Below the pieces are notes generated by a model. It had not been told where the DNA came from. It was given only the letters and a program-made list of their open reading frames with translations, and did not search any database. Shown in pieces: positions 1-64,000 of a stretch of 64,000 nucleotides of DNA. The stretch spans positions 572,340 through 636,339 of the forward strand of contig CP064982.1 of the NCBI GenBank assembly GCA_016699595.1. Reading direction: 5' to 3'. Numbering within the stretch: position 1 is the first letter of the stretch; each line of letters starts with the position of its first letter. The DNA comes from a bacterium. Lineage in GTDB: Bacteria; Patescibacteriota; Dojkabacteria; GCA-016699595. The position numbers and the translations under genes are program-made.

Positions 1-1691
1 ACCTGCTCCAATTCATGGGATATTTCTGAATTCGCTGTTTCGTTTATGTTTATATCCTTGACTAAATCATGCAACTTACTTCGTTTATAATTTAATTTTA
101 TATATGAACTTAGTTTTTCAAATTCCTTTTTTGCCAATTCAATATTATCCGGCAAGTGGAGAAACGCAACCTTTTCTGAAAGCTCTATATTTTCATCACT
201 TCTTAAGAATTTAATTAGTTTATGGTAATCCGGAGGTACAGTCAAAAAATAGTTTTTCAATTGATCCACATCAAAACTATATTGATGTGCCACAAGCAAT
301 AGATAAACCTCTTTAATATCTATATTTTTAACAATATTAGAATTATCAAATTGAAGATTATTCAGATCATCATTACCAGCTTTAACTTGAGTTGTATCAT
401 GGGACTTTACTTTTTTGGACTTTATAAATTTTTGAAATTCAAATTCCAACAATTCCCTTTCTTGATCAAGAGATAAGGAGAGTTTAGTTATATATCCAGA
501 TATTAGTGTTTTGTCACTTAAGTATGATAAAAAGTAAAAATATTTATCTCTTAATCTTACTAGTTCATATGGGTCTTCGTAATTAATAGTTTTACTTTTC
601 AGTATATACTCAAAAAAATCTGAGCTCTTTGTAGCAAAAGATTTCCACTCATCAGGTTGACTTCGTACGAATTCATCGATATCTTTGTATTCTTTTGGAA
701 GGAGAGATATTTTTACCCTTAAGTTAGCTTCAGTAGCAAGAATGAACCCCTTTTCCAATGCCTTTGTTCCTGCTTCGTCATTATCCAAACAAAGCACAAG
801 ATTCTTTGTATACCTGCTAATAAGTTTCAATTGATCTACAGTAAGAGCCGTACCTAATGGAGCTACTATATTTCCGATTCCGACATTGGTTGAACTGATA
901 CAATCTATCTGACCTTCAGTAAGTATTGCAAAGTCATTTTCGACAATTTCATTCTTTCCTTGAAATAAATTGTATAGAGTGTTGGATTTCTTGAAGACTA
1001 TAGTTTCAGGTGAATTGATATACTTAGGTCGAGAGTCTCCTGGTAAAATTGTCCTTCCAGAAAATCCAATGATTTGTCCAACATTATCAAAAACAGGAAA
1101 CATCAGTCTATCATTAAATTTGTCAACTAAGTTTTGGCCTCTATATACAAACAGCCCTGATTCAGCAAGTGGTATCTCCAAATCACCAAGTTTTTTTGAA
1201 ATATAATTATTCAATTTAAGATACTTAGGAGCATAACCAATGGAGTACTTCTCAATAACTTCCTTGGTTAATCCTCTCGCATCGCAATATGTTCTAGCTT
1301 GATAGCCAAGATCGTTACGAAGTAATATATATTTATAAAGTTCAGATGCAAATTTATTTAACCTAAGTAAGTCATTCTTTTTTTTTGAAAATGATTTATC
1401 TTGATTGTGATCTTGCAATTCAATTCCAGCCTTTTTTGCACAAAGCTGCAGTGCAGTAAGAAAGTCTACATGTTCAATTTCTTGAATAAAGTTAATGACA
1501 TCTCCTGATTTATCACCTCCGAAATCTTTGAACCTACCGATGTCTTCGTTGACAATGAAACTTGCCGTACGCTCTTTTCGAAAAGGCGATAATGCAGACC
1601 AGTTTCTGCCGACTTTCTTCAAATCTGGCACATATTCTCGGACAACATCTACTATATTTAATTTTGATTTTATGAGTTCAATATCAGACAA
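1..1691 (-). CDS. dnaG: DNA primase DnaG, N-terminal ~560 aa; the C-terminus runs off the window start. Probable TTG start at 1691
   Basis: Manual minus-strand translation from 1691 gives LSDIELIKSKLNIVDVVREYVPDLKKVGRNWSALSPFRKERTASFIVNEDIGRFKDFGGDKSGDVINF (primase zinc-ribbon region). Further down, IIVAPLGTALTVDQLKLISRYTKNLVLCLDNDEAGTKALEKGF matches the TOPRIM core. An in-frame TAA lies immediately upstream of the TTG. The gene is absent from the ORF track only because its stop is outside the window. Confidence 0.75.
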   Translation of the reverse strand, partial: MSDIELIKSKLNIVDVVREYVPDLKKVGRNWSALSPFRKERTASFIVNEDIGRFKDFGGDKSGDVINFIQEIEHVDFLTALQLCAKKAGIELQDHNQDKSFSKKKNDLLRLNKFASELYKYILLRNDLGYQARTYCDARGLTKEVIEKYSIGYAPKYLKLNNYISKKLGDLEIPLAESGLFVYRGQNLVDKFNDRLMFPVFDNVGQIIGFSGRTILPGDSRPKYINSPETIVFKKSNTLYNLFQGKNEIVENDFAILTEGQIDCISSTNVGIGNIVAPLGTALTVDQLKLISRYTKNLVLCLDNDEAGTKALEKGFILATEANLRVKISLLPKEYKDIDEFVRSQPDEWKSFATKSSDFFEYILKSKTINYEDPYELVRLRDKYFYFLSYLSDKTLISGYITKLSLSLDQERELLEFEFQKFIKSKKVKSHDTTQVKAGNDDLNNLQFDNSNIVKNIDIKEVYLLLVAHQYSFDVDQLKNYFLTVPPDYHKLIKFLRSDENIELSEKVAFLHLPDNIELAKKEFEKLSSYIKLNYKRSKLHDLVKDININETANSEISHELEQ

Positions 1692-1829
1692 ATTAAGGTA
1701 AGCTTAGAATTCGCAAACTATATTTACGCAAACTTTAATCTAAGAAAGCAGAAAACTTAAATATATTTTAGCATAATTTGGTAAAATACTTTGCGTTTGA
1801 GACCATAGCTTTGTGTAAATAAACTTTAT

Positions 1830-2318
1830 TTGCAAATTATATTTTTAAGATTGAAAGAAAAAGAAATTGTAAAAAACAAAAAAGCCAGTTTTGATTATAT
1901 ATTTTTGGAAAAAATTGAAGCTGGTATAATTTTGAATGGAGATGAAGTTAAATCAATTCTCAATCATAATGTAAACTTTGCAAACAGCTATGTCAAGATG
2001 TTGAATTCAGGTCCAGAATTGATAAATTGTCATATTGGCTACTATAAATTCGCTAAATTTAAAACCAGAGATGAAACAGAGAGGTATACATACAGAAGTC
2101 GTAAACTCTTGCTAAATAAAAAACAAATTGCTAAACTAAGTTTACGAATCAAAAGAGACAGAGTAACAATTATTCCTATTAAATTTCACATAAATGAAAG
2201 AGGAAAAATCAAACTTGAAATTGCTGTTGCAAGAGGTAAGAAACTTTTTGATAAAAGACAAAGTGTGAAGGAAAGAGACTTTTTAAGAGAAAATAGCCGA
2301 AATCTAAAGCATAATTAA
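1830..2318 (+). CDS. smpB: SsrA-binding protein SmpB
   Basis: KNKKASFDYIFLEKIEAGIILNGDEVKSI...RKLLLNKKQIAKL...GKIKLEIAVARGKKLFDKRQSVKERD matches the SmpB family throughout. The track start at 1830 is TTG; the true start may be the TTG at 1851. Confidence 0.85.
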   Translation: MQIIFLRLKEKEIVKNKKASFDYIFLEKIEAGIILNGDEVKSILNHNVNFANSYVKMLNSGPELINCHIGYYKFAKFKTRDETERYTYRSRKLLLNKKQIAKLSLRIKRDRVTIIPIKFHINERGKIKLEIAVARGKKLFDKRQSVKERDFLRENSRNLKHN

Positions 2319-2327
2319 ACTTTCAAC

Positions 2328-3431
2328 ATGCCCCAGAACAATCAAATTAGTGCTTTGCAAAACAACACCCAAGCGGGTTCTACAAATCTACCCTTTGTAG
2401 GTAACTTAAACAATGATCTTCAAAACCAGAATTCCCTAAATTTGCCAGAAAATGATGATTTTTATACTGATTATCTACAGTTACAAATCCCTCAGGAAGA
2501 GTATCTTGATCACAACGGTAACGATTTGACAAAGTTTGAAAACAATAGGTTTCTCAGAGAAAGTCCTGAACTCCAGAAATATACTAATTTATTGATAGAC
2601 CTTCAAGACGGTACATATTTTGGAAAAAAGCTTACCTCGGAAGATGAGATGAGCCAACTCTGGGAGCAAAGGTATTATGGAGAGCAAAACAATCAACAAC
2701 AAGATCAAAAACTTTCTAAAGATAACAGTACTATATTTGGAATTCCTAGTTCACTAATTGATCAAAACAATACTTCAAATAATTCCACTATTAACAAATC
2801 AGATCTTGCTGGGATATTTCAAAATTATTTAAATTCAAATCCAACAAATGTAAGTACAGATAACCCTAGCGAAGAGATATTTGTAGAAGATATAGAAGAT
2901 ACAGATTTGACAGGTATTGATTATCCTTCCAATTTTGTTGACCCAAATTTACTCAGCAATTCACTTAGTACAAAGTTCACTGCCAACAGCCACCCTAATA
3001 GTGGCTCCACTACGACTAACTCAAGAAGACCGGAATCTATAGGAGCTTCTGCACAAACAACTGCAAAAGAAAATTTACAAAAAGAAGTAGATACAAATAT
3101 TGAATCACAAGTCGAAAAAATAAAAAGTGAAATCAAAGAAGAGATTACAAACGAAAGTAGTAGATCGAAGACTTCCAATACTATAAATAATAAAGACAGT
3201 GCCGAAAAAGAATCCAAAGATCTGACCAAAACAGTAGAGAGTTTGATAGGAAGTATAAAGCTCTACGGATATACATTGCCTAGCAGTGCGATAAATAAAG
3301 TAGCTAGATCAAAAGATCCTAAAAACCTCTACAAAAATCTAAACTCTCATTCTGCAAAATCTTGGTTGCTCGCACTTGCAGGCAAGCTTGCATTACAGCA
3401 AAACGAAAAAAGCAGACAACAGAAGAAGTAG
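2328..3431 (+). CDS. hypothetical low-complexity N/Q/S/T-rich protein
   Basis: 367-aa ORF with no recognisable catalytic motifs. It has long Asn/Gln/Ser-rich stretches and an acidic/lysine-rich C-terminal part. Confidence 0.5.
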   Translation: MPQNNQISALQNNTQAGSTNLPFVGNLNNDLQNQNSLNLPENDDFYTDYLQLQIPQEEYLDHNGNDLTKFENNRFLRESPELQKYTNLLIDLQDGTYFGKKLTSEDEMSQLWEQRYYGEQNNQQQDQKLSKDNSTIFGIPSSLIDQNNTSNNSTINKSDLAGIFQNYLNSNPTNVSTDNPSEEIFVEDIEDTDLTGIDYPSNFVDPNLLSNSLSTKFTANSHPNSGSTTTNSRRPESIGASAQTTAKENLQKEVDTNIESQVEKIKSEIKEEITNESSRSKTSNTINNKDSAEKESKDLTKTVESLIGSIKLYGYTLPSSAINKVARSKDPKNLYKNLNSHSAKSWLLALAGKLALQQNEKSRQQKK

Positions 3432-3497
3432 ATATACAGGAATATTCCATCGGAATTTCTGGCACAAAATTCATCAGAAAGCATTCTTTGATGATTT

Positions 3498-4454
3498 TCA
3501 ATTTTTACTTGACTTCTCTTTTTTATCAGTTTTGGCAGCCTCTGGATTCTGTTCAAGCCATTGATCCTTCAACCATTTCAAACCTGCTTGTTGCATTGCA
3601 ACATTTTGATAGTACAATCTCGTTCTTTCATCTATACCTTCTATCTGATCAAAGTTAGGAATGTCTAGGTTTTCTTCCCTTACTATCTGTGAGAGTAAAA
3701 TCATTACCGGCAAATAATCTCTAACTTCCTTCTCCCATTGTGCCTCCAATTCTTCAAAGGTCAACTTTTGAGATTCTAAATACTGTTCTTTTGTCAAACC
3801 TAAATCATTTAGTTTCTCATCAAAATGTATTCTTTGGTGATTAACTTCAAGCGACACAGGGTAATCAAGGGCTTCATACTCAGAAGCTTGCAACACTTCC
3901 TGCAAAAGTTCAGAATTGAACCTTTCTTCTGATTCTCTCACCTTTGCTAAAGTAAGACGAGATTTGACTTCATCTGGACTTACATCAGTTAGTTTATTTT
4001 GTTGGATATATTGTTCTACCTCTGAGTCACTTACATCTTCAGCATTTTGTGAGGCACTTACTTGCACATTTTTCATGTCCGGTAACTTGATATACGGGGC
4101 ATAGCCATATGCAATTAATATTTTTAGTTGTTTTTTGTCTTGAATACTTTTCTGAATGTCATCATCAAATTTGATTTCAGGCTCAGTTATTGGAAGTATT
4201 TTTTCCTCGGTAAGCACATATCTATAAGCTTCATCTATGATTATTTGTAGTGCCTCCATAACTATTTCCCTACCGTACTGAGATTCAATAATTGACAAAG
4301 GAACCTTGCCTTCTCTAAAACCGTCTAACTTCAAGTGTTTTGCCTTCTTCTCCAAAGCGCTAACTTTTGCATTTTCAAACAAATCATATTGTAAAGTTAT
4401 ATCGAAAGTTATTTTCGAGCCACCGTTATTTGTTTTGGTATATTGTATATTCAT
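3498..4454 (-). CDS. tig: trigger factor (short form, apparently lacking the PPIase domain)
   Basis: N-terminal KLDGFREGKVPLSIIESQYGREIVMEALQIIIDEAYRYV matches the trigger-factor ribosome-binding domain signature (GFRxGKVP). At 318 aa, with no FKBP-like segment, it is shorter than the usual ~430 aa. Confidence 0.7.
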   Translation of the reverse strand: MNIQYTKTNNGGSKITFDITLQYDLFENAKVSALEKKAKHLKLDGFREGKVPLSIIESQYGREIVMEALQIIIDEAYRYVLTEEKILPITEPEIKFDDDIQKSIQDKKQLKILIAYGYAPYIKLPDMKNVQVSASQNAEDVSDSEVEQYIQQNKLTDVSPDEVKSRLTLAKVRESEERFNSELLQEVLQASEYEALDYPVSLEVNHQRIHFDEKLNDLGLTKEQYLESQKLTFEELEAQWEKEVRDYLPVMILLSQIVREENLDIPNFDQIEGIDERTRLYYQNVAMQQAGLKWLKDQWLEQNPEAAKTDKKEKSSKN

Positions 4455-4487
4455 GATAAATAGTTAATTTGATAATTTGCAATAAGT

Positions 4488-5054
4488 TTAATGTTCTGGA
4501 GGCAAATTATCTATTCCTGACCAGTCTCCTATAATATTGTCAAGCAATTGCTCCTCATCATCACCAATTTTGCCTAAGATATCTTCCTTATCCTCGACAT
4601 TATGTTCTTGAGTATCATCATGTATCAAAAAGAAATCATCATCTCGTACATCTTTTTGTTTCAAATTTTTTGACGTTAAATCTTCCAAATCTTCCGACTG
4701 ATTTTCATTATCAAAGAGTGTATCATAGTCTTCTGACTTGCTTGAAGATTTCCTAGTTAGATTGATTTGTGAATTCTGAGTAGGTTTCTTGCCAATATTG
4801 TCTCTATTTCTTTTAATTCTTTTATTCTGATTTACCTTCGACGTCTCTGTAATGGGTTTTGTTTTTTTGAAAGTAACTTTTGTAAAAGATAAATCCTTTT
4901 TGGGAATTTCTTTTGATATAACAGAGCTTTTTCCCTTACTCTTTGTAGTATTGCTTTGAGATTTCTTCGTAATGATAGCTTCCTTATTTGATTTTGTTGA
5001 ATTAGACACCAGAGAATTCTTTGCCTTTGATGAGATAATTTTTTTCTTTGCCAT
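4488..5054 (-). CDS. hypothetical protein with a basic K/S-rich N-terminus and an acidic C-terminus
   Basis: 188-aa ORF beginning MAKKKIISSKAKNS... with many KS/KT repeats. The second half is Asp/Glu-rich. Confidence 0.45.
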   Translation of the reverse strand: MAKKKIISSKAKNSLVSNSTKSNKEAIITKKSQSNTTKSKGKSSVISKEIPKKDLSFTKVTFKKTKPITETSKVNQNKRIKRNRDNIGKKPTQNSQINLTRKSSSKSEDYDTLFDNENQSEDLEDLTSKNLKQKDVRDDDFFLIHDDTQEHNVEDKEDILGKIGDDEEQLLDNIIGDWSGIDNLPPEH

Positions 5055-5197
5055 TTCAGTAATTGTTTGTTACAATCAGTTGCGTATTAAATCATAATTA
5101 TATCCCTGTGTCAATATCAGTTGAATTTGTCGGTTACAGATAATTTTGATGTTGATCTTGCTTTATTTTGTGTGTCATTATCAAACATCACAAATGA

Positions 5198-5278
5198 GCC
5201 GAGGTGGCGAAATGGTAGACGCACTACCTTGAGGTGGTAGCGAGTAACATCATGCAGGTTCAAGTCCTGTCCTCGGTA
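5198..5278 (+). tRNA. tRNA-Leu (anticodon GAG) with a long variable arm
   Basis: Acceptor gccgagg/cctcggt. Anticodon stem-loop ctacc-ttGAGgt-ggtag. Variable arm cgagtaacatcatgc. T-arm gcagg-ttcaagt-cctgt. Confidence 0.8.
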
Positions 5279-5326
5279 TTTGATGTTTTTTGTAGACGAA
5301 TTACTTCTGTTATGGTATGATTTCAT

Positions 5327-5461
5327 ATGCCTCAAGATAATTCAACACTAGTTAATGATGATATAACACTGGAAGATTTGAATAAGTTGATTACTAAACT
5401 TGAAGAGGAATTACTAAAAAGTGCTTCAGATTCAAAGGCTTCTGAAAACTATGATAGTTAG
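5327..5461 (+). CDS. possible small acidic protein (44 aa) between tRNA genes
   Basis: ATG...TAG ORF encoding MPQDNSTLVNDDITLEDLNKLITKLEEELLKSASDSKASENYDS. Too short for the ORF track and has no homology signal, so it is speculative. Confidence 0.15.
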   Translation: MPQDNSTLVNDDITLEDLNKLITKLEEELLKSASDSKASENYDS

Positions 5462-5471
5462 GTTTGTACTT

Positions 5472-5545
5472 GGGATCATAGCTCAATTGGTTAGAGCACT
5501 CGCCTGTCACGCGAGAGGTTGCCGGTTCGATCCCGGTTGGTCCCG
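5472..5545 (+). tRNA. tRNA-Asp (anticodon GUC)
   Basis: Acceptor gggatca/tggtccc. Anticodon stem-loop ctcgc-ctGTCac-gcgag. T-loop ggttcgatcc. Confidence 0.85.
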
Positions 5546-5677
5546 CATCTAATACCTCACAGTACATCTATCAAATCTGGAATAATATATAAAGATATTG
5601 ATGCTCGGAATTATCTATCCTTCTCCTGCTCCCTATGGTTGGGTTGCTTGCAAAATTTCAGAATTTACCCAAATCAC

Positions 5678-5706
5678 TTGATGATAAGTTATCTATGATG
5701 TATACT
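5678..5706 (+). promoter_or_regulatory. sigma70-like promoter (TTGATG-17 nt-TATACT) upstream of tRNA-Ser
   Basis: -35 hexamer ttgatg at 5678-5683, a 17-nt spacer, then -10 hexamer tatact at 5701-5706, which is 12 nt before the tRNA 5' end. Confidence 0.45.
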
Positions 5707-5718
5707 CTAAGAACTATT

Positions 5719-5806
5719 GGAGGGTTACCCAAGTGGCTGAAGGGGAGGGTTTGCTAAACCCTTAGTAGGAGCAATCCTAGCGAGAGTTCGAATCTCTCAC
5801 CCTCCG
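5719..5806 (+). tRNA. tRNA-Ser (anticodon GCU) with a long variable arm
   Basis: Acceptor ggagggt/accctcc. Anticodon stem-loop agggt-ttGCTaa-accct. Long extra arm. T-loop gttcgaatc. Confidence 0.8.
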
Positions 5807-5816
5807 AATTAATCTT

Positions 5817-6908
5817 ATGAAAATCCTTATACTTCACGATTATCTCACAGTTTTTGGTGGAGCTGAGCAAGTTCTACTAAGTTTATTGGAGGTTTTTCCA
5901 AGTGCACAAATCTATACTTCAACTCTTTGGAAAGATGCTTTACCTCAAAACTTCGTAGACATTTTGAATAATCACTCATACAAAGAGAGCTTTCTAAAGT
6001 TTCTACCAAAACGAAAATCCTTGATTCCATTTTACCGAAAGATTGCTTTTCTCTCGTTTTTGTTTCTTGATCTAGATGATTTCGACATTATCATTGCAAA
6101 TACTTCAGGACCTGCAACTTGGTGCATAAGGCATAAATCTAAAGCAAAGCTAATTGCTTATTATCATAAGATACCTTCTTTTTCGTTTTTCCCTACAAAA
6201 AATATTTTGAAATTACTCTTGCATAAATTGGATAGCTTTTTCATAAAAAGATTTGATGTAGTTATTACAAATTCAAAGTTCAATCAGTCAAACTTCAGAA
6301 AGGTATTTGATATAAACGCTCAGGTAGTTTATCCAGTTGTACAGTTGGAACAAAATGCTATCCCTACCAAAAAAGAGGATTTTTTTCTTTTTGTGGGTCG
6401 GCTTGAAAAATACAAAGGTATCACAGAAATAGTTCAGTCTTGCATTGATAAAGGTAAAAAGCTTATTGTGGTAGGCAAAGGTTCGTTGATGCCTAAAAAT
6501 GATAGTACTACTAGTAGCAAGAAAACATTACCAATTCATGAGTTAATTGAATACAGGGGCTTTGTAAGCGAAAAGGAGAAGTTTGAATTGTTTCGCAAAG
6601 CTAAGGCATTTATCACTGCTGGAGGGGATAGAGAAGAATTTGGTATCACTGCACTTGAGTCTATTTTCTGTCTAACCCCAGTTATAGCTCATAAAAGAGG
6701 AGGTGTTGTTGAACTCGTGAGAGAGTTTGATGGCAAATCAGGAAATGCATTTCTTTTTGACCAAATGACTGTCCAAGACATCAGTAACACTATTGAAAAG
6801 TTTGAAAGTAATAGAGAAATTATTACAAATAATTTTCATCTCCTTGACCATAACCTATTCTCACACGCAACATTTCAAACTAATTTACTAAAAATCATAA
6901 AGCTCTAA
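5817..6908 (+). CDS. glycosyltransferase family 1 (GT4-like)
   Basis: MKILILHDYLTVFGGAEQVLLSL start. FVGRLEKYKGI and EEFGITALESI match the GT-B family-1 E-x7-E region. Confidence 0.75.
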   Translation: MKILILHDYLTVFGGAEQVLLSLLEVFPSAQIYTSTLWKDALPQNFVDILNNHSYKESFLKFLPKRKSLIPFYRKIAFLSFLFLDLDDFDIIIANTSGPATWCIRHKSKAKLIAYYHKIPSFSFFPTKNILKLLLHKLDSFFIKRFDVVITNSKFNQSNFRKVFDINAQVVYPVVQLEQNAIPTKKEDFFLFVGRLEKYKGITEIVQSCIDKGKKLIVVGKGSLMPKNDSTTSSKKTLPIHELIEYRGFVSEKEKFELFRKAKAFITAGGDREEFGITALESIFCLTPVIAHKRGGVVELVREFDGKSGNAFLFDQMTVQDISNTIEKFESNREIITNNFHLLDHNLFSHATFQTNLLKIIKL

Positions 6909-6928
6909 ATATCATTTTTATAGTTATC

Positions 6929-7570
6929 ATGAATAACATTGCAATGATCAAAGTGTCGAAAATTTTGATAAAAAGGAATAAGTTTATTATAGATTTTGAC
7001 AATTTCGAGAAAATTTTGACAACAGCAAATACTTTGGCGAGTTACAGAGTTCACATCGACAAAGAATTTGATGAGAACACTTTCCAAAGTTTCAAAAGAG
7101 ATTCAGAACTAGGAATATTGCATCAAAAATGTCTGGATATCTTGTATCGTAAAAAGGTAAATAGATCACAACTCAAAAGAAAGATAGACATATGGAAAAG
7201 AAAAGTTTCATTAGAATTTGAAGATAATATATGGAGTGCAGAACTCCAGAGGCTAGAAGACTTGCAATTGTTAAATGAAGGTGAAATGATTATTACTGAT
7301 ATACAAAAGTATCTAAATAAAGGAAAAGGTAAAAATTATATAAAAAATAAGTTGCTTGAAAAAGGATACAATAGAAGTGATATTACACTTAGTTTATCTG
7401 AGATAGAAGAAGATCTAGAAATTATACAACAATTGTTAGAAAAAAAGTATGACTCCTTGAAAGAAAAGTATGACAAGAGAAAATCAAAAGAGCACCTTTT
7501 TAGATTTGGTTTGAGTAGAGGATATGACCCAAAAAAAGTAACAGATGCCATAAAGAGAATTTTTGATTGA
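6929..7570 (+). CDS. RecX-like regulatory protein (tentative)
   Basis: 213-aa helical protein with three repeated ~50-aa modules and a C-terminal LFRFGLSRGYDPKKVTDAIKRI, resembling the RecX three-helix repeats. The assignment is weak. Confidence 0.35.
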   Translation: MNNIAMIKVSKILIKRNKFIIDFDNFEKILTTANTLASYRVHIDKEFDENTFQSFKRDSELGILHQKCLDILYRKKVNRSQLKRKIDIWKRKVSLEFEDNIWSAELQRLEDLQLLNEGEMIITDIQKYLNKGKGKNYIKNKLLEKGYNRSDITLSLSEIEEDLEIIQQLLEKKYDSLKEKYDKRKSKEHLFRFGLSRGYDPKKVTDAIKRIFD

Positions 7571-7640
7571 TAATTTCAACCTTTGTTGGTAAAATCACTT
7601 TTTAGTTACATTGTATAGAAATTTTAATTCAAGAAATTTT

Positions 7641-8057
7641 ATGAATAAATATACTGATATAACAAATTCATTTTTGAGAAAATGGCCATCTTTTTCCACC
7701 GGGGATACTGTCTCTGTGACATACAAAATCGACGAGAATAGAACTCAGACTTTCACCGGCATTGTTCTTTATGTCAAAGGGTCGGGGATTTCTGCTACAT
7801 TTTGCGTTAGGAAAATTGGAGCAAATTCTATAGGTGTGGAAAAAATACTTCCTTTGCATTCCCCTGTAATTACGGAGATAAAGGTTGAAAAGCGAGGTAA
7901 AGTTCGAAGAAACAAGATCTTTTATATGAGAGAGAGGGTTGGAAAATCTGCACTTAAGATCACAGAAGATAAGAACTATGTAGAGCCAGAAGCATTCGAA
8001 GTAATTGAAGAAACACCTAGAAGTGAAGAAGTATTTACAGTTGCTACAGAAGATTAG
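7641..8057 (+). CDS. rplS: 50S ribosomal protein L19 (bL19)
   Basis: FSTGDTVSVTYKIDENRTQTFTGIVLYVKGSGISATFCVRKIGANSIGVEKILPLHSPVITEIKVEKRGKVRRNKIFYMRERVGKSA matches L19 throughout. The ATG at 7641 is preferred over the track's TTG at 7611. Confidence 0.85.
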   Translation: MNKYTDITNSFLRKWPSFSTGDTVSVTYKIDENRTQTFTGIVLYVKGSGISATFCVRKIGANSIGVEKILPLHSPVITEIKVEKRGKVRRNKIFYMRERVGKSALKITEDKNYVEPEAFEVIEETPRSEEVFTVATED

Positions 8058-8102
8058 GTTTATTAACTTTATATAAAAAGATTCAAAATAATTAAACACC
8101 TT

Positions 8103-8174
8103 GGGAGCGTAGCTCAATGGTAGAGCAGTTGCCTTTTAAGCAATTGGTTCTGGGTTCGAGTCCCGGCGCTCTCA
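8103..8174 (+). tRNA. tRNA-Lys (anticodon UUU)
   Basis: Acceptor gggagcg/cgctctc, discriminator A. Anticodon stem-loop gttgc-ctTTTaa-gcaat. T-arm ctggg-ttcgagt-cccgg. Confidence 0.8.
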
Positions 8175-8390
8175 AATTCCGATTTTTCACGCAGTATCCA
8201 AATGACCTAAGTTTGGAAAGTGGAAGCGAGAAACAACTCGTTAAAATAAAGAGTATATTAAGGTGGTACCGTTCCAATTCGTGACTATAAGTATAATGCA
8301 TAAATTTGCTTGATATTTATAATCAAAATTTGAACCCTTAAGCAATTTCTAAATCAAATTAGATTTCGCTTGAGGGTTTTTTTGTTAATT
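8175..8390 (+). promoter_or_regulatory. candidate T-box riboswitch leader (ultrashort Stem I, CCU specifier) upstream of the UDG-like/UDG-like/proS operon
   Basis: AUUAAGGUGGUACCG at 8257-8271 is a close match to the T-box consensus AAUUAGGGUGGNACCGCG. The proposed antiterminator is AAGG / UGGUACC bulge / GUUC (8260-8274) pairing with GAAC-CCUU (8332-8339). A competing terminator lies at 8333-8383. The hairpin ccaaa-UGACCUAAG-tttgg (8198-8216) displays CCU followed by A in its loop, as in the ultrashort Stem I of actinobacterial ileS T-boxes. Confidence 0.4.
8333..8383 (+). terminator. intrinsic terminator-like hairpin plus U-tract (the terminator arm of the candidate T-box)
   Basis: aacccttaagc (8333-8343) pairs with gcttgagggtt (8368-8378) as an 11-bp stem containing one G·U and a 24-nt loop. 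It is followed by ttttttt (8377-8383), 18 nt before the ATG at 8401. Confidence 0.4.
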
Positions 8391-8400
8391 GAAATATTTA

Positions 8401-9180
8401 ATGAGTATTATTACATACACAAAGAAAGAATTAGGGTCATATACTTGTAGGCTCGACTTAGATCAAGTTTTTAATAATAGCACTGAAAGAGTTAGGTTTG
8501 AATCTAAATGGTTGGATTTTATGAATTCAGATATTTGGAACTCAGAAGTCTTTTGTAAAGATAAAAATATAATTCAATATTACCATAAATCCTGGATTCC
8601 AGAAAAACCTTCAAGGAAGCCCAAACTACTTTTACTCGCTGGAAATCCAGCACCACACTCTACTTATAAAAGCGTTTGTTTTGCCCAGGAAAATAATAAA
8701 GGGGAACATAGGTTTTGGAAGGTTTTGAGAGAATCAAATATACTCGAAATAAATTCTCGATTAGATGGTATAAAAACTCGTTTTTTTGATGAAGAATATA
8801 CCTCTGATTTTCAAGTCGGGATTGAAGTCTTATTCTCATTGCCTACCCCTGCAAGTCATAAACTTTGGTCGGGTGTTCAAGGGATCAAGAAACTGTTTGG
8901 ACAAAAAGCTTTTGAAAAGATATATATAGAAGAACAAGCAAGGCTTAGATTTGTTATCCAAAACTATTTGAATAATGGTGGAACAATCGTCACTTTTCAG
9001 AGAGATGTATTCGAATCAATCAGTAATATCAAGTATAATTATCAAAATGTACTTAAAGGAGAAACAGTTGTAAAGTTAGGATCTGTCACTATATATGCTG
9101 CACCACCAACGAGACTAATGTATTCTCAGTCAATGAAAGATGTACTACAGAAAGTTAATTCAATAGCTCAACATGGATAA
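8401..9180 (+). CDS. MUG/TDG-like (family 2-like) uracil-DNA glycosylase superfamily protein with an ~80-aa N-terminal extension
   Basis: KPKLLLLAGNPAPHSTYKSVCFAQENNKGEHRFWKVLRESNI parallels E. coli Mug [38 protein letters not shown] (G-x-NP motif, RFWKV). The ATG at 8401 is preferred over the track's TTG at 8389. Confidence 0.55.
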   Translation: MSIITYTKKELGSYTCRLDLDQVFNNSTERVRFESKWLDFMNSDIWNSEVFCKDKNIIQYYHKSWIPEKPSRKPKLLLLAGNPAPHSTYKSVCFAQENNKGEHRFWKVLRESNILEINSRLDGIKTRFFDEEYTSDFQVGIEVLFSLPTPASHKLWSGVQGIKKLFGQKAFEKIYIEEQARLRFVIQNYLNNGGTIVTFQRDVFESISNIKYNYQNVLKGETVVKLGSVTIYAAPPTRLMYSQSMKDVLQKVNSIAQHG

Positions 9181-9895
9181 AAAGGTTCAACTACAAAATT
9201 TGATTCAAGAAATGTCACAAGATTCTGCTTGTGAATCTATGTTTGAAATTAATAATGATAAAAACCTGATAAACCAATTCAAGTACTCCACCTTTATTCC
9301 AAATAAGTGGTTTGACTGGCCGAAGTACTCAGAATCAAAAATTATGATAGTTGGTCAAGATTGGGGACCGTACGCAATTTTGAAAAGAAAATTTATAGAC
9401 ACATTTGAAATAGAATCTAAAGGCAAAGATTTTGACTATGACAAATTCTTGTATCAAACATTCTCTTCAAGAACAGAAAAGTTTATACAAAAATCTATTG
9501 AATATTGGTTTGAGATAGTGCATCATACTCAGATGAATTTTCGAGATTGGGATAATTATTTTTTTACAATTGCAGTGATGTTTTGTAGATCTGGCAATTT
9601 ATTTAGAGGAAGCACTAATTTTGATGCAAAAAGATCTCTTGCAGTATCAAGGTACTATCTTAAAAAACAAATTGAAATAGTACAACCTCAAAAGATAATG
9701 ACCTTAGGAGGTCTATCTTTGAGACAAGTCTTTTCAATTTTAGGAATTGAAGATAAAAGAAAATTAAGTGAAATTGTATTGCATAATGATAAATTTAATT
9801 GTCAAGAAATCGAAATTTTCCCAAACTTTCACCCTGCTTCACATGTTGACAAGAGAATAATTAGAGACAAGTTTCAAAACATCATTCCTTACTAA
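9173..9895 (+). CDS. divergent uracil-DNA glycosylase superfamily protein
   Basis: A hydrophobic strand followed by GQDWGPY (KIMIVGQDWGPY) resembles UDG motif A (GQDPY). The C-terminal FPNFHPASH resembles motif B (HPSPLS). It overlaps the upstream gene by 8 nt, suggesting translational coupling. Confidence 0.45.
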   Translation: MDKKVQLQNLIQEMSQDSACESMFEINNDKNLINQFKYSTFIPNKWFDWPKYSESKIMIVGQDWGPYAILKRKFIDTFEIESKGKDFDYDKFLYQTFSSRTEKFIQKSIEYWFEIVHHTQMNFRDWDNYFFTIAVMFCRSGNLFRGSTNFDAKRSLAVSRYYLKKQIEIVQPQKIMTLGGLSLRQVFSILGIEDKRKLSEIVLHNDKFNCQEIEIFPNFHPASHVDKRIIRDKFQNIIPY

Positions 9896-9924
9896 TTAAT
9901 TATATAAAAACTTAACTAAATTCT

Positions 9925-11148
9925 ATGACATACACAAAAAACTTCATAAAAACAAAAAAAGAAATAAGTTCAGAAATCGAATCAAAAAATGCACAGCTCT
10001 TGATCAAAGGTGGATTCATCAGACCTCAAATGGCTGGAGTATATATTTATCTCCCACTTGGACTTAGAGTTTTGGAAAAAATTACAAATGTTGTTCGCAA
10101 ACATATGGACGAAATAGCTAGTGAAATGCGAATGACAGCACTACAACCAAGAGATATTTGGGAGAAAACAAATCGACTTGATACTGTAGATGTACTTATG
10201 AAAACAATTGGAGCAAATGAAGTTTCAAAACAAAAGTCTACAAACGAATATATACTTGGATGCACACACGAAGATGTATTGACAAATATGCTTACCGAGT
10301 TTGTCCAAGGTGAATCTGAACTTCCAATATATGTTTACCAAATCCAAAATAAATTTCGAAATGAAGCAAGAGCAAAATCTGGACTTATGCGCGGAAGAGA
10401 ATTTCTGATGAAAGATCTATACTCATTTCATACGACTTACGAGGATTTGATGAGATACTATGAGATCGTCAAACAAAAATACATAGATATATTTGAAGAG
10501 CTTGGAATTGGAAACGATACATTTGTAACATTAGCTTCGGGAGGAGATTTTACAGATAACTTTTCTCATGAATTTCAAATGATTCTTGAAAGTGGAGAAG
10601 ATGAGATACTTATTGATAGAACGAATAAAATTGCCTATAATCTTGAAATTCTCGACGAGAACAAGGCAAAAAAAGTTGATCTGGAAAATGCAAACAAACT
10701 TGGAGTTGATTTTTCAAAGCTAGAAAAGGTCAAGGCCTCTGAAGTGGGAAACATATTTCCAAATGAAACTAAGTACTCAAAACTACTTAATCTATCATAT
10801 ACAAATTCAGATGGCGTGAAAAAATACGTTCACATGGGAAGTTATGGCATCGGAGTCTCAAGACTTATGGGTGTGATTGCAGAGAAATTCCATGATCCAA
10901 AAGGACTTACTTGGCCAGAGAATGTAGCCCCTTTCAAGTATCATATATGTACACTCGCAAAATCCGAATCTGAACTTTGTTTCCAGAATGCAAGAAAGTT
11001 TTATGTTGAGCATGAAACAGAGTCTCTTTGGGATGATAGATTTGATACTGCAGCTGGAGAAAAATTTGCAGATGCTGATCTAATTGGATGTCCAGTGCGA
11101 ATTGTCTTCTCTGAAAGAAATCCTGACGGAGAATTTACAAAAAGATAA
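9925..11148 (+). CDS. proS: prolyl-tRNA synthetase, minimal form without the INS editing domain
   Basis: LLIKGGFIRPQMAGVYIYLPLGLRVLEKI start; class II motifs FRNEARAKSGLMRGREFLMKD and YVHMGSYGIGVSRLMGVIAE; C-terminal KFADADLIGCPVRIVF. Only 407 aa. Confidence 0.85.
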   Translation: MTYTKNFIKTKKEISSEIESKNAQLLIKGGFIRPQMAGVYIYLPLGLRVLEKITNVVRKHMDEIASEMRMTALQPRDIWEKTNRLDTVDVLMKTIGANEVSKQKSTNEYILGCTHEDVLTNMLTEFVQGESELPIYVYQIQNKFRNEARAKSGLMRGREFLMKDLYSFHTTYEDLMRYYEIVKQKYIDIFEELGIGNDTFVTLASGGDFTDNFSHEFQMILESGEDEILIDRTNKIAYNLEILDENKAKKVDLENANKLGVDFSKLEKVKASEVGNIFPNETKYSKLLNLSYTNSDGVKKYVHMGSYGIGVSRLMGVIAEKFHDPKGLTWPENVAPFKYHICTLAKSESELCFQNARKFYVEHETESLWDDRFDTAAGEKFADADLIGCPVRIVFSERNPDGEFTKR

Positions 11149-11177
11149 TTTGCAATTATTAACCAGCCAATTTCGTT

Positions 11178-11618
11178 TTACTGAGTAGCTGTTTGTTCTT
11201 GTGGCAAATAAAATACATTTATGATTTTATTTTCAGATTCCCTGAAAATATATGCCTGTGTCTGGAAAGATATTACGGCGTCACCGTTTTTTATATCTTT
11301 GAGCACATCCTTCAAGTTTGTATTCTCTTCCCTAAATTTATCTACATCCTCAATGAAAAATACTGTGGGTTGTGAAGAATCGGTTACATTTATTACTTTC
11401 TTCAATGAAGCAACAACTCGATCGAATTTTCTAATTTCATATAGTTCTCCTTGCAAAGCGTTACCCCATGCAGTAGCATCATCCCACTTTTTGTACAGAA
11501 GTACATTTATTGATATTGAGCCGAGAAGCATTACTAATAATAAAAGTAGTGAGAATTTTCGAAAGTTTTTGCCTTGTACTTTTTCTTTTATTTTCATAAC
11601 TAAATTATAGTATATCAA
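11178..11618 (-). CDS. hypothetical membrane-anchored protein downstream of the giant surface-protein gene
   Basis: N-terminal hydrophobic segment FSLLLLLVMLLGSISINVLLY. The likely start is the internal MKIKEK near 11594. It is co-oriented with the upstream 1644-aa gene. Confidence 0.45.
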   Translation of the reverse strand: MIYYNLVMKIKEKVQGKNFRKFSLLLLLVMLLGSISINVLLYKKWDDATAWGNALQGELYEIRKFDRVVASLKKVINVTDSSQPTVFFIEDVDKFREENTNLKDVLKDIKNGDAVISFQTQAYIFRESENKIINVFYLPQEQTATQ

Positions 11619-11639
11619 GGCAAAATATGCAAAAATATT

Positions 11640-14600
11640 TTATTTCACATCTGCTATTGTTTGGAAAGATTTCTCAAGTTGAACCAATCTTTCTTCAAGA
11701 TCATGGATTTTTTGATCTTGTTTCTCAATTTTCTCTTCTGTATTGAGAACTTTGGATACAAGCACTTTGAAACTTGATTGCCCGTTAGCTAAAGTATCAA
11801 TTTGAACTTGTTGTTCTTGGACTGCATTTATCAAAGCATATATAATCGCATTTGAATCATACCTGTAGTAACCATCTTCTCCAAGACTAATCGTCCATTG
11901 GCCTAGTGCTGTTTGATTGATGTCTTGAGCTATAAGTCCAACATAACTTTTGTCATTATCTGGTGCATATATACTTTTGCCATTATATTTAAATGTCTTT
12001 GGATCAATTTTCATAATAGCATCTAGACCTATATCAAAATCTTTGATATCCTTTTTCAACCTTTCGTCAGACAAAACAGTCCAAGCACCTCCTCCAATTT
12101 TTTCTGCTGTTCCTGCACTTCCTACAAATCTTGCTACTTGAGTTCCATCTACAAAGAAGTTTAGCTCAGCATCAGCTAATGATGTGATTCCAGAGTCTGT
12201 ATCGCCTATACCATTGGCACCAAATACAATTCCAGATGTTTGTGAAGAACCTGAAACTATAGAACCTCCAGCTAATTGCAATGCTCCTTCTATCTTTGCA
12301 GATCCTGATACATGCAGCTTTTGTGTAGGTGAGGTAGTGCCTATACCAACATTGCCCATAATGTAAGAACTATTTGTGCCATTCACATGTAGTATGCCCT
12401 TTATATAGGAATCTCCAGCAGTACCATCTACTTCAAATTTGAGTACACCATCGTTTCCATAAAAAGCCCAACCTTGTGTTGCAGGAGAGACCCATACATC
12501 CGTATATCGACTAATGCCATCGAAATGTGTCATTATTGGCATAGAAGTTACATAATGATTTGCATCAACAATATATAATTTGGAATTTAGCGATAGCCTA
12601 ACATCTCCCATGACATCCAATTTGTAACTAGGTGTTGTCCCAATTCCGACTCTACTATTGACATCATCATAGTAAAGACTAGAGTTAGACTTCCATACAC
12701 TTGTATTTGCGTCATAATATAGTGTTTGTCCTTCAGTTGCTGTAGGTAGTGTTGGTATCGTTGTCCATGCTGTTCCAGTACCTGTTGTTTTAAGGTATTG
12801 TCCATTTGTACCTGCTACATTACTTGAATCATACAACGCTCCTTCTACCCTTGCAGATCCTGATACATGCAGCTTTTGTGTAGGTGAAGGAGTCCCTATA
12901 CCGACAGAACCGGTGCTTATATTTGTATTGACACCATTTATACCTGTCCCAAAAATCAAGTTACCTATACTAAGCTGATTTGATCCATCCAATATTGGGG
13001 CATCTATATTATATCCAATTAATATATTCCTAGAACCAGTAGTTTCTAACCTACCTGTAAAGTATCCAAGAAATACATTGTCGGCACCGCTTGTCAAAGT
13101 TTTTCCATTCATATAACCTATTAATGTATTGTTTCCACCTGTAGTCAAAGATAACCCTGATTGATATCCGACTAAAGTAGTATTACTGAAAGTTGATAAA
13201 CTATCTGTACCCCTGCCTGACTGAAGTCCAATTGCCACATTTACTTGACCAGTAGTAAATCTCAAAGCTTCACCACCTATTGCCGTATTATTTCCACCTG
13301 TAGTTTTAAGTAATGTATAATGACCTATAGCCACATTATTGTTTGTAGCACTGGAGTTATTGTACATTGCACCATTGCCGATTGCTATAGTATCAGTTAT
13401 AGTGGTAGACGATCCGAACAATACATTTGCACCGATTGCCACATTTCCAGTACCAGTTTTAACTGAGCTCAAGGCATTATAGCCTATTGCAGTGTTGATA
13501 TAACCAGTAGTGATCGATGTACCAGTATTATTTCCCATCAAAACGTTGAACTTGCCAAAACTACCTCCTGTCAGCGTCGTGCTATCCCCTGCATTATTCC
13601 CTGCAAAGAGATTCGATGCGTCATTAGATGTAATCTCAAGAAGTGCAATGCCTGCGCTATCTTGAAATTGCATCAAAGCCTTGTCTACGGTTTGAGTGGC
13701 ACTTGCTTTTATAATTACTTGCTCAATATTTTCATTTCCTGCTACGAGTAACTTAGCCCCTGGTGTCGGTGTCCCAATTCCGACTCTACTATTTACATCA
13801 TCATAGTAAAGACCAGAGTTAGACTTCCATACACTTGTATTTGCATCAAAATATAGTGTTTGTCCTTCATTTGCTGTAGGTAACAAAGATACTCCTGGAG
13901 CTAATACAGTCCAAGCTGTACCATTTCCAGTACTACTTAAGAACTGTCCATTTGTACCTGCTACATTACTTGAATCATACAATGCTCCTTCGATCCTTAC
14001 AGATCCTGATACATGCAGCTTCTGTGTAGGTGACGGAGTCCCTATACCAACAAAACCGGTGCCCGAGAAGGTTAAGCTATTGGTATTCAGATTTATATCT
14101 GTATTCTTCGTAAGATTCCCTCCTAGTTGGAAGTTAGATAGCGTAGATTGCGTTAAACCATTGTCAGAAGTGTACTTTGTATCTATATCAGCAACACACT
14201 CAAAACTAGATCCATTCCAAGAAAGTTTTTGATCTGATAAACAAACAGGTGAATCTACAGAAATAGTTCCAGTAGATGATATAGGTCCACCAGTAAGCCC
14301 AACTCCTGTAGAGAGACTTGTCAATGTGCCATTAGTTGTATTACTACATATCCAAGAGCTCGTCGTTAAGTCATATCTAAGAATCTGAGTATCACTGCAA
14401 GAATTTAGTGAGTATCTTACAGTATTTACTGCTATTACTTCAGCTTTTAGTGGACCTACTGCCGAGAAAGTAACCATTGAGCCTGGATTTATATTTTGTG
14501 AATTTGAGCCGTCAGTTACGACAAAATAACTATCCTCACAATCAAAACTTACTCCGCTCCATGTAAGCCTTTGGTTTGTTGCGCATGTATGTGCATCAAT

Positions 14601-16574
14601 TTGAAATGTAGTTCCAATCAAACTTACTCCATTTCCTGCATTATATGTAGTATCATTATCTGGTAATGTAATAGTATAAGTTGAACTATCTGACATAGTC
14701 AAATTCAAAGTTCTTAAAGTTCCACCAGATGTAACTGCACTTGTTGAAATCGTTGCAGAAGACAAAAACTTATCTGCCGGTAGCATTATAGAATTTACTA
14801 TGGAGTGACCATTTGTTCCAGTTATGGCTAATGTTCTAGTTTGAGAGTCATAGCTCAAATTTTGTGAATCTGCATCAATTATACTTTTCGATAAACTAGG
14901 AGTGCCATTCTGTCCCGTTAAATTGATTGTATGAGTGATTGCCCCAGTACCAGAATCTTGAATAGTCAAATCATCACTATATTTATCAAAATCATTAAAT
15001 GAAGTGCATGCCCATGAACTTGAATTGTATATTAAAAATTCTCCATTTGAACATGGGTTCAATGTAACTATAGGATTTTGCCCATTACTTACACCTATCA
15101 CACCTGAACCTGTAACTGACAATGTACCTGCATTCGAAATCTCATTTGATGAATCTATCCCAATACCATTACCTGCACTATAAATATACTTTGATTCAGG
15201 AATGCATACCCAATTTGAACCGTTGTACACGAGAAGTTCACTTGTGCTACAAGCTTTGAGACTAAAAACATTCGAGTTTAATGTTATACCATCACCAGAA
15301 GCATAGGTTGTATCGGCATCAAGATCTAGGGAACAAATCCAATCACTTCCATCATACTTCAATATCTCTCCACTTGAGCAAGGCTTAATAGAAAATACAT
15401 TTGAAGATAAAATTAAACCTGAACCAGAAGTGTAAATATCATTATCATCAGGAATATTTAGAGCAATATCAGGCAATCCTCCTGAACGAGTTAATGTCAA
15501 AATCCTATAACCTGATTGCAATTCAGACAAAGTAGCTCCTGTCAAATATAACTCTGCAGGCAATGCCGGCAGTATTATCGAACCACCATTTGTCAATGAG
15601 ACAATGTTTCCATCAATTGTTAATTCCTGTGAATCTGTAGGAATAATAACTGAATTTCCACTCGATAATGTCAAAGTGCCATTATTATAGTTTAGGCTTT
15701 GCAAAACTTGATTTGGCAAAACTATAGAATTGCCATTTGATATAGTTATTGTATTGCCAATAATTTTCAAATCTTGACTATCTTTGCTAAATTTCAAAAT
15801 CATATTTGCAAGGTCGAGTTGATTCCCTCTTTCAATGCTTAAATTTGAACCTTCTAAGCTGATCTTTTGATTGTCACTAGCAAAAGCGGCTTCTACCTCT
15901 GCGCCTTGCAGATAACTTCTAATAACGCTTTCTAGAAACTCCGTTCTTTGTTGAATCAAGTCGCTTTTCTCGTCATTACTCAAGAATTTACCTACAGACA
16001 AATCTTGAATCAAATTGAGATTTGATTTTGTACCGATAAATTCACTGTACACTATATCTTTGCATCCAAGCGATGTTGGGTAAAATGAAATATCATTTTG
16101 AGTACCAAAAAATCCTTTCAAATTTGCAATAAATCCTTGTTGAATAAGCCTACGACTGCAAGCAACATTGTCAAATGTGCCTTTTGCATCATCGTGTCCT
16201 TGACATGATGAAACTTCGTTTCCATCTTCAGACATGGTTGAATAGCAGAGCTGCAAGTATGACTTTTTTGGCAAAGCAAAGATACCCGGATTAATGTTTA
16301 TATCAAATTTACCATTCCTGATTTCAACATTATCAAAATCCCAACTTTCTATTAGTCTTGCATCGGAAGAATTTTTATCAAATACTAAGATTCTGAAATT
16401 GGTTGCTTTTGTTTTATCGTTTCCAAAGTCACCATTAATCGTTACTTTGAGTGGTTTTGCAAAAGTTAATAAAAAAAAGATTGCTACTAGTAGAGCAAGA
16501 AGCAATAATTTAACAGAAAGGCGACTTCTCGCATTTGCAATATTCAATTTTTTTGAATTAATATAGTTTGCCAA
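11640..16574 (-). CDS. giant (1644 aa) tail-fibre-like surface protein with a C-terminal S74-type intramolecular-chaperone domain
   Basis: N-terminal signal/TM segment LSVKLLLLALLVAIFFLLTFA. Three VGIGTPSPTQKLHVSGS-(R/K)-EGAL modules. Seven or more CxxxxLxYxGSxWxC repeats. Gly/Asn/Thr-rich beta-helix-like tracts. C-terminal SDERLKKDIKDFDIGLDAIMKIDPKTFKYNG...VGLIAQDINQ...GYYRYDSNAIIYALINAV matches the peptidase S74 / endosialidase chaperone domain, and is followed by a coiled-coil tail. Confidence 0.8.
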   Translation of the reverse strand: MANYINSKKLNIANARSRLSVKLLLLALLVAIFFLLTFAKPLKVTINGDFGNDKTKATNFRILVFDKNSSDARLIESWDFDNVEIRNGKFDININPGIFALPKKSYLQLCYSTMSEDGNEVSSCQGHDDAKGTFDNVACSRRLIQQGFIANLKGFFGTQNDISFYPTSLGCKDIVYSEFIGTKSNLNLIQDLSVGKFLSNDEKSDLIQQRTEFLESVIRSYLQGAEVEAAFASDNQKISLEGSNLSIERGNQLDLANMILKFSKDSQDLKIIGNTITISNGNSIVLPNQVLQSLNYNNGTLTLSSGNSVIIPTDSQELTIDGNIVSLTNGGSIILPALPAELYLTGATLSELQSGYRILTLTRSGGLPDIALNIPDDNDIYTSGSGLILSSNVFSIKPCSSGEILKYDGSDWICSLDLDADTTYASGDGITLNSNVFSLKACSTSELLVYNGSNWVCIPESKYIYSAGNGIGIDSSNEISNAGTLSVTGSGVIGVSNGQNPIVTLNPCSNGEFLIYNSSSWACTSFNDFDKYSDDLTIQDSGTGAITHTINLTGQNGTPSLSKSIIDADSQNLSYDSQTRTLAITGTNGHSIVNSIMLPADKFLSSATISTSAVTSGGTLRTLNLTMSDSSTYTITLPDNDTTYNAGNGVSLIGTTFQIDAHTCATNQRLTWSGVSFDCEDSYFVVTDGSNSQNINPGSMVTFSAVGPLKAEVIAVNTVRYSLNSCSDTQILRYDLTTSSWICSNTTNGTLTSLSTGVGLTGGPISSTGTISVDSPVCLSDQKLSWNGSSFECVADIDTKYTSDNGLTQSTLSNFQLGGNLTKNTDINLNTNSLTFSGTGFVGIGTPSPTQKLHVSGSVRIEGALYDSSNVAGTNGQFLSSTGNGTAWTVLAPGVSLLPTANEGQTLYFDANTSVWKSNSGLYYDDVNSRVGIGTPTPGAKLLVAGNENIEQVIIKASATQTVDKALMQFQDSAGIALLEITSNDASNLFAGNNAGDSTTLTGGSFGKFNVLMGNNTGTSITTGYINTAIGYNALSSVKTGTGNVAIGANVLFGSSTTITDTIAIGNGAMYNNSSATNNNVAIGHYTLLKTTGGNNTAIGGEALRFTTGQVNVAIGLQSGRGTDSLSTFSNTTLVGYQSGLSLTTGGNNTLIGYMNGKTLTSGADNVFLGYFTGRLETTGSRNILIGYNIDAPILDGSNQLSIGNLIFGTGINGVNTNISTGSVGIGTPSPTQKLHVSGSARVEGALYDSSNVAGTNGQYLKTTGTGTAWTTIPTLPTATEGQTLYYDANTSVWKSNSSLYYDDVNSRVGIGTTPSYKLDVMGDVRLSLNSKLYIVDANHYVTSMPIMTHFDGISRYTDVWVSPATQGWAFYGNDGVLKFEVDGTAGDSYIKGILHVNGTNSSYIMGNVGIGTTSPTQKLHVSGSAKIEGALQLAGGSIVSGSSQTSGIVFGANGIGDTDSGITSLADAELNFFVDGTQVARFVGSAGTAEKIGGGAWTVLSDERLKKDIKDFDIGLDAIMKIDPKTFKYNGKSIYAPDNDKSYVGLIAQDINQTALGQWTISLGEDGYYRYDSNAIIYALINAVQEQQVQIDTLANGQSSFKVLVSKVLNTEEKIEKQDQKIHDLEERLVQLEKSFQTIADVK

Positions 16575-16668
16575 ACAATTTATGACATTAAATACAAAAT
16601 GATATATATCGATATATCATTTCTGAAAACATAATTCAACTTGATTCATACATCTGTTAAAATTCTTT

Positions 16669-17352
16669 ATGCAAGTTCAAATTGATTCATCCTGGAGAGA
16701 AATACTTCAAAATGAATTTGAAAAAACATATTTCAAAAAATTAGTTGAAAAGGTAAAGAACGAATATAGTCATTTTGAAATATTTCCAGAACCAAGAAGG
16801 ATATTTCGCGCATTCAACCTAGTTCCATTTGACAGAGTAAAAGTTGTAATTTTAGGGCAAGATCCTTATCATACTCCAGGAGTTGCAGATGGTTTGGCAT
16901 TTTCTAGTAAGTTCGGAAACAAAGTTCCGCCAAGCTTGACTAATATCTATAAAGAAATCCGTAATGAATTTAACTTTGAAAATTACAAGAATAAAAACAA
17001 TCCTGATCTAACCAGGTGGGCTACTCAAGGAGTCTTTTTGTTGAATAACAGTTTAACTGTAAAGTCTGGCATTGCAAACTCGCACTCTCAAATCGGTTGG
17101 AATATTTTTACTGATGCAGTTATAAGAGCCCTTGCAAGTAATAGAAACAACCTAGTTTTCATGCTTTGGGGAAACTTTGCCAAAAGTAAAAAAGAAATTA
17201 TACTTACAAACTCTGGAAGTAATCCTCATTTAATTTTGGAATCTGCTCATCCTTCCCCTTTTTCAGCAAACAATGGATTTTTTGGTAATAATCATTTCAA
17301 AAAGTGTAATGAATTTTTGAAACTTCATCATGAAACTGAAATTCAATGGTAA
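16669..17352 (+). CDS. ung: uracil-DNA glycosylase, family 1
   Basis: VKVVILGQDPYHTPGVADGLAFS (water-activating loop), LLNNSLTV, LVFMLWGNFA and HPSPFSANNGFFG are all canonical UNG motifs. Confidence 0.9.
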   Translation: MQVQIDSSWREILQNEFEKTYFKKLVEKVKNEYSHFEIFPEPRRIFRAFNLVPFDRVKVVILGQDPYHTPGVADGLAFSSKFGNKVPPSLTNIYKEIRNEFNFENYKNKNNPDLTRWATQGVFLLNNSLTVKSGIANSHSQIGWNIFTDAVIRALASNRNNLVFMLWGNFAKSKKEIILTNSGSNPHLILESAHPSPFSANNGFFGNNHFKKCNEFLKLHHETEIQW

Positions 17353-17353
17353 A

Positions 17354-17818
17354 ATGAGACCCATGCTTCCAAAGTCAAACCGGATCAAAACTGAAAAAGA
17401 ATTTAAGCAAGTATTTCGAAATTCAAAAAAGATTGAAACAGAGCATTTCAAAATATTTATACAAATTGTAGAAGCTTATCATGATAAGCCTAGAATTAAT
17501 ATCCAAAAAATTAAGTCAATGTATGATGAATCTGGAAAATTTGTTGGAAATGTAAGTGAGTCTCAATCGAATAATGAACCAAGTAAAAATTTAGTTAAAC
17601 CAAATCAAATTGGAAAACTTGGAGTAATAATTTCTGCAAAATTTGGCAAAGCTCATGATAGAAATAAATGTAAAAGAAGAATTAGGAATTTGTTGAATCA
17701 CTATGTGAAAGAAAATGCTGTGAATATAGTAGTTCAGGTGAAAAGTAACATAAAAGATTTTGAATTTGAGAAATTGAAAGCGGAATTAGATATTATTCTC
17801 AAGCAGCCTACCAATTAA
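17354..17818 (+). CDS. rnpA: ribonuclease P protein component
   Basis: MLPKSNRIKTEKEFKQVFRNSKK and GVIISAKFGKAHDRNKCKRRIRNLL match the RnpA RNR/K-rich signature. The ATG at 17354 is preferred (track lists 17330). There is an ~50-aa insertion relative to typical RnpA. Confidence 0.7.
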   Translation: MRPMLPKSNRIKTEKEFKQVFRNSKKIETEHFKIFIQIVEAYHDKPRINIQKIKSMYDESGKFVGNVSESQSNNEPSKNLVKPNQIGKLGVIISAKFGKAHDRNKCKRRIRNLLNHYVKENAVNIVVQVKSNIKDFEFEKLKAELDIILKQPTN

Positions 17819-17832
17819 TTGGGTGGGCTGCT
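17802..17832. terminator. hairpin between the convergent rnpA and secA ends (possible bidirectional terminator)
   Basis: agcagcctacc pairs with ggtgggctgct (11-bp stem, one G·U, 9-nt loop). It overlaps the last rnpA codons. There is no strong U-tract. Confidence 0.25.
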
Positions 17833-17850
17833 AAATATTACTAATTAACC

Positions 17851-20682
17851 TTATACTTCTGCTCCATGGCATTTTTTGAACTTCTTTCCAGATCCACATG
17901 GACACGGATCATTTCTTCCTACATTTTGAAATTTAGGATCTAATTCCTTAGTATTAGGTTTTGAAATAACTTCAACATTTGAAACTAAAGAACTATTTTG
18001 ACCTTTTGTATTGTTTTGTAAGTTTTCTAAATCTTTTTGATCAACACCAAGTGAATTTAGAAATTCCTCGAACTGACCTGCATTTGTCAATAAATTTGTC
18101 AAATCAATCTCTTGAGCATTTTGAATGTTTTGGACACGAAATACTCTACTTGCAATTTGATACTTAGTCTCTTGCATAAAATTCTCAAACAAAGTATATC
18201 CTTTGTTCTTGTATTCAACCAATGGATCTCTTTGAGCATAAGCATTCAAACCTATTCCTGAACGTAAATCCTGCATTGCTTCAAGGTGTTCCATCCAAAG
18301 TTCATCCATTGTTTGAAGTTGAACTCTGTAAATATTTTCCAAAAACTTAGTTCCAGATTCCTTGTACCTTGAGTCAATTAACTTGTCAAACATCTCAGTC
18401 AAATAATTTTGGATTTCTAGTTCATGCATTTTATCCAATTTGTTTTTGATTTCTTCTGTATCAAAATGCTTTTGCAAAAGTTCTATCCCAACTATTAGTT
18501 CAAGTTTTGCAAAAGCATCATCTGTAGAGATGCTTTTCGAAAACTCACGCATATTTGACTTCAAATCTTTGAGTAGCGTTTCTCGAGCGGAAACAATTGG
18601 ATCAGAAATTTCAGATTCATTATTATCAAATTTAGCTTCTAAGCCCAGATTGAGTAATGACCTTCTCTTTTCATAAAATATTTCTCTTTGTTTATTCATC
18701 ACATCATCATATTTGACCAAGTTTTCTCGAATGTCAAAATTATTTCCTTCAACTTTTCTTTGAGCTGATTCCACTGTCCTTCCGATAATTCCAGATTGAA
18801 TTGGCAAATCTTCTGGGACATTTGTTGCATTCATCAAATTTTGCACAATCAAACCACCTTGAATACGCATAACTTCATCATCAAGCGCTAAGAAGAATTT
18901 TGATTTTCCTGGATCTCCCTGTCGACCTGCTCGGCCTCGAAGTTGATTGTCAATTCTTCTGCTTTCATGCCTTTCTGAACCTATAACATAAAGCCCACCA
19001 GCCTCACCAACTCCAGATTCTAAACGAATATCAGTTCCACGACCTGCCATATTTGTTGCTATAGTTACTGCAGATTTTTGACCTGCAAGTGAAATTATTT
19101 GCGCTTCTCTTTCATGATACTTGGCATTCAAAACTTCATGAGGTATCTTCATAGTTCGAAGAATTTGCGACAAATATTCTGACTTTTCAACTGAAGTTGT
19201 TCCAACTAAAACCGGCTGTCCTTTCTTATGTGCCTCTTCTATTTCTGTTGCTATTGCTACAAACTTTGCCCTTTGATTTTTGTAGACTACATCTGTTTGA
19301 TCTTGCCGAATATTTGGTCTATTTGTAGGAATTGAAATAACTTCAAGATTGTAAATTTTGAAAAATTCTTCTGATTCAGTAAGAGCCGTTCCTGTCATTC
19401 CAGAAAGGTGTTTGTAAATTCTAAACAAATTTTGGAATGTGATTGTTGCAAGAGTCTTGCTTTCTTGTTTTATTTCGACGCCTTCTTTTGCTTCGATTGC
19501 TTGGTGCAAACCTTCTGAATATCTTCTACCTGGAAGAACTCTACCAGTAAACTCATCAACTATCAAAATTTCTCCATTTTTTACCATGTATTCATCATCT
19601 TTTTTGAATAGATACTTAGCTTTCAATGCGTTATCAAGATGATGTGCCATATGATAATCTTCCCATAAGTTTTGTATTCCAAGTGCGTTTTCAATTTTCT
19701 CTGCACCTTCATCAGTTAAATTTACTGATCTATGTTTTTCGTCAAGCACAACATATTTGGAATCTAAAGACTCAACTAAGTTTGCAAATTGCATGTACAT
19801 TTGATTGCTCTTACTTGCTGGCATAGAGATAATCAGGGGAGTTCTTGCTTCATCAATCAAAATGCTATCTACTTCATCAACTATGCAGAAATATAATTCC
19901 TTTTGAACAAGTTCTGACAATTTGTCAACCATATTGTCTTTCAAATGATCAAAACCAATCTCATTGTTTGTAGCATACACGATATCACAACTATATGCTT
20001 CCTTTTTCGTAGCTTGTTTCAAGTTCAACCCTCTAGTATCACCAGGGTTTTTTACATCAAGCTTGACTGCTTCTGCAAATTTTTCTGAATCTAATTTTTC
20101 AAGTTCATCTTGAGTTACAAAAACATAACTATTATTCGGTTCAGTAATTCCAACACTAAATCCAAGTTCTGAAAAAATATGACCTGCATATTCTCCGTGA
20201 GAGCGAGCTAAATAATCATTGACTGTGACTAAATGAGCACCTCTTTTTGTAAGTCCAAACAAAGCAAGTGGTAACCATGCAATTTGAGTTTTTCCTTCTC
20301 CAGTTTTCACTTCAGCAATTTTTCCTTCAGCTAAAACAATTCCCGCCATAAGTTGAACATCAAAATGTCTTCTGTCAAATTTTCGCTTTGCAACTTCTCG
20401 AATCATTGCATAAACTTCAGGCATTATTGAAGTTAAGTACTTTTCAAGTTCCTTTTCAAGTTGAGTTTTTGTATATTTTCGAATCGATTGTTTTTCAGTT
20501 TCAGGAATTTTTGCAACTAATTCTGCAACTTTTGAGCGATAACTGTCCATTTCAAGTCGCATATCTGAAAAGCTCATATTTTCATACTTGCTTTCAAGCA
20601 GATTTATAGTTGAAGTAACTTTTCTAAGTCTTTCAATTTGTTTTTCGTTTGAATCGAATAGGTTTCCTAAGAATTTGAACAT
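17851..20682 (-). CDS. secA: preprotein translocase ATPase SecA
   Basis: 943 aa. N-terminal MFKFLGNLFDSNEKQIERL. DEAD-like motor motifs (LDEKHRSV..., TNMAGRGTDI). C-terminal zinc-binding CPCGSGKKFKKCHG. Confidence 0.95.
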   Translation of the reverse strand: MFKFLGNLFDSNEKQIERLRKVTSTINLLESKYENMSFSDMRLEMDSYRSKVAELVAKIPETEKQSIRKYTKTQLEKELEKYLTSIMPEVYAMIREVAKRKFDRRHFDVQLMAGIVLAEGKIAEVKTGEGKTQIAWLPLALFGLTKRGAHLVTVNDYLARSHGEYAGHIFSELGFSVGITEPNNSYVFVTQDELEKLDSEKFAEAVKLDVKNPGDTRGLNLKQATKKEAYSCDIVYATNNEIGFDHLKDNMVDKLSELVQKELYFCIVDEVDSILIDEARTPLIISMPASKSNQMYMQFANLVESLDSKYVVLDEKHRSVNLTDEGAEKIENALGIQNLWEDYHMAHHLDNALKAKYLFKKDDEYMVKNGEILIVDEFTGRVLPGRRYSEGLHQAIEAKEGVEIKQESKTLATITFQNLFRIYKHLSGMTGTALTESEEFFKIYNLEVISIPTNRPNIRQDQTDVVYKNQRAKFVAIATEIEEAHKKGQPVLVGTTSVEKSEYLSQILRTMKIPHEVLNAKYHEREAQIISLAGQKSAVTIATNMAGRGTDIRLESGVGEAGGLYVIGSERHESRRIDNQLRGRAGRQGDPGKSKFFLALDDEVMRIQGGLIVQNLMNATNVPEDLPIQSGIIGRTVESAQRKVEGNNFDIRENLVKYDDVMNKQREIFYEKRRSLLNLGLEAKFDNNESEISDPIVSARETLLKDLKSNMREFSKSISTDDAFAKLELIVGIELLQKHFDTEEIKNKLDKMHELEIQNYLTEMFDKLIDSRYKESGTKFLENIYRVQLQTMDELWMEHLEAMQDLRSGIGLNAYAQRDPLVEYKNKGYTLFENFMQETKYQIASRVFRVQNIQNAQEIDLTNLLTNAGQFEEFLNSLGVDQKDLENLQNNTKGQNSSLVSNVEVISKPNTKELDPKFQNVGRNDPCPCGSGKKFKKCHGAEV

Positions 20683-20810
20683 AGGTTATTATTTTAATAT
20701 AGAATTTAGTATGGCATTATAAAGTAACTTTGATAAATACTCTTTATAGTATCAAACAAAGATTTTAACATACTATGTAAATACATTAAGAATTTTACAA
20801 AATATCATTG

Positions 20811-22643
20811 ATGAAAACCTTGATTGCTTTTAGTATAATCGCAACAATGAAGCCTTTTTTCAAGATTTTACACAAAATTATTCGATACCAAGTTTGGTTT
20901 GCTAAGAGGTTACCAGTATTATTTACTGTTGCCTATATAGCGATCTTTCTTGAAGCTATACTTCCATTCGCCACGAGCTACTTGTTCGGCAAACTATTGA
21001 GCGAACTATTATTCATAACAAATTCGCAAGGTTCCTATCATAACCTCGTTTCGATTTTTTTACTGATGATCTTTGTAGACATAGTACTTGCAATATCTTG
21101 GAAGCTTGATGATTTTGTAACACAAAGAGCATATCTTGAAGTTTCCAGATTGGCCACATTTGACTATGTGAAAAAATTGAGTACTCTTGATCTTGCAAAC
21201 TTTGAGAGTAATGAATTTATTTTGAAATACAACAAAGCCCAAGGTGTACCAGAGCATAGACTAGCCTCATTTACAACAAACTCCTTATCGATGTTTTACA
21301 GTTTGGTCCAGCTAGTAGTTGCAGTCCTAGCTATTTTTTCTTTCAATACATGGTTTGTTATAGTAGTAATATTGACACTTATTCCAAGCTTAATTGCAAA
21401 TATCAAATTTAGCAGAAACATTTGGGGAATATGGGCAACTAAAGGAGACTCAAAGACTAGGTATTATGATATAAATCATTACCTAACAAACCGACACTAT
21501 CTAAATGAAATAAGGATTTTCTCAACAGGGGCAAGATTGTTTGATATGCTTAAAGATATGTATGATATGTTCCTTAATGAACAGAGAAAAGCATTGAGAT
21601 CCAAATTGTTGATTCAGATATCAGCAACACTATTAGAAATAGGAGGGACAGCATATGTTACATACAAGTTAATTTTAAGTGTAATCGCAAAAACTATTGA
21701 AATTGGGACATTTACATTTATTTCTAGTTCTGTAGGAAAATTATCATCTGCAACCAATGGGCTTTTTCGCAGTCTCGGAAATCTTTATGATCAAGTTCTT
21801 TATATAGACGATTTTGAATACATTATGAACTTGAAAAATGAAATTGTAAATCAGCCAAATGCCTACAAACTTCAATATAGAACTCCAAAAATTGAATTTC
21901 GAAATGTTTCTTTTCATTACCCAGGAACTGATAAAAAGGTATTTGATAATCTAAATATCACTATAAACCCAGGTGAAGATATTGCATTAGTTGGTGAAAA
22001 TGGTGCTGGCAAAACTACTTTTGTGAAACTTTTGACTAGAATTTATGATGTCAGTTCAGGTGAAATTTTGATAGATGGGAAAAATTTGAAAGAAATTGAT
22101 CTAGCTAGTTGGTACACAAATTTAGGTGCACTATCACAAGACTTTAATTCTTACGCACTTACTGTCAGAGAAAATATTACACTTGGTGGAAATGATGAAG
22201 TAAATAGCATAGCTCAAGAAGAAAGAATTGAACGCGCAGTCAAACTTGCTGATTGCAAAGAAATAATCGAGGGTTTGGATAAAAAGTATGATCAAGTATT
22301 ATCAAAAGCTTATGAAGGTGGAACAGATCTTTCAGGTGGTCAGTGGCAAAGAATTGCTTTAGCTCGAGCGTTTTACCGAGACCCGAATGTTTTGATACTT
22401 GATGAACCAACTTCAGCAATTGACGCCATGGCCGAGTATCAAATTTTCAATAATATCTTAACTGAGAATAATTTCAAAACAACTATAATAATTTCTCACA
22501 GATTTTCAACCGTTCGAAATGCAGATAAAATCTTTGTTATAGACAAAGGCAAAATTATTGAGTCAGGTTCGCACGCAGATTTGATGAACATGAAAGGTAA
22601 ATACAAAGAGATGTTTGAACTTCAAGCGAAAGGGTACAATTAG
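20811..22643 (+). CDS. ABC exporter, fused permease + ATPase (MsbA/multidrug-like)
   Basis: Six TM helices followed by Walker A GENGAGKTT, signature LSGGQWQRIALARA and Walker B ILILDEPTSAID. Confidence 0.85.
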   Translation: MKTLIAFSIIATMKPFFKILHKIIRYQVWFAKRLPVLFTVAYIAIFLEAILPFATSYLFGKLLSELLFITNSQGSYHNLVSIFLLMIFVDIVLAISWKLDDFVTQRAYLEVSRLATFDYVKKLSTLDLANFESNEFILKYNKAQGVPEHRLASFTTNSLSMFYSLVQLVVAVLAIFSFNTWFVIVVILTLIPSLIANIKFSRNIWGIWATKGDSKTRYYDINHYLTNRHYLNEIRIFSTGARLFDMLKDMYDMFLNEQRKALRSKLLIQISATLLEIGGTAYVTYKLILSVIAKTIEIGTFTFISSSVGKLSSATNGLFRSLGNLYDQVLYIDDFEYIMNLKNEIVNQPNAYKLQYRTPKIEFRNVSFHYPGTDKKVFDNLNITINPGEDIALVGENGAGKTTFVKLLTRIYDVSSGEILIDGKNLKEIDLASWYTNLGALSQDFNSYALTVRENITLGGNDEVNSIAQEERIERAVKLADCKEIIEGLDKKYDQVLSKAYEGGTDLSGGQWQRIALARAFYRDPNVLILDEPTSAIDAMAEYQIFNNILTENNFKTTIIISHRFSTVRNADKIFVIDKGKIIESGSHADLMNMKGKYKEMFELQAKGYN

Positions 22644-22749
22644 TCATTAGCAATTGTTTCATAGGCTCTAAACATCTTTTTTTGTTTGTTGTATAATGAA
22701 ACTAATATTCAATATCATCAACTTCAAATTTGAAACAAGATAATACTTT

Positions 22750-23394
22750 ATGGAAATCATCAATACACTCATCAACTTAATCAAAAATCCAATGGACTTC
22801 CTGGTATCCGTTCCTGAAATATGGAGATATGTAGCTGTAACTAGCATGATATTTGCAGAATCTGGATTTCTACTTGGCTTTGTATTCCCCGGGGATTCCT
22901 TACTTTTGGTTTCTGGAATATTAGCAAGTCAGGGTTATGTCAATATTTGGCTACTATTGCCTATTGTATTTCTTGCAGCAGTACTAGGTGACAATTTAGG
23001 TTACTATACCGGAGAAAAGTTTGGTGATCAACTTATGAAAAGGGAAAAATGGCTGTTTTTGAAACGCCAACACCTTGAAAAGGCGAAAGATTTCTTTGAC
23101 CAAAAAGGTCACATAGCTATCACACTTTGTAGGTTTGTACCTGCGGTCAGAACATTTGTCCCAACTGTTGCTGGAGCTTCTCGAATGGATAGAAAAGTAT
23201 TTTTCAAATTCAATTTACTTGGCGGATTTCTTTGGGCAATTTGTATCACATTAATTGGGTACTTTTTTGGCAAAATAATTCCTGCAGAGATCATTGACAA
23301 GTATCTTACATTGATCGTGGTTGGAATTGTACTTTTGTCTTTGATACCTATTTTTATTGAGAAATTTAAGAGTAATAGCCATAAAAGCGATTAA
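22750..23394 (+). CDS. DedA/SNARE-associated family membrane protein
   Basis: ESGFLLGFVFPGDSLLLVSGILASQG...AAVLGDNLGYYTGEKFG is the DedA core motif. Confidence 0.8.
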   Translation: MEIINTLINLIKNPMDFLVSVPEIWRYVAVTSMIFAESGFLLGFVFPGDSLLLVSGILASQGYVNIWLLLPIVFLAAVLGDNLGYYTGEKFGDQLMKREKWLFLKRQHLEKAKDFFDQKGHIAITLCRFVPAVRTFVPTVAGASRMDRKVFFKFNLLGGFLWAICITLIGYFFGKIIPAEIIDKYLTLIVVGIVLLSLIPIFIEKFKSNSHKSD

Positions 23395-23510
23395 TTGAAA
23401 CTTACTTATTTAGTCAAACAATAGGTAATAATAATTGCTAACCTTTACGATCTGAATTTTCTTCATAGTGCTATAATCATTATAATATAATGGGAATTTC
23501 ATAACTAATC

Positions 23511-25592
23511 ATGTCAACATTTTCAGATCTCAAAAACAAATTTATATACTTCTGGCAGTCAAAAGGCGCAAAAGAGATACCAGGATTATCGCTTGTTCCA
23601 CAAGGTGATTCTACTTTACTTTTTGTCAATTCTGGTATGTTTCCACTTGTGCCATACTTACTTGGAGAAAAACATCCACTCGGAACTAGACTTTGCAATG
23701 TCCAGAGATGCCTTAGAACTGAAGATCTTGAAGATATCGGAGATACAAGACATTTAACCTTGTTTCATATGATCGGAAATTGGAGTTTAGGAGATTTTTT
23801 CAAAAAAGAACAAATACCGTTTGTACTTGAGCTTTATGTTGAGCATTTTGGACTTGATCCAAAACGAATATATGTTTCAGTTTTTGAAGGTGACGAGTCA
23901 GCTCGAAGAGACGAAGAATCTATCGAGCTTTGGAAGCAAGCTTTTGCAAAATATGGAGTAGTTGCAGAGTATAATCCAGATCCATATTCAATCTCAGAAA
24001 CTCTAGAGGGAAATGCAAACTTTAGAATATTTAGTTATCCCAAAAAGAAAAATTGGTGGACAAGAGGTGAAGTTGCTGGAGAACCTGGAGGTCCAGATAG
24101 TGAAACATTTTATGATATGGGAACTCAAGCTGAAGAATATGAAGAGAAATTACATATAAATGGAGATAATGGGAGATTTGTAGAAATTGGAAACAATGTT
24201 TTCATGCAGTATAAATATGAAGTCCCCATTGCTAAGGGGGATACGGCAACGCCGAGTGGGTTTTGGTTAGAAATGCATAAGAAAAATGTAGACTTCGGAG
24301 GTGGTTTGGATAGAATTGTGATGTGCGCAGAAAACAAGTTTGATATATTTGAAACTACACTTTATTGTGAAGTTATCGATTATCTAGTTACTAAAACTGG
24401 TATTCCGTATAAAACTACTTCCTTTGTGAAGGTGGCACAAGGTGACGGAAGAGGTTTTAAGCGAAGTTATAGAATAATTGCAGATCATATAAAAGCTTCA
24501 GTTTTCCTACTTGCTGACGGAGTTTTCCCAAGTAACAAAGATCAAGGCTATATCCTGCGAAGATTAATTCGTAGAATGATAGTACAAGGTTATAATCTTG
24601 GAATTAAAGATAAGTTTGTGAAAGAAATTGCCGAGATAATGATAGGTTTGAACTCAGATCAAGATCAAATTATTTCAAATAAAACCAATATAATTTTAGA
24701 ACTTGAAAAAGAAGAAGATAAATTTAGGGTGACATTAGAAAGTGGAATAAAAGAATTTGAAAAATTGATCCTTCCTTTTAGGAAGGGGAACCACAAAGTG
24801 GTGGAAGGTTTAAATCCAAATATTGCTCTCTTACAAACGAATACTAACGAAATAGGATTCTCTGGAAAAGACTTATTCTATCTTTATGAGTCTTTCGGGT
24901 TTCCAATTGAGCAAAGTTTAGAATTATTGAAACAAAACAATGTTGATTTTGATGAAAGTAAGTTGAAAAGCGAGTTTGATAATGCAAAACTAGAACATTC
25001 CAATTTATCACGCACTAATTCTGAGCAAAAATTCAAAGGTGGACTTGCAGACAATTCAGAGATTGTAACTGCACTCCACACTACTCACCATCTTTTACTC
25101 GCTGCACTTCAAAAAGTTTTATGCTCAAAAGATATACACCAAAAAGGTAGTAATATAACTTCTGAAAGACTTCGAATTGATTTCAATTTCGATAGAAAAT
25201 TAACTACAGAAGAATTAGCAAAAATAGAATCCCAAGTTCAAGAGTGGATTGATCAAGGATTACAAGTTGAAAGACTAGAAATGAAAAAAGAAGAAGCAGA
25301 GAAACTTGGTGCAGAGCATGAGTTTGGAGCTAAGTATCCAGATATGGTTTCAGTTTATAAAATATTTTATCCTTCCTGGAAGGAAGGTGTCACTCAAAGC
25401 CCGACGGAAGGTTTAACCTCCAGTCTTTCAGACAGCCTCCTACAAGGAGGCATCATAAGTCTTGAGTTTTGTGGCGGTCCTCATGTCGCAAATTCAAAAG
25501 ATATAGCTAAATTTGGAAGTTTCAAAGTTTTGAAAGAAGAAGCAAGTTCATCTGGAATTAGAAGAATAAAGGCTGGATTGGTTAGGCAGTAA
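23511..25592 (+). CDS. alaS: alanyl-tRNA synthetase lacking the C-Ala domain
   Basis: LVPQGDSTLLFVNSGM, RCLRTEDLEDIGDTRHLTLFHMIGNWSLGDFFK, editing-domain HTTHHLLLAALQKV, and C-terminal CGGPHVANSKDIAKFGSFKV. 693 aa. Confidence 0.9.
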   Translation: MSTFSDLKNKFIYFWQSKGAKEIPGLSLVPQGDSTLLFVNSGMFPLVPYLLGEKHPLGTRLCNVQRCLRTEDLEDIGDTRHLTLFHMIGNWSLGDFFKKEQIPFVLELYVEHFGLDPKRIYVSVFEGDESARRDEESIELWKQAFAKYGVVAEYNPDPYSISETLEGNANFRIFSYPKKKNWWTRGEVAGEPGGPDSETFYDMGTQAEEYEEKLHINGDNGRFVEIGNNVFMQYKYEVPIAKGDTATPSGFWLEMHKKNVDFGGGLDRIVMCAENKFDIFETTLYCEVIDYLVTKTGIPYKTTSFVKVAQGDGRGFKRSYRIIADHIKASVFLLADGVFPSNKDQGYILRRLIRRMIVQGYNLGIKDKFVKEIAEIMIGLNSDQDQIISNKTNIILELEKEEDKFRVTLESGIKEFEKLILPFRKGNHKVVEGLNPNIALLQTNTNEIGFSGKDLFYLYESFGFPIEQSLELLKQNNVDFDESKLKSEFDNAKLEHSNLSRTNSEQKFKGGLADNSEIVTALHTTHHLLLAALQKVLCSKDIHQKGSNITSERLRIDFNFDRKLTTEELAKIESQVQEWIDQGLQVERLEMKKEEAEKLGAEHEFGAKYPDMVSVYKIFYPSWKEGVTQSPTEGLTSSLSDSLLQGGIISLEFCGGPHVANSKDIAKFGSFKVLKEEASSSGIRRIKAGLVRQ
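24768..24812. repeat. copy 3 of a ~65-bp hairpin repeat family, in-frame inside alaS
   Basis: atccttcctttt-aggaagg-ggaaccac-aaa-gtggtggaaggttt: ccttcc/ggaagg arms plus an inner hairpin. It encodes LPFRKGNHKVVEGLN within the intact alaS ORF. Confidence 0.6.
25369..25434. repeat. copy 1 of the same repeat family, in-frame inside alaS
   Basis: atccttcctggaaggaaggtgtcactcaaagcccgacggaaggtttaacctccagtctttcagac. It shares atccttcct..aggaaggtgtc..caaag..gacggaaggtt..cagtcttt with the 33776 copy, and encodes YPSWKEGVTQSPTEGLTSSLSD. Confidence 0.65.
25510..25592 (+). repeat. direct repeat A (the native alaS 3' end)
   Basis: aatttggaagtttcaaagttttgaaagaagaagcaagttcatctggaattagaagaataaaggctggattggttaggcagtaa reappears at 27422-27503 with 4-6 mismatches. 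Confidence 0.8.
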
Positions 25593-25614
25593 TCTTAATA
25601 CATCATTTAAACAT

Positions 25615-26529
25615 ATGTCAATTCCAACACATTTACAAATAATGTTGCCTTTATTGAAGTTATATTCAGACAACAATATCCACCATAGAACAGATTTTAT
25701 AGATAAAATTTCTGATCATTTTAACTTAACCGATGATGAGAGAAAACAAAAAGTAAATTCAGGTTGGACAAGAATATCTGATAGAGTTGATTGGGCAATA
25801 ACATTCTTAAAATCAGCTAAATTAGTTGAATCACCTAAAAGGGGATATACAAAAATTACACGACGTGGAAAAGAATTATTAAAAACTGGAGTTGAATCTT
25901 TAGACTTAAATAAAATAAAGGAATTATATCCAGATGTTATGGAAACTGCCTTTTGGAATCCAGAACTAAGAACTTCAACAAATGCTACTGCTACAAATAT
26001 AAATAATGAAAACTATACACCTGACGAACATTTAGCTCAAATAGTTGAACAAAAGAAACTTACAATTTATGCAGAAATTGAAGATCAGATCAAAAGAATT
26101 TCTCCCAAAGCATTTGAAAAATTAGTTGTAAAATTATTAATTGCTATGGGTTATGGAACTGAGGAATTTAGTCAAGTTACTCAATATAGTAACGATGGTG
26201 GTATTGATGGAATAATCCAAGCAGATAAACTTGGTTTTAGAAAAATTTATGTACAAGCCAAAAGATATTTAAGCAACAATGTTGGAAGAACTGAACTTCA
26301 AAATTTTGTAGGTGCAATGGGTAAAGTTCACGAAGGAATCTTTATAACTACATCAAAGTTTAATAGTAATGCACTAGAGTATATCCGTGACATTTCGCAA
26401 AAAGTTATTTTGATTGATATAAACAAACTTGTTGAACTAATGCATGAATACAACCAAGGTGTTTCTGTTCGAGATAATATTGAAATAAAAGGAATAGATG
26501 GGGATTACTTTGATGAACTTGAATCATAG
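25615..26529 (+). CDS. mrr: Mrr-family type IV (modification-dependent) restriction endonuclease
   Basis: N-terminal winged-helix Mrr_N-like region. Catalytic core AFEKLVVKLLIAMGYG...SNDGGIDGIIQADKLGFRKIYVQAKRYLSNNVGRTELQNFVGAM...GIFITTSKF matches Mrr_cat (D-x-QAK). Confidence 0.8.
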   Translation: MSIPTHLQIMLPLLKLYSDNNIHHRTDFIDKISDHFNLTDDERKQKVNSGWTRISDRVDWAITFLKSAKLVESPKRGYTKITRRGKELLKTGVESLDLNKIKELYPDVMETAFWNPELRTSTNATATNINNENYTPDEHLAQIVEQKKLTIYAEIEDQIKRISPKAFEKLVVKLLIAMGYGTEEFSQVTQYSNDGGIDGIIQADKLGFRKIYVQAKRYLSNNVGRTELQNFVGAMGKVHEGIFITTSKFNSNALEYIRDISQKVILIDINKLVELMHEYNQGVSVRDNIEIKGIDGDYFDELES

Positions 26530-26644
26530 TCATGGCTCTACCTTGCCACCTTCACCTACGGACTTAGCGAAATTACCGAAATTGGCCTAAATCGATTTTT
26601 GCAAAATTATAAAGTTAATTCAGTTCAAGCTGATCATATAATTT

Positions 26645-27361
26645 TTGAATCTTCTAAATCGATTGATAAATAATCTAAATCAAGTTAATTCAAAGTCAAT
26701 ACTACTTAAAAAGACTTTCAGAATATATCTTAGTATTGATACTCAAACTGTTAGTAAGCCAAATTTTCAAAGTCTTGCTGAAAACTATTTTTCTAAAGCA
26801 ACAAAGATGAAAATTCACCGCACTTTACCAGAAACTGAATTTTGGTTTATAGAAAAGCAGTGCCACGCTTATATTGCTCAGAAAATTAGTAAAAAGCAAG
26901 ATTATCAAGATAAAAATGCAAAAGGGTAACTTTGAGAAGAGCTTTGCGTAATGATGAATTTGCTTGCAGACCTAAAACGAAGTGATAAAGTTTTGGATCC
27001 CTTTTCAGGAAGCGGTGCGATAACTGAAGTAACTTACAAATATTTTAAGGTTGAATATATTACTTCAATTGATATAAAACAAGGAACCGAACAGGACTTC
27101 TTCAAGTTAGATGAAAATCAAAAATTTGATAAGATCATAACTGATCCACCTTGGGGAAATGAACAAAAACTAGATAATGTAAGTAAGTTTTATAATGATT
27201 TATTTAACAAAACTAAAAAAATGTTAAATAATCAAGGTGAATTGATACTACTAACAAGTTTTAAGGTTAATAATATGCCAGATGAATTTGCGAAATTAAA
27301 AGAATATAATCTATCAGTTTCTGGCAAGAAAGCAAAATTGTATAAATTTAAATTAAAATAA
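26645..27361 (+). pseudogene. SAM-dependent (N6-adenine/N4-cytosine or UPF0020-type) methyltransferase interrupted by two in-frame stops
   Basis: The 26645-26929 and 26951-27361 ORFs are in the same frame, separated by ...GGG TAA CTT TGA... The downstream part carries motif I VLDPFSGSGA and motif IV DPPWG. Together they read as one methyltransferase split at 26929-26951. Confidence 0.5.
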
Positions 27362-27421
27362 TATGGCAAAATTTATTATTAATATTAACCCAAGTAATAA
27401 AGCTTAGTTTCTTAAGCAATT

Positions 27422-27503
27422 AATTTGGAAGTTTCAAAATTTTGAAAGAAGAAGCAAGTTCATCTGGAATTAGAAGAATAAAAGCTGGTTTGGTTAGATA
27501 GAT
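27422..27503 (+). repeat. direct repeat B (duplicated alaS 3'-end remnant)
   Basis: aatttggaagtttcaaaattttgaaagaagaagcaagttcatctggaattagaagaataaaagctggtttggttagatag. It would encode FGSFKILKEEASSSGIRRIKAGLVR*. Confidence 0.8.
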
Positions 27504-27569
27504 TAAGTCCCCAAATGCCCAAATGCTAGAATAGCTAACCACTATAATATGCTATTCGAATTTGATTTC

Positions 27570-27914
27570 CTACAGCCTGCCAACATTATCTGAAATTTCT
27601 GGGATTTGTTTTAACTTGGACACAATTTGTGCTGGTACGTCTTGATAATTAAATTCAACATCATCCCCTATAGGGATACGAAGAATTACAACTTGTTCAT
27701 CCGTTAATGGCGTTTTTCTTCTATTTGCAATTCTTTCAATAGCCTCTGGGGGAAGCTTCAATACGAGCATTCTTGAATCATCTTTTTCGGTTGTAATATC
27801 TAGTCCATATTTCATTGGTTCACCTTGAAAGCCAAAATAAACCTGTCTAGCTTGATTGGTAATAAAACTTTTTGTAAGTTTTTCTTGTTCAGACATTTTG
27901 TTAGACTCAATCAT
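27570..27914 (-). CDS. hypothetical protein
   Basis: 114-aa ORF with no recognisable motif. The likely start is the internal MSEQEK. Confidence 0.4.
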   Translation of the reverse strand: MIESNKMSEQEKLTKSFITNQARQVYFGFQGEPMKYGLDITTEKDDSRMLVLKLPPEAIERIANRRKTPLTDEQVVILRIPIGDDVEFNYQDVPAQIVSKLKQIPEISDNVGRL

Positions 27915-28036
27915 AAAATCAAATCCTACCTATTTAGGTAGCAAAGTAATTATTATTTGGATAAACTTAAATACATTTTACTCTTTCTTTTACAAATGTC
28001 AAGTTCTTTGAGATAATTTGATACTCAGTTACAGAT

Positions 28037-29515
28037 ATGAAAAAACTATACATTACTACAACCCTACCATATGTCAACGCAGAACCTCATATAGCTCATG
28101 CTATAGAGTTTGTCTTAGCTGATGCTATAGCACGCTACTACAAAGCAAGACTTAGTGACGATAATGTGTATTTCAATGTCGGAACGGATGAACACGGTCA
28201 AAAAATTTGGGATAAATCAAAATCAGAAAACCTTGACATACACGAATTTACCAAAAAATATTCGGATAGATTCAAAGAATTTTGCACAAGTTTTGATGTT
28301 GAATACTCTTTTTTTTATAGAACTAGCAAGGACTACCATTATCCAGTTGCTACTGCATTTTGGAATGAAGCGATGAAAAATGGAGATATTTACAAAAAGA
28401 AGTACAAGGGACTATATTGCGTTGGCTGTGAAAGTTTCAAACTAGACAAAGACTTGATAGATGGGAAATGTCCAGATCATGGGACAGAACCCATTGAACT
28501 TGAAGAAGAGAACTATTTTTTCAAACTTACAAAATATAGAGAACACATTGCAGATTATCTCCAAACTGAATTTGTCATACCTGAATCTGATAGAAAGTTT
28601 GCTCAAGAATTTATCAAAAACATCGAAGATATAAGTATTTCAAGAGACAAAGCTAAGTTAAGTTGGGGAATTCCTGTTCCCGGAGATGATACACAAGTTA
28701 TGTATGTTTGGTTTGATGCATTGTCAAATTATCTCGGATCACTATACTTTGGTTCAAAAAGTATAGATGATCACTTTGATATAACCGATGTCAGGGATTT
28801 GCGAGAAGAATTCTACTTTTTACAGCTTTGTGGAGCCGATAATGTAAGATTTCAAGCAATTATCTGGCAAGCGATGTTGATATCAAGTAAGATAAAATTC
28901 ACTGACAAACTCCTGGTTCATTCATGGATCTTAGGATCTGATGGTCGCAAAATGAGCAAAACTCTTGGCAATGTCATCTCTCCATTTGAACAACTTGAAA
29001 AGTATGGGAGTGAGGCAGTAAGATTTTTCTTCCTAGCCTGCATGAGTACAACTGGAAATGCAATTTATGATGAAGCAGGTTTTGTAGATCAGTTCAATTC
29101 TAGAGTTGCTGACAATTACGGTAATTTGCTTAATAGGGTGATTGTTCTGATAGTCAAAAACAATATCAAGACAAGTAATGTGACTAATGATAATTCAGCT
29201 ATATTGAATGAAGTAAATCAACTAAAAAATAGAGCTGAGCAAAAATTTGAAGAGTACAATATCTTTGAATATTCAGTGATCATCAATGACATTGCTACCT
29301 TGGTGAATAAGTATGTAACTGAAACTGAACCATGGAAGAAGGAGAAACCACAAGAATTCAAAACTGACGTCTTACTCAATTGCTTCAAAGCACTAAAAAT
29401 TATTACTGAACTATACAAACCCATAATTCCCAAAACTACCGCAAAAGCTGCATATATCCTTGAAAGCCTAAAGCCAGAGATTTTGGTTGCAAAAATTGCA
29501 AGAGATGAAAATTAG
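28037..29515 (+). CDS. metG: methionyl-tRNA synthetase (core enzyme, no C-terminal tRNA-binding appendix)
   Basis: YITTTLPYVNAEPHIAHAIEF (HIGH-type), zinc knuckle CVGCESF...CPDHG, KMSKTLGNVI (KMSKS). Confidence 0.9.
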   Translation: MKKLYITTTLPYVNAEPHIAHAIEFVLADAIARYYKARLSDDNVYFNVGTDEHGQKIWDKSKSENLDIHEFTKKYSDRFKEFCTSFDVEYSFFYRTSKDYHYPVATAFWNEAMKNGDIYKKKYKGLYCVGCESFKLDKDLIDGKCPDHGTEPIELEEENYFFKLTKYREHIADYLQTEFVIPESDRKFAQEFIKNIEDISISRDKAKLSWGIPVPGDDTQVMYVWFDALSNYLGSLYFGSKSIDDHFDITDVRDLREEFYFLQLCGADNVRFQAIIWQAMLISSKIKFTDKLLVHSWILGSDGRKMSKTLGNVISPFEQLEKYGSEAVRFFFLACMSTTGNAIYDEAGFVDQFNSRVADNYGNLLNRVIVLIVKNNIKTSNVTNDNSAILNEVNQLKNRAEQKFEEYNIFEYSVIINDIATLVNKYVTETEPWKKEKPQEFKTDVLLNCFKALKIITELYKPIIPKTTAKAAYILESLKPEILVAKIARDEN

Positions 29516-30623
29516 ACGATTTATCAAATACCTACTTTCAGTAATTTTGTTGAGCATTATTTTTGCATTGATAATCAACTTCAATTCCATATCTTACAAT
29601 TACACGGATGATTTGCGAAGAATCAAAGATGAAATCAAGTACAAGATACTGGTAGTGCAATCAAACATTTGCAAAGAAGATTCTATCAACATAAAACAAA
29701 CTTTAATCAATCTAAGTTTTGTTTCCTGCGACCTAGAACAATATGATCAAAAAGTAGCATTAGCAGAACAACTCGAACTAACTGATTACGGAAAAAAGAT
29801 ACTACTCACTTCAGAATTGGTCTTTGTATCTGACGGTATTGAGATACACAGAATTTGTGGGAATTATGAAAACATTGCTTTGGGTTGTGCAAATACTGAC
29901 AAGAACACCTTGTACATATATGATACGAATGATGTTAGGCTTGAAGATATAAAAAAATCTGTTCTTGCACATGAATTCCTTCACCTTGTATATACTAGAA
30001 TTGATAACAAGCAGAGAGTAGAGGTTGATAAATTATCAGAAAGCGTTGTAAAGTCACAAGAAAGTAGTACTTTATCAAATGCACTAAACTTATACACTAA
30101 AGATCAGTTGTTGAGCGAATATCATTCGAGAGTTGCTACAGAGTTAGAAACATTACCAAGTGAACTTGAAAGACATTACTTAAAAGTTTTCCAAAACAGG
30201 ACTCTCATTTATAGTTTTTACTTACCTCTCAAAAAACTTGATGAAACTGCTGATGAGTTGAAAATTGAGAGTGAATCACTAAACAGTGAATCAAAAGTTA
30301 TTCAAGCTCAAACAGATCAAGTAAAAACTTTTGCAAATGAATTGGATTTAGCGAAGATAAAACTAGAAGAAGATAGGAGAACTCTGGATTTATATGACAT
30401 TAGTCAAGTTGAGAATTTCAATAAAAAAGTTCAGGATGTGAACCTACAAGTGAGTAACTACAATTCTAGTATAGACCAACTGCAAACGAGGATTGACCTC
30501 TACAACTCAAACTATTACAAATATAACGAAAAATTAGGCGAGTATAGGTCAGTCTATACTTTGATTGACAATAGCTTAGTTACTCGCAATGAGATAAGCA
30601 ATGTTGACCTTGAGAAAAAATAA
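29487..30623 (+). CDS. hypothetical membrane-anchored protein with an HExxH motif and a long C-terminal coiled coil
   Basis: TM segment FIKYLLSVILLSIIFALIINF; VLAHEFLHLVY (HExxH); the C-terminal 150 aa are heptad-rich. The start may be the ATG at 29505. It overlaps the metG end. Confidence 0.45.
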   Translation: MQKLQEMKIRRFIKYLLSVILLSIIFALIINFNSISYNYTDDLRRIKDEIKYKILVVQSNICKEDSINIKQTLINLSFVSCDLEQYDQKVALAEQLELTDYGKKILLTSELVFVSDGIEIHRICGNYENIALGCANTDKNTLYIYDTNDVRLEDIKKSVLAHEFLHLVYTRIDNKQRVEVDKLSESVVKSQESSTLSNALNLYTKDQLLSEYHSRVATELETLPSELERHYLKVFQNRTLIYSFYLPLKKLDETADELKIESESLNSESKVIQAQTDQVKTFANELDLAKIKLEEDRRTLDLYDISQVENFNKKVQDVNLQVSNYNSSIDQLQTRIDLYNSNYYKYNEKLGEYRSVYTLIDNSLVTRNEISNVDLEKK

Positions 30624-31379
30624 ATGTTTGATACACACTGTCATTTGACATACTTTGACAACCCACATGAACTGATAGGACAAGCTAAAGAAGCAAACCT
30701 AGTTGGCGTACTTTCACTATCAACAAATACAGACAATTTCGAACCCAATTTGACTCTCAAGAGAAATTATATAGACTTTGTAAAGATCGGAATCGGAATC
30801 CATCCAGAAGATGCAAGTCATGATAAGTTTAACTCCCTCAATCGTTTCTATCAAGAAAATAATACTGAGATTGATGTGGTTGGAGAAATTGGTCTTGATT
30901 ACTTCCATAACACTAGTAATCTATCAATACAAAAAGAACTTTTTGAAATGCAAATCGAAATTGCAAAAAAATATGACAAACCTATTGTCGTTCATTCTAG
31001 AAATAGTAAAGATGCAGGTTTCCACAGTTGTATAAAAGATGCGATCGAATTATTAGATAAATTTGACGGAAAAGCTGTATTGCATTGTTTCACTGGAAGT
31101 TTAGAAGAAGCTAAATTGGTTTTAGAATCAGGATGTTATGTTGGCTTTACAAATATCATAACATACCCAAAGAATCTTGAACTACAGGGTATAGCTAAAT
31201 TTGCTATTCAAAACTTTCCTGACAAAGTACTTTTTGAAACTGATGCTCCATTTTTACCACCTGCAAACAGAAGAGGACAAATATGTTTCCCAGACGATGT
31301 GAAGTATGTATATGAATGGTTCAAGGAAAATACAAGTGTAGAACAAGTGAAACAAAATGTCATTGATTTTCTAAGTTAA
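30624..31379 (+). CDS. tatD: TatD-family metal-dependent DNase/hydrolase
   Basis: MFDTHCHL start; later VHSR, HCFTG and ETDAPFLPP, which are the TatD metal-binding motifs. Confidence 0.85.
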   Translation: MFDTHCHLTYFDNPHELIGQAKEANLVGVLSLSTNTDNFEPNLTLKRNYIDFVKIGIGIHPEDASHDKFNSLNRFYQENNTEIDVVGEIGLDYFHNTSNLSIQKELFEMQIEIAKKYDKPIVVHSRNSKDAGFHSCIKDAIELLDKFDGKAVLHCFTGSLEEAKLVLESGCYVGFTNIITYPKNLELQGIAKFAIQNFPDKVLFETDAPFLPPANRRGQICFPDDVKYVYEWFKENTSVEQVKQNVIDFLS

Positions 31380-31530
31380 ATCTAGTCAAATTGTATAATT
31401 AACTAAGCAACTCTAAAATGAACTTCCATATGAGACATTCAACTTAATGTTCGCTACATAGGCTTGAGTTGATCAACTCATAGCGTAAAGCTTAAGCACT
31501 TTTTCTGACAAACTTTGAGCTTAAATAATT

Positions 31531-32211
31531 TCAGAACTTTTCAATAAAATATTTCTTTTCAAATAATTTCTCAAAATTGTCCAAATATAATTCTAAAATT
31601 TCAATTTCATTGTGATACTTAGGTTCTGCTTTTCGAAAGTCTTCTATGCTCATCCAAACATTTTCGGCTCCCTCGGTATTGCTCAAATCTCCTGAAACAA
31701 ATGCTCCAACCATACAGTAGAAATACTTATCTTCCAAAAGCAAATTATCTGACTTTTGATAAGTTAGCTCATGAAAAGTGTATTGATATTTGAAATTTGC
31801 TTTGATCTGACATTCTTCTTCAAGTTCACGGTTTGCAGCTTCTATCAGCGTTTCTCCAAATTTGATCTTTCCAGTGATAAATCCAAGAAATCCAATGTAA
31901 GGTTCTTTCATTCTTCTTTGAATTGCAAATTTATCATCTCTTTTGACAATCAAAAGAACTGAATTTTTCGGCAACTTTTCAACTTTCTTAACTTCCATAT
32001 CAATTGTTGTTGCAAATTTCTTGCCTTCTGTACTTAAACTATATTCTCCAGAATCTGATTTTATAATCAAATTTAAATCTTGCAAAGCTTTCAAGTGATA
32101 TGAAAACTTATCTGAAGTTATTTTGTAAGGTTTTATATCTGAAAATTTATAACTAGGTTTGAAAGTTAGTTCTTTGATGATTTGCATTTGAATTTCATTT
32201 AGGTCTGACAT
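31531..32211 (-). CDS. NUDIX hydrolase with an N-terminal winged-helix-like domain
   Basis: Nudix box GFITGKIKFGETLIEAANRELEEECQI. Confidence 0.7.
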   Translation of the reverse strand: MSDLNEIQMQIIKELTFKPSYKFSDIKPYKITSDKFSYHLKALQDLNLIIKSDSGEYSLSTEGKKFATTIDMEVKKVEKLPKNSVLLIVKRDDKFAIQRRMKEPYIGFLGFITGKIKFGETLIEAANRELEEECQIKANFKYQYTFHELTYQKSDNLLLEDKYFYCMVGAFVSGDLSNTEGAENVWMSIEDFRKAEPKYHNEIEILELYLDNFEKLFEKKYFIEKF

Positions 32212-32331
32212 AGTTATGAAAATTTATTAAACTAAAAATTAAAACTAAGTAGATTTTACTTTGAAATTTCAAATTATCTAGTGAAACACATTTAACTAAA
32301 CTATATAGTTAATTCAATATTTTAACTTAAC

Positions 32332-33708
32332 TTAATAATTCTTTCTTCTTTCATCCCAAAATTTACCTCGTCTGCAAAGTTTAGCTTTGTCTTCAGGATT
32401 TGCAAGTAATTGTTCAACTACAATCTCAGTGAAAATTGTATTTTGCGAGCCCTTAACGAGAATCACTAGCTTTTTGTCTTTCAAAACAACTCTATGTTGC
32501 AAGTAATCAATCAAACTATTTGCAAGTTCACTAGCTTTTTCAAAGGTATGTATCTTAGCCTTTTCAAAACCAAGGTCGATTAGCTTAGTTGAAAAGTAAT
32601 TTTTCATCTCTGGTCCAACTAAATAATATTCGTCTGCAACTTGATTGCTAAATGCAAACTCGGCCAAACTAGTGTGTTCGAGTTTTGAACTGCTTCCAAG
32701 TTCTCGCATATCGCCTAAAACTCCAATTTTGTAACTATTTTCGACATGACAATACTTCAATAATTCAAGTAAATCCATACAAGGTTCTTTTGAGCTATTG
32801 TAACTTGAATCTATCAGTGTAGAGTTTTTGAACCCATCAAATATCGAACATCTTCCCGGTTCAAGATGAAAGTTAGTTATCAAGTTATTCTCAATTTCAA
32901 GATCGGTTAGATTAAACAATTTTCCAACTTCATGAGCAATTTTGAAAGTTATATCATAATGTTTTGGGTAAATTTGATCGCCAAGTTTGATAAAGTGAAT
33001 CTGATTATCTTGTGAAACCTCTATAACTTTGCACTTTGCAAGTTTCTTTGAATTAGCAACTCTTTGGTCAGACATATTCAAAATCACAACTCCCGTTTCA
33101 GAAATTGAACTGATAAGCAAACTTTTATCTTTTGCAATTGCATCTTCAACTTTATTTTTGTAACTTTCATCAGATTCATTAAATCTCTCAATTTGAGTTT
33201 CATAATTACTACTATGAACTGCATTTATATTGAGATATATTGCAATATCTGGAACCACAATTCTCAACAAATATTTCATATTTTTAGGTTCTTCTATTGC
33301 ATCAACTCCCATTTCCACTATATAAATATCGTACTTTTGCCAGTTTGTGATAAGTTTAAAAATTACTAAAGCTGCAATTTTGAACCATTCAAAAATAGAA
33401 TATTCCTCTGGTGGCTGAATTCCCAAAATGTCTAAAGGAATTCCAGTTTCTGAATTTGCTTTGTAACTATATTTAACTTTAAAGTTAGTCTTCAATACTG
33501 CATAAAGTGCATCCATTGTGGAAGTCTTTCCAGCAGAACCTGAAATCCCAATTATTTTTAAATTCTTACTTAATAACTTGTATTTTTTAAGTTGCAATTT
33601 TGCAATTATTCGAATGTAGGTTAGGAATGATTTTTCAAAAAATTTCTTCATACTTTCAATTTTATCATTTTGTATTACAGTATTCAGCAACGAATACTCT
33701 TCTTGCAT
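32332..33708 (-). CDS. Mur ligase family protein (MurF-like)
   Basis: P-loop IIGISGSAGKTSTMDAL, then KANSETGIPLDILGI (compare MurF NNEIGVPLTLL). 458 aa. Confidence 0.6.
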   Translation of the reverse strand: MQEEYSLLNTVIQNDKIESMKKFFEKSFLTYIRIIAKLQLKKYKLLSKNLKIIGISGSAGKTSTMDALYAVLKTNFKVKYSYKANSETGIPLDILGIQPPEEYSIFEWFKIAALVIFKLITNWQKYDIYIVEMGVDAIEEPKNMKYLLRIVVPDIAIYLNINAVHSSNYETQIERFNESDESYKNKVEDAIAKDKSLLISSISETGVVILNMSDQRVANSKKLAKCKVIEVSQDNQIHFIKLGDQIYPKHYDITFKIAHEVGKLFNLTDLEIENNLITNFHLEPGRCSIFDGFKNSTLIDSSYNSSKEPCMDLLELLKYCHVENSYKIGVLGDMRELGSSSKLEHTSLAEFAFSNQVADEYYLVGPEMKNYFSTKLIDLGFEKAKIHTFEKASELANSLIDYLQHRVVLKDKKLVILVKGSQNTIFTEIVVEQLLANPEDKAKLCRRGKFWDERRKNY

Positions 33709-33775
33709 CTGAAATCAACTTTCATCGCAACCGTGTAATCGATAGGTTACACGACTAGTTTTGTAAACTTCTAAA

Positions 33776-33846
33776 ATCCTTCCTCATAGGAAGGTGTCTC
33801 ACAAAGTGAGACGGAAGGTTATATCAATATCAGTCTTTACTGAACT
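33776..33846. repeat. copy 2 of the ~65-bp hairpin repeat family, intergenic upstream of hisS
   Basis: atccttcctcat-aggaagg-t-gtctcac-aaa-gtgagac-ggaaggtt...cagtctttac forms two perfect 7-bp hairpins. It is preceded by the inverted repeat cgtgtaa-tcgatagg-ttacacg at 33732-33753. Confidence 0.65.
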
Positions 33847-33897
33847 TTAATTAAGATATAATCTTAGTATTTGAATTATTTATAGTATAATTGACTC

Positions 33898-35154
33898 ATG
33901 TCCAACGCCATAATTACAAATCAACCACCTAAAGGAACCTATGATTGGTTGCCTGAAGAGTTTAAAGTTCGTAAATATATCTTTGATACTTGGAGAGAAG
34001 TTTGCACTTCGTTTGGTTATCAAGAATACTTAACTCCGCTTCTAGAGTATGCAGATATTTATAGAGTAAAATCTGGAGAAGATGTAGGTGGGAAAGAACT
34101 TACAATTATCACAGATCGAGGAGGTCGTGAATTAGCATTGCGTCCCGAAATGACTCCAAGTGTAACTCGCTTAGTTACAAAAATTTATAAAGAAACTGCA
34201 AAACCAATTCGGCTATTTTCAATTGCAAATTTTTATAGAAATCAAGCTCCACAAAAAGGAAGAAATAGAGAATTTTGGCAGTTGAATTTTGATATTTTTG
34301 GAACACATTCGATAAATGCTGATATTGAAATTATTCAAGTAGGAATTGAAATAATGAAAAAGTTTAAATCAAGTGAAGATATGTTTGAAGTTAGACTGAA
34401 TGATCGCAAAATAATTGATTATATTTTATCTCAAGTAACCGAAGATTGTGAAAAGAAAATTGAGTTGGTGAGACTTATGGATAAATATTTAAAATTGACA
34501 GATATGGAGTTTAAAGAAGAACTTGATAAGTTAGATATCGGGGATTTAGACATAATAACAGATTTCTTAAAGTCAAAATCACTTAGTGAACTTAATGTTC
34601 CAAATGAAATTAAATCTAATTTAAATCAAGTCATCACTAAATTAACCCAATTGGGTTTTGGAAACTTTTTGAAGTTTGACCCAACAATGATTCGTGGCTT
34701 TGACTACTACGATGGAACTATATTTGAATTTTTTGATAAAAATTCCGAAAATACTCGCTCCCTTTTTGGAGGTGGTAGATACAACGGACTTGCAAAGATA
34801 TTTGGATTAGATGATATTCCTGCAGTTGGAATGGCACCTGGAGATGAACCTATGAAGCTATTTTTGACTTCTTGGAACTTACTTCCAGATTTTGGGAAAG
34901 ATAACAAAACAGTTTATATGCCTATGTTGGTTGAAAATGTTGAAGTTTTGAATAAATTTAAAAATCATTTAGTACAGGAAGGTTACTCAGTAACTTCAGG
35001 TTTGGAAATTGAAAAAATGTCTGGAAGTATGTTTGCTAAAGCTGAAAAACTTGGGTTCAAGTTTGTTGCAATTGTTGGAGAAGATGAAATTAAAGAAAGT
35101 AATTTTGTTCTGAAAAATTTAAAAACGAGAGAAGAAAGTAAAATTAAAATTTAG
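33898..35154 (+). CDS. hisS: histidyl-tRNA synthetase
   Basis: PKGTYDWLPEEF..., RPEMTPSVTRLV (motif 2 region), RLFSIANFYRNQAPQKGRNREFWQLNFDIFG, GGGRYNGL (motif 3). Confidence 0.9.
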   Translation: MSNAIITNQPPKGTYDWLPEEFKVRKYIFDTWREVCTSFGYQEYLTPLLEYADIYRVKSGEDVGGKELTIITDRGGRELALRPEMTPSVTRLVTKIYKETAKPIRLFSIANFYRNQAPQKGRNREFWQLNFDIFGTHSINADIEIIQVGIEIMKKFKSSEDMFEVRLNDRKIIDYILSQVTEDCEKKIELVRLMDKYLKLTDMEFKEELDKLDIGDLDIITDFLKSKSLSELNVPNEIKSNLNQVITKLTQLGFGNFLKFDPTMIRGFDYYDGTIFEFFDKNSENTRSLFGGGRYNGLAKIFGLDDIPAVGMAPGDEPMKLFLTSWNLLPDFGKDNKTVYMPMLVENVEVLNKFKNHLVQEGYSVTSGLEIEKMSGSMFAKAEKLGFKFVAIVGEDEIKESNFVLKNLKTREESKIKI

Positions 35155-35202
35155 CAATTTTGAATATTAAAGCCCATCGTTTAAATCACGTTGTAGAATC
35201 TA

Positions 35203-35631
35203 ATGACCTTAGAACTAACCAAAACACAAACTTTCAATATTTCAGCTTCAGATGATTTATTTTTTATGAAATTACTGAGTTCAGAACATATAGAATCAGA
35301 ATTAGATTTAATCTTTAACAAGGGCGTGAAAAACAAGGTAGTTTTGAAGTTTGTTTTGGATAACGGTTCTAAACTCAATCTGAAAGTTAAAATTATAATT
35401 CCAAAAGGGTCAAGCGAAGTTGAAACATTTTTGAAGTTTGATGTCATGGTTCTGGACCCTGATTCTCATATCAATATCACCCCAGCTCTTGAAATACTTG
35501 AAAACAATGTAAAAGCTGGACATGCTGCAAGCATTCGAAAGTTTAACATGGATGAAATGTATTACTTGCAAAGTAGAGGAATTGAAATAAAAGAGGTAAA
35601 GAAAATACTGGTAGATGCATTTTTAACATAA
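35203..35631 (+). CDS. truncated SufB/SufD-like Fe-S assembly protein (C-terminal domain only)
   Basis: KAGHAASIRKFNMDEMYYLQSRGIEIKEVKKILVDAFL matches the SufB/SufD C-terminus (HGATVG..DEDQLFYLMSRGI...EA..LLV.GF). Only 142 aa. Confidence 0.6.
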   Translation: MTLELTKTQTFNISASDDLFFMKLLSSEHIESELDLIFNKGVKNKVVLKFVLDNGSKLNLKVKIIIPKGSSEVETFLKFDVMVLDPDSHINITPALEILENNVKAGHAASIRKFNMDEMYYLQSRGIEIKEVKKILVDAFLT

Positions 35632-35710
35632 TTATAATATTTATCTCCAAATTCCATAACTTTAGGCAAGGCTAGAGTTGGTATGAGATAAATAAAGAAT
35701 TATTTATTTT

Positions 35711-36973
35711 ATGGACAAATCCAATTTCCCGATTTTTGAAAACTACAAAAAAGAATTTGGCAAAGACTTAATCTACTTAGATAGTGCTGCAACTACTCAG
35801 AAACTAGATTCAGTACTTCAAAAAATGAATGAGTATTATTTAAATTATTGTTCAAATGTTCATAGAGGAATTTACACGATATCAGAAACGGCAACTGAAG
35901 AATTTGAGAATGCTAGAGCTGAAATTGCCAAGTTTTTCAATGTTTCTCCACACCAAATCATTTTTACCTCAGGAGCTACAGACTCATTAAATATAATTGC
36001 TCGAAGTTGTAAAAACTTCGACATTGAGCAAATTGTCACAACAGAACTTGAGCATAATTCAAATATCTTACCGTTCTATAAATGTAAAGGCGAATCTTTA
36101 AATATCAAAATAGCAAAAATCAACAATGATTTAAGTTTTAGTTATGAAAACATTGCACAGGCTATTTATAACAAAAGCACTTTATTGACAATTACAGGGT
36201 GTTCAAATGTAACTGGCGAGATTTTGAATTTTGAAAAAATTCAAAATCTCCATAACCCTTCGTCCAACATTCATAAAAATATACTTTTATCACTCGATGC
36301 AGCTCAACTCGTTCCACACATTTTATTTGATCCAGAATTTGATATAGAAAATTTGAAATTATTTGACTTTGTTTCATTTTCAGGTCATAAAGTTTTCGGA
36401 GCAACAGGCATTGGTGTTTTGATTATCAACAATTTAGATTTAATTAGTGAACTTGAAACAAATTTGGGCGGTGGAACTATCGAAAATCTGGAACTAAAAA
36501 TTGAAAATAATAGTGAAAATTTGGAAATTACTTATAAAAGTACTCCCGAAAGATTTGAAGCAGGAACTCAAAATATAGCTGGTGCAATTGGACTTGGAGA
36601 AGTCTTTAGGCAGGCAAATAATTTAACTACCCAACAAAAGTTAAAAATTAGAAATGAAACTCAAAATTTAGCAGAATATACCTACCAAGAATTATCAAAT
36701 ATTCCAAAATTGAAGTTAATTTCAAATTGGGATGTCGAAACTCACGCTCCAATTTTCACATTTACTTTAAATAATATTCATCCACATGATGTAGCACAAT
36801 ATTTGAATGGTTTAGCTAATATTTGTATTCGAGCAGGACAACATTGCACGCATATCACGCATAAAAAACTTGGTCTAAAGGCAACCTGCAGAGCAAGCAT
36901 TAGTATTTACAATGACAGTTATGACATACAAACACTCATAGAAGGCATCTATTTTATGAGCAAGCAATTTTGA
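35711..36973 (+). CDS. sufS: cysteine desulfurase (SufS/NifS class V aminotransferase)
   Basis: LDSAATTQKL, NVHRGIYTISETATEEFE, and the PLP-lysine region SFSGHKVFGATGIGVL. Confidence 0.85.
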   Translation: MDKSNFPIFENYKKEFGKDLIYLDSAATTQKLDSVLQKMNEYYLNYCSNVHRGIYTISETATEEFENARAEIAKFFNVSPHQIIFTSGATDSLNIIARSCKNFDIEQIVTTELEHNSNILPFYKCKGESLNIKIAKINNDLSFSYENIAQAIYNKSTLLTITGCSNVTGEILNFEKIQNLHNPSSNIHKNILLSLDAAQLVPHILFDPEFDIENLKLFDFVSFSGHKVFGATGIGVLIINNLDLISELETNLGGGTIENLELKIENNSENLEITYKSTPERFEAGTQNIAGAIGLGEVFRQANNLTTQQKLKIRNETQNLAEYTYQELSNIPKLKLISNWDVETHAPIFTFTLNNIHPHDVAQYLNGLANICIRAGQHCTHITHKKLGLKATCRASISIYNDSYDIQTLIEGIYFMSKQF

Positions 36974-36984
36974 TAAATTAAACT

Positions 36985-37440
36985 ATGAACAAGTACCTCA
37001 GTCTTTACAACTACTTCAAAAAAGATCCTAAAAGCTTAGAGGTAATATTTCGTACGTGTGTAAACTTACTCCTTGTACTTGCTGACGCGCTTCCTTTTAT
37101 AACAATAATTACTGACCTTGTTCAAACATTTAATTTTCTATCTAAACTGGCTTCAAAGTTTGGCTATAAGATACCAAATCTTACCCCTGATGTCCCACTG
37201 ATTTTATTGGGTACAGATGTCATTTCAAACACTTTCCTTGAATTTACAACTGGCGGCACTGTTCCAAATTACTTCATAGTATCATTGATACAGTTTATGA
37301 AGGACAAGGATGATTTAAATAAAATATTGAAAGGTACAAAAAAGATTGTCTTAACTAAAAATAATCAACATCAAAAGATAGGTAAGCAAATCAGATCTGC
37401 TGCTGTTGACGCTGAGATTATCAAACATAATTCTAAATGA
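36985..37440 (+). CDS. hypothetical protein
   Basis: 151-aa ORF with a hydrophobic central segment and no recognisable motif. Confidence 0.4.
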   Translation: MNKYLSLYNYFKKDPKSLEVIFRTCVNLLLVLADALPFITIITDLVQTFNFLSKLASKFGYKIPNLTPDVPLILLGTDVISNTFLEFTTGGTVPNYFIVSLIQFMKDKDDLNKILKGTKKIVLTKNNQHQKIGKQIRSAAVDAEIIKHNSK

Positions 37441-38753
37441 TCAAAAATATTTTTTCAAAAATAGATATACGCTTGAGCATACCTATAGTTGTTCTCGTGA
37501 TTATAAGCATTACAATGAATTACTCTCTCACTTTCGGAGTTGAGAATCCAGCATTAGGAGGCAATACTTTGATAAAGCATACAGTATTTCTTATTGTAGG
37601 ATTTACAACATATGTATTGGTTTCACAAATCAATATAAACTTTATTTTTGAGAAACAAGTAATCTTTTTGCTGGCCCTAGTAAACATTCTTTTAATGATT
37701 GGGGTTCTATTTACCCCCGAGATTGCAAATGTTCACAGATGGTTTGTACTTGGTCCTGTACAAGTGCAAGTTTCTGAACTTACCAAGCTCATAAATCTCG
37801 TTCTAATTACTTTTTTGCTCTCTCATTTTTTTGAGATTGATTTGTTCACAAAAGTCAAAAAAAGGCAGGATGCTTGGCTATATGGATTGTTGATCTTGGG
37901 CTTGATTTTGGTAACATTTTTTCTCATTTCTCTTGAACCATCGCTTGGTAGTGCAGTTTTGATAACGATAATTCAAGTCCTAGTTTTAATTTATTTTTGG
38001 CCATACAAGAAACCTCTTGTACTTGCTTTGTTTGTAGTATCATCATTTTCGTTGCTCCTTTTCTTTTTTCCTTTTGAGTTAGGGTCTAAGTTTTTCTTCT
38101 CTATTGCAGGATTGTTGAGCTTTTCAATTTTGCTTTCAAAATTACTAGATACATCAAAACTTGTTCTGGTAATCTCAGTTTGCCTTGGTTTATCCTTACT
38201 TCCGTTAACCGAGTATGCATACAAACAAGTACTAAATGATTATCAAAGGGCAAGAGTAGAATCGTTCCTATCACAAGAAGCTAGAAGTCAAGATCAAAGT
38301 TACCAACAAGACAATGCAAAGATAGCTATACAGAATGGTGCTTTTTTTGGGGCAGGTTACCTACAAGGAATCCAGTCCAAGGGACCTATTCCAAATTTAC
38401 CGTATAGTTTCAATGACTTTTTTTTTGCAGGATTCGCTGAGGAATTTGGAGTTCTTGGAACACTTGGACTTTTGACTTTGTTTTCGTTAATACTCCTGAG
38501 GATACTTGATCTAGCAAATACAATGGAGAATCCTACAAACAAGATTCTTTTGACTAGCTTTGCCATCACAATTGCAGTACAAACGACACTTCATATATTT
38601 ATCAACATGGGTTTCGTAGTAAATACTGGAATACCTATGCCTATTTTGAGTTATGGTGGCACCTCAAATTTGATTTTCTTTGTAATGTTTGGTATGGTAA
38701 ACTCAATGAATAATGCTACAAAAGATAGTAGTTTTCTTAAGTATAACAAATAA
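37437..38753 (+). CDS. ftsW: SEDS-family peptidoglycan glycosyltransferase (FtsW/RodA)
   Basis: Ten predicted TM helices. PNLPYSFNDFFFAGFAEEFGVLGTLGLLTLF and PMPILSYGGTSNLIFFVMFGM match the conserved SEDS motifs (DFIFA..EE.G..G; PlPFiSYGGSS). Confidence 0.8.
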   Translation: MIKNIFSKIDIRLSIPIVVLVIISITMNYSLTFGVENPALGGNTLIKHTVFLIVGFTTYVLVSQININFIFEKQVIFLLALVNILLMIGVLFTPEIANVHRWFVLGPVQVQVSELTKLINLVLITFLLSHFFEIDLFTKVKKRQDAWLYGLLILGLILVTFFLISLEPSLGSAVLITIIQVLVLIYFWPYKKPLVLALFVVSSFSLLLFFFPFELGSKFFFSIAGLLSFSILLSKLLDTSKLVLVISVCLGLSLLPLTEYAYKQVLNDYQRARVESFLSQEARSQDQSYQQDNAKIAIQNGAFFGAGYLQGIQSKGPIPNLPYSFNDFFFAGFAEEFGVLGTLGLLTLFSLILLRILDLANTMENPTNKILLTSFAITIAVQTTLHIFINMGFVVNTGIPMPILSYGGTSNLIFFVMFGMVNSMNNATKDSSFLKYNK

Positions 38754-38775
38754 TATTTATAACAATTATGTATAT

Positions 38776-40026
38776 ATGGCAAAAATCAAATCTCTTCAAT
38801 CATATGAAATCCTAGCATCAAACGGCCTTCCAACAATTGAAGTTCGCATTGAGCTTGAAAACGGTATTGTTGAATTTAGCTCAATCAGTTACGGAGCTTC
38901 TGCAGGCAGTCGTGAAGCTATGCAACTTGTTGATAAAAGTGATTCAAGATTCAAAGGGAATGGTATGCTTCAAGCAATTTCAAATATAAATGAAATCATA
39001 GTTCCTAAAATAATTGGCAGAGAATGTGAGTTTTTAGAAATTGACAAACTACTTCTAGAATTAGATCCAACTTTTGATAAGTCAAAGCTTGGTGGCAATG
39101 CAATTCTTTCAGTTTCTCAAGCCATTTGCAAAACCCAGGCAAAATCAGAAAAAAAAGAAATTTACGAATTGATTTCTGATTTTATGCAAATATATGTTGA
39201 ATATTTGCCAATGCCAAATATGGTTATGATAGAAGGTGGAAAACATGCAGATAATTCAACAGATTTACAAGAATATGCACTTGCTTATCAAAACGACACA
39301 GTAAATTATCTTGATCAAATCCGTATACTTGAAGAAATTTACCTTGAGGTTAAAAAGGAATTAAAAAAACGAAATTACAATACAAATGTCGGAAACGAAG
39401 GTGCATTCGCACCAAGTAAAATTGTTAGCAACATTGAACCCGTGGAAATTCTTGAAATTGCTATTGCAAATGCCGGATATAGCTTTGATGATGTAAAAAT
39501 TTATATAGATGCTGCTGCTTCTGAGTTTTGTGATAAAGATAATAATTACACCTTAATTAAAGATAATTTGCATAATATCTCAAGTTCTGAACTTATGAAT
39601 TTGTATAAAAGGTTTGACAAAAGTGTTTTAGGACTTTTGGAAGATCCTTTTTCAGAAACTGACTTTATGAGTTGGGAAGATAGCTTGAAAAATCTCAATT
39701 TTGAATATATAGTTGCAGATGATTTGACTGTAAGTAATGCAGAACTTCTTGAAAAAGCAATTTTGGGTAAATGCTGCAATGCAGTTATAATAAAACCGAA
39801 TCAGGTTGGAACTATAACCGAAACACTTCGAACTTGTAAACTTGCCAAAGATAATAAAATTGAAATAATAGTTTCTCACAGAGGTGGAGGAGAAAGTAAT
39901 GATGATTTTATAGCAGATCTTGCAGTTGGTGTTCAAGCCAAATGGATCAAATGTGGTCCAACAAGGGGGGAAAGAGTTAGCAAGTACAATAGACTTCTTA
40001 GAGTTGCTAGAAAACTTGGATTGTAA
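38776..40026 (+). CDS. eno: enolase
   Basis: MAKIKSLQSYEILASNGLPTIEVRIELENG...SYGASAGSREAMQLVDK, and the C-terminal NAVIIKPNQVGTITETL...SHRGGGESND, are canonical enolase motifs. The ATG at 38776 is preferred over the track's 38713. Confidence 0.9.
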   Translation: MAKIKSLQSYEILASNGLPTIEVRIELENGIVEFSSISYGASAGSREAMQLVDKSDSRFKGNGMLQAISNINEIIVPKIIGRECEFLEIDKLLLELDPTFDKSKLGGNAILSVSQAICKTQAKSEKKEIYELISDFMQIYVEYLPMPNMVMIEGGKHADNSTDLQEYALAYQNDTVNYLDQIRILEEIYLEVKKELKKRNYNTNVGNEGAFAPSKIVSNIEPVEILEIAIANAGYSFDDVKIYIDAAASEFCDKDNNYTLIKDNLHNISSSELMNLYKRFDKSVLGLLEDPFSETDFMSWEDSLKNLNFEYIVADDLTVSNAELLEKAILGKCCNAVIIKPNQVGTITETLRTCKLAKDNKIEIIVSHRGGGESNDDFIADLAVGVQAKWIKCGPTRGERVSKYNRLLRVARKLGL

Positions 40027-40085
40027 TATTAAACCGTAAAATAATTATAAAATTATCAAAGCTAAAAATCATTACAAGTTCTAAC

Positions 40086-41528
40086 GTGATTTTTTTATTA
40101 ATCTTATTTGTTGGAATCTTTTTTCATACATACAAAATAACGACTATCTTGCCTGATCTATATGTGGACGAAACATCAATTGGCTACAATGCTTATCTAA
40201 TTTCACAAAATTTATTTGATGAACATGGGAAACATTTGCCGCTTTATTTTGAAGCGTTTGGAGAATACAAAAATCCTATTTATATTTATACAACTGCCCT
40301 CCTTTTCAAGTTTACTTCTGGACTTGGATATATTGAACTGCTTCGATTGACATCTTTTTTGTTTTGGTTAATTTTCTTTATAGGTAGTTACAAAGTTATA
40401 CAAGTTTTTTCACATTCCAAGTTTGTTTTGATCTTAGGTCTTTTGGTAACTGCCTTTAGCCCATTTATATTCCAAATTTCAAGAATTTCATTCGAAGTTA
40501 TAAGTATGGCAAGCTTTATGATTTGGTTTTACTATTTCATCTTAAGGTATGACAATTTAGGAAAAATCAAATTTCTGATTTTTGCAGCTTCTATACTTGG
40601 CATTAGTTATTACTCTTATTCTACAGCTCGTTTGTTCGTAATTTTAGCTTTCCTGATTTTGTTTTTATACTTACTAAAAAAAAGGGCAACTAAAAGCCAT
40701 CTTATTTTGTTGGTAGTGATAGGTGCTGGACTCATTGTGCCAGCGATGACTTTTAGCTATGTGAATGATAATGCTTTGACCAGAAGATTTGATTCGCTTA
40801 CTTACATAAACAATCCTAAATTGAATTTACTTGAAAAAAGTGGCAAGTTTTTATTAAACTATTTTGTAAACTTCGATCTCTCTTATCTACTTATCATTGG
40901 AGATAGAAATTCTAGGCACTCAACGATTTATTTCGGCGAAATATATGTAGTAATGTTTGTCGCTGTCTTGTTATATTTCAAGCACACAAAAACTTTGATC
41001 TCGAAGCCGATCAATGCTGTTCTTGTCGGACTTTTCATAGTCTCACCTATATCTACAGCGTTGACTAATGATACTTACCACTCACTTAGAGGATTTATAA
41101 TATTTCTCACATCACTACCATTCGTTTTTTCCGGACTAGAGTATATCAAGGACAGAAAAACTATTTATGCTCTGTTGATTTTCACTATCATTCAAATCAT
41201 CGGTTATCTCACATATTACTTTGCTCCAAGTGGATATCAATATCAGTCTAGAAATGCTACTGAAAATTATGGGTTTCAACCGATAATCAACAAATTATTT
41301 GAAAAAGAGCCACAACAAATATATTTAGTTAATGACTATCCGGATATAAATAGGAAGTTTTATGAAATTGTATTGGACGAAAAGATTGAGAAAGTGAATC
41401 CAAGTACAACTTTTCCTACAGATAGTGAAATTTGTGTTATTAGCAACAAAAGTTTCAGCCATGATAAGGACTTCACTTATATAGAAACCGTTTCCAATTC
41501 TGATTATAGACTATGGTGCAATTTTTGA
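40086..41528 (+). CDS. GT-C family membrane glycosyltransferase (ArnT/PMT-like)
   Basis: Polytopic membrane protein with DETSIGYNAY in the first extracytoplasmic loop (the DE motif of GT39/GT83-type enzymes). GTG start at 40086. Confidence 0.55.
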   Translation: MIFLLILFVGIFFHTYKITTILPDLYVDETSIGYNAYLISQNLFDEHGKHLPLYFEAFGEYKNPIYIYTTALLFKFTSGLGYIELLRLTSFLFWLIFFIGSYKVIQVFSHSKFVLILGLLVTAFSPFIFQISRISFEVISMASFMIWFYYFILRYDNLGKIKFLIFAASILGISYYSYSTARLFVILAFLILFLYLLKKRATKSHLILLVVIGAGLIVPAMTFSYVNDNALTRRFDSLTYINNPKLNLLEKSGKFLLNYFVNFDLSYLLIIGDRNSRHSTIYFGEIYVVMFVAVLLYFKHTKTLISKPINAVLVGLFIVSPISTALTNDTYHSLRGFIIFLTSLPFVFSGLEYIKDRKTIYALLIFTIIQIIGYLTYYFAPSGYQYQSRNATENYGFQPIINKLFEKEPQQIYLVNDYPDINRKFYEIVLDEKIEKVNPSTTFPTDSEICVISNKSFSHDKDFTYIETVSNSDYRLWCNF

Positions 41529-41811
41529 GGTTATTCATAGAATCTTAAATGGTTCACTGATGGTAACAGTGATTACGTCTAGTCGAAATAAATTCCACCA
41601 CTTTATTTATTAGCATGTTCCTTACTCAAACTCACTGTATTACTCTCTGCGCCACTTTACATTCTCAATACACTTTGTTTCAATCATGAGATATAACAAG
41701 AATATGTTACATTTATTTGATATTAGGTAAATTGATATCATAGATAAACAACAAGATTCTACTATTTTACTAGAAGATAGCGTACTAAATATTAGAGTTG
41801 TAATATTATTA

Positions 41812-42070
41812 GAAACTCCTCTTATACCTTCGCCTTGGCAACCTGATTATGAAAAATTAAAGCGCAATTTGAAAAGTATGATGTTGACGAAAATACAATT
41901 TTAGTTGGCCATAGTTGCGGTTGTGCATTTCTTGTTCGTCGGCTCGGGGGAAATAAAAGAAATGTTTGTGGACTTATATTAGTTACTCCTTGGAAGTTTC
42001 CTGATAAAGAAAGGATTTTAGCGAAGCACTTTACGCTTACAAAATTGTTGAAACCATCAAAGATAGAATA
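41812..42070 (+). pseudogene. frameshifted remnant of an alpha/beta serine hydrolase (YdeN/RBBP9-like)
   Basis: With one frameshift it reads ...PWQPDYEKLKRNLKSYDVDENTILVGHSCGCAFLVRRLGGNKRNVCGLILVTPW. The nucleophile-elbow-like motif is VGHSCG. There is no intact ORF. Confidence 0.4.
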
Positions 42071-42289
42071 AATAAAATAATTATGTTTACTTTCAACAAT
42101 GAAGAGGACTAGGGAAAAGAAAATTTAAAGATTTTTCATAATGCCCTCGGTGGACAATAGTAAATCTTAAAGATCATGGACATTACCTTTTAGATGATAT
42201 TGGAACTAAAGAGTTCGCTGAATTATTAGAAGTGATTATTTGCTAAAATAGGATATATGAAATACTTTTGAAAAAACTATCAAACCACT

Positions 42290-42508
42290 ATGAAAAAATG
42301 GTTTTTATGGAATTGGCATAATTCACGGAAAAGAACATTTGATTGCAATTTGATTGGTATCGAAATAACTCACGAAGCAATTAACTTAACAGAATTTATT
42401 CATCCCAAGAGAGCAATTTATATAATTGATGCAGAAGATGATGGATTACCTGTAGAAGTTCTAAAAGCATGTAATGAAACGTTTGCATCTATGGAGAAAG
42501 AAGTTTAA
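42290..42508 (+). pseudogene. C-terminal fragment of a SpoU/TrmH-family RNA methyltransferase
   Basis: AIYIIDAEDDGLPVEVLKACNETFASM resembles the TrmH motif (lvlGnEgkGls.evl..cd..v.IPm). Only 72 aa, with no N-terminal half. Confidence 0.4.
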
Positions 42509-42699
42509 ATGTTACGGTTGCTGGAAGCATAGTGCTATATGGTAGACTAAGTAAGCGACTTTCTAAATAACTATAGTTCACTTTATCCCTAAAACAAAAT
42601 TTTACCTAAACAATTAATTTCTTTTATTTCCCATGTTGAAGTTATTGGTATAAACTTTTAGAAATTACCTGACCAATATCTCGCTACATTCAACATCTA

Positions 42700-43791
42700 C
42701 TACTCCCCCATGGTTGCTTTTAACTTCTCCCAAAGCTCCTTTTCGTTTCTTGATAACTTTGTTGGGATTTGAATTTTCAACTTTATATATTCATCTCCTT
42801 TCTGTTCAGTTCGAAACTTGAAAGCCCCATATTCTTTCAGTCTCAATATTTTGTCCGGTTGAGTTCCAGCTGTAATCTTGATAGTTACTTGACCATGAAC
42901 CGTAGGAACTTCAACTTCACCACCCAAAACTGCCAAAGTTAGTGGAATTTTGTAATCAACATATATATCACTGCCATTTCGTTCGAATAGTTCATGCGAT
43001 TGAACTTCAATTTCCAAAAACAAATCACCATAACCAGCATTATGCTTACCGGCATTTCCTTTACCTGCAAATCTTAGATTCAATCCATCCGGAGTTCCTT
43101 TAGGGATTTTGACTGACAATTCTTCACTGTGATCTACCAAACCGTCTCCATGACAAACCTCACACTTATGTTCTATCATCTTTCCCGTGCCATGACAATT
43201 GTCACACTCAACGACTGTTTGCATAGGACCCAAAAAAGTTTTTTGGATTTTGGACATTCTTCCAGTCCCATTACACTTATTACATTTTGTAGCTGTTTTG
43301 CCTGCCTGTGCACCCGATCCTCCACATTGTTGGCACTCTATCTTTCTTTTGTAGTGAATACTTTTCTCAGTACCAAATATAGCATCCATAAAACTTAATT
43401 CAAGTCTCATAGCTAGATCCTCGCCTCGTCTATTTGTCCTACTTCTACTCACTCCTCCTCCGAACATAGAGCCAAATAAATCGCCCAAATCAAATTCCAT
43501 TCCTTCACCACCAAATCCACCGAATCCCTGAAACCCGCCGAAATCAACCCCACCTGTTCCAGCTCCTCCGAATCCTTGAGTACCCGCAAAACCATACTGA
43601 TCATATGCAGATCTTTTTTGATCATCTGACAACATTTCATAAGCATCAGTTGCCTCTTTGAATTTGTCAGCTGCATTTGGAGCTTTATTTCTATCTGGAT
43701 GATACTCTTTGGCTAATTTTCTATATGCTTTTTTGATGTCATCTTTGGATGCAGATTTTGCAACACCCAAGATTTCGTAGGGATCTCTCAT
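42700..43791 (-). CDS. dnaJ: chaperone DnaJ (Hsp40)
   Basis: J-domain DPYEILGV...HPDRN, G/F-rich linker, four CxxCxGxG zinc-finger repeats (CQQCGGSG, CNKCNGTG, CDNCHGTG, CEVCHGDG). Confidence 0.95.
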   Translation of the reverse strand: MRDPYEILGVAKSASKDDIKKAYRKLAKEYHPDRNKAPNAADKFKEATDAYEMLSDDQKRSAYDQYGFAGTQGFGGAGTGGVDFGGFQGFGGFGGEGMEFDLGDLFGSMFGGGVSRSRTNRRGEDLAMRLELSFMDAIFGTEKSIHYKRKIECQQCGGSGAQAGKTATKCNKCNGTGRMSKIQKTFLGPMQTVVECDNCHGTGKMIEHKCEVCHGDGLVDHSEELSVKIPKGTPDGLNLRFAGKGNAGKHNAGYGDLFLEIEVQSHELFERNGSDIYVDYKIPLTLAVLGGEVEVPTVHGQVTIKITAGTQPDKILRLKEYGAFKFRTEQKGDEYIKLKIQIPTKLSRNEKELWEKLKATMGE

Positions 43792-43840
43792 GAGTAATCA
43801 TTTTAGCAGACTAAATTTGGCTTTGCAAACATACAAGCTT

Positions 43841-44845
43841 CTACTGTCGGTTTACCAAAACCTTTAGCAAGAAATTTGCAACCTTTGCACCATCATGGCG
43901 AATTAGACTTCGACTTATCACATCGCCTGATACTTGAGATATTGTTTCAGTTGCTAGAAAATCAGATTTCTTGACTCGAAGATCATTTGTCATATCATCA
44001 ATTACAGGAAAGTCATTTTGTAACTTGTATTTCTCAACTATATCCTCTGGTAGTTTCGAATCATTCCAAAGTATCGTATCAATACTTCTGCCAAGGTACT
44101 TTTCAACCTCTCTCACATGATCTTGCAGACTGAATTTATATGTTTGGCCATACTTAGTAACAAGGTTGGAAATATAAAAAAGTTTGGCATTCGAATCACA
44201 GATGACTTTCGAAATATCATCAATCACCAAGTTTGCAAGAATGCTTGTGTACAAGTCTCCAGGACCTATCAAAATTACATCTGCAGAAATAATGGCATTT
44301 CTTACTGCATCATATGTCTCAACTTTTCTATCAATAGATAGTTTCATGATCTTCAGCCTACCATCATGTGGATATGGAGGTTCGTCAATCAAATGCTCTC
44401 CCAGCAGCGTAGAGCCATTTTCGTATTCTGCAACAAGTTCACACTTATTCAGTGTTATTGGAAGTATTCTGCCATTCACATTGAGCAATTTGCTAACTTT
44501 TTCAATTGCTATAAGTTCATCACCATACATATCAGTCAAAGCAGTTAGTAATAAATTCCCTACATTATGTCCTTTAAGTCCAGTTTCTCCATTGTCGAAT
44601 CTGTACAAGAAGAGATCTCGAAGAGTATTTTCATCTTCATCATTGTCTGAAAGAGCGACTAAAGCTTGCCGAAAATCTCCCATAGGTAAGTAGCCGAATT
44701 CGTCCCTTAATCTTCCAGTAGAACCACCAGAATCAGTTGAAGGAAGAATAGATGTAATTTCAAATTCCGGAATTTGTCTCAAACCTTTGAGAATCGTAAA
44801 TCCACCTGTTCCACCAGAAATTGTAACTATTTTGATTTTGTTCAT
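43841..44845 (-). CDS. YvcK/CofD-family gluconeogenesis-factor-like protein (UPF0052)
   Basis: KIKIVTISGGTGGFTILKGL...ITSILPSTDSGGSTGRLRDEFGYLPMGDFRQALVALSD. The ATG at 44845 is preferred because the track start at 44899 would overlap tRNA-Val. Confidence 0.75.
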   Translation of the reverse strand: MNKIKIVTISGGTGGFTILKGLRQIPEFEITSILPSTDSGGSTGRLRDEFGYLPMGDFRQALVALSDNDEDENTLRDLFLYRFDNGETGLKGHNVGNLLLTALTDMYGDELIAIEKVSKLLNVNGRILPITLNKCELVAEYENGSTLLGEHLIDEPPYPHDGRLKIMKLSIDRKVETYDAVRNAIISADVILIGPGDLYTSILANLVIDDISKVICDSNAKLFYISNLVTKYGQTYKFSLQDHVREVEKYLGRSIDTILWNDSKLPEDIVEKYKLQNDFPVIDDMTNDLRVKKSDFLATETISQVSGDVISRSLIRHDGAKVANFLLKVLVNRQ

Positions 44846-44863
44846 AACCGGTTTGGTATTTAA

Positions 44864-44936
44864 TGGTCGCAACAAGATTTGAACTTGTGACCCCTTCAAT
44901 GTGAATGAAGTGCTCTACCGCTGAGCCATGCGACCT
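44864..44936 (-). tRNA. tRNA-Val (anticodon CAC)
   Basis: Minus-strand sequence ggtcgcatggctcagcggtagagcacttcattCACattgaaggggtcacaagttcaaatcttgttgcgacca. Perfect 7-bp acceptor stem; T-loop ttcaaat. Confidence 0.8.
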
Positions 44937-45020
44937 ACACTTCAATTATATCGTATAGGAAATGGATAGCCAAGTATAGAAACTTCTTGCAGTGTATAAA
45001 ATATAATGTAAAATCTCAAA

Positions 45021-45620
45021 ATGCCAAGCAGAAATCTTTTTATTGATATTGAAGGGCTTGATGGAAGTGGGTCTTCAACTCAAGCTTCATTACTTAGCGA
45101 ATACTTAAATCAAAAAAGTCTCAAAACAATTGCTACTAAGGAACCTACAGATAATGTTATTGGTGGATTGATCAGAGGAACTCTAACTGGAACAATTTCT
45201 GACATGCCGCCAACTGCATTGCAGTTACTTTTCGTTGCAGATAGACTACATCATTTGCACAAATTTATCTTGCCTGCACTAGAAGTAAGTAATGTCATTA
45301 CGGATCGATACCTCTGGAGCACAGTTGCATTTGGAGGCATTTCTATTGATAGAGACTGGTTACTTGACATTCAAAAAGATGTACAATTACCTGATCTTAC
45401 TTTTTTTATAAAGCTTGATCCCGAAGAATGTGTGAAGAGAATTCACAAAAATAGGTTTGATATTGAGCTATTTGAGAAAGTTGATAAACTTACCAAAGCT
45501 TGGGAAAATTATCTTTGGCTAAAAGAGAAATTTCCTGAAAAAATTTTCATCATTGATGGCCATCAAGAAAAACAAAAGGTTTTAGAGGATATAGTTAAGG
45601 TTTTAGAAAACTACACTTAG
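45021..45620 (+). CDS. tmk: thymidylate kinase
   Basis: P-loop FIDIEGLDGSGSSTQ, DRY-like DRYLWS, and the lid region. Confidence 0.85.
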   Translation: MPSRNLFIDIEGLDGSGSSTQASLLSEYLNQKSLKTIATKEPTDNVIGGLIRGTLTGTISDMPPTALQLLFVADRLHHLHKFILPALEVSNVITDRYLWSTVAFGGISIDRDWLLDIQKDVQLPDLTFFIKLDPEECVKRIHKNRFDIELFEKVDKLTKAWENYLWLKEKFPEKIFIIDGHQEKQKVLEDIVKVLENYT

Positions 45621-46258
45621 TTTTGTTTCAGTGCCTCTATCAGGAAGCCAATATGTTCTTCAAGAGATATTCCTATTTCTTCAATTGACTTATAGATATC
45701 ATCTCTATTTACTCCAGAGGCAAAAGATTTTTCTTTCAATCTTTTTATAACTGACTTTGGTTCTAAGTCAGAAATTCCATTTGGTCTAACTTTGCCAACA
45801 GCTACTATAAATCCAGAAAGTTCATCACAGGCAAAGAGAAATTTATCCATGATCCTAACTCTTGGAATTGAGCGATGAATTATTCCTCCTACAACTTCGA
45901 CTTCATTACTTAGATTTTCTCTATTTATCCAATCAATATCTGCATGTGAATTTATTGCTTGAATTATTTCAATAGGGAAATTTATACTTTTCAAATATTG
46001 AACTATAACTGCCGGATGTTTGTCCGGACTTGATTCCCAATCTGAATCATGCAAAATTCCAGCAATCTGCCAATATTCAGGATTTATATTTTGAATCTCT
46101 TCTTCGGTAAATTTATCAGTTTTGATTTCACTGGATTTCAGTTTCTCGGCATAATATTTCATGCACTTGCCAACATTTAGGCAGTGTTGTCTTAGTGAAG
46201 CATTTGCGACTTGCTCAAATAGATATTGAGTTGTACTATCAACTGTAAGTTCTAGCAT
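45617..46258 (-). CDS. HD-domain phosphohydrolase
   Basis: H...HD motif: LRQHCLNVGK...AGILHDSDWE. The likely start is the ATG at 46258 (track extends to 46360). Confidence 0.6.
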   Translation of the reverse strand: MLELTVDSTTQYLFEQVANASLRQHCLNVGKCMKYYAEKLKSSEIKTDKFTEEEIQNINPEYWQIAGILHDSDWESSPDKHPAVIVQYLKSINFPIEIIQAINSHADIDWINRENLSNEVEVVGGIIHRSIPRVRIMDKFLFACDELSGFIVAVGKVRPNGISDLEPKSVIKRLKEKSFASGVNRDDIYKSIEEIGISLEEHIGFLIEALKQN

Positions 46259-46330
46259 ACTTGAAAAATGAAGATAAACTAAGACATTTATGATAATATT
46301 TGTCATAAATTTAACTTCAAAAGCATAACA

Positions 46331-47248
46331 ATGAATATTATCACAAAAACAATCAAACAAATTATTAAATTATTGCCAGTTTTACTAATTTTGGGTTTTG
46401 GTATATATTTCTATCTCAACAATAAATCCTCAAAAATAAACTATGAAACAACTACTGAAAAAGTTTTAGTTGGAAATATCCAAGAATTTGTCTCAGTTTC
46501 AGGAACTATCAAACCAGAAAGGCAAGTTAGCTTATTTGCAAAAGCAACTCAAACAAAAGTTAGTGAATTGGCTGTATCCCTAGGTCAAAAAGTTACAAAA
46601 GACCAAGTTTTGGCAAAATTTACTACAAACATTTGGGCTGATCGTGAAATTGTTTCTCCAATTGATGGAATTATCACAAATTTAAATATGTTTGCAGATG
46701 AAGTTCCAAGTTATCAACGAAGTTTAGTTACTATAAATTCAGAAAAACTCTATGCAGAACTTGAAGTTTCAGAGTATGATGTAGCAAAAATTAAACCAAG
46801 TCAAAGTGTGACTTTGCATTTTGATGGGTTTGATAAAAATGGAAAAGTTAGCGAAGTTGCTCTAAATCCAAGTGCAAGTACTTCACTTACAAAAAGCATA
46901 ACTTACACTGTAAAAATAGAACTTGATGATCAAGGTAATTTGCGAAATGGTTTTTCGTTTGACGCTGATATTGTGATAAGCTCAAAAGATAATATTTTGA
47001 AAGTTAGCAGTAGCGCATTGAAGTCTACCGCTTCGAAATATTCAGTTGAAATTGAAACTGAAAAAGAAGTTAGTAATAATGATGGAACTAAATCAAGTGA
47101 GAAAGTATTTGAGATAAGACCAGTTGAAGTTGGTATAAATAATGATACAGAAGCTGAAATTATTTCTGGACTTAAAGAAGGTGAAGAAATAGTTCTAGAA
47201 AAAAAAGAAGTAAAAACAAATAACAGATTTAATTTATTCAATAAATAA
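46331..47248 (+). CDS. efflux periplasmic adaptor (membrane fusion protein, MacA/HlyD-like)
   Basis: N-terminal TM anchor, then a biotinyl/lipoyl-like hairpin VSGTIKPERQVSLFAKATQTKVSELAVSLGQKVTKDQVLAKF and beta-barrel domains. Confidence 0.75.
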   Translation: MNIITKTIKQIIKLLPVLLILGFGIYFYLNNKSSKINYETTTEKVLVGNIQEFVSVSGTIKPERQVSLFAKATQTKVSELAVSLGQKVTKDQVLAKFTTNIWADREIVSPIDGIITNLNMFADEVPSYQRSLVTINSEKLYAELEVSEYDVAKIKPSQSVTLHFDGFDKNGKVSEVALNPSASTSLTKSITYTVKIELDDQGNLRNGFSFDADIVISSKDNILKVSSSALKSTASKYSVEIETEKEVSNNDGTKSSEKVFEIRPVEVGINNDTEAEIISGLKEGEEIVLEKKEVKTNNRFNLFNK

Positions 47249-47260
47249 TTTAGCTTAATT

Positions 47261-47839
47261 ATGTCAGACCTACAAAAGTTACTTAAATTTACTGAGTTTA
47301 CTCATAAATTTCAACAAGTGAAAAGAATGATTTTTGTAAATCATGAAGATAGGATGGAAAACGATTCTGAACATTCTCTTCAAGTTGCATTACTTTGTTG
47401 GTACTTTGTTTCATACAAAAAACTTGACTATGATTTAGATAAGATTATCAAATACGCTCTTGTTCATGACCTTGTTGAAACTTACGCAGGTGATACTTAT
47501 TTTTATGGAAATAGAGATCAAAAAGCTGAAAAGGAAGCTGAAGCTTTGAAAAAGATAGAAACAGAATTTCCAGACGCAAAAGATATAACTAATCTGATAC
47601 ACGATTATGAACAAGAAGTTGATAAAGAAGCAAAGTTTGTAAATTGTTTTGAAAAGATAATTCCAGTTTTAAATATCTATCTAGATAATGGGAAAACATG
47701 GACAGTAAATAAAGTAACTATTGAAATGTTACTTACGAAAAAAGCTCCAAAGGTAACTCGATGTGAAGAATTAGTTGAAATATGGAAAGAGTTTGAAGAA
47801 TTACTTAAAGAAAATAAGCACATGTTTTATGAAGTATGA
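47261..47839 (+). CDS. HD-domain phosphohydrolase (YfbR-like 5'-nucleotidase family)
   Basis: HSLQVALLCWYF...ALVHDLVETYAGDT is the HD motif with flanking metal ligands. Confidence 0.65.
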   Translation: MSDLQKLLKFTEFTHKFQQVKRMIFVNHEDRMENDSEHSLQVALLCWYFVSYKKLDYDLDKIIKYALVHDLVETYAGDTYFYGNRDQKAEKEAEALKKIETEFPDAKDITNLIHDYEQEVDKEAKFVNCFEKIIPVLNIYLDNGKTWTVNKVTIEMLLTKKAPKVTRCEELVEIWKEFEELLKENKHMFYEV

Positions 47840-48495
47840 TTGAACTTAAAAACATCAAAAAGAAATACAAAATTGGAGATGGTTATTATGAGGCTTTGCG
47901 TGGTATAAACTTGAAAATTGAAGAAGGTGAATTTGTAGCACTTATGGGACCATCTGGTTCTGGAAAGTCTACAACAATGCATATAATCGGCGCACTTGAT
48001 AAACCAAGTTCTGGAGAATATATATTTAATGGAAGAAATATAGCTAAATATAGTGATAATGAATTATCCAAAGTTCGAAATTCTGAAATGGGATTTGTAT
48101 TTCAAAGTTTCAACTTACTTCCAAAGTTATCTGTAATTGACAATGTCTTGCTTCCATTTGAATATAGCAATAATGCTTCAGATTCTCAAAAAAAAGCTTT
48201 TGAAGCACTAGCTCGAGTTGGACTTCGAGAAAAGGCGGATAATATGCCAAATCAAATTTCAGGAGGTCAAATTCAAAGAGTAGCTATAGCAAGGGCTTTG
48301 GTAATGAACCCAAAGATCATACTAGCTGATGAACCTACTGGAAACCTTGATACCAAAACTAGTATTGAAGTTATGAAAATCTTTCAAGAGTTGAATGATG
48401 CGGGAAATACTATAATTCTCGTAACTCACGAACCAGATATAGCAAAGTTTGCAAAAAGAACAATTCATTTGAAAGACGGAGTTGTAGTCGAATAA
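47836..48495 (+). CDS. ABC transporter ATP-binding protein (MacB/LolD-type)
   Basis: Walker A GPSGSGKST, signature ISGGQIQRVAIARAL, Walker B ILADEPTGNLD. Confidence 0.9.
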   Translation: MIELKNIKKKYKIGDGYYEALRGINLKIEEGEFVALMGPSGSGKSTTMHIIGALDKPSSGEYIFNGRNIAKYSDNELSKVRNSEMGFVFQSFNLLPKLSVIDNVLLPFEYSNNASDSQKKAFEALARVGLREKADNMPNQISGGQIQRVAIARALVMNPKIILADEPTGNLDTKTSIEVMKIFQELNDAGNTIILVTHEPDIAKFAKRTIHLKDGVVVE

Positions 48496-48500
48496 AATAT

Positions 48501-49229
48501 ATGCCTAAGGTAGTGTTTCAACAAAACCCAGAATTTGATCTGAAAGCGACACTCGATTTGCTCAAAAATGACCCAAGTGGTGTTGATTCAAGACTTAAAA
48601 GCATGAATGCACCAGTAGATATTTTTGATGAAAAAAAAGGAAAAATAGATAGTACAAAGTTATCTGCATACTTTCTAAAAACTTATACTGAATGCCAACA
48701 AATATTGGAGAACAATGTACCTAAATATCTTAAAGCTTGGAATAAAATAAACGATAAATTTTTTAACAGGTTAAATTCTATCATCAATCTAGATTGGCCA
48801 CATAATGATTATATAGTAAATTTAAGTCCGATTACTGAAGGTATCTCTGAATTTAAAGATAATCAAATAATTACTATAGGATTAGCTGAACCTGCTTATC
48901 AGATGAGAATCACAGCGCATGAACTTACTATGATTTTTATATGGCATTATTTATTTCGCAATTTCCCAGAATCTAACGAGTATGCAAAACCAGATATTTG
49001 GTATAAATATTGGGGAGTAAATGAAGTAATAACAAATGCATTACTTGGGCTTGACTCTGAACTTAATTCTCTTTGGACTGATGAATCAAAAGGAGATGAC
49101 TTTCTATTAAATTACCCTCAATTAACAGAACTAAAATCATTAGTTAGAGAGAAATATAATAAATCAAGTTTCGAAGAATTAGTCAGATTCGCTGTTGCAA
49201 ATCAAACTCATGTTCAAGCTGATAAATAA
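48501..49229 (+). CDS. hypothetical protein inserted between the ABC ATPase and permease genes
   Basis: 242-aa ORF with no recognisable motif. It overlaps the permease start by 20 nt. Confidence 0.45.
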   Translation: MPKVVFQQNPEFDLKATLDLLKNDPSGVDSRLKSMNAPVDIFDEKKGKIDSTKLSAYFLKTYTECQQILENNVPKYLKAWNKINDKFFNRLNSIINLDWPHNDYIVNLSPITEGISEFKDNQIITIGLAEPAYQMRITAHELTMIFIWHYLFRNFPESNEYAKPDIWYKYWGVNEVITNALLGLDSELNSLWTDESKGDDFLLNYPQLTELKSLVREKYNKSSFEELVRFAVANQTHVQADK

Positions 49230-50424
49230 TTCACTAAAAAACCTAAAACACAACAAGGGAAGAACTACTTTGACATTACTTGGAATAGTTATTGGAATAT
49301 TCTCAGTTGTCACTTTGTTGAATTTAGGAAAAGCTGCACAAAGATATATCGAGGATGAAATTTCATCTTTCGGATCAGATTTGTTGAATATTGTTGCTGG
49401 CAACAATACTAGATCGCCATTCAATCAATCAAATAGAAGTTTATCAGATAATTACTTTTCCCAAACTGAAGTTGAAAGTTTTCTAAATTTAAGTAAAAAA
49501 TATATAGCAGCTGCAGTAGAAGAAATTAGCACCACAGCAAATATACAGTACAAAGAAAAGACCCTAAATTCACAGGCAATAAGAGGTGCAACTAAAGATT
49601 ATTTTTTTGTGAGGGGTTACACACTTAAATATGGGAGAGAAATCAACCTAGAAGATAATCAAAACTTCAAAAGGGTGATTATACTTGACGAGGACACTTC
49701 AAATGATATTTTCGGAGATGATATAAACCCCATTGGTAACAATCTAAGGATAAATGGTACTACATACAGAGTAATCGGAGTAAAGGCAAAATCGGATGGA
49801 TTCTTGAGTTTCAGTGAATCATTTATTCCTTTGTCAACATTAAGAAAGTTTGTTGATCAAGATCAAGACACATTATCAATCTCGATGAAAGCTATTGATA
49901 GCGAAAATGTTGACAATGCAAAATTAGAAGCAGAAACACTGCTTCGCAAAGTTCGCAGATTGGACGATACAAAAGAAAGTAACTTCACCATAAACACTTC
50001 TCAAGATGCGCTTGAAACCTTCAACAATGTAACAAATCTATTGACTATTTTTCTTGCCGCAATTGGTGGAATATCACTTCTAGTTGGAGGAATTGGAATT
50101 ATGAATGTGATGTTGATTACTGTTAAAGAACGAACCAAGGAAATCGGACTTCGTAAAGCAATCGGTGCAAATGCCAGGGATATATTTTTACAGTTCTTAG
50201 CTGAATCTATAACTGTAACATTACTTGGTGGTTTAATCGGACTTGGATTAGGAATTGCAGTATTTTATATAGTTTCCAAAGTTGCGAGTTTAAGCTTTGA
50301 ACTTGATCCAATTTCTGTGATATTGCCAATTATAGTTTCAAGTTTAATTGGGATAATATTTGGTATTTATCCGAGTGTCAAAGCTTCGAAAATGAGTCCA
50401 ATTGAAGCGTTGAGATATGAGTAA
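49210..50424 (+). CDS. ABC transporter permease (MacB/FtsX family)
   Basis: N-terminal TM, large periplasmic domain, C-terminal FtsX-like four-TM bundle (LVGGIGIMNVMLITVKERTKEIGLRKAIGA). The ATG at 49210 is preferred. Confidence 0.8.
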   Translation: MFKLINNSLKNLKHNKGRTTLTLLGIVIGIFSVVTLLNLGKAAQRYIEDEISSFGSDLLNIVAGNNTRSPFNQSNRSLSDNYFSQTEVESFLNLSKKYIAAAVEEISTTANIQYKEKTLNSQAIRGATKDYFFVRGYTLKYGREINLEDNQNFKRVIILDEDTSNDIFGDDINPIGNNLRINGTTYRVIGVKAKSDGFLSFSESFIPLSTLRKFVDQDQDTLSISMKAIDSENVDNAKLEAETLLRKVRRLDDTKESNFTINTSQDALETFNNVTNLLTIFLAAIGGISLLVGGIGIMNVMLITVKERTKEIGLRKAIGANARDIFLQFLAESITVTLLGGLIGLGLGIAVFYIVSKVASLSFELDPISVILPIIVSSLIGIIFGIYPSVKASKMSPIEALRYE

Positions 50425-50426
50425 CT

Positions 50427-51032
50427 TTAAACTTTATTAATAAATTTAAAAATTTCTGCTGAGTAAAATGTCAAGCTCAAAAATATACTCATCAAATGTT
50501 CTATACTAAATATTTCTATGTTCTGAACATTATCAACTTTAGAACATTCTTTTGGAACTAACTCATCTCCAAATTTTGCACTTATACTTAGTATCTTTTC
50601 TTTCTGACAATTCTCAATATCTTTCAATTTATTCTCACAACTTAAACCTGATTCTCTAAATAATTTACTAGTTTTTGCTCTTAACTGAAAGTTAGTGTCT
50701 TGCCCTCTTTTCAATCTTCCACAAATATTTACAACCTTATGAAAATCATTTGGGTATGAAAAGTATGTATTCAAAGCTAAACTTCCTCCAGCACTAACAC
50801 CTATCAAAGTTATTCTTGAGCTGTTTATCGATTCATTGATCAACTTGTCTCTCAATGATTTTATTTTGTGTATCTCATTTGATAATGTTAAATTTGAATT
50901 TACCCAATCAACTGAGATTATGCTTACATCATACCCAATATACTTCCAGAAGGAAGTAATGATACTATAATACTTTGTATCATTACCAAGTCCAGGAATT
51001 ATTATTATTTTATCTTTTGATATTTTTTTCAT
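50427..51032 (-). CDS. alpha/beta-hydrolase (serine esterase/lipase-like)
   Basis: IIIIPGLGND..., nucleophile elbow GVSAGGSLA. The likely start is MKKISK (51032). Confidence 0.6.
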   Translation of the reverse strand: MKKISKDKIIIIPGLGNDTKYYSIITSFWKYIGYDVSIISVDWVNSNLTLSNEIHKIKSLRDKLINESINSSRITLIGVSAGGSLALNTYFSYPNDFHKVVNICGRLKRGQDTNFQLRAKTSKLFRESGLSCENKLKDIENCQKEKILSISAKFGDELVPKECSKVDNVQNIEIFSIEHLMSIFLSLTFYSAEIFKFINKV

Positions 51033-51465
51033 AAAGAAAAATCCATTCATTTGCACTCATCTTTCTCACTAGTTCTCCAATTAATTCATATGGTATATCA
51101 TCTAAATTCTTGAACCTAATGCAACTTTTTCCCATATCCAATTTTGATTTACAAACTTTCGCATATTCACTCTGAAACCAATTGAGTAATTTAGAATCGG
51201 CATATAAACCCATATGATAAAAGTTTATCGAATTTTTCTGATTCGCTAGTGCAAGAAACGGAAGTGGAAGTTTTGGATCGCAGTAATATCCTTCAGGAAA
51301 TATCGAATGAGGAACAACATAACCTATCATTCCATAATTCATACATTCTTCAAACTTATCTGGTAAATTCGAAAGAATAGTTTCTCTCAATTTCAAGAAT
51401 GTAGTTTTTCTATCTTCAGGAAGTTCATTTAAATATTGACTTACTGTAGTTGCTTTACTTTGCAT
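51010..51465 (-). CDS. DUF1801/YdhG-like protein
   Basis: 151-aa ORF. Its length and secondary-structure pattern resemble YdhG-family proteins. The assignment is weak. Confidence 0.4.
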   Translation of the reverse strand: MQSKATTVSQYLNELPEDRKTTFLKLRETILSNLPDKFEECMNYGMIGYVVPHSIFPEGYYCDPKLPLPFLALANQKNSINFYHMGLYADSKLLNWFQSEYAKVCKSKLDMGKSCIRFKNLDDIPYELIGELVRKMSANEWIFLYEKNIKR

Positions 51466-51940
51466 TTTTGTAAATTGCTTTGATTCTTTCTTTTGCTGAT
51501 TTCAAAACTTCTTTATCATTATCAAACTTTAACTTTTCTATAGCTTCATCAATTTGAAATATCTCAACTTTCTGTTGAATTCCAACTTCTGTTTCAGTTA
51601 AATTTACTTCTTTTCTACTATTTTTATCTACTTCAGCAAGAAACCAATAAATTTTCTTTTCATGCCAAAATCCATCTTCCCAAGGATAACTTATATTCTC
51701 TTCAGTTAGAAACTCTTGAACTTTTATATTTTGAAATCCAGTTTCTTCAATTGATTCACAAACTGCAGTTTGCTCTATAGTTTCAGCTGGTTCAATATGA
51801 CCTTTTGGCATAAAGTAGCCCAAATTACTTTCTGACCAAGATTTAAATATCAATATAGTATAAATTTGCAAGTTCTCTTTGAAGTACAAAACGCATCCAG
51901 CAGTTTCATGCTTTTGAATTGGAAGGTTGTTTGGATTCAT
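51455..51940 (-). CDS. NUDIX hydrolase
   Basis: Nudix box GHIEPAETIEQTAVCESIEETGF. Confidence 0.7.
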   Translation of the reverse strand: MNPNNLPIQKHETAGCVLYFKENLQIYTILIFKSWSESNLGYFMPKGHIEPAETIEQTAVCESIEETGFQNIKVQEFLTEENISYPWEDGFWHEKKIYWFLAEVDKNSRKEVNLTETEVGIQQKVEIFQIDEAIEKLKFDNDKEVLKSAKERIKAIYKNAK

Positions 51941-51950
51941 AGGAATTAAA

Positions 51951-52024
51951 TAGTCGCTAGAGGATTCGAACCTCTGACCCTCTCAGTGTAAATGAGATGC
52001 TCTAGCCAACTGAGCTAAGCGACC
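51951..52024 (-). tRNA. tRNA-Val (anticodon UAC)
   Basis: Minus-strand sequence ggtcgcttagctcagttggctagagcatctcattTACactgagagggtcagaggttcgaatcctctagcgacta. Confidence 0.8.
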
Positions 52025-52127
52025 TAAAAAGTATATTTGATGATATCATATTCTCAAACTTTTGGAAAGAAAAACTTCAAGAATTTGAGCAGAAGTCTCT
52101 CAAAATTTTTGCTAGAATACCTCAGTT

Positions 52128-55100
52128 ATGAGTTTTGTACATTTGCATTTACATACAGAATATTCACTTCTTGATGGGTTAATCAAGATTAAACCACTTG
52201 TGAAAAGACTAAAAGAGATGAATATGAATGCATGTGCCATGACAGATCACGGCAACATGTATGGATTATACGAATTTTGGAGCGAGTGCAAAAAAAATGA
52301 TATCAAACCAATACTAGGTTGCGAAGTTTATGTAGCCCCTTTTTCTAGGTTTGACAAAGATTCAAAGAGGGACAAGAAAAGATATCATCTTACATTACTT
52401 GCAAAAAATCAAGTTGGTTACCACAACCTGATCAAGATCACATCCTACGGACATACTGAAGGATTCTATACTAAACCACGAGTTGACAGGGAAATTCTTG
52501 AAAAGTATAGTGAGGGCATCATTGCGACAACTGGTTGCGCCGCAAGCCCTGTAAACCGCAACCTATTACATGGCAATATTGAACTAGCTTACACATGGGC
52601 AAAGTTTTTCAAAAAAATATACGGAGAAAATTTTTATTCTGAAATCCAAAGGAATGGGGTTGAGGAGCTTGAGAACGCAGTTCCTACAATGATTAAGCTT
52701 GCAAATGATCTTGGACTCAAAGTAATTGCTACTTGTGATGCTCATTATTTGAACAAGGGTGAATCAAGCGTACAAGAGATAAATTGGTGTATACGGGATG
52801 CTAAACTTCTGAGCGACCCGAATAGAAACAAAAAGTGGTCGGAAGAGTTTTATGTCAAGTCTCCAGAAGAAATGTTTCAGTTATTTGCGGATATACCTAC
52901 AGCGATAACCAATACACAAGAGATTGCTGACTCAATTGAGTTTTATGATATAAAGTACGATAGGGTACAGCCATTGTATCCAAATAAAATATCGGGTATT
53001 TCTGCATTTCAAATGTTGAAATCACTTTGCTATATTGGAGCCAGCCTGAGATATCCTATTGACCAAAATGAAACTGACTATGAAAAGGAAAATGTACAAC
53101 TTTGGTGGGAGCCACAGGATGAAATAAATCAAATTTTTACCAAAGCATTGAAATATGAAAGTACTTATTCTGAAATTATTGATAGAACGAAAGCAATACC
53201 AGAGCTAGAAATTAGATTGTCAAAGGAAATTAAAGACAGACTAGATTTTGAATTGGAAATCATACATGACAAAGGTTATGATGACTACTTTTTAGTAGTT
53301 GCAGACTTTATGAATTGGGCAAAAGCTCAAAGAATGACGGTTGGGGTCAGAGGATCGGTTGCTGGAGCATTGGTTGCTTATACTTCGGGAATTACTGATA
53401 TTGATCCTTTGAGGTGGAAACTTTACTTCGAGAGATTTCTAAATCCAGAAAGACCTTCCCCTCCAGATATTGATTGTGACTTACAAGATGATAGGAGGAC
53501 AGAAATCATTGAGTACATTGAAAATAAATATGGGCAAGAGAATTGCTCTCTAATACTGGCACTTGGAAGATTGAAAACTAGAGCTGCAATTAAAGATGTG
53601 AGCAGAGTTATGGGAATTCCACTTGCAACTGCTGATAAATTATCAAAAATGGTAATTGTAGTGTTTGGACAACCTTTCAAAGCTGAAAAGATGATGAGTG
53701 AGGTTCCAGATTTTGCAGATCTAGTAAATTCAGACCCCAGATTGATTGAGATGATCGAAACTGTAAAAAAGATTGAGGATATGCCTAGACAAGCTGGAGT
53801 TCATGCCTGTGGCATGCTTATAACTCCACACCCGGTTGTTGAGTATGCTCCTCTACAATTGGATAGTGAAGGACGTGTCACATGTCAACTTGAAATGAAA
53901 CCTATCGAAGAGATGGGACTTATGAAGTTTGATCTTCTTGGGCTTGCAAACTTTACGATAATCTCCAAATGCATTAGCCTAGTCAAAGAGTATCATAATA
54001 TTGAAATTGACATATTGAATATTCCGCAAGATGACCCAGTAACTTTTGAATTGTTGAAGAAGGGCAATACTGACTCAGTATTTCAGTTGGAATCTTCAGG
54101 TATGAAAAAGTACCTGAAAGAGCTACAGCCAACAACTGTCGATGATTTATGCTTCATGGTTGCTGTTTATAGGCCTGGTCCAATGCGATTTATCACGCCA
54201 TATATCAAAAGGAAGTACGGACAAGAGAAGGTTGATTACTTGATACCTGAACTTGAACCGATATTGAAAAATACTTATGGACTTGCAATTTATCAAGAAC
54301 AAGTTATCAGAATTGCAGTAGATATAGCAGGGTATAGTATGGGTGAAGCAGATATGTTGCGTCGAGCTATGGGAAAGAAGATTCATGAAATAATGGAGGC
54401 AGAAGGGAAAAAGTTTATTGATAAATGTGTAAAGAAGGGTTATTCTCAAGAGATCGCAGAAGCATTGTACAACTATATGAAGCCATTCGCTGATTATGGA
54501 TTCAACAAAGCACATGCTGCACAATATGCAATGATTGCCTACCAGACTGCATATTTGAAAGCTAACTATCCAATTGAATTCATAACTGCATGTTTGCAAG
54601 TTGAAATAAGCGACAATAAAAAATTAAAACAAAATATCCAAACTGCCATTCATATGAATTTGAAAGTATTGCCACCAGATATAAATAGTTCTAGCATTAG
54701 TTTTACAATCGAAAATGGAAATATAAGGTTTGGACTTGGGGGTGTCAAAGGTATTTCTCACAAAGCAATCGAGGAGGTTATCAATATCCGTAACGAGTCT
54801 GGAAGTTTTGCAAATTTGGATGATATGATTGAACGAGTTGGTACTGAGAATTTAACTCAAAGTACTGTAGAGATTTTGATCAAAATTGGAGCGCTTGATT
54901 CATTTGGCAATCGAAAGCAACTTCTCAAGATTGTACCTGCCATCATGCAGAGAAATAAGAAAACTGGCAAAGATACTTTTGCTCAAGACTCTCTTTTTGC
55001 ATTTGACGAACTTGCAGTAAGAAAAACAAATTTTGTTACACCACTTGAAGCAACCGAAGATTTTGAAGATAAACAAAAGATTTCTTGGGAAAATGAGTAT

Positions 55101-55898
55101 CTAGGAACATTTTTCTCAAATCATCCATTAACGAAATTTCAAGACATTTTTGACAATAAAAACTATCTAACTGTACAAAAAATTCTTGAGAGTAAGTCAG
55201 GAAAAAAGATAAGAACCCTGCTACTAGTCAAAAGTATAAAGAAAATTCGCACAAAAAGAGACAATAAAGAGATGGCATTTTTGCAACTCGAAGATCTGAA
55301 TTTACAAATTGAATCTGCTATATTTAACTCAATATGGGAAAAAGTAGGGAAAGAAGACTATATAAAAGCAGGTGAGGTTTATGAAATCACAGGTAAACTC
55401 TCAGAGCGTGAACGTAAGAATACCATTGCAGATGAAACTGCCCAAGATGAAGTTGAAAAGAGTTTGATAATTGATGAGATGAAGTTGATAAACGACTTTG
55501 ATGATTTGAGTATTGGGCTTGATAAAATTCAAAAAAATGACAGCGATGATAGAGCTGACACTGATGGTACTTCTGATTATGAATATGGTGAGGAGGATAT
55601 ACCTCCAGAATATATTGATTATAATACCTCAGCTACTGTGGCTGATGAATCAGTAGAAATATCTCAAAAAAGCATTAGTTCAAAAGTTAGAAAAGCTATA
55701 CTTGATCTGACAGGGATTAAGGACAAGGATTTGCTAAATAAAATTAAAGAATGCATACAAAGTAATCCAGGGAGCTATAAAATCGAACTCTTGTATGAAA
55801 CTAACGGAGAGAGGATTGTAAGACAAATCCGAAATGGCATAAATATAGATAATAATGATGTACGAAGTACCTTGAATAATGTGTTAAAATGGGAATAA
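52128..55898 (+). CDS. dnaE: DNA polymerase III alpha subunit with a C-terminal acidic extension
   Basis: PHP domain MSFVHLHLHTEYSLLDG. Polymerase core motifs (GVHACGMLI, FDLLGL). OB-fold region. 1256 aa. Confidence 0.95.
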   Translation: MSFVHLHLHTEYSLLDGLIKIKPLVKRLKEMNMNACAMTDHGNMYGLYEFWSECKKNDIKPILGCEVYVAPFSRFDKDSKRDKKRYHLTLLAKNQVGYHNLIKITSYGHTEGFYTKPRVDREILEKYSEGIIATTGCAASPVNRNLLHGNIELAYTWAKFFKKIYGENFYSEIQRNGVEELENAVPTMIKLANDLGLKVIATCDAHYLNKGESSVQEINWCIRDAKLLSDPNRNKKWSEEFYVKSPEEMFQLFADIPTAITNTQEIADSIEFYDIKYDRVQPLYPNKISGISAFQMLKSLCYIGASLRYPIDQNETDYEKENVQLWWEPQDEINQIFTKALKYESTYSEIIDRTKAIPELEIRLSKEIKDRLDFELEIIHDKGYDDYFLVVADFMNWAKAQRMTVGVRGSVAGALVAYTSGITDIDPLRWKLYFERFLNPERPSPPDIDCDLQDDRRTEIIEYIENKYGQENCSLILALGRLKTRAAIKDVSRVMGIPLATADKLSKMVIVVFGQPFKAEKMMSEVPDFADLVNSDPRLIEMIETVKKIEDMPRQAGVHACGMLITPHPVVEYAPLQLDSEGRVTCQLEMKPIEEMGLMKFDLLGLANFTIISKCISLVKEYHNIEIDILNIPQDDPVTFELLKKGNTDSVFQLESSGMKKYLKELQPTTVDDLCFMVAVYRPGPMRFITPYIKRKYGQEKVDYLIPELEPILKNTYGLAIYQEQVIRIAVDIAGYSMGEADMLRRAMGKKIHEIMEAEGKKFIDKCVKKGYSQEIAEALYNYMKPFADYGFNKAHAAQYAMIAYQTAYLKANYPIEFITACLQVEISDNKKLKQNIQTAIHMNLKVLPPDINSSSISFTIENGNIRFGLGGVKGISHKAIEEVINIRNESGSFANLDDMIERVGTENLTQSTVEILIKIGALDSFGNRKQLLKIVPAIMQRNKKTGKDTFAQDSLFAFDELAVRKTNFVTPLEATEDFEDKQKISWENEYLGTFFSNHPLTKFQDIFDNKNYLTVQKILESKSGKKIRTLLLVKSIKKIRTKRDNKEMAFLQLEDLNLQIESAIFNSIWEKVGKEDYIKAGEVYEITGKLSERERKNTIADETAQDEVEKSLIIDEMKLINDFDDLSIGLDKIQKNDSDDRADTDGTSDYEYGEEDIPPEYIDYNTSATVADESVEISQKSISSKVRKAILDLTGIKDKDLLNKIKECIQSNPGSYKIELLYETNGERIVRQIRNGINIDNNDVRSTLNNVLKWE

Positions 55899-56812
55899 TG
55901 TCAAATTCAATAATAGTTCAAAAACTTTCAAAATTTTACGATGAGTTTCAAGCCGTTAAAAATATAAGTTTCACTGTTGAAAAAGGAGGCTTATTTGCAT
56001 TTGTTGGTCCAAATGGAGCTGGTAAATCAACTACAATAAATATTTTATCAACAACTCTTGGAGATTATAAGGCTGATAATATTTTGATTAATAATTTCAA
56101 ACTTGGGTTAGAAGATGACAAAATCAGAAATAGTATAGGCATCGTTTTTCAAACATCAATTTTAGATAATCTTCTAACTGTCAAAGAAAATTTAAAGATT
56201 AGATCAGAATTATATAACTTGAGTAATAATATTTTTCAACAAAGACTAGATTATCTTTCTGAAATGATTGGAATGAAAGATATTTTAGAAAAATATTATG
56301 GTAAATTATCTGGTGGCCAGAAAAGACGAGTTGATATAGCAAGAGCTTTGTTACATGAACCTGAAGTTTTATTCTTAGATGAACCAACTACCGGACTTGA
56401 TCCACAAACAAGGGTCAAAGTTTGGGAGGTTATAGATAAAATTAGAAAGGAAAAACAAATGACTATATTTCTTACAACTCATTATATGGAAGAAATAGTA
56501 AATGCAGATAAAGTTGCAATTATAGATAATGGACAAATAATTGCTCAAGATACTCCAATGAGTTTGAAACAGAAATATGCAAGAAGTATATTGAGATTAG
56601 CTCCAAAGAATTTGAAAGATTTTATGAATGATCTGAAGAAAAGTAATGTTGAATTTCAACAAAATGCAGATACACTAGAAATTCAAACTCAAAACTGTTT
56701 TGAAGCATTTGATTTAGTAAATAAATTTATGATTGAACTAGAGAGTTTTGAGATTATTGAAGGAAATATGGACCAAGTCTTTATAAATCTAACAGGAAAA
56801 CAAATAAGATGA
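55898..56812 (+). CDS. ABC transporter ATP-binding protein (ABC-2 subfamily)
   Basis: Walker A GPNGAGKST, signature LSGGQKRRVDIARAL, Walker B LFLDEPTTGLD. Its start overlaps the dnaE stop (TAATG). Confidence 0.85.
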   Translation: MSNSIIVQKLSKFYDEFQAVKNISFTVEKGGLFAFVGPNGAGKSTTINILSTTLGDYKADNILINNFKLGLEDDKIRNSIGIVFQTSILDNLLTVKENLKIRSELYNLSNNIFQQRLDYLSEMIGMKDILEKYYGKLSGGQKRRVDIARALLHEPEVLFLDEPTTGLDPQTRVKVWEVIDKIRKEKQMTIFLTTHYMEEIVNADKVAIIDNGQIIAQDTPMSLKQKYARSILRLAPKNLKDFMNDLKKSNVEFQQNADTLEIQTQNCFEAFDLVNKFMIELESFEIIEGNMDQVFINLTGKQIR

Positions 56813-57684
56813 ACCAAATTCTAACTTTAACGAATCGAAATTTCAAATTATTTCTCAGAAACAAGTCAGCTGTATTCTTCTCCTTTCTTTCGGTTTTAAT
56901 TATTTTAGTATTATATATTTTATTTTTAGGTAAAACGCAAGTTGATGCAGTTAAATCAACTATTGGAAATGTAGTTGGAATAGAAAACTTAGTCAATAGT
57001 TGGCTTATGGCTGGAATTATTTTTATTGCAACTGTTACTGTGGCTTTCGGTGTTTTAAGCAGATTTGTTGAAGATCGAGAAGATAAAAAAACTTCAGATT
57101 TTTTGGTAACTCCCGTAAATAGAATCAAAATTGTTTTTTCATATGTTTTATCTACTGTAACAATTTCAAGCTTATTATCAATAATACTTTTTCTCTTAGC
57201 TGAAATTTACATAATTTCTCAAGGTGGAAGCTTATTAAGTAGTATTAGAATTATTGAAATGTTGATTTTGATTGTAGTGTCATCGATTCTTTCGAGCACA
57301 ATTTTACTTTTTATTATTTCATATTTGAGAAATATGCAATCAGTTGGAATTATTAATGGGATTATGAGTGCCTTCTTAGGTTTTTTATCAGGTGTTTATA
57401 TGCCAATTGGGATTATGCCAAATTTTGCTCAAACTATTGCAAACATACTTCCAACTTCACATATTGCATCAATTGCAAGACAAATTTTTCTAGATGATTC
57501 TATCAAGAAAGTTTTTAACAATGCTCCAACCAACATTATTGATACTTACAGAAAAACAAATGGAATAGATTTGTATTTTCTAGATCATAAAATTAGTTTT
57601 GGCACCTCTTTTTTGATAATAGTAATAACAATAATAATATTCACAATTCTTAATATTGTAAGATTTAGAAAACTAAAAGATTAA
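56809..57684 (+). CDS. ABC-2 family transporter permease
   Basis: Six TM segments. Overlaps the ATPase gene by 4 nt. Confidence 0.7.
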   Translation: MNQILTLTNRNFKLFLRNKSAVFFSFLSVLIILVLYILFLGKTQVDAVKSTIGNVVGIENLVNSWLMAGIIFIATVTVAFGVLSRFVEDREDKKTSDFLVTPVNRIKIVFSYVLSTVTISSLLSIILFLLAEIYIISQGGSLLSSIRIIEMLILIVVSSILSSTILLFIISYLRNMQSVGIINGIMSAFLGFLSGVYMPIGIMPNFAQTIANILPTSHIASIARQIFLDDSIKKVFNNAPTNIIDTYRKTNGIDLYFLDHKISFGTSFLIIVITIIIFTILNIVRFRKLKD

Positions 57685-57720
57685 AAGTTAATAGGCATAA
57701 TAATATAATTTAAAACGACT

Positions 57721-58347
57721 ATGAAACATATTTACTTAGTCCGACACGGACAAACTGACGCAAACAAAAATAAAATTTGGATCGGAGCTAGATCACAGTA
57801 TAAACTTAATGACGATGGAAGAAAAGAAGCCGCATATGCTGGAGCTAAACTTCGAGAATTTGAACTTGATGCAACTGAAATATATGCATCCCCAGTTGAG
57901 AGAGCATTTCAAACTGCAAAAATCGTTCAAAGTAAACTTGCCCTACCAATTGTTCCAATTCCAGATTTATCTGAAATGTTTTTTGGTGATCTTGAAGGTT
58001 ATGATGAACAAAAGTTTGAAACTGATTTTCCACTTGCATATGCAGAATGGCTCAAAAGTTCACTTGATTTTTATCCGCCAAATGGAGAATCTGGAAAAAG
58101 ATTTTATGTTAGAGCAATTGAAGCTATCACTGAAATTTCAACTACAGCTAAAACTCAAGATGTAATAATCATAACTCATTCTGGAATTATAAAAATGTTT
58201 TTAGCTAATATTTTGCAAATTGATTTAAATGTTGGTTGGAGAAACCTTGAACTACCAGAAACTTCTACCGGATCAATTACGAAGATATTGATGAATGATA
58301 GTAAATTCAGCTTTTTAGAAAATATCAATATTGGAATTGATGGTTAA
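57721..58347 (+). CDS. histidine phosphatase family protein (phosphoglycerate mutase-like)
   Basis: IYLVRHGQTDANKN (RHG catalytic motif); later IITHSGII. Confidence 0.75.
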   Translation: MKHIYLVRHGQTDANKNKIWIGARSQYKLNDDGRKEAAYAGAKLREFELDATEIYASPVERAFQTAKIVQSKLALPIVPIPDLSEMFFGDLEGYDEQKFETDFPLAYAEWLKSSLDFYPPNGESGKRFYVRAIEAITEISTTAKTQDVIIITHSGIIKMFLANILQIDLNVGWRNLELPETSTGSITKILMNDSKFSFLENINIGIDG

Positions 58348-58705
58348 AATCTATAATTTTTGAAATTGTTTTTAATTTTTGATGAATTACAGCATCATAA
58401 ACTTGCATACTTCTAATTTTTTAAACTATTTTCTTGTATATATTTTTTGCAAGCTAGTATTAATTTTTTTTGTTTCAAATTAAATTCTTGTTTATCTAAA
58501 TTTTTTCTCAACTTAGTTGCTTGAATATTTTGCTTGTCATAATCAACTTTAGAATTAGTAATCTAAATATCAACATTAAACGCAATCTTTTCTATTTTAT
58601 CAATCAATGAAATATAAATTCCCATTGGTAAATGTGGTTTATATTTATACAGAAAGTTTTGATAACTAAGGTACTTAAACTTCTCCTGGTTAATAATCTC
58701 AGAAA

Positions 58706-58957
58706 TTAGTTTTTAGCAGTGTCTAACTCCGCATTATTATAAATATGAATGTCAATATCCGGTTTTGTCATTAAGTCATACTTGTAACTTACAGTAATTT
58801 CAACTTCACCAAAGTTCTTTAATTCTTCAATTAAATTTGTTTCTGATAATAACTTATCAGCTAATTTTTTGAGTTGAGAAAAATCATTCACATTCAAATT
58901 ATAGCAAAAAAAGCCCCGCTTTCGCGAGGTATGATTTTGCAACCTTAGATAACCCAT
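58706..58957 (-). CDS. putative immunity protein for toxin module 0
   Basis: 83-aa ORF starting 8 nt downstream of the toxin-0 stop, same strand. Confidence 0.4.
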   Translation of the reverse strand: MGYLRLQNHTSRKRGFFCYNLNVNDFSQLKKLADKLLSETNLIEELKNFGEVEITVSYKYDLMTKPDIDIHIYNNAELDTAKN

Positions 58958-58964
58958 TAACTAG

Positions 58965-59414
58965 TTATTTAATATCATGTTTTACTATCATAGAAGTCTT
59001 AGCTATTTCCCACTTATTCTCTTTTACCCAATTTTCTGCTTGATTTACTACATTTGATAGTCCATCAAAGAACCCTTGTCCGCTAAAATCATTTGCATTT
59101 ATTGGGTCTACCACATACACATAGTCATTCTGTGTTCCTCCTTCAACTGGATCTATACTTAGAAATCTTCCTAAGTTTGGTACATATACTCTCGCTCCCA
59201 TTGTGATGAACTGTACACTGAAGTCTCTCTCAGTTCGTCTTAGTGCTGATCCACCATACTCATACTTGTCTGTACTTATTGTTACAGTTTCTCCAAATGG
59301 TCCATATCTATACATACTTCCACTTTCTTTTGATAGCAGGTGTCCCGTACTTGTATAGATACTATAGTCACTCGTTTGTTTCAGTGTCAAGAGTATTCCT
59401 CCTGGAAAACTCAC
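58965..59414 (-). CDS. RHS/YD-repeat C-terminal fragment (module 0) with a short tail
   Basis: YRYGPFGE (YD repeat), then ...[42 protein letters not shown], which is the RHS repeat-associated core terminus (compare RYYDPxxGRFxSxDPIGLxGGxNLYxY..NP.NxxDPxGL). A 35-aa C-terminal tail follows. Confidence 0.65.
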
Positions 59415-59449
59415 ATAACGATCGACTATGTTACCGCTTGTGTTTATTT

Positions 59450-59869
59450 TTAAACAATCCCAATGAACTTCTTAACAGATAACATGAGTTCATTTTGTTT
59501 CCTCTTATCTTGTTTCAGATGTTCCATTAATTCAGTCTCAGACATGTTATTAGCAAATTCAGTTATAATTTTATTTATTGCTGTCAACACATTAGCATTA
59601 ACCTGTTCAACACTCAATTTATCTGCATCAATATGTCCCTTTTCTTCAATGGAGACCCTATAGAAAATATCAAATTTTGAATTTGTCAAGGAAACGTTTA
59701 AAAATTTATATCCCCAATTTATGTAATAAATATTACCATATACTGATTTTTGTAGATTAATTATTTGACAAATTTGACCTAAGTTTTTATACCAATAATT
59801 ACCGTTTCTCTTGAATCCACAAGGTATCAATAAACAAGTTATTAATTTATTTATTTCAGTTTTTATCAT
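59450..59869 (-). CDS. putative immunity protein for toxin module 1
   Basis: 139-aa ORF immediately downstream of the module-1 toxin. Confidence 0.45.
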
Positions 59870-59881
59870 TGTGTTGTGAAA

Positions 59882-60520
59882 TTAATATAGATCCAATACT
59901 GTATTCCATTCTGATCCGGTTTGTGCTTCAAAAATAGATTGATAGTTATTTAATTGATTTATTCCTCTGGTTATTGACCACGGATTGTTTGGTTTTAGTT
60001 CAAAGATAGTCCTTGTATTAAAATCCACGAAATCAGGGCGTATACCTTGGATGCCTCTATATTCTTTATATAAACCTGCATCTGGATTATTTAGACCAAC
60101 CTTATATTCTAAATGCATTTGTTGTCCCCTTTGTAACGATGACTGTGTGTAACCTTCTGAAGATCCAGAATTGGATCCAATGTTTACTCCACTCCTCTGT
60201 TGACTATTATTTTTTTTCGTATTGCAACTTTTCAGAATATTGCATCCATCACCTATACTCTTTGCTACCCCTGCTGTTCCTGTCGCTGTTGTTGCTGCTG
60301 CATTTGTGTTAGATATTGCGTTTGATATTGACCTAACACTAGAATCTATTAACTGACCAGTTGTACGCACCATTTGTTTTCCGTGTGTAGTTTGTGTCAG
60401 GTATACTCCGCCAATAACGACAGCTGCTACTATTACAACTGGAGCAATAGCTATGCCAAAAATGACTATTGCAGCTTGTCCACTAAAGTCATTCCCATTC
60501 ACAGGATCAACTGGGTACAC
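59882..60520 (-). CDS. orphan RHS C-terminal toxin module 1 (putative PD-(D/E)xK nuclease tip)
   Basis: Starts inside the RHS core end (YPVDPVNGNDFSGQ). It continues with the conserved TM/pre-toxin block AAIVIFGIAIAPVVIVAAVVIGGVYL...GTAGVAKSIGDGCNILKSCNTKK, then a unique tail containing RPDFVDFNTRTIFELKP (D...E-x-K). Confidence 0.6.
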   Translation of the reverse strand: MYPVDPVNGNDFSGQAAIVIFGIAIAPVVIVAAVVIGGVYLTQTTHGKQMVRTTGQLIDSSVRSISNAISNTNAAATTATGTAGVAKSIGDGCNILKSCNTKKNNSQQRSGVNIGSNSGSSEGYTQSSLQRGQQMHLEYKVGLNNPDAGLYKEYRGIQGIRPDFVDFNTRTIFELKPNNPWSITRGINQLNNYQSIFEAQTGSEWNTVLDLY

Positions 60521-60575
60521 ATAGTCATTCTGTGTTCCTCCTTCAACTGGATCTATACTTAGAAATCTTCAATCA
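60189..60575. repeat. ~385-bp homology block (copy 1) shared by the toxin modules
   Basis: Near-identical to 61767-62135 and 63788-64000. Its last ~60 bp also match 59113-59172. Confidence 0.85.
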
Positions 60576-60632
60576 AGCCTATTATGATATATAGTGTTTA
60601 TTATAAGTCGGCACCACCCTTGTCGGTAAGTT

Positions 60633-60923
60633 CTAATGCTGATTTTGAAATCCAATATTCTTTAACTCTTTATGGCCCTGTAAAATTTTTGCTAACTTTT
60701 CTGATATATATGCTCCACCTCTGTTTCCAATTAGGAAAATATCAGTATTGTCACAACTGTTCATATCAACTATGATATTCAGAATTTTATTAATTCGATA
60801 ATATGCATCTGCATTTGCTCTTCCAGTTACTAGTAAAACAGTATAACCATCAACTTCTTCTCCCTTCATATCATATATTTTTATTGGAAATTCCTTCCAT
60901 TCGGTTATTTTATTATCTTTCAA
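60633..60923 (-). CDS. hypothetical immunity-like ORF, possibly a frameshifted remnant
   Basis: 96-aa ORF. A 36-aa ORF (MESDDIYYRKIEPPEDMIFDLKSGRDWGDLIHIGVQ) lies just upstream on the same strand in another frame (~60960-61070). Confidence 0.3.
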   Translation of the reverse strand: MKDNKITEWKEFPIKIYDMKGEEVDGYTVLLVTGRANADAYYRINKILNIIVDMNSCDNTDIFLIGNRGGAYISEKLAKILQGHKELKNIGFQNQH

Positions 60924-61157
60924 AATTTGTATGAATTTTTTCGAATATACAAAGGTTATTGCACTCCTATATGAATCAAATCTCCCCAGTCCCGACCGCT
61001 CTTAAGATCAAAGATCATATCTTCCGGTGGTTCAATCTTTCTATAATAGATATCATCACTTTCCATTAATTATTTCCTTCTCGATAAAGTCAATTGTATT
61101 TCTGAGTTTTTGAGTTTTCCATGTAATAGATATATTCTCATTTATCAATTGCAAACA

Positions 61158-61466
61158 CTATTCAACCGTTTCTATTGTTATAGTGGTGTTATTTTCGTCG
61201 AATAGTGTAACAGTTATTGGTTTCAATTGAATTTCATATATTAATTTCTTTATTTTCTGGTATGTTTCTACAATATTTTTGGAATAAAAATATAATAGAC
61301 ATAACCCATCATCATAAAAACCATGTCCATCATACTCATCACCAATTATAGTTTTTAATTTATCCTCTAGTTCATATATTTTTAAAGTATATGGCTTTAT
61401 TTCATTCCACGAACTCACACCGAAATTAAAAGAGATAACCATTGCTTGATCTGTATAATTTTTCAT
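61158..61466 (-). CDS. putative immunity protein for toxin module 2
   Basis: 102-aa ORF starting 9 nt downstream of the module-2 toxin stop. Confidence 0.45.
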   Translation of the reverse strand: MKNYTDQAMVISFNFGVSSWNEIKPYTLKIYELEDKLKTIIGDEYDGHGFYDDGLCLLYFYSKNIVETYQKIKKLIYEIQLKPITVTLFDENNTTITIETVE

Positions 61467-61474
61467 GATAATAA

Positions 61475-62179
61475 TTATTTAAAAATTCCAAAATCATCCC
61501 AAAACTGTGGGGCTATTGAGTTCCGTTGATTTGATAAGTTATTTAGACCGTATTCATTAATTTGTTGTTGCTCAAATATTCTTGACTCTGTAAAGGATAA
61601 GTTCGATCTTACTGGGGAATACGTTAAATTCTCTTTCCCAGTACCAAATGAACGAAGGTGCTCTGAAAATCTTTCCAATGGGTTTCTTGTTGTCCTTCCG
61701 ACATATTTAGTGGTTCCAGAAGCATCTTTCCCTTCATAGACAGTAGAGCTATCCACACTTCTAATACCACTCCTCTGTTGACTATTATTTTTTTTCGTAT
61801 TGCAACTTTTCAGAATATTGCATCCATCACCTATACTCTTTGCTACCCCTGCTGTTCCTGTCGCTGTTGTTGCTGCTGCATTTGTGTTAGATATTGCGTT
61901 TGATATTGACCTAACACTAGAATCTATTAACTGACCAGTTGTACGCACCATTTGTTTTCCGTGTGTAGTTTGTGTCAGGTATACTCCGCCAATAACGACA
62001 GCTGCTACTATTACAACTGGAGCAATAGCTATGCCAAAAATGACTATTGCAGCTTGTCCACTAAAGTCATTCCCATTCACAGGATCAACTGGGTACACAT
62101 AGTCATTCTGTGTTCCTCCTTCAACTGGATCTACCGAGAGGAATCTTCCGAGTATTGGTACATACATTCTTGCTCCCAT
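61475..62179 (-). CDS. orphan RHS C-terminal toxin module 2 (putative GIY-YIG nuclease tip)
   Basis: [42 protein letters not shown], then the same TM/pre-toxin block. The tail TVYEGKDASGTTKYVGRTTRNPLERFSEHL...ESRIFEQQQINEYGLNNLSNQRN fits the GIY-x10-YVG...R..EH...E...N pattern. Confidence 0.6.
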   Translation of the reverse strand: MGARMYVPILGRFLSVDPVEGGTQNDYVYPVDPVNGNDFSGQAAIVIFGIAIAPVVIVAAVVIGGVYLTQTTHGKQMVRTTGQLIDSSVRSISNAISNTNAAATTATGTAGVAKSIGDGCNILKSCNTKKNNSQQRSGIRSVDSSTVYEGKDASGTTKYVGRTTRNPLERFSEHLRSFGTGKENLTYSPVRSNLSFTESRIFEQQQINEYGLNNLSNQRNSIAPQFWDDFGIFK

Positions 62180-62180
62180 C
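61767..62180. repeat. ~400-bp homology block (copy 2)
   Basis: Near-identical to 60189-60560. It diverges after ggatcta but remains recognisably homologous to 59150-59215. Confidence 0.85.
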
Positions 62181-62236
62181 GCTACATACTTCAGACTGAA
62201 TCTATTCTCATTACCTCTAAGTTCTACTCATCCATA

Positions 62237-62938
62237 TTATTCCCATGTTAATTTGTACTTTTCCTTATATTTCAATTCATATTTTTTCGTAAACTCTTTT
62301 TTTTGTTTTCGGGGTAATATAAAATAAAAGTTAACTTCACCACTTACATCATGATCCAATCCATCATAGTATTCTGCTCCAAAATAATTAGCTAACTCTT
62401 CTCCCTCTTCTGTAAGATCTTTAGGTATCCATCCATTTGGATCAGCCTTAACTTTACTCATATATGTTAGCTTAAGTTGTATAATGTCATTTATAGTATT
62501 TTTCTTAATAACTTGTAAATCGTCTAGTACTTCATTATGATTAATACTAAACAAATCCATAGTATCATTTAGAAGTTTTTGCCAATTTAATAAGTTATTA
62601 AACTTAGGAATTTTGCTGACAATTGTAAATGAGTTTAATATTTTTAAAACTATATTATGCATTTTTTCATTTTCATCCATAGCAAGAAATGAGTCATCAA
62701 CAACTATATTCAGGCATATTAACTTACCTTCTATTGTTGGGTATAGATCAATTGCGTTTTTTAGATACTCGATTGGATAAAGATATAATGAGAAAAATAT
62801 TGAATATTTACTTTCGGAACTTAATTCTTTTTGACATATTTCTATGATTCTTTTAAATACTTTAATGACTTTTGCCGACTCATTCTGCATGTTAGGTAAA
62901 GAATTTAGGTATGTATAGTTTATAAATTGTTTTTCCAT
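62237..62938 (-). CDS. hypothetical protein within the toxin/immunity array
   Basis: 233-aa ORF with no recognisable motif, located between module 3's immunity gene and module 2. Confidence 0.4.
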   Translation of the reverse strand: MEKQFINYTYLNSLPNMQNESAKVIKVFKRIIEICQKELSSESKYSIFFSLYLYPIEYLKNAIDLYPTIEGKLICLNIVVDDSFLAMDENEKMHNIVLKILNSFTIVSKIPKFNNLLNWQKLLNDTMDLFSINHNEVLDDLQVIKKNTINDIIQLKLTYMSKVKADPNGWIPKDLTEEGEELANYFGAEYYDGLDHDVSGEVNFYFILPRKQKKEFTKKYELKYKEKYKLTWE

Positions 62939-63080
62939 ATTATTGTAGCTTTACCTTAAGTAATTTTCATGATTCCATGGACCTGGATTCATCATATTTA
63001 ATTAGGATATTAACTTAGGCATTTAATATAATCTATTTGCAAATCATTTTCACCTACTATTATATGTTGCAAAATAAATA

Positions 63081-63476
63081 TTAGCAAATTTCATGCAGAA
63101 AAGATTTTATACATTTTTTAAATTTTTCTAATTGCATTGAATCTGTAACAAATTCTATTTCAAACTTATATTTATGCTGGACATCATTCATAAGCATAAG
63201 GTGCCACTCTACACCAGAAGATAAACTAATTCCTTCCAAAGAAAATTGTTTTTCCAGTGTATCAAGAAAAAAATTATTTTGATTATCTATGTCAACTGAA
63301 TTTAATAAATCAAAAGTTTGCATATTAAAAGCTTGAATAATTTTTAAATTCGGAGCAGTTAATGTGCATTCTGCATAAATCCAACTTTTATCATAATTAT
63401 TTTCAGAGTTCGGGTACATTCGACTTCCCAAATTTATATTAAAATTTACACTATCAGCGTATAATGAATATGTCAT
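63081..63476 (-). CDS. putative immunity protein for toxin module 3
   Basis: 131-aa ORF starting 3 nt downstream of the module-3 toxin stop. Confidence 0.45.
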   Translation of the reverse strand: MTYSLYADSVNFNINLGSRMYPNSENNYDKSWIYAECTLTAPNLKIIQAFNMQTFDLLNSVDIDNQNNFFLDTLEKQFSLEGISLSSGVEWHLMLMNDVQHKYKFEIEFVTDSMQLEKFKKCIKSFLHEIC

Positions 63477-63478
63477 AA

Positions 63479-64000
63479 TTATTTGGGGTTAAAAATTACA
63501 GTAATAATATCATAGTCTTGATTTGTTACCACTTCAAGATTATTTTTTATAAATCTCATTGTATCAGGTGTATTCCCAGGTAATATTCTTACTGGATTTT
63601 CGATTGCATCTATAACTGCAGATGGAGATAGCACTCCCCTTCCCATCATTCGATCAAGTGCATGCCCAGTAAATTTATATCCATTTATTACTTTAGCTTG
63701 ATTAAATCCAGTTACATCCATTGGTGAGCGGGAACTACCAACTGGTGTATTAGCGCTTGTATTCTTACTGTTTGCCTGTATTTTACTTTTTTTCGTATTG
63801 CAGCTTTTCAGAATATTGCATCCATCACCTATACTCTTTGCTACCGCTGCTGTTCCTGTCGCTGTTGTTGCTGCTGCATTTGTGTTAGATATTGCGTTTG
63901 ATATTGACCTAACACTAGAATCTATTAACTGACCAGTTGTACGCACCATTTGTTTTCCGTGTGTAGTTTGTGTCAGGTATACTCCGCCAATAACGACAGC
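63479..64000 (-). CDS. RHS C-terminal toxin module 3 (N-terminus beyond the window end); tail with an HA-x-x-RM-x-x-RG motif
   Basis: The same pre-toxin block (MVRTTGQLIDSSVRSISNAISNTNAAATTATGTAAVAKSIGDGCNILKSCNTKK) is followed by a unique tail ...GYKFTGHALDRMMGRGVLSPSAVIDAIEN... The ORF continues upstream through 64000. Confidence 0.6.
   Translation of the reverse strand, partial: AVVIGGVYLTQTTHGKQMVRTTGQLIDSSVRSISNAISNTNAAATTATGTAAVAKSIGDGCNILKSCNTKKSKIQANSKNTSANTPVGSSRSPMDVTGFNQAKVINGYKFTGHALDRMMGRGVLSPSAVIDAIENPVRILPGNTPDTMRFIKNNLEVVTNQDYDIITVIFNPK
63788..64000. repeat. homology block (copy 3, truncated by the window end)
   Basis: tttttttcgtattgcagcttttcagaatattgcatccatcacctatactctttgctacc... 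is near-identical to copies 1 and 2. Confidence 0.85.

Follow-up and report, generated by a model that had tools for sequence, protein, structure and literature searches.

We identified a leader at positions 8186-8383 that we regard, with good but not complete confidence, as a predicted proline-specific T-box transcription attenuator governing read-through into the prolyl-tRNA synthetase gene proS. Positions are those of the window, i.e., the whole 64-kb stretch of DNA that was analysed, which comes from a Patescibacteria-like MAG. The leader starts 10 nt 3' of a tRNA-Lys(UUU) gene; no terminator was found between the two, and tRNA-Lys and the leader are therefore probably co-transcribed. Table 1 lists the elements of the leader and the genes that follow it.

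Table 1. Features of the predicted proline T-box leader and its operon (window numbering)
Feature	Position	Strand	Evidence or remark
tRNA-Lys(UUU) gene	8102-8175	+	72.4 bits; context only
Ultrashort Stem I, two helices	8186-8224	+	39 nt; covarying helices
Stem I outer helix	UUCAC 8186-8190 with GUGGA 8220-8224	+	fold, covariation
Stem I internal loop	GCAGUAU 8191-8197 opposite AAA 8217-8219	+	K-turn position, degenerate
Stem I inner helix	CCAAAU 8198-8203 with GUUUGG 8211-8216	+	covariation
Upstream hairpin CCAAA(U)-GACCUAA-(G)UUUGG	8198-8216	+	CCU 8206-8208, A 8209
Specifier loop GACCUAA, apical	8204-8210	+	7 nt; CCU 8206-8208, then purine A8209
Hairpin 2, (G)CGAG-AAACAA-CUCG(U)	8226-8241	+	A-rich loop; conserved; Stem IIA/B position
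Purine-rich linker AAAAUAAAGAGUAUA	8243-8257	+	conserved
T-box-like sequence AUUAAGGUGGUACCG	8257-8271	+	seen in the sequence
T-box core	8258-8274	+	A1 5' strand, bulge, A2 5' strand
Helix A1	AAGG 8260-8263 with CCUU 8336-8339	+	extendable: UUAAGG 8258-8263 with CCUUAA 8336-8341
Bulge UGGUACC, 7 nt	8264-8270	+	UGGU would pair with tRNA 3' ACCA
Helix A2	GUUC 8271-8274 with GAAC 8332-8335	+	
57-nt insertion, antiterminator (A2) loop	8275-8331	+	window-specific compared with relatives
A2 and A1 3' strands	GAAC 8332-8335, CCUUAA 8336-8341	+	common to terminator 5' arm
Intrinsic terminator	8333-8383	+	stem 8333/8335-8343 with 8368-8376/8378, U-tract 8377-8383
First regulated gene, 259 aa, TDG/MUG-like DNA glycosylase fold	8401-9180	+	AlphaFold and Foldseek
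Second regulated gene, UDG superfamily	9173-9895	+	Pfam UDG match
proS, bacterial-type prolyl-tRNA synthetase	9925-11148	+	TIGR00409, 347.8 bits, above cut-off

All the sequence features described in the first-pass annotation (T-box sequence, A1, bulge, A2, terminator, and CCU hairpin) were found where it had placed them. Its ultrashort Stem I with a terminal-loop specifier also stood, although the small hairpin it described is part of a larger two-helix element. The CCU triplet occupies positions 3-5 of the 7-nt loop, the register of an anticodon. Hairpin 2 showed neither a recognisable F-box nor a pseudoknot. In the linker, AGAG (8250-8253) aligns with the purines flanking Stem III of canonical T-boxes; Stem III is absent from the window leader and these purines remain. 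Within the 64-kb window there is a single exact copy of GGTGGNACCG, where 0.03 would be expected by chance. The antiterminator loop, put at about 55 nt in the annotation, measures 57 nt, compared with roughly 2-12 nt in relatives; the insertion folds on itself, can lengthen A2 (AAUU 8276-8279 with AAUU 8327-8330), and is not repeated elsewhere within the window. The terminator pairs CCCUUAAGC (8335-8343) with GCUUGAGGG (8368-8376), plus A8333/A8334 with U8377/U8378; its hairpin has a predicted dG of -17.7 kcal/mol and is followed by seven U residues. Antiterminator and terminator are mutually exclusive since 8332-8341 serves both folds. Folding gave a whole-leader energy of -52.2 kcal/mol in the terminator state vs -40.7 kcal/mol when the antiterminator was forced, and the leader fold (225 nt) is more stable than dinucleotide shuffles (z = -4.3). 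No SD-like sequence is paired in the window leader, and the U-tract ends 17 nt 5' of the inferred ATG at 8401.

Next, the leader was compared with those of the closest relatives found, five in number, whose ProRS proteins are 64-69% identical to the window ProRS. This gave six independent leaders (window, L038, L043, L040, L049, and L172). As the annotation had proposed that conservation upstream of proS be checked in relatives, we note that all five further leaders sit 5' of proS, that the genes between leader and proS vary in every case (the L172 leader adjoins proS directly), and that proS is the sole downstream gene common to all of the relatives' leaders. The leader also occurs in relatives whose upstream gene encodes SSB or an unknown protein and whose fetched flanks gave no tRNA gene. 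The five further leaders retain the GGUGGUACC core, the paired antiterminator and terminator, and a proline codon in an apical loop of 7 nt. A1, the 7-nt UGGUAC(C/A) bulge, and A2 are kept in all six, the bulge being invariant except for its last base (A in L040). The six terminators range from -17.7 to -25.6 kcal/mol, carry 5-8 U, and overlap the A1/A2 3' strands. Hairpin 2 keeps its stem with changed sequences (CGAG/CUCG, CUAG/CUAG, CAAG/CUUG, and UGAG/CUCA among the six).

Leader identity between the window and L038 is 73% (z = 10.3 vs shuffles), although it is only 67% for the corresponding ProRS pair. Their GACCUAA loop and bulge are identical while the surrounding stems have changed in a compensatory manner: at 3 of 6 inner-helix pairs, in hairpin 2, in A2, and throughout the terminator. 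The L038 Stem I helices read UUCACA/UGUGAG and AAAGAU/GUCUUU. At the K-turn site the window has GCAGUAU/AAA with no tandem G-A pairs and L038 has AUUGAU/UGA; the K-turn is canonical (3-nt bulge, tandem GA/GA, and Y-Y mismatch) in L038, L172, L049, L043, and L040. L172, L049, L043, and L040 possess a Stem II whose GAACUG/AAUAA loops are S-turn-like, and none of these four has a recognisable Stem IIA/B pseudoknot; Stem II is absent in the window and L038, where 3 nt replace 36 model positions. Stem III is kept in L040 and deleted in the other five leaders, where the flanking (A/U)GAG and AAUU stay. The window-type architecture thus far comprises two full sequences (window and L038) and one terminator fragment (L185), whose terminator 3' arm is identical to that of the window; that contig begins inside the arm and holds 18 nt of leader. 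Other contigs reached by way of UDG, ORF1, and ProRS homologues had no usable leader: the sequence of L170, the window's 95% relative, begins within ORF1, L171 has no linkage to proS, and L173 and L174 are too short. Farther afield, a T-box core upstream of proS was absent in 37 GTDB Patescibacteria loci and in the loci of P0007 and P0009, and these loci gave no true match to covariance model R1 (the matches in L015 and L008 are coding DNA).

Covariation was assessed on a hand-curated core of six rows fitted to the structure by hand, since MAFFT on the full leaders misaligned the window-type Stem I and the L040 3' half. In this core, 98.2% of the cells are paired and both sides change in 12 of the 19 pairs. 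None of 500 shuffles reached the observed value, and slid partners were only 24-55% paired. Two-sided change is found in all eight pairs of Stem I helices 1 and 2, and compensatory changes in all five helices. In the Rfam scan suggested in the first-pass annotation, RF00230 produced no match on the window at its gathering score, nor at E<=10 on 8000-8600, and none at E<=10 on L038. Against a gathering score of 93 bits, three of the relatives gave full-length RF00230 matches that are significant yet sub-threshold: L049 (38.3 bits, E 2.5e-5; 2.3e-7 on 241 nt), L043 (31.1 bits, E 0.0018), and L042 (24.8 bits, E 0.074), the last with the same leader as L040. The RF00230 alignment retains the K-turn, Stem II, and the antiterminator; in L049, 76 positions of upper Stem I are replaced by the 9 nt G-UUCCCAG-C, so that the apical loop falls exactly at the start of upper Stem I. 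Because relatives score with RF00230, the null result on the window is not decisive. A covariance model built from L172, L049, and L043 only found L038 at 47.6 bits (E 1.6e-9) and L040 at 57.9 bits. The same model, whose E-values are rough, gave the window leader 22.5 bits as its sole match in the window, a score that is weak alone in view of a spurious 22.1-bit match in coding DNA. The annotation had named two findings that together would speak against it, lack of an Rfam hit and lack of conservation; the first applies to the window, the second does not apply to the five further leaders, and since both were required and the leader is conserved, the annotation is not refuted. Conservation, covariation, and the Rfam matches of relatives instead support its proline-specific T-box with an ultrashort, terminal-loop Stem I before a proS operon. 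The T-box itself is very probably real, a stripped-down form that standard annotation models overlook. A metagenome search with the pattern AWATTRAGGTGGTACCGT yielded, among the matches listed, nearly all canonical low-GC T-boxes plus chance matches in coding sequence, with no proS nearby and no new member; two pattern scans of viral contigs returned nothing, or GC-rich chance matches only.

The amino-acid assignment follows from the specifier loop. L038 carries GACCUAA like the window, and in the richer relatives (L172, L049, L043, and L040) the loop is U(U/C)CCCAG, where CCC and a following A occupy the matching register. The two forms have only CC.A in common, and proline is the only amino acid that can be read in one register across all six leaders. 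Among the proline specifiers in TBDB (PMC7778990), CCU (0.60) ranks first in use and CCC (0.14) third. The leaders with Stem II carry CCC and those without it carry CCU, which is consistent with the structural explanation of the 'C rule', as this depends on Stem II (PMC7583486). Neither the window nor any of the fetched loci yielded a tRNA-Pro gene. The AlaRS, MetRS, and HisRS genes in the window have no T-box-like leader. A GGTGGTGCCG site at 60609 was also examined and is not a T-box leader.

From these elements we infer the following course of regulation. Transcription, probably running on from rplS/tRNA-Lys, would yield the short Stem I first, whose apical loop would offer CCU-A, and the anticodon of tRNA-Pro would meet the specifier loop by G/C-rich kissing-loop pairing. 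The 3' ACCA of an uncharged tRNA could then pair with UGGU of the 7-nt bulge and stabilise the antiterminator through A1 (8258-8263/8336-8341) and A2 (8271-8274/8332-8335). Without uncharged tRNA, the terminator (8333-8378 plus U7), as the more stable fold, would form and transcription would end before the operon. We slightly favour the reading of the window and L038 leaders as working transcriptional T-boxes shrunk to about 115-200 nt, consisting of a specifier hairpin, a small hairpin, and a Stem III-less discriminator, with neither an elbow platform nor a Stem II S-turn. If so, this would be the smallest natural T-box architecture, in which anticodon pairing (aided by the G/C-rich proline codon-anticodon helix) and NCCA pairing would suffice for sensing during transcription. 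The candidate phyla radiation would also, as far as the literature shows, gain its first T-box lineage.

The likeness to canonical transcriptional T-boxes (RF00230; Bacillus tyrS and aaRS leaders of low-GC Firmicutes) lies in the core, where AAGGUGGUACCGUU in the window compares with the consensus AGGGUGGNACCGCG. Over AAGG-UGGUACC-GUUC (8260-8274), 11 out of 14 positions match, and all three differences are in A1/A2, with the partners altered to match. The 7-nt UGGN bulge, A1/A2, the competing intrinsic terminator, a specifier codon followed by a purine, and control of an aminoacyl-tRNA synthetase gene are shared as well, and low-GC, Firmicutes-like metagenomic T-boxes among the matches listed share the exact AAAUUAAGGUGGUACCGUG...CCCUUA core with the window. 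The window differs in having no long Stem I (specifier side bulge with S-turn, AG bulge, and distal loop/platform) and no Stem II, IIA/B pseudoknot, or Stem III, scores below every Rfam threshold, and comes from a Patescibacteria-like MAG instead of Firmicutes. Short Stem I's bear the specifier in the apical loop (PMC7583486), as in the actinobacterial ultrashort-Stem-I ileS translational T-boxes (TBDB class II; Sherwood et al., 2015, summarised in PMC7583486). The similarity to this type drawn in the annotation holds for the apical-loop specifier on a platform-less short Stem I and, in the richer relatives, extends to the K-turn and to Stem II with S-turn-like loops. It does not extend to the output: the ileS type uses a Shine-Dalgarno sequestrator, whereas all six leaders here have a terminator with a U-tract. 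The amino acid and gene also differ (here proline and proS), only one of the six leaders has a Stem III, and Stem II, reported as essential in the ileS type, is missing in the window and L038. T-boxes of the glyQS type are likewise transcriptional, with a short linker between Stem I and the discriminator and no Stem II domain or IIA/B, but they have a full-length Stem I, whose platform stacks on the tRNA elbow, plus Stem III, and the window has neither. The Bacillus proBA/proI proline T-boxes share the CCU specifier (shown for B. licheniformis; PMC3858371); they are full-length class I and control biosynthetic genes, in which the window differs. A conserved, covarying T-box that joins an apical-loop specifier to a terminator combines features assigned until now to separate classes.

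These comparisons also bear on whether the window leader still works. In the current view, a long Stem I with a platform for rapid capture of the tRNA elbow is required in transcriptional T-boxes, and the Stem II domain becomes indispensable once Stem I is shortened, as it is in the translational T-boxes of Actinobacteria (PMC7583486). The window leader has no Stem III, and it also lacks the platform and Stem II, features that the literature ties to tRNA capture (PMC7583486), so that its affinity for tRNA may be too low. It might then be a decaying T-box relic that has lost specific tRNA-Pro binding, with a fixed leaky terminator holding operon expression at a low basal level and at most a bulge that senses any uncharged A73 tRNA. 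The degenerate K-turn, the 57-nt antiterminator-loop insertion seen only in the window, and the lack of an Rfam match on the window are in keeping with such decay. We nevertheless consider it unlikely: the window and L038 have identical specifier loops and bulges despite compensatory changes in the stems, a relic would not be expected to retain the loop and antiterminator pairing, and the insertion lengthens A2 without breaking it. Alternatively, ProRS or another protein could bind the hairpin loops and select between terminator and antiterminator, the T-box-like sequence being a structural remnant. Synthetases are known to autoregulate via operator hairpins in their own mRNA, e.g., E. coli thrS, and the 7-nt loop has the geometry of an anticodon loop. 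But the loop triplet (CCU/CCC) is a proline codon, complementary to tRNA-Pro, and does not mimic its anticodon (NGG), which favours tRNA pairing over synthetase binding; together with the tRNA 3'-end-specific UGGUACC bulge, invariant but for the last base in L040, and the recognition of the relatives as T-boxes by Rfam, this makes a protein-mediated attenuator very improbable. That the hairpin and U-tract simply terminate an rplS-tRNA-Lys unit, with the decamer and CCU hairpin coincidental, would suit a leader so close to a tRNA-Lys with no other terminator and with no Rfam match, but is scarcely credible and effectively refuted by conservation, given that the relatives' leaders always precede proS, occur also where the fetched flanks gave no tRNA gene, differ at too many positions to be assembly duplicates, and covary in five helices, with a decamer expected only 0.03 times per window.

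A functional T-box of the window type would set a lower bound on the requirements of a tRNA-sensing riboswitch and offer a compact engineering scaffold. It would also mean that Rfam-based annotation overlooks T-boxes in reduced genomes, and would add one more to the few predicted cis-regulatory RNAs of Patescibacteria-like bacteria, whose regulation is poorly known. Should the window form be only a relic, it would still add a new, divergent branch to a well-known family.

The operon downstream of the leader agrees with the UDG-like/UDG-like/proS order given in the first-pass annotation, with proS and the second gene assigned by sequence and the first gene at the fold level only. The window ProRS is of a form without the INS editing domain. 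The two DNA-glycosylase genes are passengers of the proS operon, and the first gene is not kept at the corresponding position in relatives. In L038, the gap between UDG and the next gene holds no convincing internal terminator (z = -1.6), although a weak one is possible. The ATG start of the first gene at 8401 was inferred from the length of P0210 (259 aa, 98% of the 263-aa ORF starting at TTG 8389). The product of the first gene had no sequence-level match, and profile-profile comparison with the UDG family also gave no signal; its AlphaFold model (pLDDT 91.6) matches the TDG/MUG uracil-DNA-glycosylase fold with a Foldseek E of 1.6e-6.

The leader upstream of proS in the window contains the elements that the first-pass annotation had read as a proline T-box: a T-box-like sequence, antiterminator helices A1 and A2 flanking a 7-nt bulge, a terminator overlapping both helices, and an upstream hairpin with a CCU loop (see the table). 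A single exact copy of the core GGTGGNACCG was found in 64 kb versus 0.03 expected, and the folding of the leader has a z-score of -4.3 against shuffles. For the whole leader, the forced antiterminator is less stable than the terminator state by 11.5 kcal/mol, as is usual where a T-box depends on tRNA to shift the equilibrium. A 57-nt insertion private to the window lies in the A2 loop, where it folds on itself and is able to lengthen A2; no second copy was found elsewhere in the window. The leader is followed by genes for a 259-aa protein (ORF1), a UDG-superfamily protein and prolyl-tRNA synthetase (ProRS, proS), within an AT-rich window whose gene content is like that of Patescibacteria/CPR MAGs.

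Few ProRS sequences in a protein search were >62% identical to that of the window. Five contigs fetched from the closest relatives (L038, L043, L049, L172, and L040, which has the same leader as L042) carry a homologous leader upstream of proS, a conservation that the first-pass annotation had asked to see checked; a sixth, L185, starts within the terminator 3' arm, which is identical to that of the window. The only constant gene downstream of the leaders is proS, while the intervening genes are different each time, and the slot between leader and proS appears to be a hotspot for insertions. Its occupants are mostly small DNA-repair or nuclease-like genes (UDGs, DUF559, DUF5680) plus a gene for a tRNA_bind protein. 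In L043, the stretch from the T-box terminator to the DUF559 gene holds two copies of a ~50-nt palindromic element (CTCCTCC...GGAGGAGTACCCGAAGGGGGAGGTGGTAGA; 5345-5545).

Elements of the leader, its neighbors and the genes between leader and proS
Feature	Contig or leader	Description	Position
rplS	window		7611-8057
tRNA-Lys(UUU)	window		8102-8175
Upstream hairpin	window	CCU then A in loop	8198-8216
T-box-like sequence	window	AUUAAGGUGGUACCG	8257-8271
A1	window	AAGG/CCUU; longer form UUAAGG/CCUUAA	8258-8263 with 8336-8341
Bulge	window	7 nt, UGGUACC	8264-8270
A2	window	GUUC/GAAC	8271-8274 with 8332-8335
Terminator	window	5' arm includes A1 and A2 3' strands; U7	5' arm 8333-8343; U7 8377-8383
Stem I	six leaders	outer helix, asymmetric internal loop, 5-7-bp inner helix, 7-nt apical loop	
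Hairpin 2	six leaders	CNAG/CUNG, A-rich loop	
Linker	six leaders	purine-rich, ends in (A/U)GAG	
Discriminator	six leaders	A1 4-6 bp, bulge UGGUACC (UGGUACA in L040), A2 3-7 bp	
Terminator	six leaders	-17.7 to -25.6 kcal/mol, 5-8 U; 5' arm reuses A1 and A2 3' strands	
Leader-proS slot	window	TDG/MUG-fold protein, then UDG	8401-9895 (+)
Leader-proS slot	L038	UDG, then 180-aa unknown	4436-5989
Leader-proS slot	L043	DUF559	5541-5939
Leader-proS slot	L049	DUF5680	1092-1568
Leader-proS slot	L040	called 101-aa ORF overlapping leader 3' end, then tRNA_bind protein	5259-5937
Leader-proS slot	L172	none; leader abuts proS	
Leader-proS slot	L185		29-1059

All six leaders share one plan of Stem I, hairpin 2, purine-rich linker, discriminator and terminator. 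The Stem I internal loop is a textbook K-turn in five of them (3-nt bulge, tandem G-A pairs, Y-Y mismatch) and is degenerate in the window. In a six-row core alignment, hand-trimmed and hand-fitted so that pair counts are biased towards structure, standard pairs fill 98.2% of cells and both sides have changed in 12 of 19 pairs; none of 500 shuffles was as good, and sliding the partners left 24-55% paired. The helices vary in sequence (inner-helix variants CCAAAU/GUUUGG, AAAGAU/GUCUUU, CUAGG/CCUAG and CAGAG/CUCUG) while loop and bulge stay constant. In the near-identical L172, L049 and L043 sequences, the Stem II 3' strand ACUACC is complementary to the T-box core GGUGGU (L049 ~958-963 with 1004-1009); the two are paired in minimum-free-energy folds and could form an additional alternative pairing.

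The Rfam scan proposed in the first-pass annotation gave no RF00230 match in the window, and relaxing the cut-off to E<=10 for a 600-nt slice did not change this. Three relatives matched RF00230 over its full length: L049 scored 38.3 bits (E 2.5e-5 for 26.5 kb searched with 4227 families, 2.3e-7 when only the leader was searched), L043 scored 31.1 bits (E 0.0018) and L042 24.8 bits (E 0.074). Each score falls well short of the 93-bit gathering score, so annotation pipelines would not report these T-boxes. The L049 alignment matches the Stem I base and K-turn (UGA and GAG on opposite strands), replaces the next 76 model positions (the entire upper Stem I) with G-UUCCCAG-C, matches Stem II with GAA... 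and ...AAUAA at the S-turn location, deletes Stem III while keeping the flanking (A/U)GAG and AAUU, and fits the antiterminator nearly perfectly. A covariance model trained only on L172, L049 and L043 detected the leaders of L038 (47.6 bits, E 1.6e-9, Stem II deleted) and L040 (57.9 bits). In the window, the leader was its only match, at 22.5 bits. This score is weak alone: the model cannot bridge the 57-nt insertion, and a spurious 22.1-bit match was seen elsewhere. Aligned directly, the window and L038 leaders are 73% identical (z = 10.3), with ProRS proteins only 67% identical. More distant ProRS relatives with a phylum-level name are all Paceibacteria, Saccharibacteria or Nomurabacteria, bar the two weakest matches. 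Upstream of proS in 37 GTDB species and at the loci of two more distant ProRS proteins (P0007, P0009), neither a T-box core nor a genuine match to the covariance model was found, which argues that the element is confined to one small clade.

The apical loops read GACCUAA (window, L038), UUCCCAG (L049, L043, L040) and UCCCCAG (L172). Only C3, C4 and A6 are invariant, as expected of codon positions 1-2 and the 3' purine of a proline specifier with a free wobble position, and no amino acid other than proline can be read in a single register across all six. Among proline T-boxes in TBDB, CCU accounts for 60% and CCC for 14% (PMC7778990), and the Bacillus proBA and proI T-boxes use CCU (PMC3858371). 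CCC is present in the four leaders retaining Stem II and CCU in the two without it. The third-position C preference of specifiers has been ascribed to Stem II S-turn contacts (PMC7583486), and the split, seen in two lineages only, is suggestively coherent with the proline assignment.

Apical-loop specifiers are found in short Stem I's, which are typical of Actinobacteria translational T-boxes (PMC7583486). Here, all six leaders combine the apical-loop Stem I with a terminator. Five of the six have no Stem III, and Stem II is missing as well in the window and L038. Compared with class I, the window element lacks the platform, Stem II and Stem III and falls below the Rfam threshold; compared with class II, it lacks Stem II and the SD sequestrator. 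The mechanistic core of specifier, UGGN bulge and antiterminator/terminator switch is present. A limited literature search returned no report of T-boxes in Patescibacteria, CPR or Saccharibacteria. Many low-GC canonical T-boxes among the matches listed (L050-L169, largely from human-gut metagenomes) have the exact AAAUUAAGGUGGUACCGUG...CCCUUA core, a shared variant from which one might speculate on a Firmicutes-like origin.

The conserved leaders, covariation, specifier pattern and antiterminator/terminator switch support the proline T-box interpretation, and the description that suits the element best is a transcriptional T-box specific for proline, with a new and minimal variant of the architecture. 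The leader is very probably a tRNA-Pro-responsive attenuator of proS; for the fully reduced form in the window, we lean slightly towards such a function. The one serious alternative sees the window-type leader as a decaying relic that has lost tRNA discrimination, and sufficient tRNA binding by so reduced an RNA during transcription is a prediction; however, loop, bulge and both alternative folds are kept between the window and L038 through many compensatory changes. A protein-operated attenuator is unlikely, since the loop presents a codon rather than an anticodon mimic, favoring tRNA-Pro pairing over ProRS binding. Conservation of the leader in other upstream contexts rules out a chance motif on the tRNA-Lys unit's terminator.

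The proline T-box may act as an internal attenuator within a longer transcript rather than at a transcript 5' end. The tRNA-Lys gene ends 10 nt before Stem I, with rplS close upstream and no terminator between tRNA-Lys and leader; in L172, L049 and L043 the leader comes equally close after an SSB gene. Within the 64-kb window, proS is the sole synthetase gene with a T-box-like leader, none being found for AlaRS (23511-25592), MetRS (28037-29515) or HisRS (33898-35154).

For ORF1 (8401-9180, +), sequence searches of Pfam, NCBIfam and PDB gave no match. Its family of ~50 proteins has the invariant motifs GNPAPHS and HRFW, and its confident AlphaFold model (pLDDT 91.6) matched thymine-DNA-glycosylase/MUG structures in Foldseek (E 1.6e-6); judged by this model, the family seems to be a branch of the UDG superfamily that has not been described. 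On the minus strand, 11640-16574 encodes a 1644-aa protein with several repeated blocks (...VGIGT.SPTQKLHVSGS...), whose C-terminal segment is presumably similar to the self-cleaving chaperone domain found in phage tail spikes.

Follow-up and report, generated by a model that had tools for sequence, protein, structure and literature searches.

Within a 64-kb stretch of DNA from a tiny-genome, CPR-type bacterium (the whole of which is referred to here as the window), two adjoining and overlapping genes, ORF1 and ORF2, precede a gene for prolyl-tRNA synthetase, and the features of this locus, like the ung gene nearby, lie on the forward strand. ORF1 (8401-9180) opens with an ATG and encodes 259 amino acids; an alternative TTG at 8389 appears in the list of open reading frames, and homologues begin at the ATG at 8401. 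ORF2 (9173-9895) encodes 240 amino acids and shares eight nucleotides with ORF1 (9173-9180), where ATGGATAA holds both the start of ORF2 and the stop of ORF1, an overlap that is also kept in a sister strain. The synthetase gene, proS (9925-11148), specifies a short enzyme of 407 amino acids. Directly 5′ of the 225-nt leader that precedes ORF1 (8176-8400) is a tRNA-Lys(UUU) gene (8102-8175; identified by ARAGORN and by the Rfam tRNA model at 72 bits), which is probably co-transcribed with the leader and the genes downstream, because the gap between the leader’s terminator and ORF1 is too short to accommodate a promoter. The geometry of the locus, in which 16 nt lie between the end of the terminator and the ATG of ORF1, the two reading frames overlap by 8 nt and proS follows ORF2 after 29 nt, similarly indicates that ORF1 and ORF2 are probably transcribed together with proS. 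Both are real genes under purifying selection, with dN/dS against the sister strain of 0.38 for ORF1 and 0.33 for ORF2, and a word-index search recovered 12 homologues of the former and 89 of the latter. The two reading frames and their overlap are as originally predicted, and so is a textbook family-1 uracil-DNA glycosylase gene, ung, 7 kb from the pair (16669-17352), whose translation contains GQDPYH and HPSPFS motifs and scores above the cut-offs of NCBIfam equivalogs at 4e-87 (NF003592, 291.7 bits versus 162; TIGR00628, 260.2 versus 185.75).

Sequence comparison and predicted structure indicate that ORF1 and ORF2 belong to different branches of the well-known UDG repair superfamily; AF2 models and Foldseek searches place both proteins in the UDG fold, as had been proposed from the sequence. 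The ORF1 model (pLDDT 88.8, pTM 0.89) retrieved human TDG as its first match in the PDB (E 2.6e-6) and E. coli MUG at 1.1e-4, and its 49 best PDB matches were UDG-superfamily proteins without exception, with TM 0.6-0.7 per target. As modelled, ORF1 is therefore a UDG-fold protein closest to family 2 (MUG/TDG). An alignment of ORF1 with the Mug/TDG motif region, suggested in the original prediction, is borne out by this ranking and by hhalign, which returns the same register: when the profile of the ORF1 family is aligned with E. coli Mug (a query identical to 1MUG), GNPA falls on GINPG and HRFWK on NRFWK, at an E-value of 4e-4 and an hhalign probability of just 34%. The predicted motifs are found at G81-N-P-A-P85 and H103-R-F-W-K-V108. 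The N-terminal extension also exists, at ~65-75 aa rather than the ~80 aa first estimated, with the UDG core starting from about residue 72-76, and this module of ~70 aa is conserved throughout the ORF1 family.

Curated sequence models respond little to ORF1. Its sole return from an NCBIfam scan at E<=1 was TIGR00584 ‘mug’, over the GNPA/RFWK region, at E 0.034 and 13.8 bits against a cut-off of 402.6, with no hypoxanthine-DNA glycosylase (family 6) model among the results; one of 64 family members matched TIGR00584 at E<=0.1. Pfam, including PF03167, yielded nothing for ORF1 at E<=1 and one weak match (0.0024) among the same 64 sequences, and searches of PDB sequences found no relative with the single sequence, a 13-sequence profile or a 64-sequence profile. 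The link to family 2 thus came solely from structure comparison and from the hhalign alignment to Mug. A profile search puts the family at ~355 clusters (50% identity); every member is annotated as a hypothetical protein, and the family, which has no name, lacks a Pfam or NCBIfam model. Residues G81, N82, S87 and W106 are invariant in the family, N82 across 64 sequences, and motif 1 reads A80-G-N82-P-A84, its first position not being Gly. Towards the C-terminus, P235-P-T-R238 contains no His and has conserved Thr and Arg, and was matched by eye to motif B of family 2, beyond the region covered by hhalign. No UDG-related mention of GNPAP(HS) turned up in a literature search.

The ORF2 model (pLDDT 92.7) finds its top PDB matches among family-4 UDGs (4ZBX, 1UI1 and 1L9G; E 2e-7 to 8e-6), and on this structural evidence ORF2 is a UDG-fold protein closest to family 4. 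It matches the Pfam UDG model PF03167 over residues 54-223 at 28.1 bits (cut-off 24.3), and family-4 NCBIfam models are matched by 44/44 members of its family, with ORF2 itself scoring far below their cut-offs (NF040953, 38.8 versus 250; TIGR00758, 25.2 versus 125.3). The same NCBIfam scan gave no match to ung models, the motifs being GQDWGPY and HPASH rather than GQDPY(H) and HPSPLS. Comparison with T. thermophilus UDGa (1UI0) by hhalign gave an E-value of 6e-8 in a local alignment limited to residues 127-224. Motif 1 was matched with families 1 and 4 by eye. The motif-A variant and C-terminal HPASH of the original prediction correspond to G61-Q-D-W-G-P-Y67 and H220-P-A-S-H224. All 44 family sequences retain G61-Q-D-W-G-P66 as well as H220 and P221, the latter motif aligning to the FHPA of 1UI0 and 4ZBX; R139 and R145-G146 are likewise invariant in the family.

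Other hallmarks of family 4 are missing from ORF2. The cysteine ligands of the Fe-S cluster are absent, proteins of the Patescibacteria clade having 0-3 Cys each and just four Clostridia-type relatives in the family having 6-8. In the hhalign alignment I133 pairs with N80 of the T. thermophilus enzyme, the motif-3 Asn, in a column that is M, V or I in 39 of the 44 sequences (40 if L is included) and N in four, and the equivalent of the water-positioning Asn89 is not conserved in the family. Because the motif-3 Asn is absent and the Asn89 equivalent unconserved, activity on uracil would not be assured. The family occurs in many Patescibacteria-type metagenome assemblies, where it is annotated as UDG-family protein, and its sequences identify it as a Patescibacteria-centred offshoot of family 4 from which the Fe-S cysteines and the uracil-reading Asn have been lost. 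A literature search for GQDWG in a UDG context returned nothing.

Between the tRNA-Lys gene and ORF1, the leader had been described as a putative T-box, and part of that description holds: a discriminator bulge and an antiterminator/terminator switch are present, while an Rfam match and a normal Stem I are not. A 7-bp hairpin with a 7-nt loop, GACCUAA (8197-8217), forms in every predicted fold, and the loop shows CCU, a proline codon, followed by A, making it a candidate minimal specifier element; proline T-boxes favour NNU specifiers (TBDB preprint). It is followed in the predicted folds by a Stem III-like hairpin (8225-8242) with GGAAG before it, a match to the RRRxG purine string defined, together with the UGGN-ACC bulge and antiterminator, in a T-box review (PMC7583486). 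The T-box core AAGGUGGUACCG is present in the leader, and with the 3′ arm of the terminator absent or blocked the ViennaRNA minimum free energy structure includes a T-box-like antiterminator (8258-8341), composed of helix A1 (8258-8263/8336-8341), the bulge UGGUACC (8264-8270) and helix A2 (8271-8274/8332-8335), the last extended by an inserted hairpin of ~45 nt. The 3′ strand of this antiterminator is also the 5′ arm of an intrinsic terminator (8333-8385; stem 8333-8343/8368-8378, then seven U), and the full leader folds with a minimum free energy of -52.0 kcal/mol. GGTGGTACCG has one exact match in the window. Other matches to GGTGGTACC or to the bulge geometry, at four loci, were dismissed because they fall within coding sequence or on its antisense strand. 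A match with one mismatch, at window position 60609, comes after a stop codon and has none of the surroundings of a T-box.

How this leader should be read depends on the weight given to its partial resemblance. A serious contender, if one that we stop short of calling probable, is that it is the ordinary terminator of the rplS-tRNA-Lys unit, carrying a T-box-like motif by chance and sensing no tRNA, with ORF1, ORF2 and proS relying for expression on read-through or on a promoter that has escaped recognition. Consistent with this, the Rfam T-box model RF00230 gave no match at E<=10 on either 501 nt or 225 nt, and the predicted folds contain no long Stem I, K-turn, specifier internal loop, distal platform or Stem II, when transcriptional T-boxes generally need a Stem I platform or, if truncated, Stem II (PMC7583486). 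Neither is there a comparable motif upstream of alaS, metG or hisS in the window, nor any mention of T-boxes with Patescibacteria in a literature search. Relatives of proS were gathered from genome and metagenome scans (37 and 22 loci, respectively, all at <=54% identity over the best segment, or 52% for full-length matches); the 37 genome-collection CPR loci were checked and have no plausibly placed TGGNACC upstream of proS, but as all 59 are distant relatives the scan is uninformative on conservation of either the pair or the T-box in close ones.

Several features speak against coincidence: the bulge is exact, the helices on either side of it have an unbroken 3′ strand that doubles as the 5′ arm of the terminator, a purine string stands before the Stem III-like hairpin, and a loop displaying CCU-A is found upstream of a ProRS gene. 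Shuffled sequences contain the same antiterminator geometry 0.14 times per 64 kb, which corresponds to ~2.5e-4 for a given 225-nt leader. Furthermore, the leader has accumulated 0 substitutions in 225 nt relative to the sister strain, where the synonymous rate of the neighbouring genes (dS 0.05-0.06) would predict ~12. ARAGORN found no tRNA-Pro gene within the 64 kb. That the leader is a working, minimised T-box made up of the CCU loop, Stem III and discriminator, and so the first described in a bacterium of CPR/Patescibacteria type, seems to us unlikely; were it true, two DNA glycosylases would be placed under the control of tRNA-Pro charging and amino-acid starvation would induce base excision on bases other than uracil.

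Beyond this locus the association of ORF1 with ORF2 dissolves. The gene order ORF1-ORF2-proS is seen just here and in one strain of ~97% identity, and in eight other contexts (five of ORF1-family and three of ORF2-family members) neither the partner nor proS is found. The neighbours in those contexts include genes for NUDIX, MGMT/Ada, HhH-GPD, photolyase and 5′-3′ exonuclease proteins. The pair, which had been read as a unit, is thus not a conserved module across the roughly eight independent contexts examined, and the absence of partner and proS from them makes co-regulation of ORF1 and ORF2 with proS look species-specific. Of the proposed joint regulation with an aminoacyl-tRNA synthetase, then, the flanking leader and proS are real, and conservation elsewhere is not found. 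An origin of the two genes as diverged duplicates was rejected, as profile-profile comparison by hhalign shows no similarity between the families. Nor does the presence of three UDG-fold proteins in a small genome, originally considered unexpected, amount to an anomaly: it is notable, but genomes with multiple UDGs are common elsewhere, with at least four UDG families in one Bradyrhizobium genome (PMC5449639) and multiple UDGs in Deinococcus (PMC9796141).

We consider it probable that ORF1 and ORF2 are independent, non-paralogous repair glycosylases of the UDG superfamily, which have become accidental neighbours between a T-box-like attenuator and proS in this species alone. Catalytic roles in both proteins were assigned throughout by alignment or analogy. 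ORF1 would most likely act as a MUG/TDG-like enzyme, flipping out of the double helix either a pyrimidine that is damaged or mispaired or a purine that has undergone deamination, with Asn82 of motif 1 positioning the attacking water, the aromatic F94 stacking on the base and Arg238 of PPTR filling the gap in the helix; a motif-2 His would not be used, and the family-specific N-terminal module of ~70 aa could add contact to DNA or to the lesion. ORF2 is best pictured as a family-1/family-4 hybrid, in which Asp63 of GQD would activate water as in UNG and His220 of HPA would stabilise the leaving base, on a family-4 scaffold without an iron-sulfur cluster. Because the Asn that reads the N3/O4 face of uracil is lost, the base preferred by ORF2 may be broader than, or other than, uracil. 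The canonical ung would meanwhile perform bulk uracil removal and ORF1 and ORF2 would widen lesion coverage, their adjacency, 8-nt overlap and shared leader being a local accident of gene order. Non-canonical substrates, as first suggested, are possible on sequence grounds, since ORF2 lacks the uracil-reading Asn and ORF1 falls outside every curated model.

Other functions can be imagined for proteins of this fold. One or both might be antiviral, excising modified bases from phage DNA in the manner of Brig1 and Brig2, and parallels can be drawn: the best structural match of Brig1 is likewise the S. tokodaii family-4 UDG, with the base-reading Asn position altered (PMC11078745), Brig2 and other divergent UDG-like proteins counter thymidine-modified phages (bioRxiv 10.1101/2025.10.29.685425), and ORF2 has lost its uracil-reading Asn. 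Some homologues lie near AbiEii or a restriction-endonuclease-like HSDR_N_2 gene, and a Mrr-type endonuclease is encoded at 25615-26529 of the window. Against this, the invariant GQD and HPA motifs belong to uracil-type chemistry, PADLOC gave no match at the locus (and PHROGs nothing useful), the local block of rplS, tRNA-Lys and proS is housekeeping in character, the other contexts hold mostly repair and house-cleaning genes rather than defence islands, and the ORF2 family is widespread in Patescibacteria-type metagenome assemblies under a UDG-family annotation, all of which leads us to regard an antiviral role as improbable. It is less probable again that the two have lost catalysis and use the UDG fold to bind DNA, uracil or AP sites instead of excising bases. 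UDG-like domains fused to phage DNA polymerases, without proven catalysis, do match the ORF1 model, ORF1 stands outside all curated models and ORF2 is without two Asn used by family 4, yet the residues of family-1/2 chemistry are invariant (N82 in ORF1; Q62, D63 and H220 in ORF2) and purifying selection acts on both genes. Least credible is a dedicated two-protein module, whether a heterodimer or sequential partners, co-regulated with proS: the overlap kept in both strains, the single leader for three genes and the example of BdiUng, which shows that UDG-fold enzymes can dimerise (PMC5449639), would all suit such a module, but adjacency is absent from 8/8 other contexts, the families differ greatly in how large and how widespread they are (12 versus 89 word-index matches) and their profiles have no mutual similarity.

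Independent repair enzymes of this kind overturn nothing in current understanding, and neither does the leader; what the locus offers is a set of testable leads in enzymology and RNA biology. New branches of the UDG superfamily have repeatedly brought unexpected chemistry or roles, as with UdgX, which cross-links to DNA, and DR0022, which is acid-active. The ORF1 family is a clean target for the definition of a further UDG family. ORF2 appears to be a natural counterpart of a design, the QD doublet on a family-4 enzyme, formerly made just by mutagenesis, and bears on both the exchange of catalytic strategies among UDG families and the shedding of metal cofactors in small-genome bacteria. The leader, if functional, would widen the known range and minimal architecture of T-box riboswitches.

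Set beside T-box riboswitches, whether of the general transcriptional class, the glyQS type without Stem II or the actinobacterial form with an ‘ultrashort’ Stem I, the leader has in common a 7-nt UGGN-ACC bulge abutting A1, an A1/A2 antiterminator that competes with a terminator, a Stem III with purine string, a Pro codon displayed in a loop and an aminoacyl-tRNA synthetase gene downstream. It departs from them in lacking an RF00230 match, K-turn, specifier internal loop, distal platform and Stem II, in the insertion of ~45 nt in A2, in having DNA glycosylases as the first two downstream genes and in its CPR-type host.

Among UDGs, ORF1 has its best structural matches in family 2 (E. coli MUG, human TDG), with which it shares the register of the motif-1 Asn (xGNPA versus GINPG) and the (H/N)RFWK helix. 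Its putative motif 2, matched by eye, resembles that of family 2 in containing an Arg and no His and in being rich in Pro, Ser or Thr (PPTR versus MPSSSAR; motif definitions from PMC5449639). It differs from that family in four residues inserted between motif 1 and RFWK, the additional N-terminal module, a first motif position that is not Gly, and its standing with sequence models (13.8 versus 402.6 bits on TIGR00584, and no Pfam UDG match). Family 6 (HDG) has no motif-1 Asn (PMC5387724), whereas ORF1 does. ORF2 finds its best matches by both structure and sequence in family 4 (UDGa of T. thermophilus, 1UI0; S. tokodaii, 4ZBX; T. maritima, 1L9G), sharing a common scaffold as well as HPA in motif 2 and C/T-R in motif 3, but has GQDWG in place of GE(A/G)PG as motif 1, none of the four Fe-S cysteines, I/M/V at the Asn80 equivalent and an insertion of ~30 residues between motifs 1 and 3. 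With family 1 (UNG) it shares the Q-D doublet with its putative water-activating Asp, the P-Y that follows and the His of HP(A/S), and is set apart by GQDWGPY rather than GQDPYH, by the absence of the motif-3 Asn and of any match to ung models, and by the presence of a true UNG in the same genome.

Both ORF1 and ORF2 resemble Brig1 and Brig2, as far as published descriptions allow comparison, in having a divergent UDG fold that is weakly visible or invisible to sequence models and altered base-reading residues, but here they lie outside any defence-island or mobile-element context and match nothing in PADLOC. A natural example is BdiUng (Blr0248) from Bradyrhizobium diazoefficiens, for which a new UDG family has been proposed: its motif is GQDPA, its family-4-like fold holds no Fe-S cluster, and its specificity is broad, covering U, hmU and xanthine (PMC5449639). 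It thus embodies the same concept as ORF2, a family-4-like fold without an Fe-S cluster joined to a family-1-like GQD; BdiUng, however, lacks the classical motif B and keeps the Asn, whereas ORF2 keeps HPA and has lost the Asn, and BdiUng is absent both from the PDB sequence matches of the ORF2 profile and from the top 50 Foldseek matches of ORF2. There is also an engineered parallel. When the QD doublet was introduced into a family-4 enzyme its catalytic efficiency rose above that of the single mutants (Xia et al. 2017, PMC5387724), and ORF2 seems to carry this same combination on a family-4 scaffold naturally.

ORF1 (8401-9180, 259 aa) and ORF2 (9173-9895, 240 aa) overlap by 8 nt, ATGGATAA, and proS begins 29 nt downstream of ORF2, leaving the three genes tightly spaced. 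Both reading frames and their overlap are as the original prediction described them, and so are the motifs it named: GNPAP (residues 81-85) and HRFWKV (103-108) in ORF1, GQDWGPY (61-67) and HPASH (220-224) in ORF2. ORF calling offers an alternative TTG start for ORF1 at 8389; homologues start at the position of the ATG. Given homologues in public data and dN/dS ratios of 0.38 (ORF1) and 0.33 (ORF2) against a sister strain (two Logan runs, ~97% nucleotide identity to the window), both are genuine genes. AlphaFold2 models searched with Foldseek place both proteins in the UDG fold, and catalytic-type residues are conserved in the alignments of both; the non-UDG fold that had been named in advance as refutation was found for neither.

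ORF1 had no match in Pfam, a single weak one in NCBIfam (TIGR00584 'mug', E 0.034) and nothing in the PDB by sequence or profile search. A word-index search recovered just 12 relatives; an exhaustive HMMER profile search returned 355 clusters (E<=1e-3), 94 of which also pass E<=1e-30; almost every match is full-length and includes the N-terminal 70-75 residues. Named members, one from Anaerolineae among them, are all labelled 'hypothetical', and of 64 members scanned one grazed Pfam UDG and none reached an NCBIfam model. Across 64 full-length members G81, N82, S87 and W106 are invariant and P83, A84, F94, H103 and T237 nearly so; motif 2 of ORF1 reads PPTR, without a His. The AlphaFold2 model built from the family alignment (pLDDT 88.8, pTM 0.89) matched only UDG-superfamily structures in the PDB, led by human TDG (E 2.6e-6), with E. 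coli MUG at 1.1e-4, and in hhalign the profile of the family paired GNPA with GINPG and HRFWK with NRFWK of E. coli Mug (sequence confirmed identical to 1MUG) at E 4e-4, but with a probability of just 34%. Together these matches point to a UDG fold nearest to family 2. The N-terminal module (residues 1-65), modelled as two beta-hairpins and a long helix, is a family-wide trait and not an oddity of the window gene. In a MUG/TDG-like action Asn82 would place the water, F94 would stack on the base and Arg238 would act as the wedge, with mismatched or deaminated bases in duplex DNA as probable targets. Longer members of 380-530 aa exist (the homologues P0117, P0133, P0141, P0145 and P0165 among them), and a TY-Chap2 (YbjN/T3SS-chaperone-like) domain in 2 of the 64 scanned indicates that the family has fused architectures.

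ORF2 scores just above the Pfam UDG threshold (28.1 bits against 24.3), and NCBIfam family-4 models match its C-terminal half far under their cut-offs, as is the case for all 44 aligned relatives. Sequence and profile searches of the PDB found family-4 UDGs (4ZBX at 5e-12, then 1L9G and 1UI0), and the same enzymes were the best structural matches (E 2e-7) of its AlphaFold2 model (pLDDT 92.7). G61-Q-D-W-G-P66, R139, R145-G146 and H220-P221 are invariant in the family (n=44). Alignment by hhalign with T. thermophilus UDGa (sequence checked against 1UI0; E 6e-8) pairs I133 with the motif-3 Asn80, in a column occupied by M, V, I or L in 40 of the 44. Patescibacteria-type members carry 0-3 cysteines each, and the four family-4 Fe-S ligands are therefore gone; four distant Clostridia-type members (P0097-P0100) have 6-8, a C-x2-C included, keep the motif-3 Asn and already possess GQDWGP, and seem to represent the ancestral, Fe-S-containing condition of the clade. 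The PDB, model and hhalign matches, the invariant GQDWGP and the cysteine and Asn columns argue that ORF2 belongs to a family-4 offshoot that gained a family-1-type Q-D doublet, and whose Fe-S cluster and uracil-reading Asn were probably lost later, within the small-genome lineage. Asp63 would serve as general base and His220 would steady the leaving group; with the motif-3 Asn missing, base preference is in doubt and may be wider than uracil.

The proposal that the pair is regulated with proS as a unit fared less well. Five other contexts were inspected for the ORF1 family (genomic loci L001, L002, L003/4, L006-8 and L075) and three for the ORF2 family (L009/10, L011/12 and L013/14), and neither the partner gene nor proS lay nearby in any of the eight; neighbours were variable, often NUDIX, MGMT/Ada, HhH-GPD, photolyase or 5'-3' exonuclease genes, all with repair or house-cleaning roles. 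ORF1-ORF2-proS, complete with the identical 8-nt overlap, recurs in the ~97%-identical strain alone, and the pairing and its linkage to proS appear species-specific. A dedicated two-protein module is thus contradicted by the partnerless contexts. Diverged duplication is likewise ruled out, since the profiles of the two families show no mutual similarity. That both might be inactive DNA-binding proteins is unlikely with catalytic residues invariant and both genes under purifying selection, and an antiviral role like that of Brig1/Brig2 is possible but not favoured by the housekeeping gene surroundings and the negative PADLOC result. The reading retained here is of two catalytically competent UDG-superfamily proteins which, in this species, would share one transcript with proS that is obliged to pass a terminator.

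The full leader (8176-8400) folds into that terminator (stem 8333-8343/8368-8378 plus seven U), whose end lies 16 nt upstream of the ORF1 ATG. Without the terminator's 3' arm, the minimum-energy fold of the leader is an antiterminator, in which helix A1 (8258-8263/8336-8341) is followed directly 3' by a 7-nt bulge, UGGUACC (8264-8270), and then by helix A2 (8271-8274/8332-8335); the 3' strand is unbroken and doubles as the 5' arm of the terminator, and the two structures are mutually exclusive. This bulge/A1/A2 arrangement is what defines a T-box discriminator (PMC7583486); shuffled sequence is expected to contain the bulged geometry 0.14 times per 64 kb, or ~2.5e-4 times per 225-nt leader. 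Upstream lie a GGAAG stretch (an RRRxG string) that leads into a Stem III-like hairpin, and a 7-bp hairpin (8197-8217) whose loop, GACCUAA, displays CCU followed by A; Pro T-boxes prefer NNU specifiers (TBDB preprint). The strains differ by no substitution in the 225 nt, the sole change being one T fewer in the U-run; adjoining genes differ by ~2.7% of nucleotides with dS of 0.05-0.06, a synonymous rate that predicts ~12 changes in the leader. Against this, Rfam searches of 501 nt and of 225 nt give no T-box hit (E<=10); the K-turn, specifier internal loop, distal platform and Stem II are absent, the 7-bp hairpin stands in place of the long Stem I generally required by transcriptional T-boxes (PMC7583486), and A2 is interrupted by ~45 inserted nt. 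A leader of this kind is missing upstream of proS in distant CPR loci (37 genome-collection loci checked) and upstream of alaS, metG and hisS in the window. 'Putative T-box leader' is a fair description, borne out in its discriminator and switch and lacking Rfam support, Stem I and Stem II; we give a working tRNA-sensing element about an even chance.

The separate ung gene (16669-17352) was correctly predicted as a textbook family-1 UNG, judging by NCBIfam equivalogs at 4e-87, over cut-off, and the motifs GQDPYH and HPSPFS, and would take care of bulk uracil. Over its last 23 nt (17330-17352) it runs into the beginning of rnpA (17330-17818), which encodes the RNase P protein, and a second glycosylase gene is thereby tied into a housekeeping transcription unit. 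Three UDG-fold genes are less unexpected than first supposed, as several UDG families per genome are common elsewhere (PMC5449639, PMC9796141).

Between proS and ung, on the opposite strand, lies a repeat-rich protein of 1644 aa (11640-16574) with a C-terminal Peptidase_S74 'chaperone of endosialidase' domain (SDERLKKDI), a self-cleaving module typical of phage tail fibres or spikes and some surface fibres. Directly downstream of alaS, 25615-26529 encodes an Mrr-type restriction endonuclease (Mrr_N + Mrr_cat). The proS gene (9925-11148; sister-strain locus L005, 1246-2481) encodes a short, 407-aa ProRS without the editing (INS) insertion, ending ~30 positions before the NCBIfam PRK12325 model does; its last residues differ between strains (FTKR* and SSARKGNC*), perhaps through a small 3'-terminal indel or frameshift. 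Its best match across 185,579 GTDB species genomes and JGI metagenomes is 52% identical over the full length, and the near-identical strain occurs only in Logan runs SRR30164240 and SRR30164251. The host (window G+C 32.7%), whose closest protein relatives are in Patescibacteria/CPR assemblies (Dojkabacteria, Saccharibacteria, Paceibacterota, Nomurabacteria), is thinly sampled in public collections.

The new elements are genuine, though modest: a MUG/TDG-like family without a curated model, a derivative of family 4 that naturally bears a QD doublet and has neither the cluster nor the uracil-reading Asn, and, in a CPR-type genome, a T-box-like leader of minimal design. ORF1, ORF2 and the leader merit biochemical follow-up and are no categorical novelty. 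A family-4 enzyme with its E-G doublet changed to Q-D is catalytically productive (Xia et al., PMC5387724), and BdiUng, to which ORF2 has no detectable match in PDB profile or structure searches, is a natural case of GQDPA on a family-4-like fold without the cluster, and its specificity is broad (PMC5449639). ORF1 shares with MUG/TDG the water-positioning Asn of motif 1, and differs from UDG family 2 in its extra N-terminal module.

Follow-up and report, generated by a model that had tools for sequence, protein, structure and literature searches.

A probable MAT-type surface fibre and its conserved small membrane partner on the chromosome of a reduced-genome, CPR-like bacterium

The closest described counterparts of the protein analysed here are the mosaic adhesive trimer (MAT) fibres with which the predator Bdellovibrio bacteriovorus recognizes its prey; they were described by Caulton et al. 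(2024, Nat Microbiol; PMC10769870) and are also found in other predators. MATs are defined by the capping-loop motif V-G-G/N-pi-x-x-P-x-x-x-L, and their conserved N-domain of ∼130 residues, placed right behind the signal sequence, was reported to be all-beta and to lack a homologue in the PDB (PMC10769870). One MAT subgroup (e.g. Bd3182) carries a Peptidase_S74 domain, in which SDxxxK is the Ser-Lys motif (PMC10769870). S74 domains also occur in phage proteins such as K1F endoNF (3GW6), T5 pb1 (4UW8) and a long tail fibre (6f45). Among CPR predators and epibionts, the giant surface proteins of Vampirococcus lugosii, which contain WD40, PKD, DUF11, integrin or fibronectin domains, have been proposed to function in host recognition (PMC8080830).

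The window, that is, the whole 64-kb stretch of DNA that was analysed, encodes a 1,644-residue protein. We read it, with a probability of roughly 75%, as a MAT-type surface fibre that a CPR-like bacterium with a reduced genome encodes on its chromosome. The reading draws on the domains and homologues of the protein, on the genomic context and linkage of its gene, and on native codon usage. The features of the locus are as follows.

11640..16574, minus strand: fibre gene, 1,644 aa, QQR93382.1 'tail fiber domain-containing protein' (ORF, Pfam, PHROG, NCBI identity)
16458..16574, minus strand: aa 1-39, charged N-terminal tail (5 K/R), then a 17-residue hydrophobic segment (sequence)
16020..16457, minus strand: N-domain, aa 40-185 (profile searches, AF2 model)
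15525..15881, minus strand: short repeats of the L(S/T)xxGNSVxLP type, aa 232-350, common to many relatives
14175..15449, minus strand: stalk with six two-Cys modules, aa 376-800, C-x2-[GSN]-x2-L-x-[YW]-x-[GS]-S-x-[WF]-x-C
13740..14060, minus strand: capping-loop module copy 1 with two VGIGT loops, aa 839-945 (motif, self-comparison)
12960..13580, minus strand: Gly/Asn/Thr-rich beta-helix-like block with NxAIGxxAL-type repeats, aa 999-1205 (PHROG 4636, tail spike; PHROG 23837)
12600..12914, minus strand: capping-loop module copy 2, aa 1221-1325 (76% amino-acid and 86-96% DNA identity to copy 1)
12255..12359, minus strand: fifth capping loop, aa 1406-1440 (matches MAT crystal-structure sequences, Bd2133, Bd2439 and related)
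11784..12071, minus strand: Peptidase_S74 intramolecular chaperone domain, aa 1502-1597 (Pfam, PHROG, PDB-chain alignment)
11643..11783, minus strand: heptad-rich tail, aa 1598-1644 (heptad count)
11178..11597, minus strand: partner gene, 139 aa, QQR93381.1 (hypothetical), on the strand of the fibre gene and starting 42 nt downstream of it

The open reading frame spans exactly 11640..16574, begins with TTG and encodes a protein identical to the public NCBI entry QQR93382.1, whose gene lies on a MAG contig of 761,814 bp; an earlier note, made from the DNA sequence, had given the same 1,644 residues. That note had also described the surroundings as housekeeping and non-phage, and Pfam verified the flanking proS, ung, rnpA and secA genes. 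The 64 kb around the fibre gene consist of housekeeping genes, and searches across them turned up no phage gene (∼11 kb on one side of the gene and 47 kb on the other). Within the window the gene is present in a single copy, with no paralogue elsewhere in it. A fibre gene was near none of 80 SecA loci from other phyla and hence its position is not deeply conserved. Codon usage is native (GC3 z = −0.36, with a codon-usage distance the same as that of SecA and DnaE). Recent horizontal transfer, an idea that arose from the raised GC content, was rejected: the excess lies wholly at codon position 2 and therefore reflects amino-acid composition. Phase variation from a split copy of the gene on Logan contig L083 was also rejected, since that copy differs by indels only (0 mismatches and 11 gaps in 2654 nt). 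Promoter and terminator scans of the locus gave signals no higher than background.

The protein could in principle be a domesticated or leftover phage or tailocin fibre that still joins a virion-like particle whose genes lie elsewhere in the genome, as its public name would suggest and as the matches to S74 and to PHROG tail-fibre and tail-spike profiles would allow. Virion fibres lack an N-terminal export or anchor signal, and a virion tail fibre or tailspike would belong to a phage structural module; here no such module was found in the 64 kb, and a protein with this N-terminal export/anchor sequence cannot be reconciled with virion assembly in the cytoplasm. Further evidence against a virion fibre comes from the absence of phage genes on either side, the native codon usage, the varied housekeeping contexts of the relatives (uvrB/uvrA, T4P-recA-recX and WhiB-PNPase) and the lack of any viral relative among 2.9 million viral contigs. 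A virion-attached fibre is thus very improbable and already largely refuted. The S74 and PHROG matches, anchor signal, context, native codons and missing viral relatives support instead what the earlier note had proposed, a cellular adhesin built from phage-fibre parts. That reading is correct but not new in kind, because the class has already been described as MAT fibres (PMC10769870).

At its N-terminus the fibre has a charged stretch of 22 residues followed by an uncharged hydrophobic run (aa 23-39), in keeping with the signal or transmembrane anchor that had been noted. The segment is predicted to act as a signal anchor or, alternatively, as a signal peptide of the Gram-positive type. An AxA cleavage site is absent from relatives of the same subtype; the anchor reading is uncertain because 'TFA|KP' could serve as a signal-peptidase site. 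The N-domain comprises an all-beta core (aa 38-125) and a four-Cys extension (C110, C124, C139 and C171). In the AF2 model the core is all-beta with pLDDT values of 80-92, while the Cys-rich half falls below 50, and no PDB homologue of the modelled core was found, which parallels the published MAT N-domains. Iterative profile searches, seeded on the target with Bdellovibrio sequences excluded and requiring 2-3 iterations against a small database, showed the core to be homologous to the post-signal N-domain of one Bdellovibrio fibre. This 'tail fiber domain-containing protein' (P0152, WP_243537111.1), which is apparently not among the 21 published HD100 MATs, was matched over residues 22-177, directly behind its signal peptide, with E values of 3e-5 and then 1e-13; the target itself scored 5e-15 against the same profile, although its N-domain shares 9-19% identity with the family and is thus divergent. 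A beta-rich domain thus appears, from sequence and model, to follow the signal sequence directly, as in MATs.

Much of the shaft is built from repeats. Six canonical two-Cys repeats are present (aa 399-414, 442-457, 508-523, 664-679, 726-743 and 778-793), so that the motif recognized in the earlier note is real, but its count of at least seven is slightly high because the seventh Cys pair (110-124) sits in the N-domain and has a different motif. Similarly, the three VGIGT modules reported there correspond to the long form VGIGT(P/T)SPTQKLHVSGS at residues 842, 1224 and 1409, besides which two shorter loops occur at 931 and 1309. All five are copies of the MAT capping-loop motif, which drives the matches to PDB chains 8ond (Bd2133, 1e-7), 8ojn and 8ol4.

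Tail-spike and tail-fibre profiles match the central and C-terminal regions of the fibre, the check that the earlier note had called for. Over the beta-helix-like block, which had been noted as Gly/Asn-rich, the matches are to a tail-spike family (4e-28) and a virion-structural family (2.5e-12). The first of these is the strongest PHROG match of the whole protein, and S74 domains were first described on endosialidases; moreover, the closest monomer match of Bd3182 is the P22 tailspike (PMC10769870). These points would fit a protein with a mainly enzymatic function, that of a displayed or released glycan depolymerase resembling tailspikes, which would degrade the capsule, EPS or cell wall of a host to gain access or nutrients. 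However, searches of the fibre gave no match to a glycosidase, lyase or esterase family, the block is short (∼200 residues) with simple NxAIG repeats and is closer to a fibre shaft, and the published MATs are described as binders. We therefore consider a primarily enzymatic role quite unlikely.

The C-terminal S74 domain matches Pfam PF13884 over residues 1502-1554 with 44.4 bits (E 2e-11) against a gathering cut-off of 22, and the earlier assignment of this domain stands. Its SDERLK sequence provides Ser1502 and Lys1507 in the i/i+5 spacing of an intact SDxxxK dyad, and the motif stretch aligns with SDRRIKKDIKAF (SDRRIK) in 6f45, a chain of a phage long tail fibre of solved structure. Self-cleavage is predicted on the N-terminal side of Ser1502, Lys1507 serving as the base. 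In the last ∼70 residues 13-14 of 20 a/d positions are hydrophobic in two registers by a crude test, consistent with the coiled-coil tail described before; residues 1598-1644 are probably a coiled coil and would belong to the released S74 fragment. The domain resembles those of K1F endoNF, T5 pb1 and the 6f45 fibre in its Pfam family, its Ser-Lys motif and its placement behind a beta-helical, trimer-forming region. Unlike phage S74 fibres, the target lies outside any virion, has an N-terminal export/anchor signal and carries an extra ∼47-residue heptad-rich tail behind S74.

An exhaustive HMMER search returned 871 relatives of the fibre. A word-indexed homology search gave four weak matches with the whole protein and one self fragment with residues 1-526, a sparseness that reflects a limitation of the index given the HMMER result. 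The tips of the relatives are mosaic (29 S74, 5 C1q/TNF-like and 37 of another type, with 60 clusters among 137 proteins), and P_proprotein and unknown types also occur among them, as expected for a mosaic family of the MAT kind. Thus, at the level of sequence, the fibre appears to combine the defining properties of MATs: a beta-rich N-domain behind the signal, the capping-loop motif, and relatives whose tips are S74 or have been exchanged. Like the MAT S74 subgroup, it is chromosomal and outside a prophage, and has an export signal, a beta-rich N-domain, a long repetitive shaft, capping loops, a C-terminal S74 with SDxxxK, and relatives with swapped tips that include TNF/C1q-like ones. Direct sequence matches connect it to PDB chains of the Bd2133 and Bd2439 type and to the one Bdellovibrio fibre. 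The differences are that the host is reduced-genome, CPR-like and presumably monoderm rather than a Gram-negative predator; that the N-terminus is a long charged tail with a 17-24-residue hydrophobic segment lacking AxA, where MATs have a short cleavable signal peptide; that the four-Cys extension and a shaft rich in two-Cys modules are features of the target; that the gene is accompanied by one for a small conserved membrane protein, of which the MAT paper makes no mention (PMC10769870); and that this 64-kb window has one copy whereas HD100 has 21.

Resemblance to other large surface proteins is more limited. With trimeric autotransporter adhesins (YadA/Hia) the target shares a long surface fibre, predicted here to be trimeric, and NxAIGxxA-like head repeats. 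Its polarity is opposite, with an N-terminal anchor and a C-terminal tip; a C-terminal beta-barrel anchor is absent, Pfam YadA_anchor and Hep_Hag giving no match at E ≤ 1, and the C-terminus consists of S74 and heptads. One weak homologue of the fibre is annotated by JGI as a trimeric autotransporter adhesin. The giant proteins of V. lugosii are likewise large, membrane-associated and encoded by a reduced-genome bacterium, but the S74/phage-fibre architecture of the target was not reported there (PMC8080830).

We propose that the fibre would be exported by Sec and held on the cell by its N-terminal hydrophobic segment, its beta-rich N-domain, or both. We infer trimerisation, self-cleavage, surface display and a ligand: three chains would assemble into a long fibre with folding nucleated at the C-terminal S74 chaperone, which would then cleave ahead of Ser1502 by means of the Ser1502/Lys1507 dyad and free a 143-residue chaperone-plus-coiled-coil fragment. 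Cleavage would bare a distal tip of capping-loop and beta-helix modules, which may bind a surface ligand, probably a glycan, on another cell. That the bacterium is an episymbiont is a plausible premise, given that its contig measures 0.76 Mb, that its housekeeping proteins are truncated and that SecA finds its best matches in Patescibacteria at only 46% identity. The CPR affiliation rests on the SecA identity and the genome size.

Host attachment by the fibre is plausible by analogy, since the characterized MATs serve to recognize other bacteria (PMC10769870); receptor-binding proteins typically have mosaic, quickly swapped tips, and a 0.76-Mb genome suggests host dependence. A true surface fibre could nevertheless serve ends other than recognition of a host bacterium, such as self-aggregation or biofilm cohesion, abiotic or eukaryotic attachment, an S-layer-like coat or a phage decoy. 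Some relatives come from genomes unlike those of obligate symbionts, for example one on a 706-kb contig that also encodes exosortase, LysR and a Ser/Thr kinase and one on a contig that carries WhiB, and non-predators are also named as MAT carriers (PMC10769870). Weighed against the evidence for recognition, such a role is possible but on the whole unlikely.

The partner protein, not described before, has a TM helix, a long helix and a small alpha/beta domain of novel type, and some of its at least 673 homologues also carry LytR_C. In other metagenomes a partner homologue directly follows a fibre homologue in 14 of 17 informative loci, a linkage that may be inflated since these loci were retrieved with patterns from fibre-adjacent partners. 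A TM-anchored fibre-family protein lies within 4 kb of a partner homologue on all three long contigs sampled; one homologue, P0253, has no fibre gene directly adjacent. The partner matched no family in Pfam or NCBIfam and no PDB or viral structure (best E 0.33 and 0.27), and we therefore rejected the idea that it is a recognizable phage tail-fibre assembly chaperone. Most likely it is a conserved companion that would dock the fibre at the membrane or aid its assembly there. A more far-reaching proposal, doubtful at present, is that the two genes form a widespread undescribed host-recognition cassette of monoderm/CPR-type bacteria, in which the partner would be the membrane or cell-wall dock for the fibre N-domain, i.e., the missing 'surface element' of the MAT authors.

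Little is known of host recognition in CPR/Patescibacteria beyond type IV pili, and no paper linking S74 or MAT-type fibres to these bacteria was found in the library searched. If the fibre is a host-recognition device, it would extend the Bdellovibrio mechanism to bacteria whose lifestyle and type of envelope are very different, and would provide a sequence-searchable host-range candidate for uncultured episymbionts, in a family that counts 871 relatives of the fibre and at least 673 homologues of the partner. The partner is a candidate for how such fibres stay on the cell, a point that is also open for the Bdellovibrio proteins. Were the cassette proposal true, fibre and partner would set which hosts an ultrasmall episymbiont attaches to.

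The fibre gene lies at 11640..16574 on the minus strand, exactly as located in the earlier note, and begins with a TTG start codon. Its product of 1644 aa is identical to NCBI QQR93382.1, annotated as "tail fiber domain-containing protein [bacterium]". The features of this predicted surface protein, and the small membrane protein gene that follows it (the partner), are:

aa 1-39, charged N-tail with five K/R, then 17 uncharged hydrophobic residues
aa 40-185, N-domain with four Cys
aa 232-350, short repeats of the LSxGNSVxLP type
aa 376-800, six two-Cys modules (C399-C414, C442-C457, C508-C523, C664-C679, C726-C743, C778-C793)
aa 842, 931, 1224, 1309 and 1409, five VGIGT..P...L loops
aa ~999-1205, Gly/Asn/Thr-rich block matching the tail-spike profile PHROG 4636 (E 4e-28)
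aa 1502-1554, Peptidase_S74 (Pfam), scoring 44.4 bits (gathering threshold 22)
window 11178-11597 (-), partner gene, 139 aa, on the fibre gene's strand and starting 42 nt downstream of it; QQR93381.1, hypothetical

The architecture read earlier from the sequence largely holds. The S74 intramolecular chaperone domain and the beta-helix-like stretch are both recovered by profiles, the three long-form VGIGT modules are present among the five loops, and the proposed coiled-coil tail corresponds to heptad periodicity over the final ~70 residues; the count of at least seven two-Cys repeats was slightly too high, as there are six. Ser1502 and Lys1507 within SDERLK are spaced as in the SDxxxK dyad, and this stretch aligns with SDRRIKKDIKAF in 6f45, a solved phage long-tail-fibre chain.

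The C-terminal 264 residues match PDB entries 8ond (Bd2133, E 1e-7), 8ojn/8onb/8onc and 8ol4/8onf through the motif GNVGIGTTSPTQKLHVSG. These structures show the tips of Bdellovibrio bacteriovorus fibres known as mosaic adhesive trimers (MATs; Caulton et al. 2024, PMC10769870). Strain HD100 encodes 21 MATs on its chromosome, of which 13 terminate in an S74 domain with SDxxxK, self-cleavage having been demonstrated for Bd3182 at S782, while the tips of the other eight are TNF-like, C-type lectin or novel beta-sandwiches (PMC10769870). MATs were shown on the predator surface, and one binds Proteus glycans (PMC10769870). The sequence VGIGTPSPTQKL of the target agrees with the MAT capping-loop consensus, V-G-G/N-pi-x-x-P-x-x-x-L (PMC10769870).

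An exhaustive HMMER search of 1.84 billion representatives with aa 1-840 returned 871 relatives (238 with E <= 1e-10), mostly of 800-4700 aa and matched via the two-Cys and LSxGNS repeats. One of them, WP_243537111.1 (P0152; "tail fiber domain-containing protein" of Bdellovibrio reynosensis and B. bacteriovorus), has two-Cys modules and an S74 domain in common with the target. The C-terminal tips of 137 relatives fell into 60 clusters; 29 tips, the target's included, are of the S74 type, five are C1q-type (PF00386, TNF-like fold), and a further cluster has 37 members with a P_proprotein domain in its representative. P0003 (L082:5015-8191, GCA_964478695.1) combines a target-like anchor region and two-Cys repeats with a C1q end in place of S74, and this tip resembles the TNF-like tips of non-S74 Bdellovibrio MATs. 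Such variety is the mosaic pattern behind the MAT name.

All HD100 MATs carry, right behind the signal peptide, a domain of ~130 aa, conserved and rich in beta structure, that lacks a homologue in the PDB and has been proposed to retain the fibre on the predator (PMC10769870). A profile of the N-domain, seeded on the target and two relatives (P0035 and P0085) and grown without Bdellovibrio sequences, found P0152 at aa 22-177, directly behind its signal peptide, with E 3e-5 in iteration 2 and 1e-13 in iteration 3; the profile reaches 84 of the ~158 family proteins and scores the target at 5e-15. AF2 confidently models aa 38-125 of the target N-domain as all-beta (pLDDT 80-92); the Cys-rich second half did not give a usable model. 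Like the MAT domain, the N-domain has no significant Foldseek match in the PDB (best E 0.011, a generic beta-sandwich). We consider it probable (roughly 75%) that the target is a MAT-type surface fibre with a functional S74 chaperone.

The surroundings of the gene are those of a chromosome, as first described. Pfam annotations of 49 ORFs spread over the window comprise only housekeeping functions (SmpB, trigger factor, GT4 glycosyltransferase, RecX, two UDG-family proteins, ProRS, RnpA, SecA; ABC transporters, AlaRS, Mrr, MetRS, TatD, Mur ligase, HisRS; a cysteine desulfurase-like enzyme, FtsW/RodA, enolase, DnaJ, CofD; Tmk, a MacB-type exporter, DnaE), with six tRNA genes and no integrase, capsid, tail, baseplate or lysis gene. 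Third-position GC of the fibre gene (GC3 0.233) is close to the window mean (0.249; z = -0.36), and its codon-usage distance to other genes (0.085) is similar to those of DnaE (0.087) and SecA (0.100), so recent import was rejected. Its raised total GC sits wholly at codon position 2 (z = +3.3) and therefore reflects amino-acid composition. Scanning 2.9 million viral contigs found no fibre relatives. The alternative that the protein belongs to a virion or tailocin is nearly excluded by this native codon usage, the non-phage context, the lack of viral relatives and the export signal of the target.

Several other loci were recorded in the window. Two uracil-DNA-glycosylase-superfamily genes lie on either side of the fibre cassette, one divergent (9173-9895) and one a canonical ung (16669-17352); an unannotated 263-aa ORF (8389-9180) overlaps the former by 8 nt. 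A Mrr-type restriction endonuclease (Mrr_N + Mrr_cat) is located at 25615-26529 amid housekeeping genes. tRNA-Ser(gct) at 5718-5807 was called by ARAGORN and is absent from Rfam at the gathering threshold, the remaining five tRNAs being found by both.

Among 185,579 species genomes, the best SecA identity is 46%, and the top matches are MAGs of Levyibacteriota, Gracilibacteria, Kerfeldbacteria and Doudnabacteria. Together with a short trigger factor (318 aa, 3498-4454), ProRS (407 aa, 9925-11148, catalytic core alone detected) and AlaRS (693 aa, 23511-25592), this indicates that the genome, here sampled from a 761,814-bp contig, is reduced and resembles those of Patescibacteria-type bacteria (CPR).

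Alignment of family N-domains reveals two subtypes. In Gram-negative-type relatives, the Bdellovibrio protein among them, the signal peptide is short and classical with an AxA end (ALAQA|P, AFVFA|AP), and the N-domain is free of Cys. In the target, P0035, P0026, P0033, P0090, P0023 and the L122 fibre, a charged N-tail of 12-25 residues is followed by a hydrophobic segment of 17-24 residues without AxA (LAIPKP, LLAPKS, FLTKPQ), and the N-domain holds four conserved Cys. The latter layout is consistent with a type-II membrane anchor whose base lies outside the cytoplasm and is stabilised by disulfides, as one would expect if the cell has no outer membrane. Since "TFA|KP" in the target could alternatively be a signal-peptidase site, we infer rather than observe its anchoring.

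The partner is homologous to small ORFs directly downstream of fibres P0035 and P0026 (pairwise blastp, E 1e-7 to 1e-11). It belongs to a family of at least 673 members, all unnamed and lacking Pfam or NCBIfam domains; some members end in a LytR_C cell-envelope domain. A metagenome scan with alignment of partner ORFs gave 33 loci, 17 of them informative in having a same-strand ORF of >=450 aa ending just upstream; this ORF matches target fibre modules (E <= 1e-3) at 14 of the 17, in a sample that may be skewed to fibre-adjacent forms, and at two of the other three it has an SDxxxK motif 214 or 456 residues from its end. A tandem pair of partner-family genes occurs at L119:1209-2353, where the matched partner has a paralogue as its upstream ORF. 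Three long-contig contexts were sampled independently. P0250 immediately follows a 1634-aa S74 fibre with the full architecture of the target, next to WhiB, PNPase and RNase J genes; a 2080-aa TM-anchored fibre-family protein lies 3.5 kb from P0253 and a 1896-aa TM-anchored protein lies two genes downstream of P0193. Linkage of fibre and partner is thus common but not obligate.

In the AF2 model of the partner (pLDDT 74.6), a TM helix runs on as a long helix (aa 18-75), and aa 85-137 form a small alpha/beta domain (pLDDT 84-90). The partner has no structural match in the PDB or among viral structures, and so a recognisable phage fibre-assembly chaperone was rejected. The MAT paper names no such neighbour gene (PMC10769870), and a role as dock or assembly factor for the fibre is a doubtful, if conceivable, proposal. 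A TTTGCA-18-TATAAT match (10/12) at 11604-11633 (-) ends 6 nt ahead of the partner ATG; it would yield a near-leaderless transcript but may be due to chance, the promoter scan overall being at background level.

A capping-loop module of ~100 aa is present twice in the target, at aa 839-945 and 1221-1325 (76% aa identity), flanking the beta-helix block. It is encoded by direct DNA repeats (12636-12916 and 13770-14062) of 86-96% identity, spaced 1134 and 1146 nt apart, each a multiple of three, which indicates a recent duplication or conversion within the gene. In-frame deletion, expansion or length variation of the fibre could occur via these repeats. The same strain's gene appears broken into three ORFs in Logan contig L083 (SRR11673978), but alignment to the window shows 0 mismatches and 11 gap positions over 2654 nt; the breaks are thus indel read errors, and phase variation or other real variation was rejected.

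By homology with Bd3182 and phage S74 proteins (PMC10769870 and S74 work cited there), the fibre would most likely be exported by Sec and kept at the membrane by its N-terminal segment and/or N-domain. The trimer would fold C-to-N, templated by the S74 chaperone, and self-cleavage between L1501 and S1502 would free a 143-aa fragment (S74 domain and heptad tail), uncovering a distal tip of capping loop and beta-helix that would then bind a ligand on another cell. Given a MAT-type fibre, the odds are roughly even that a bacterial host carries this ligand, which the episymbiont idea would need. A surface fibre serving something other than host recognition is possible, though unlikely; an enzymatic, tailspike-like role, for which catalytic-family support is absent, is more improbable still.

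The fibre class is already known, and the target is already annotated generically. In the searchable literature, MAT fibres are linked only to predators, and no paper joins S74 or "intramolecular chaperone" with CPR/Patescibacteria. Supplementary Table S3 of PMC10769870 lists Oligoflexia, Micavibrio, Uabimicrobium, Myxococcales, FCB-group bacteria and one Omnitrophota MAG, CPR not being among them. Studies of CPR host attachment focus on type IV pili and unspecified adhesins, and the Vampirococcus genome paper proposes giant surface proteins having other domains. This fibre's occurrence in a CPR-like host, its membrane-anchor subtype and the partner encoded with it therefore appear to be new to the literature.
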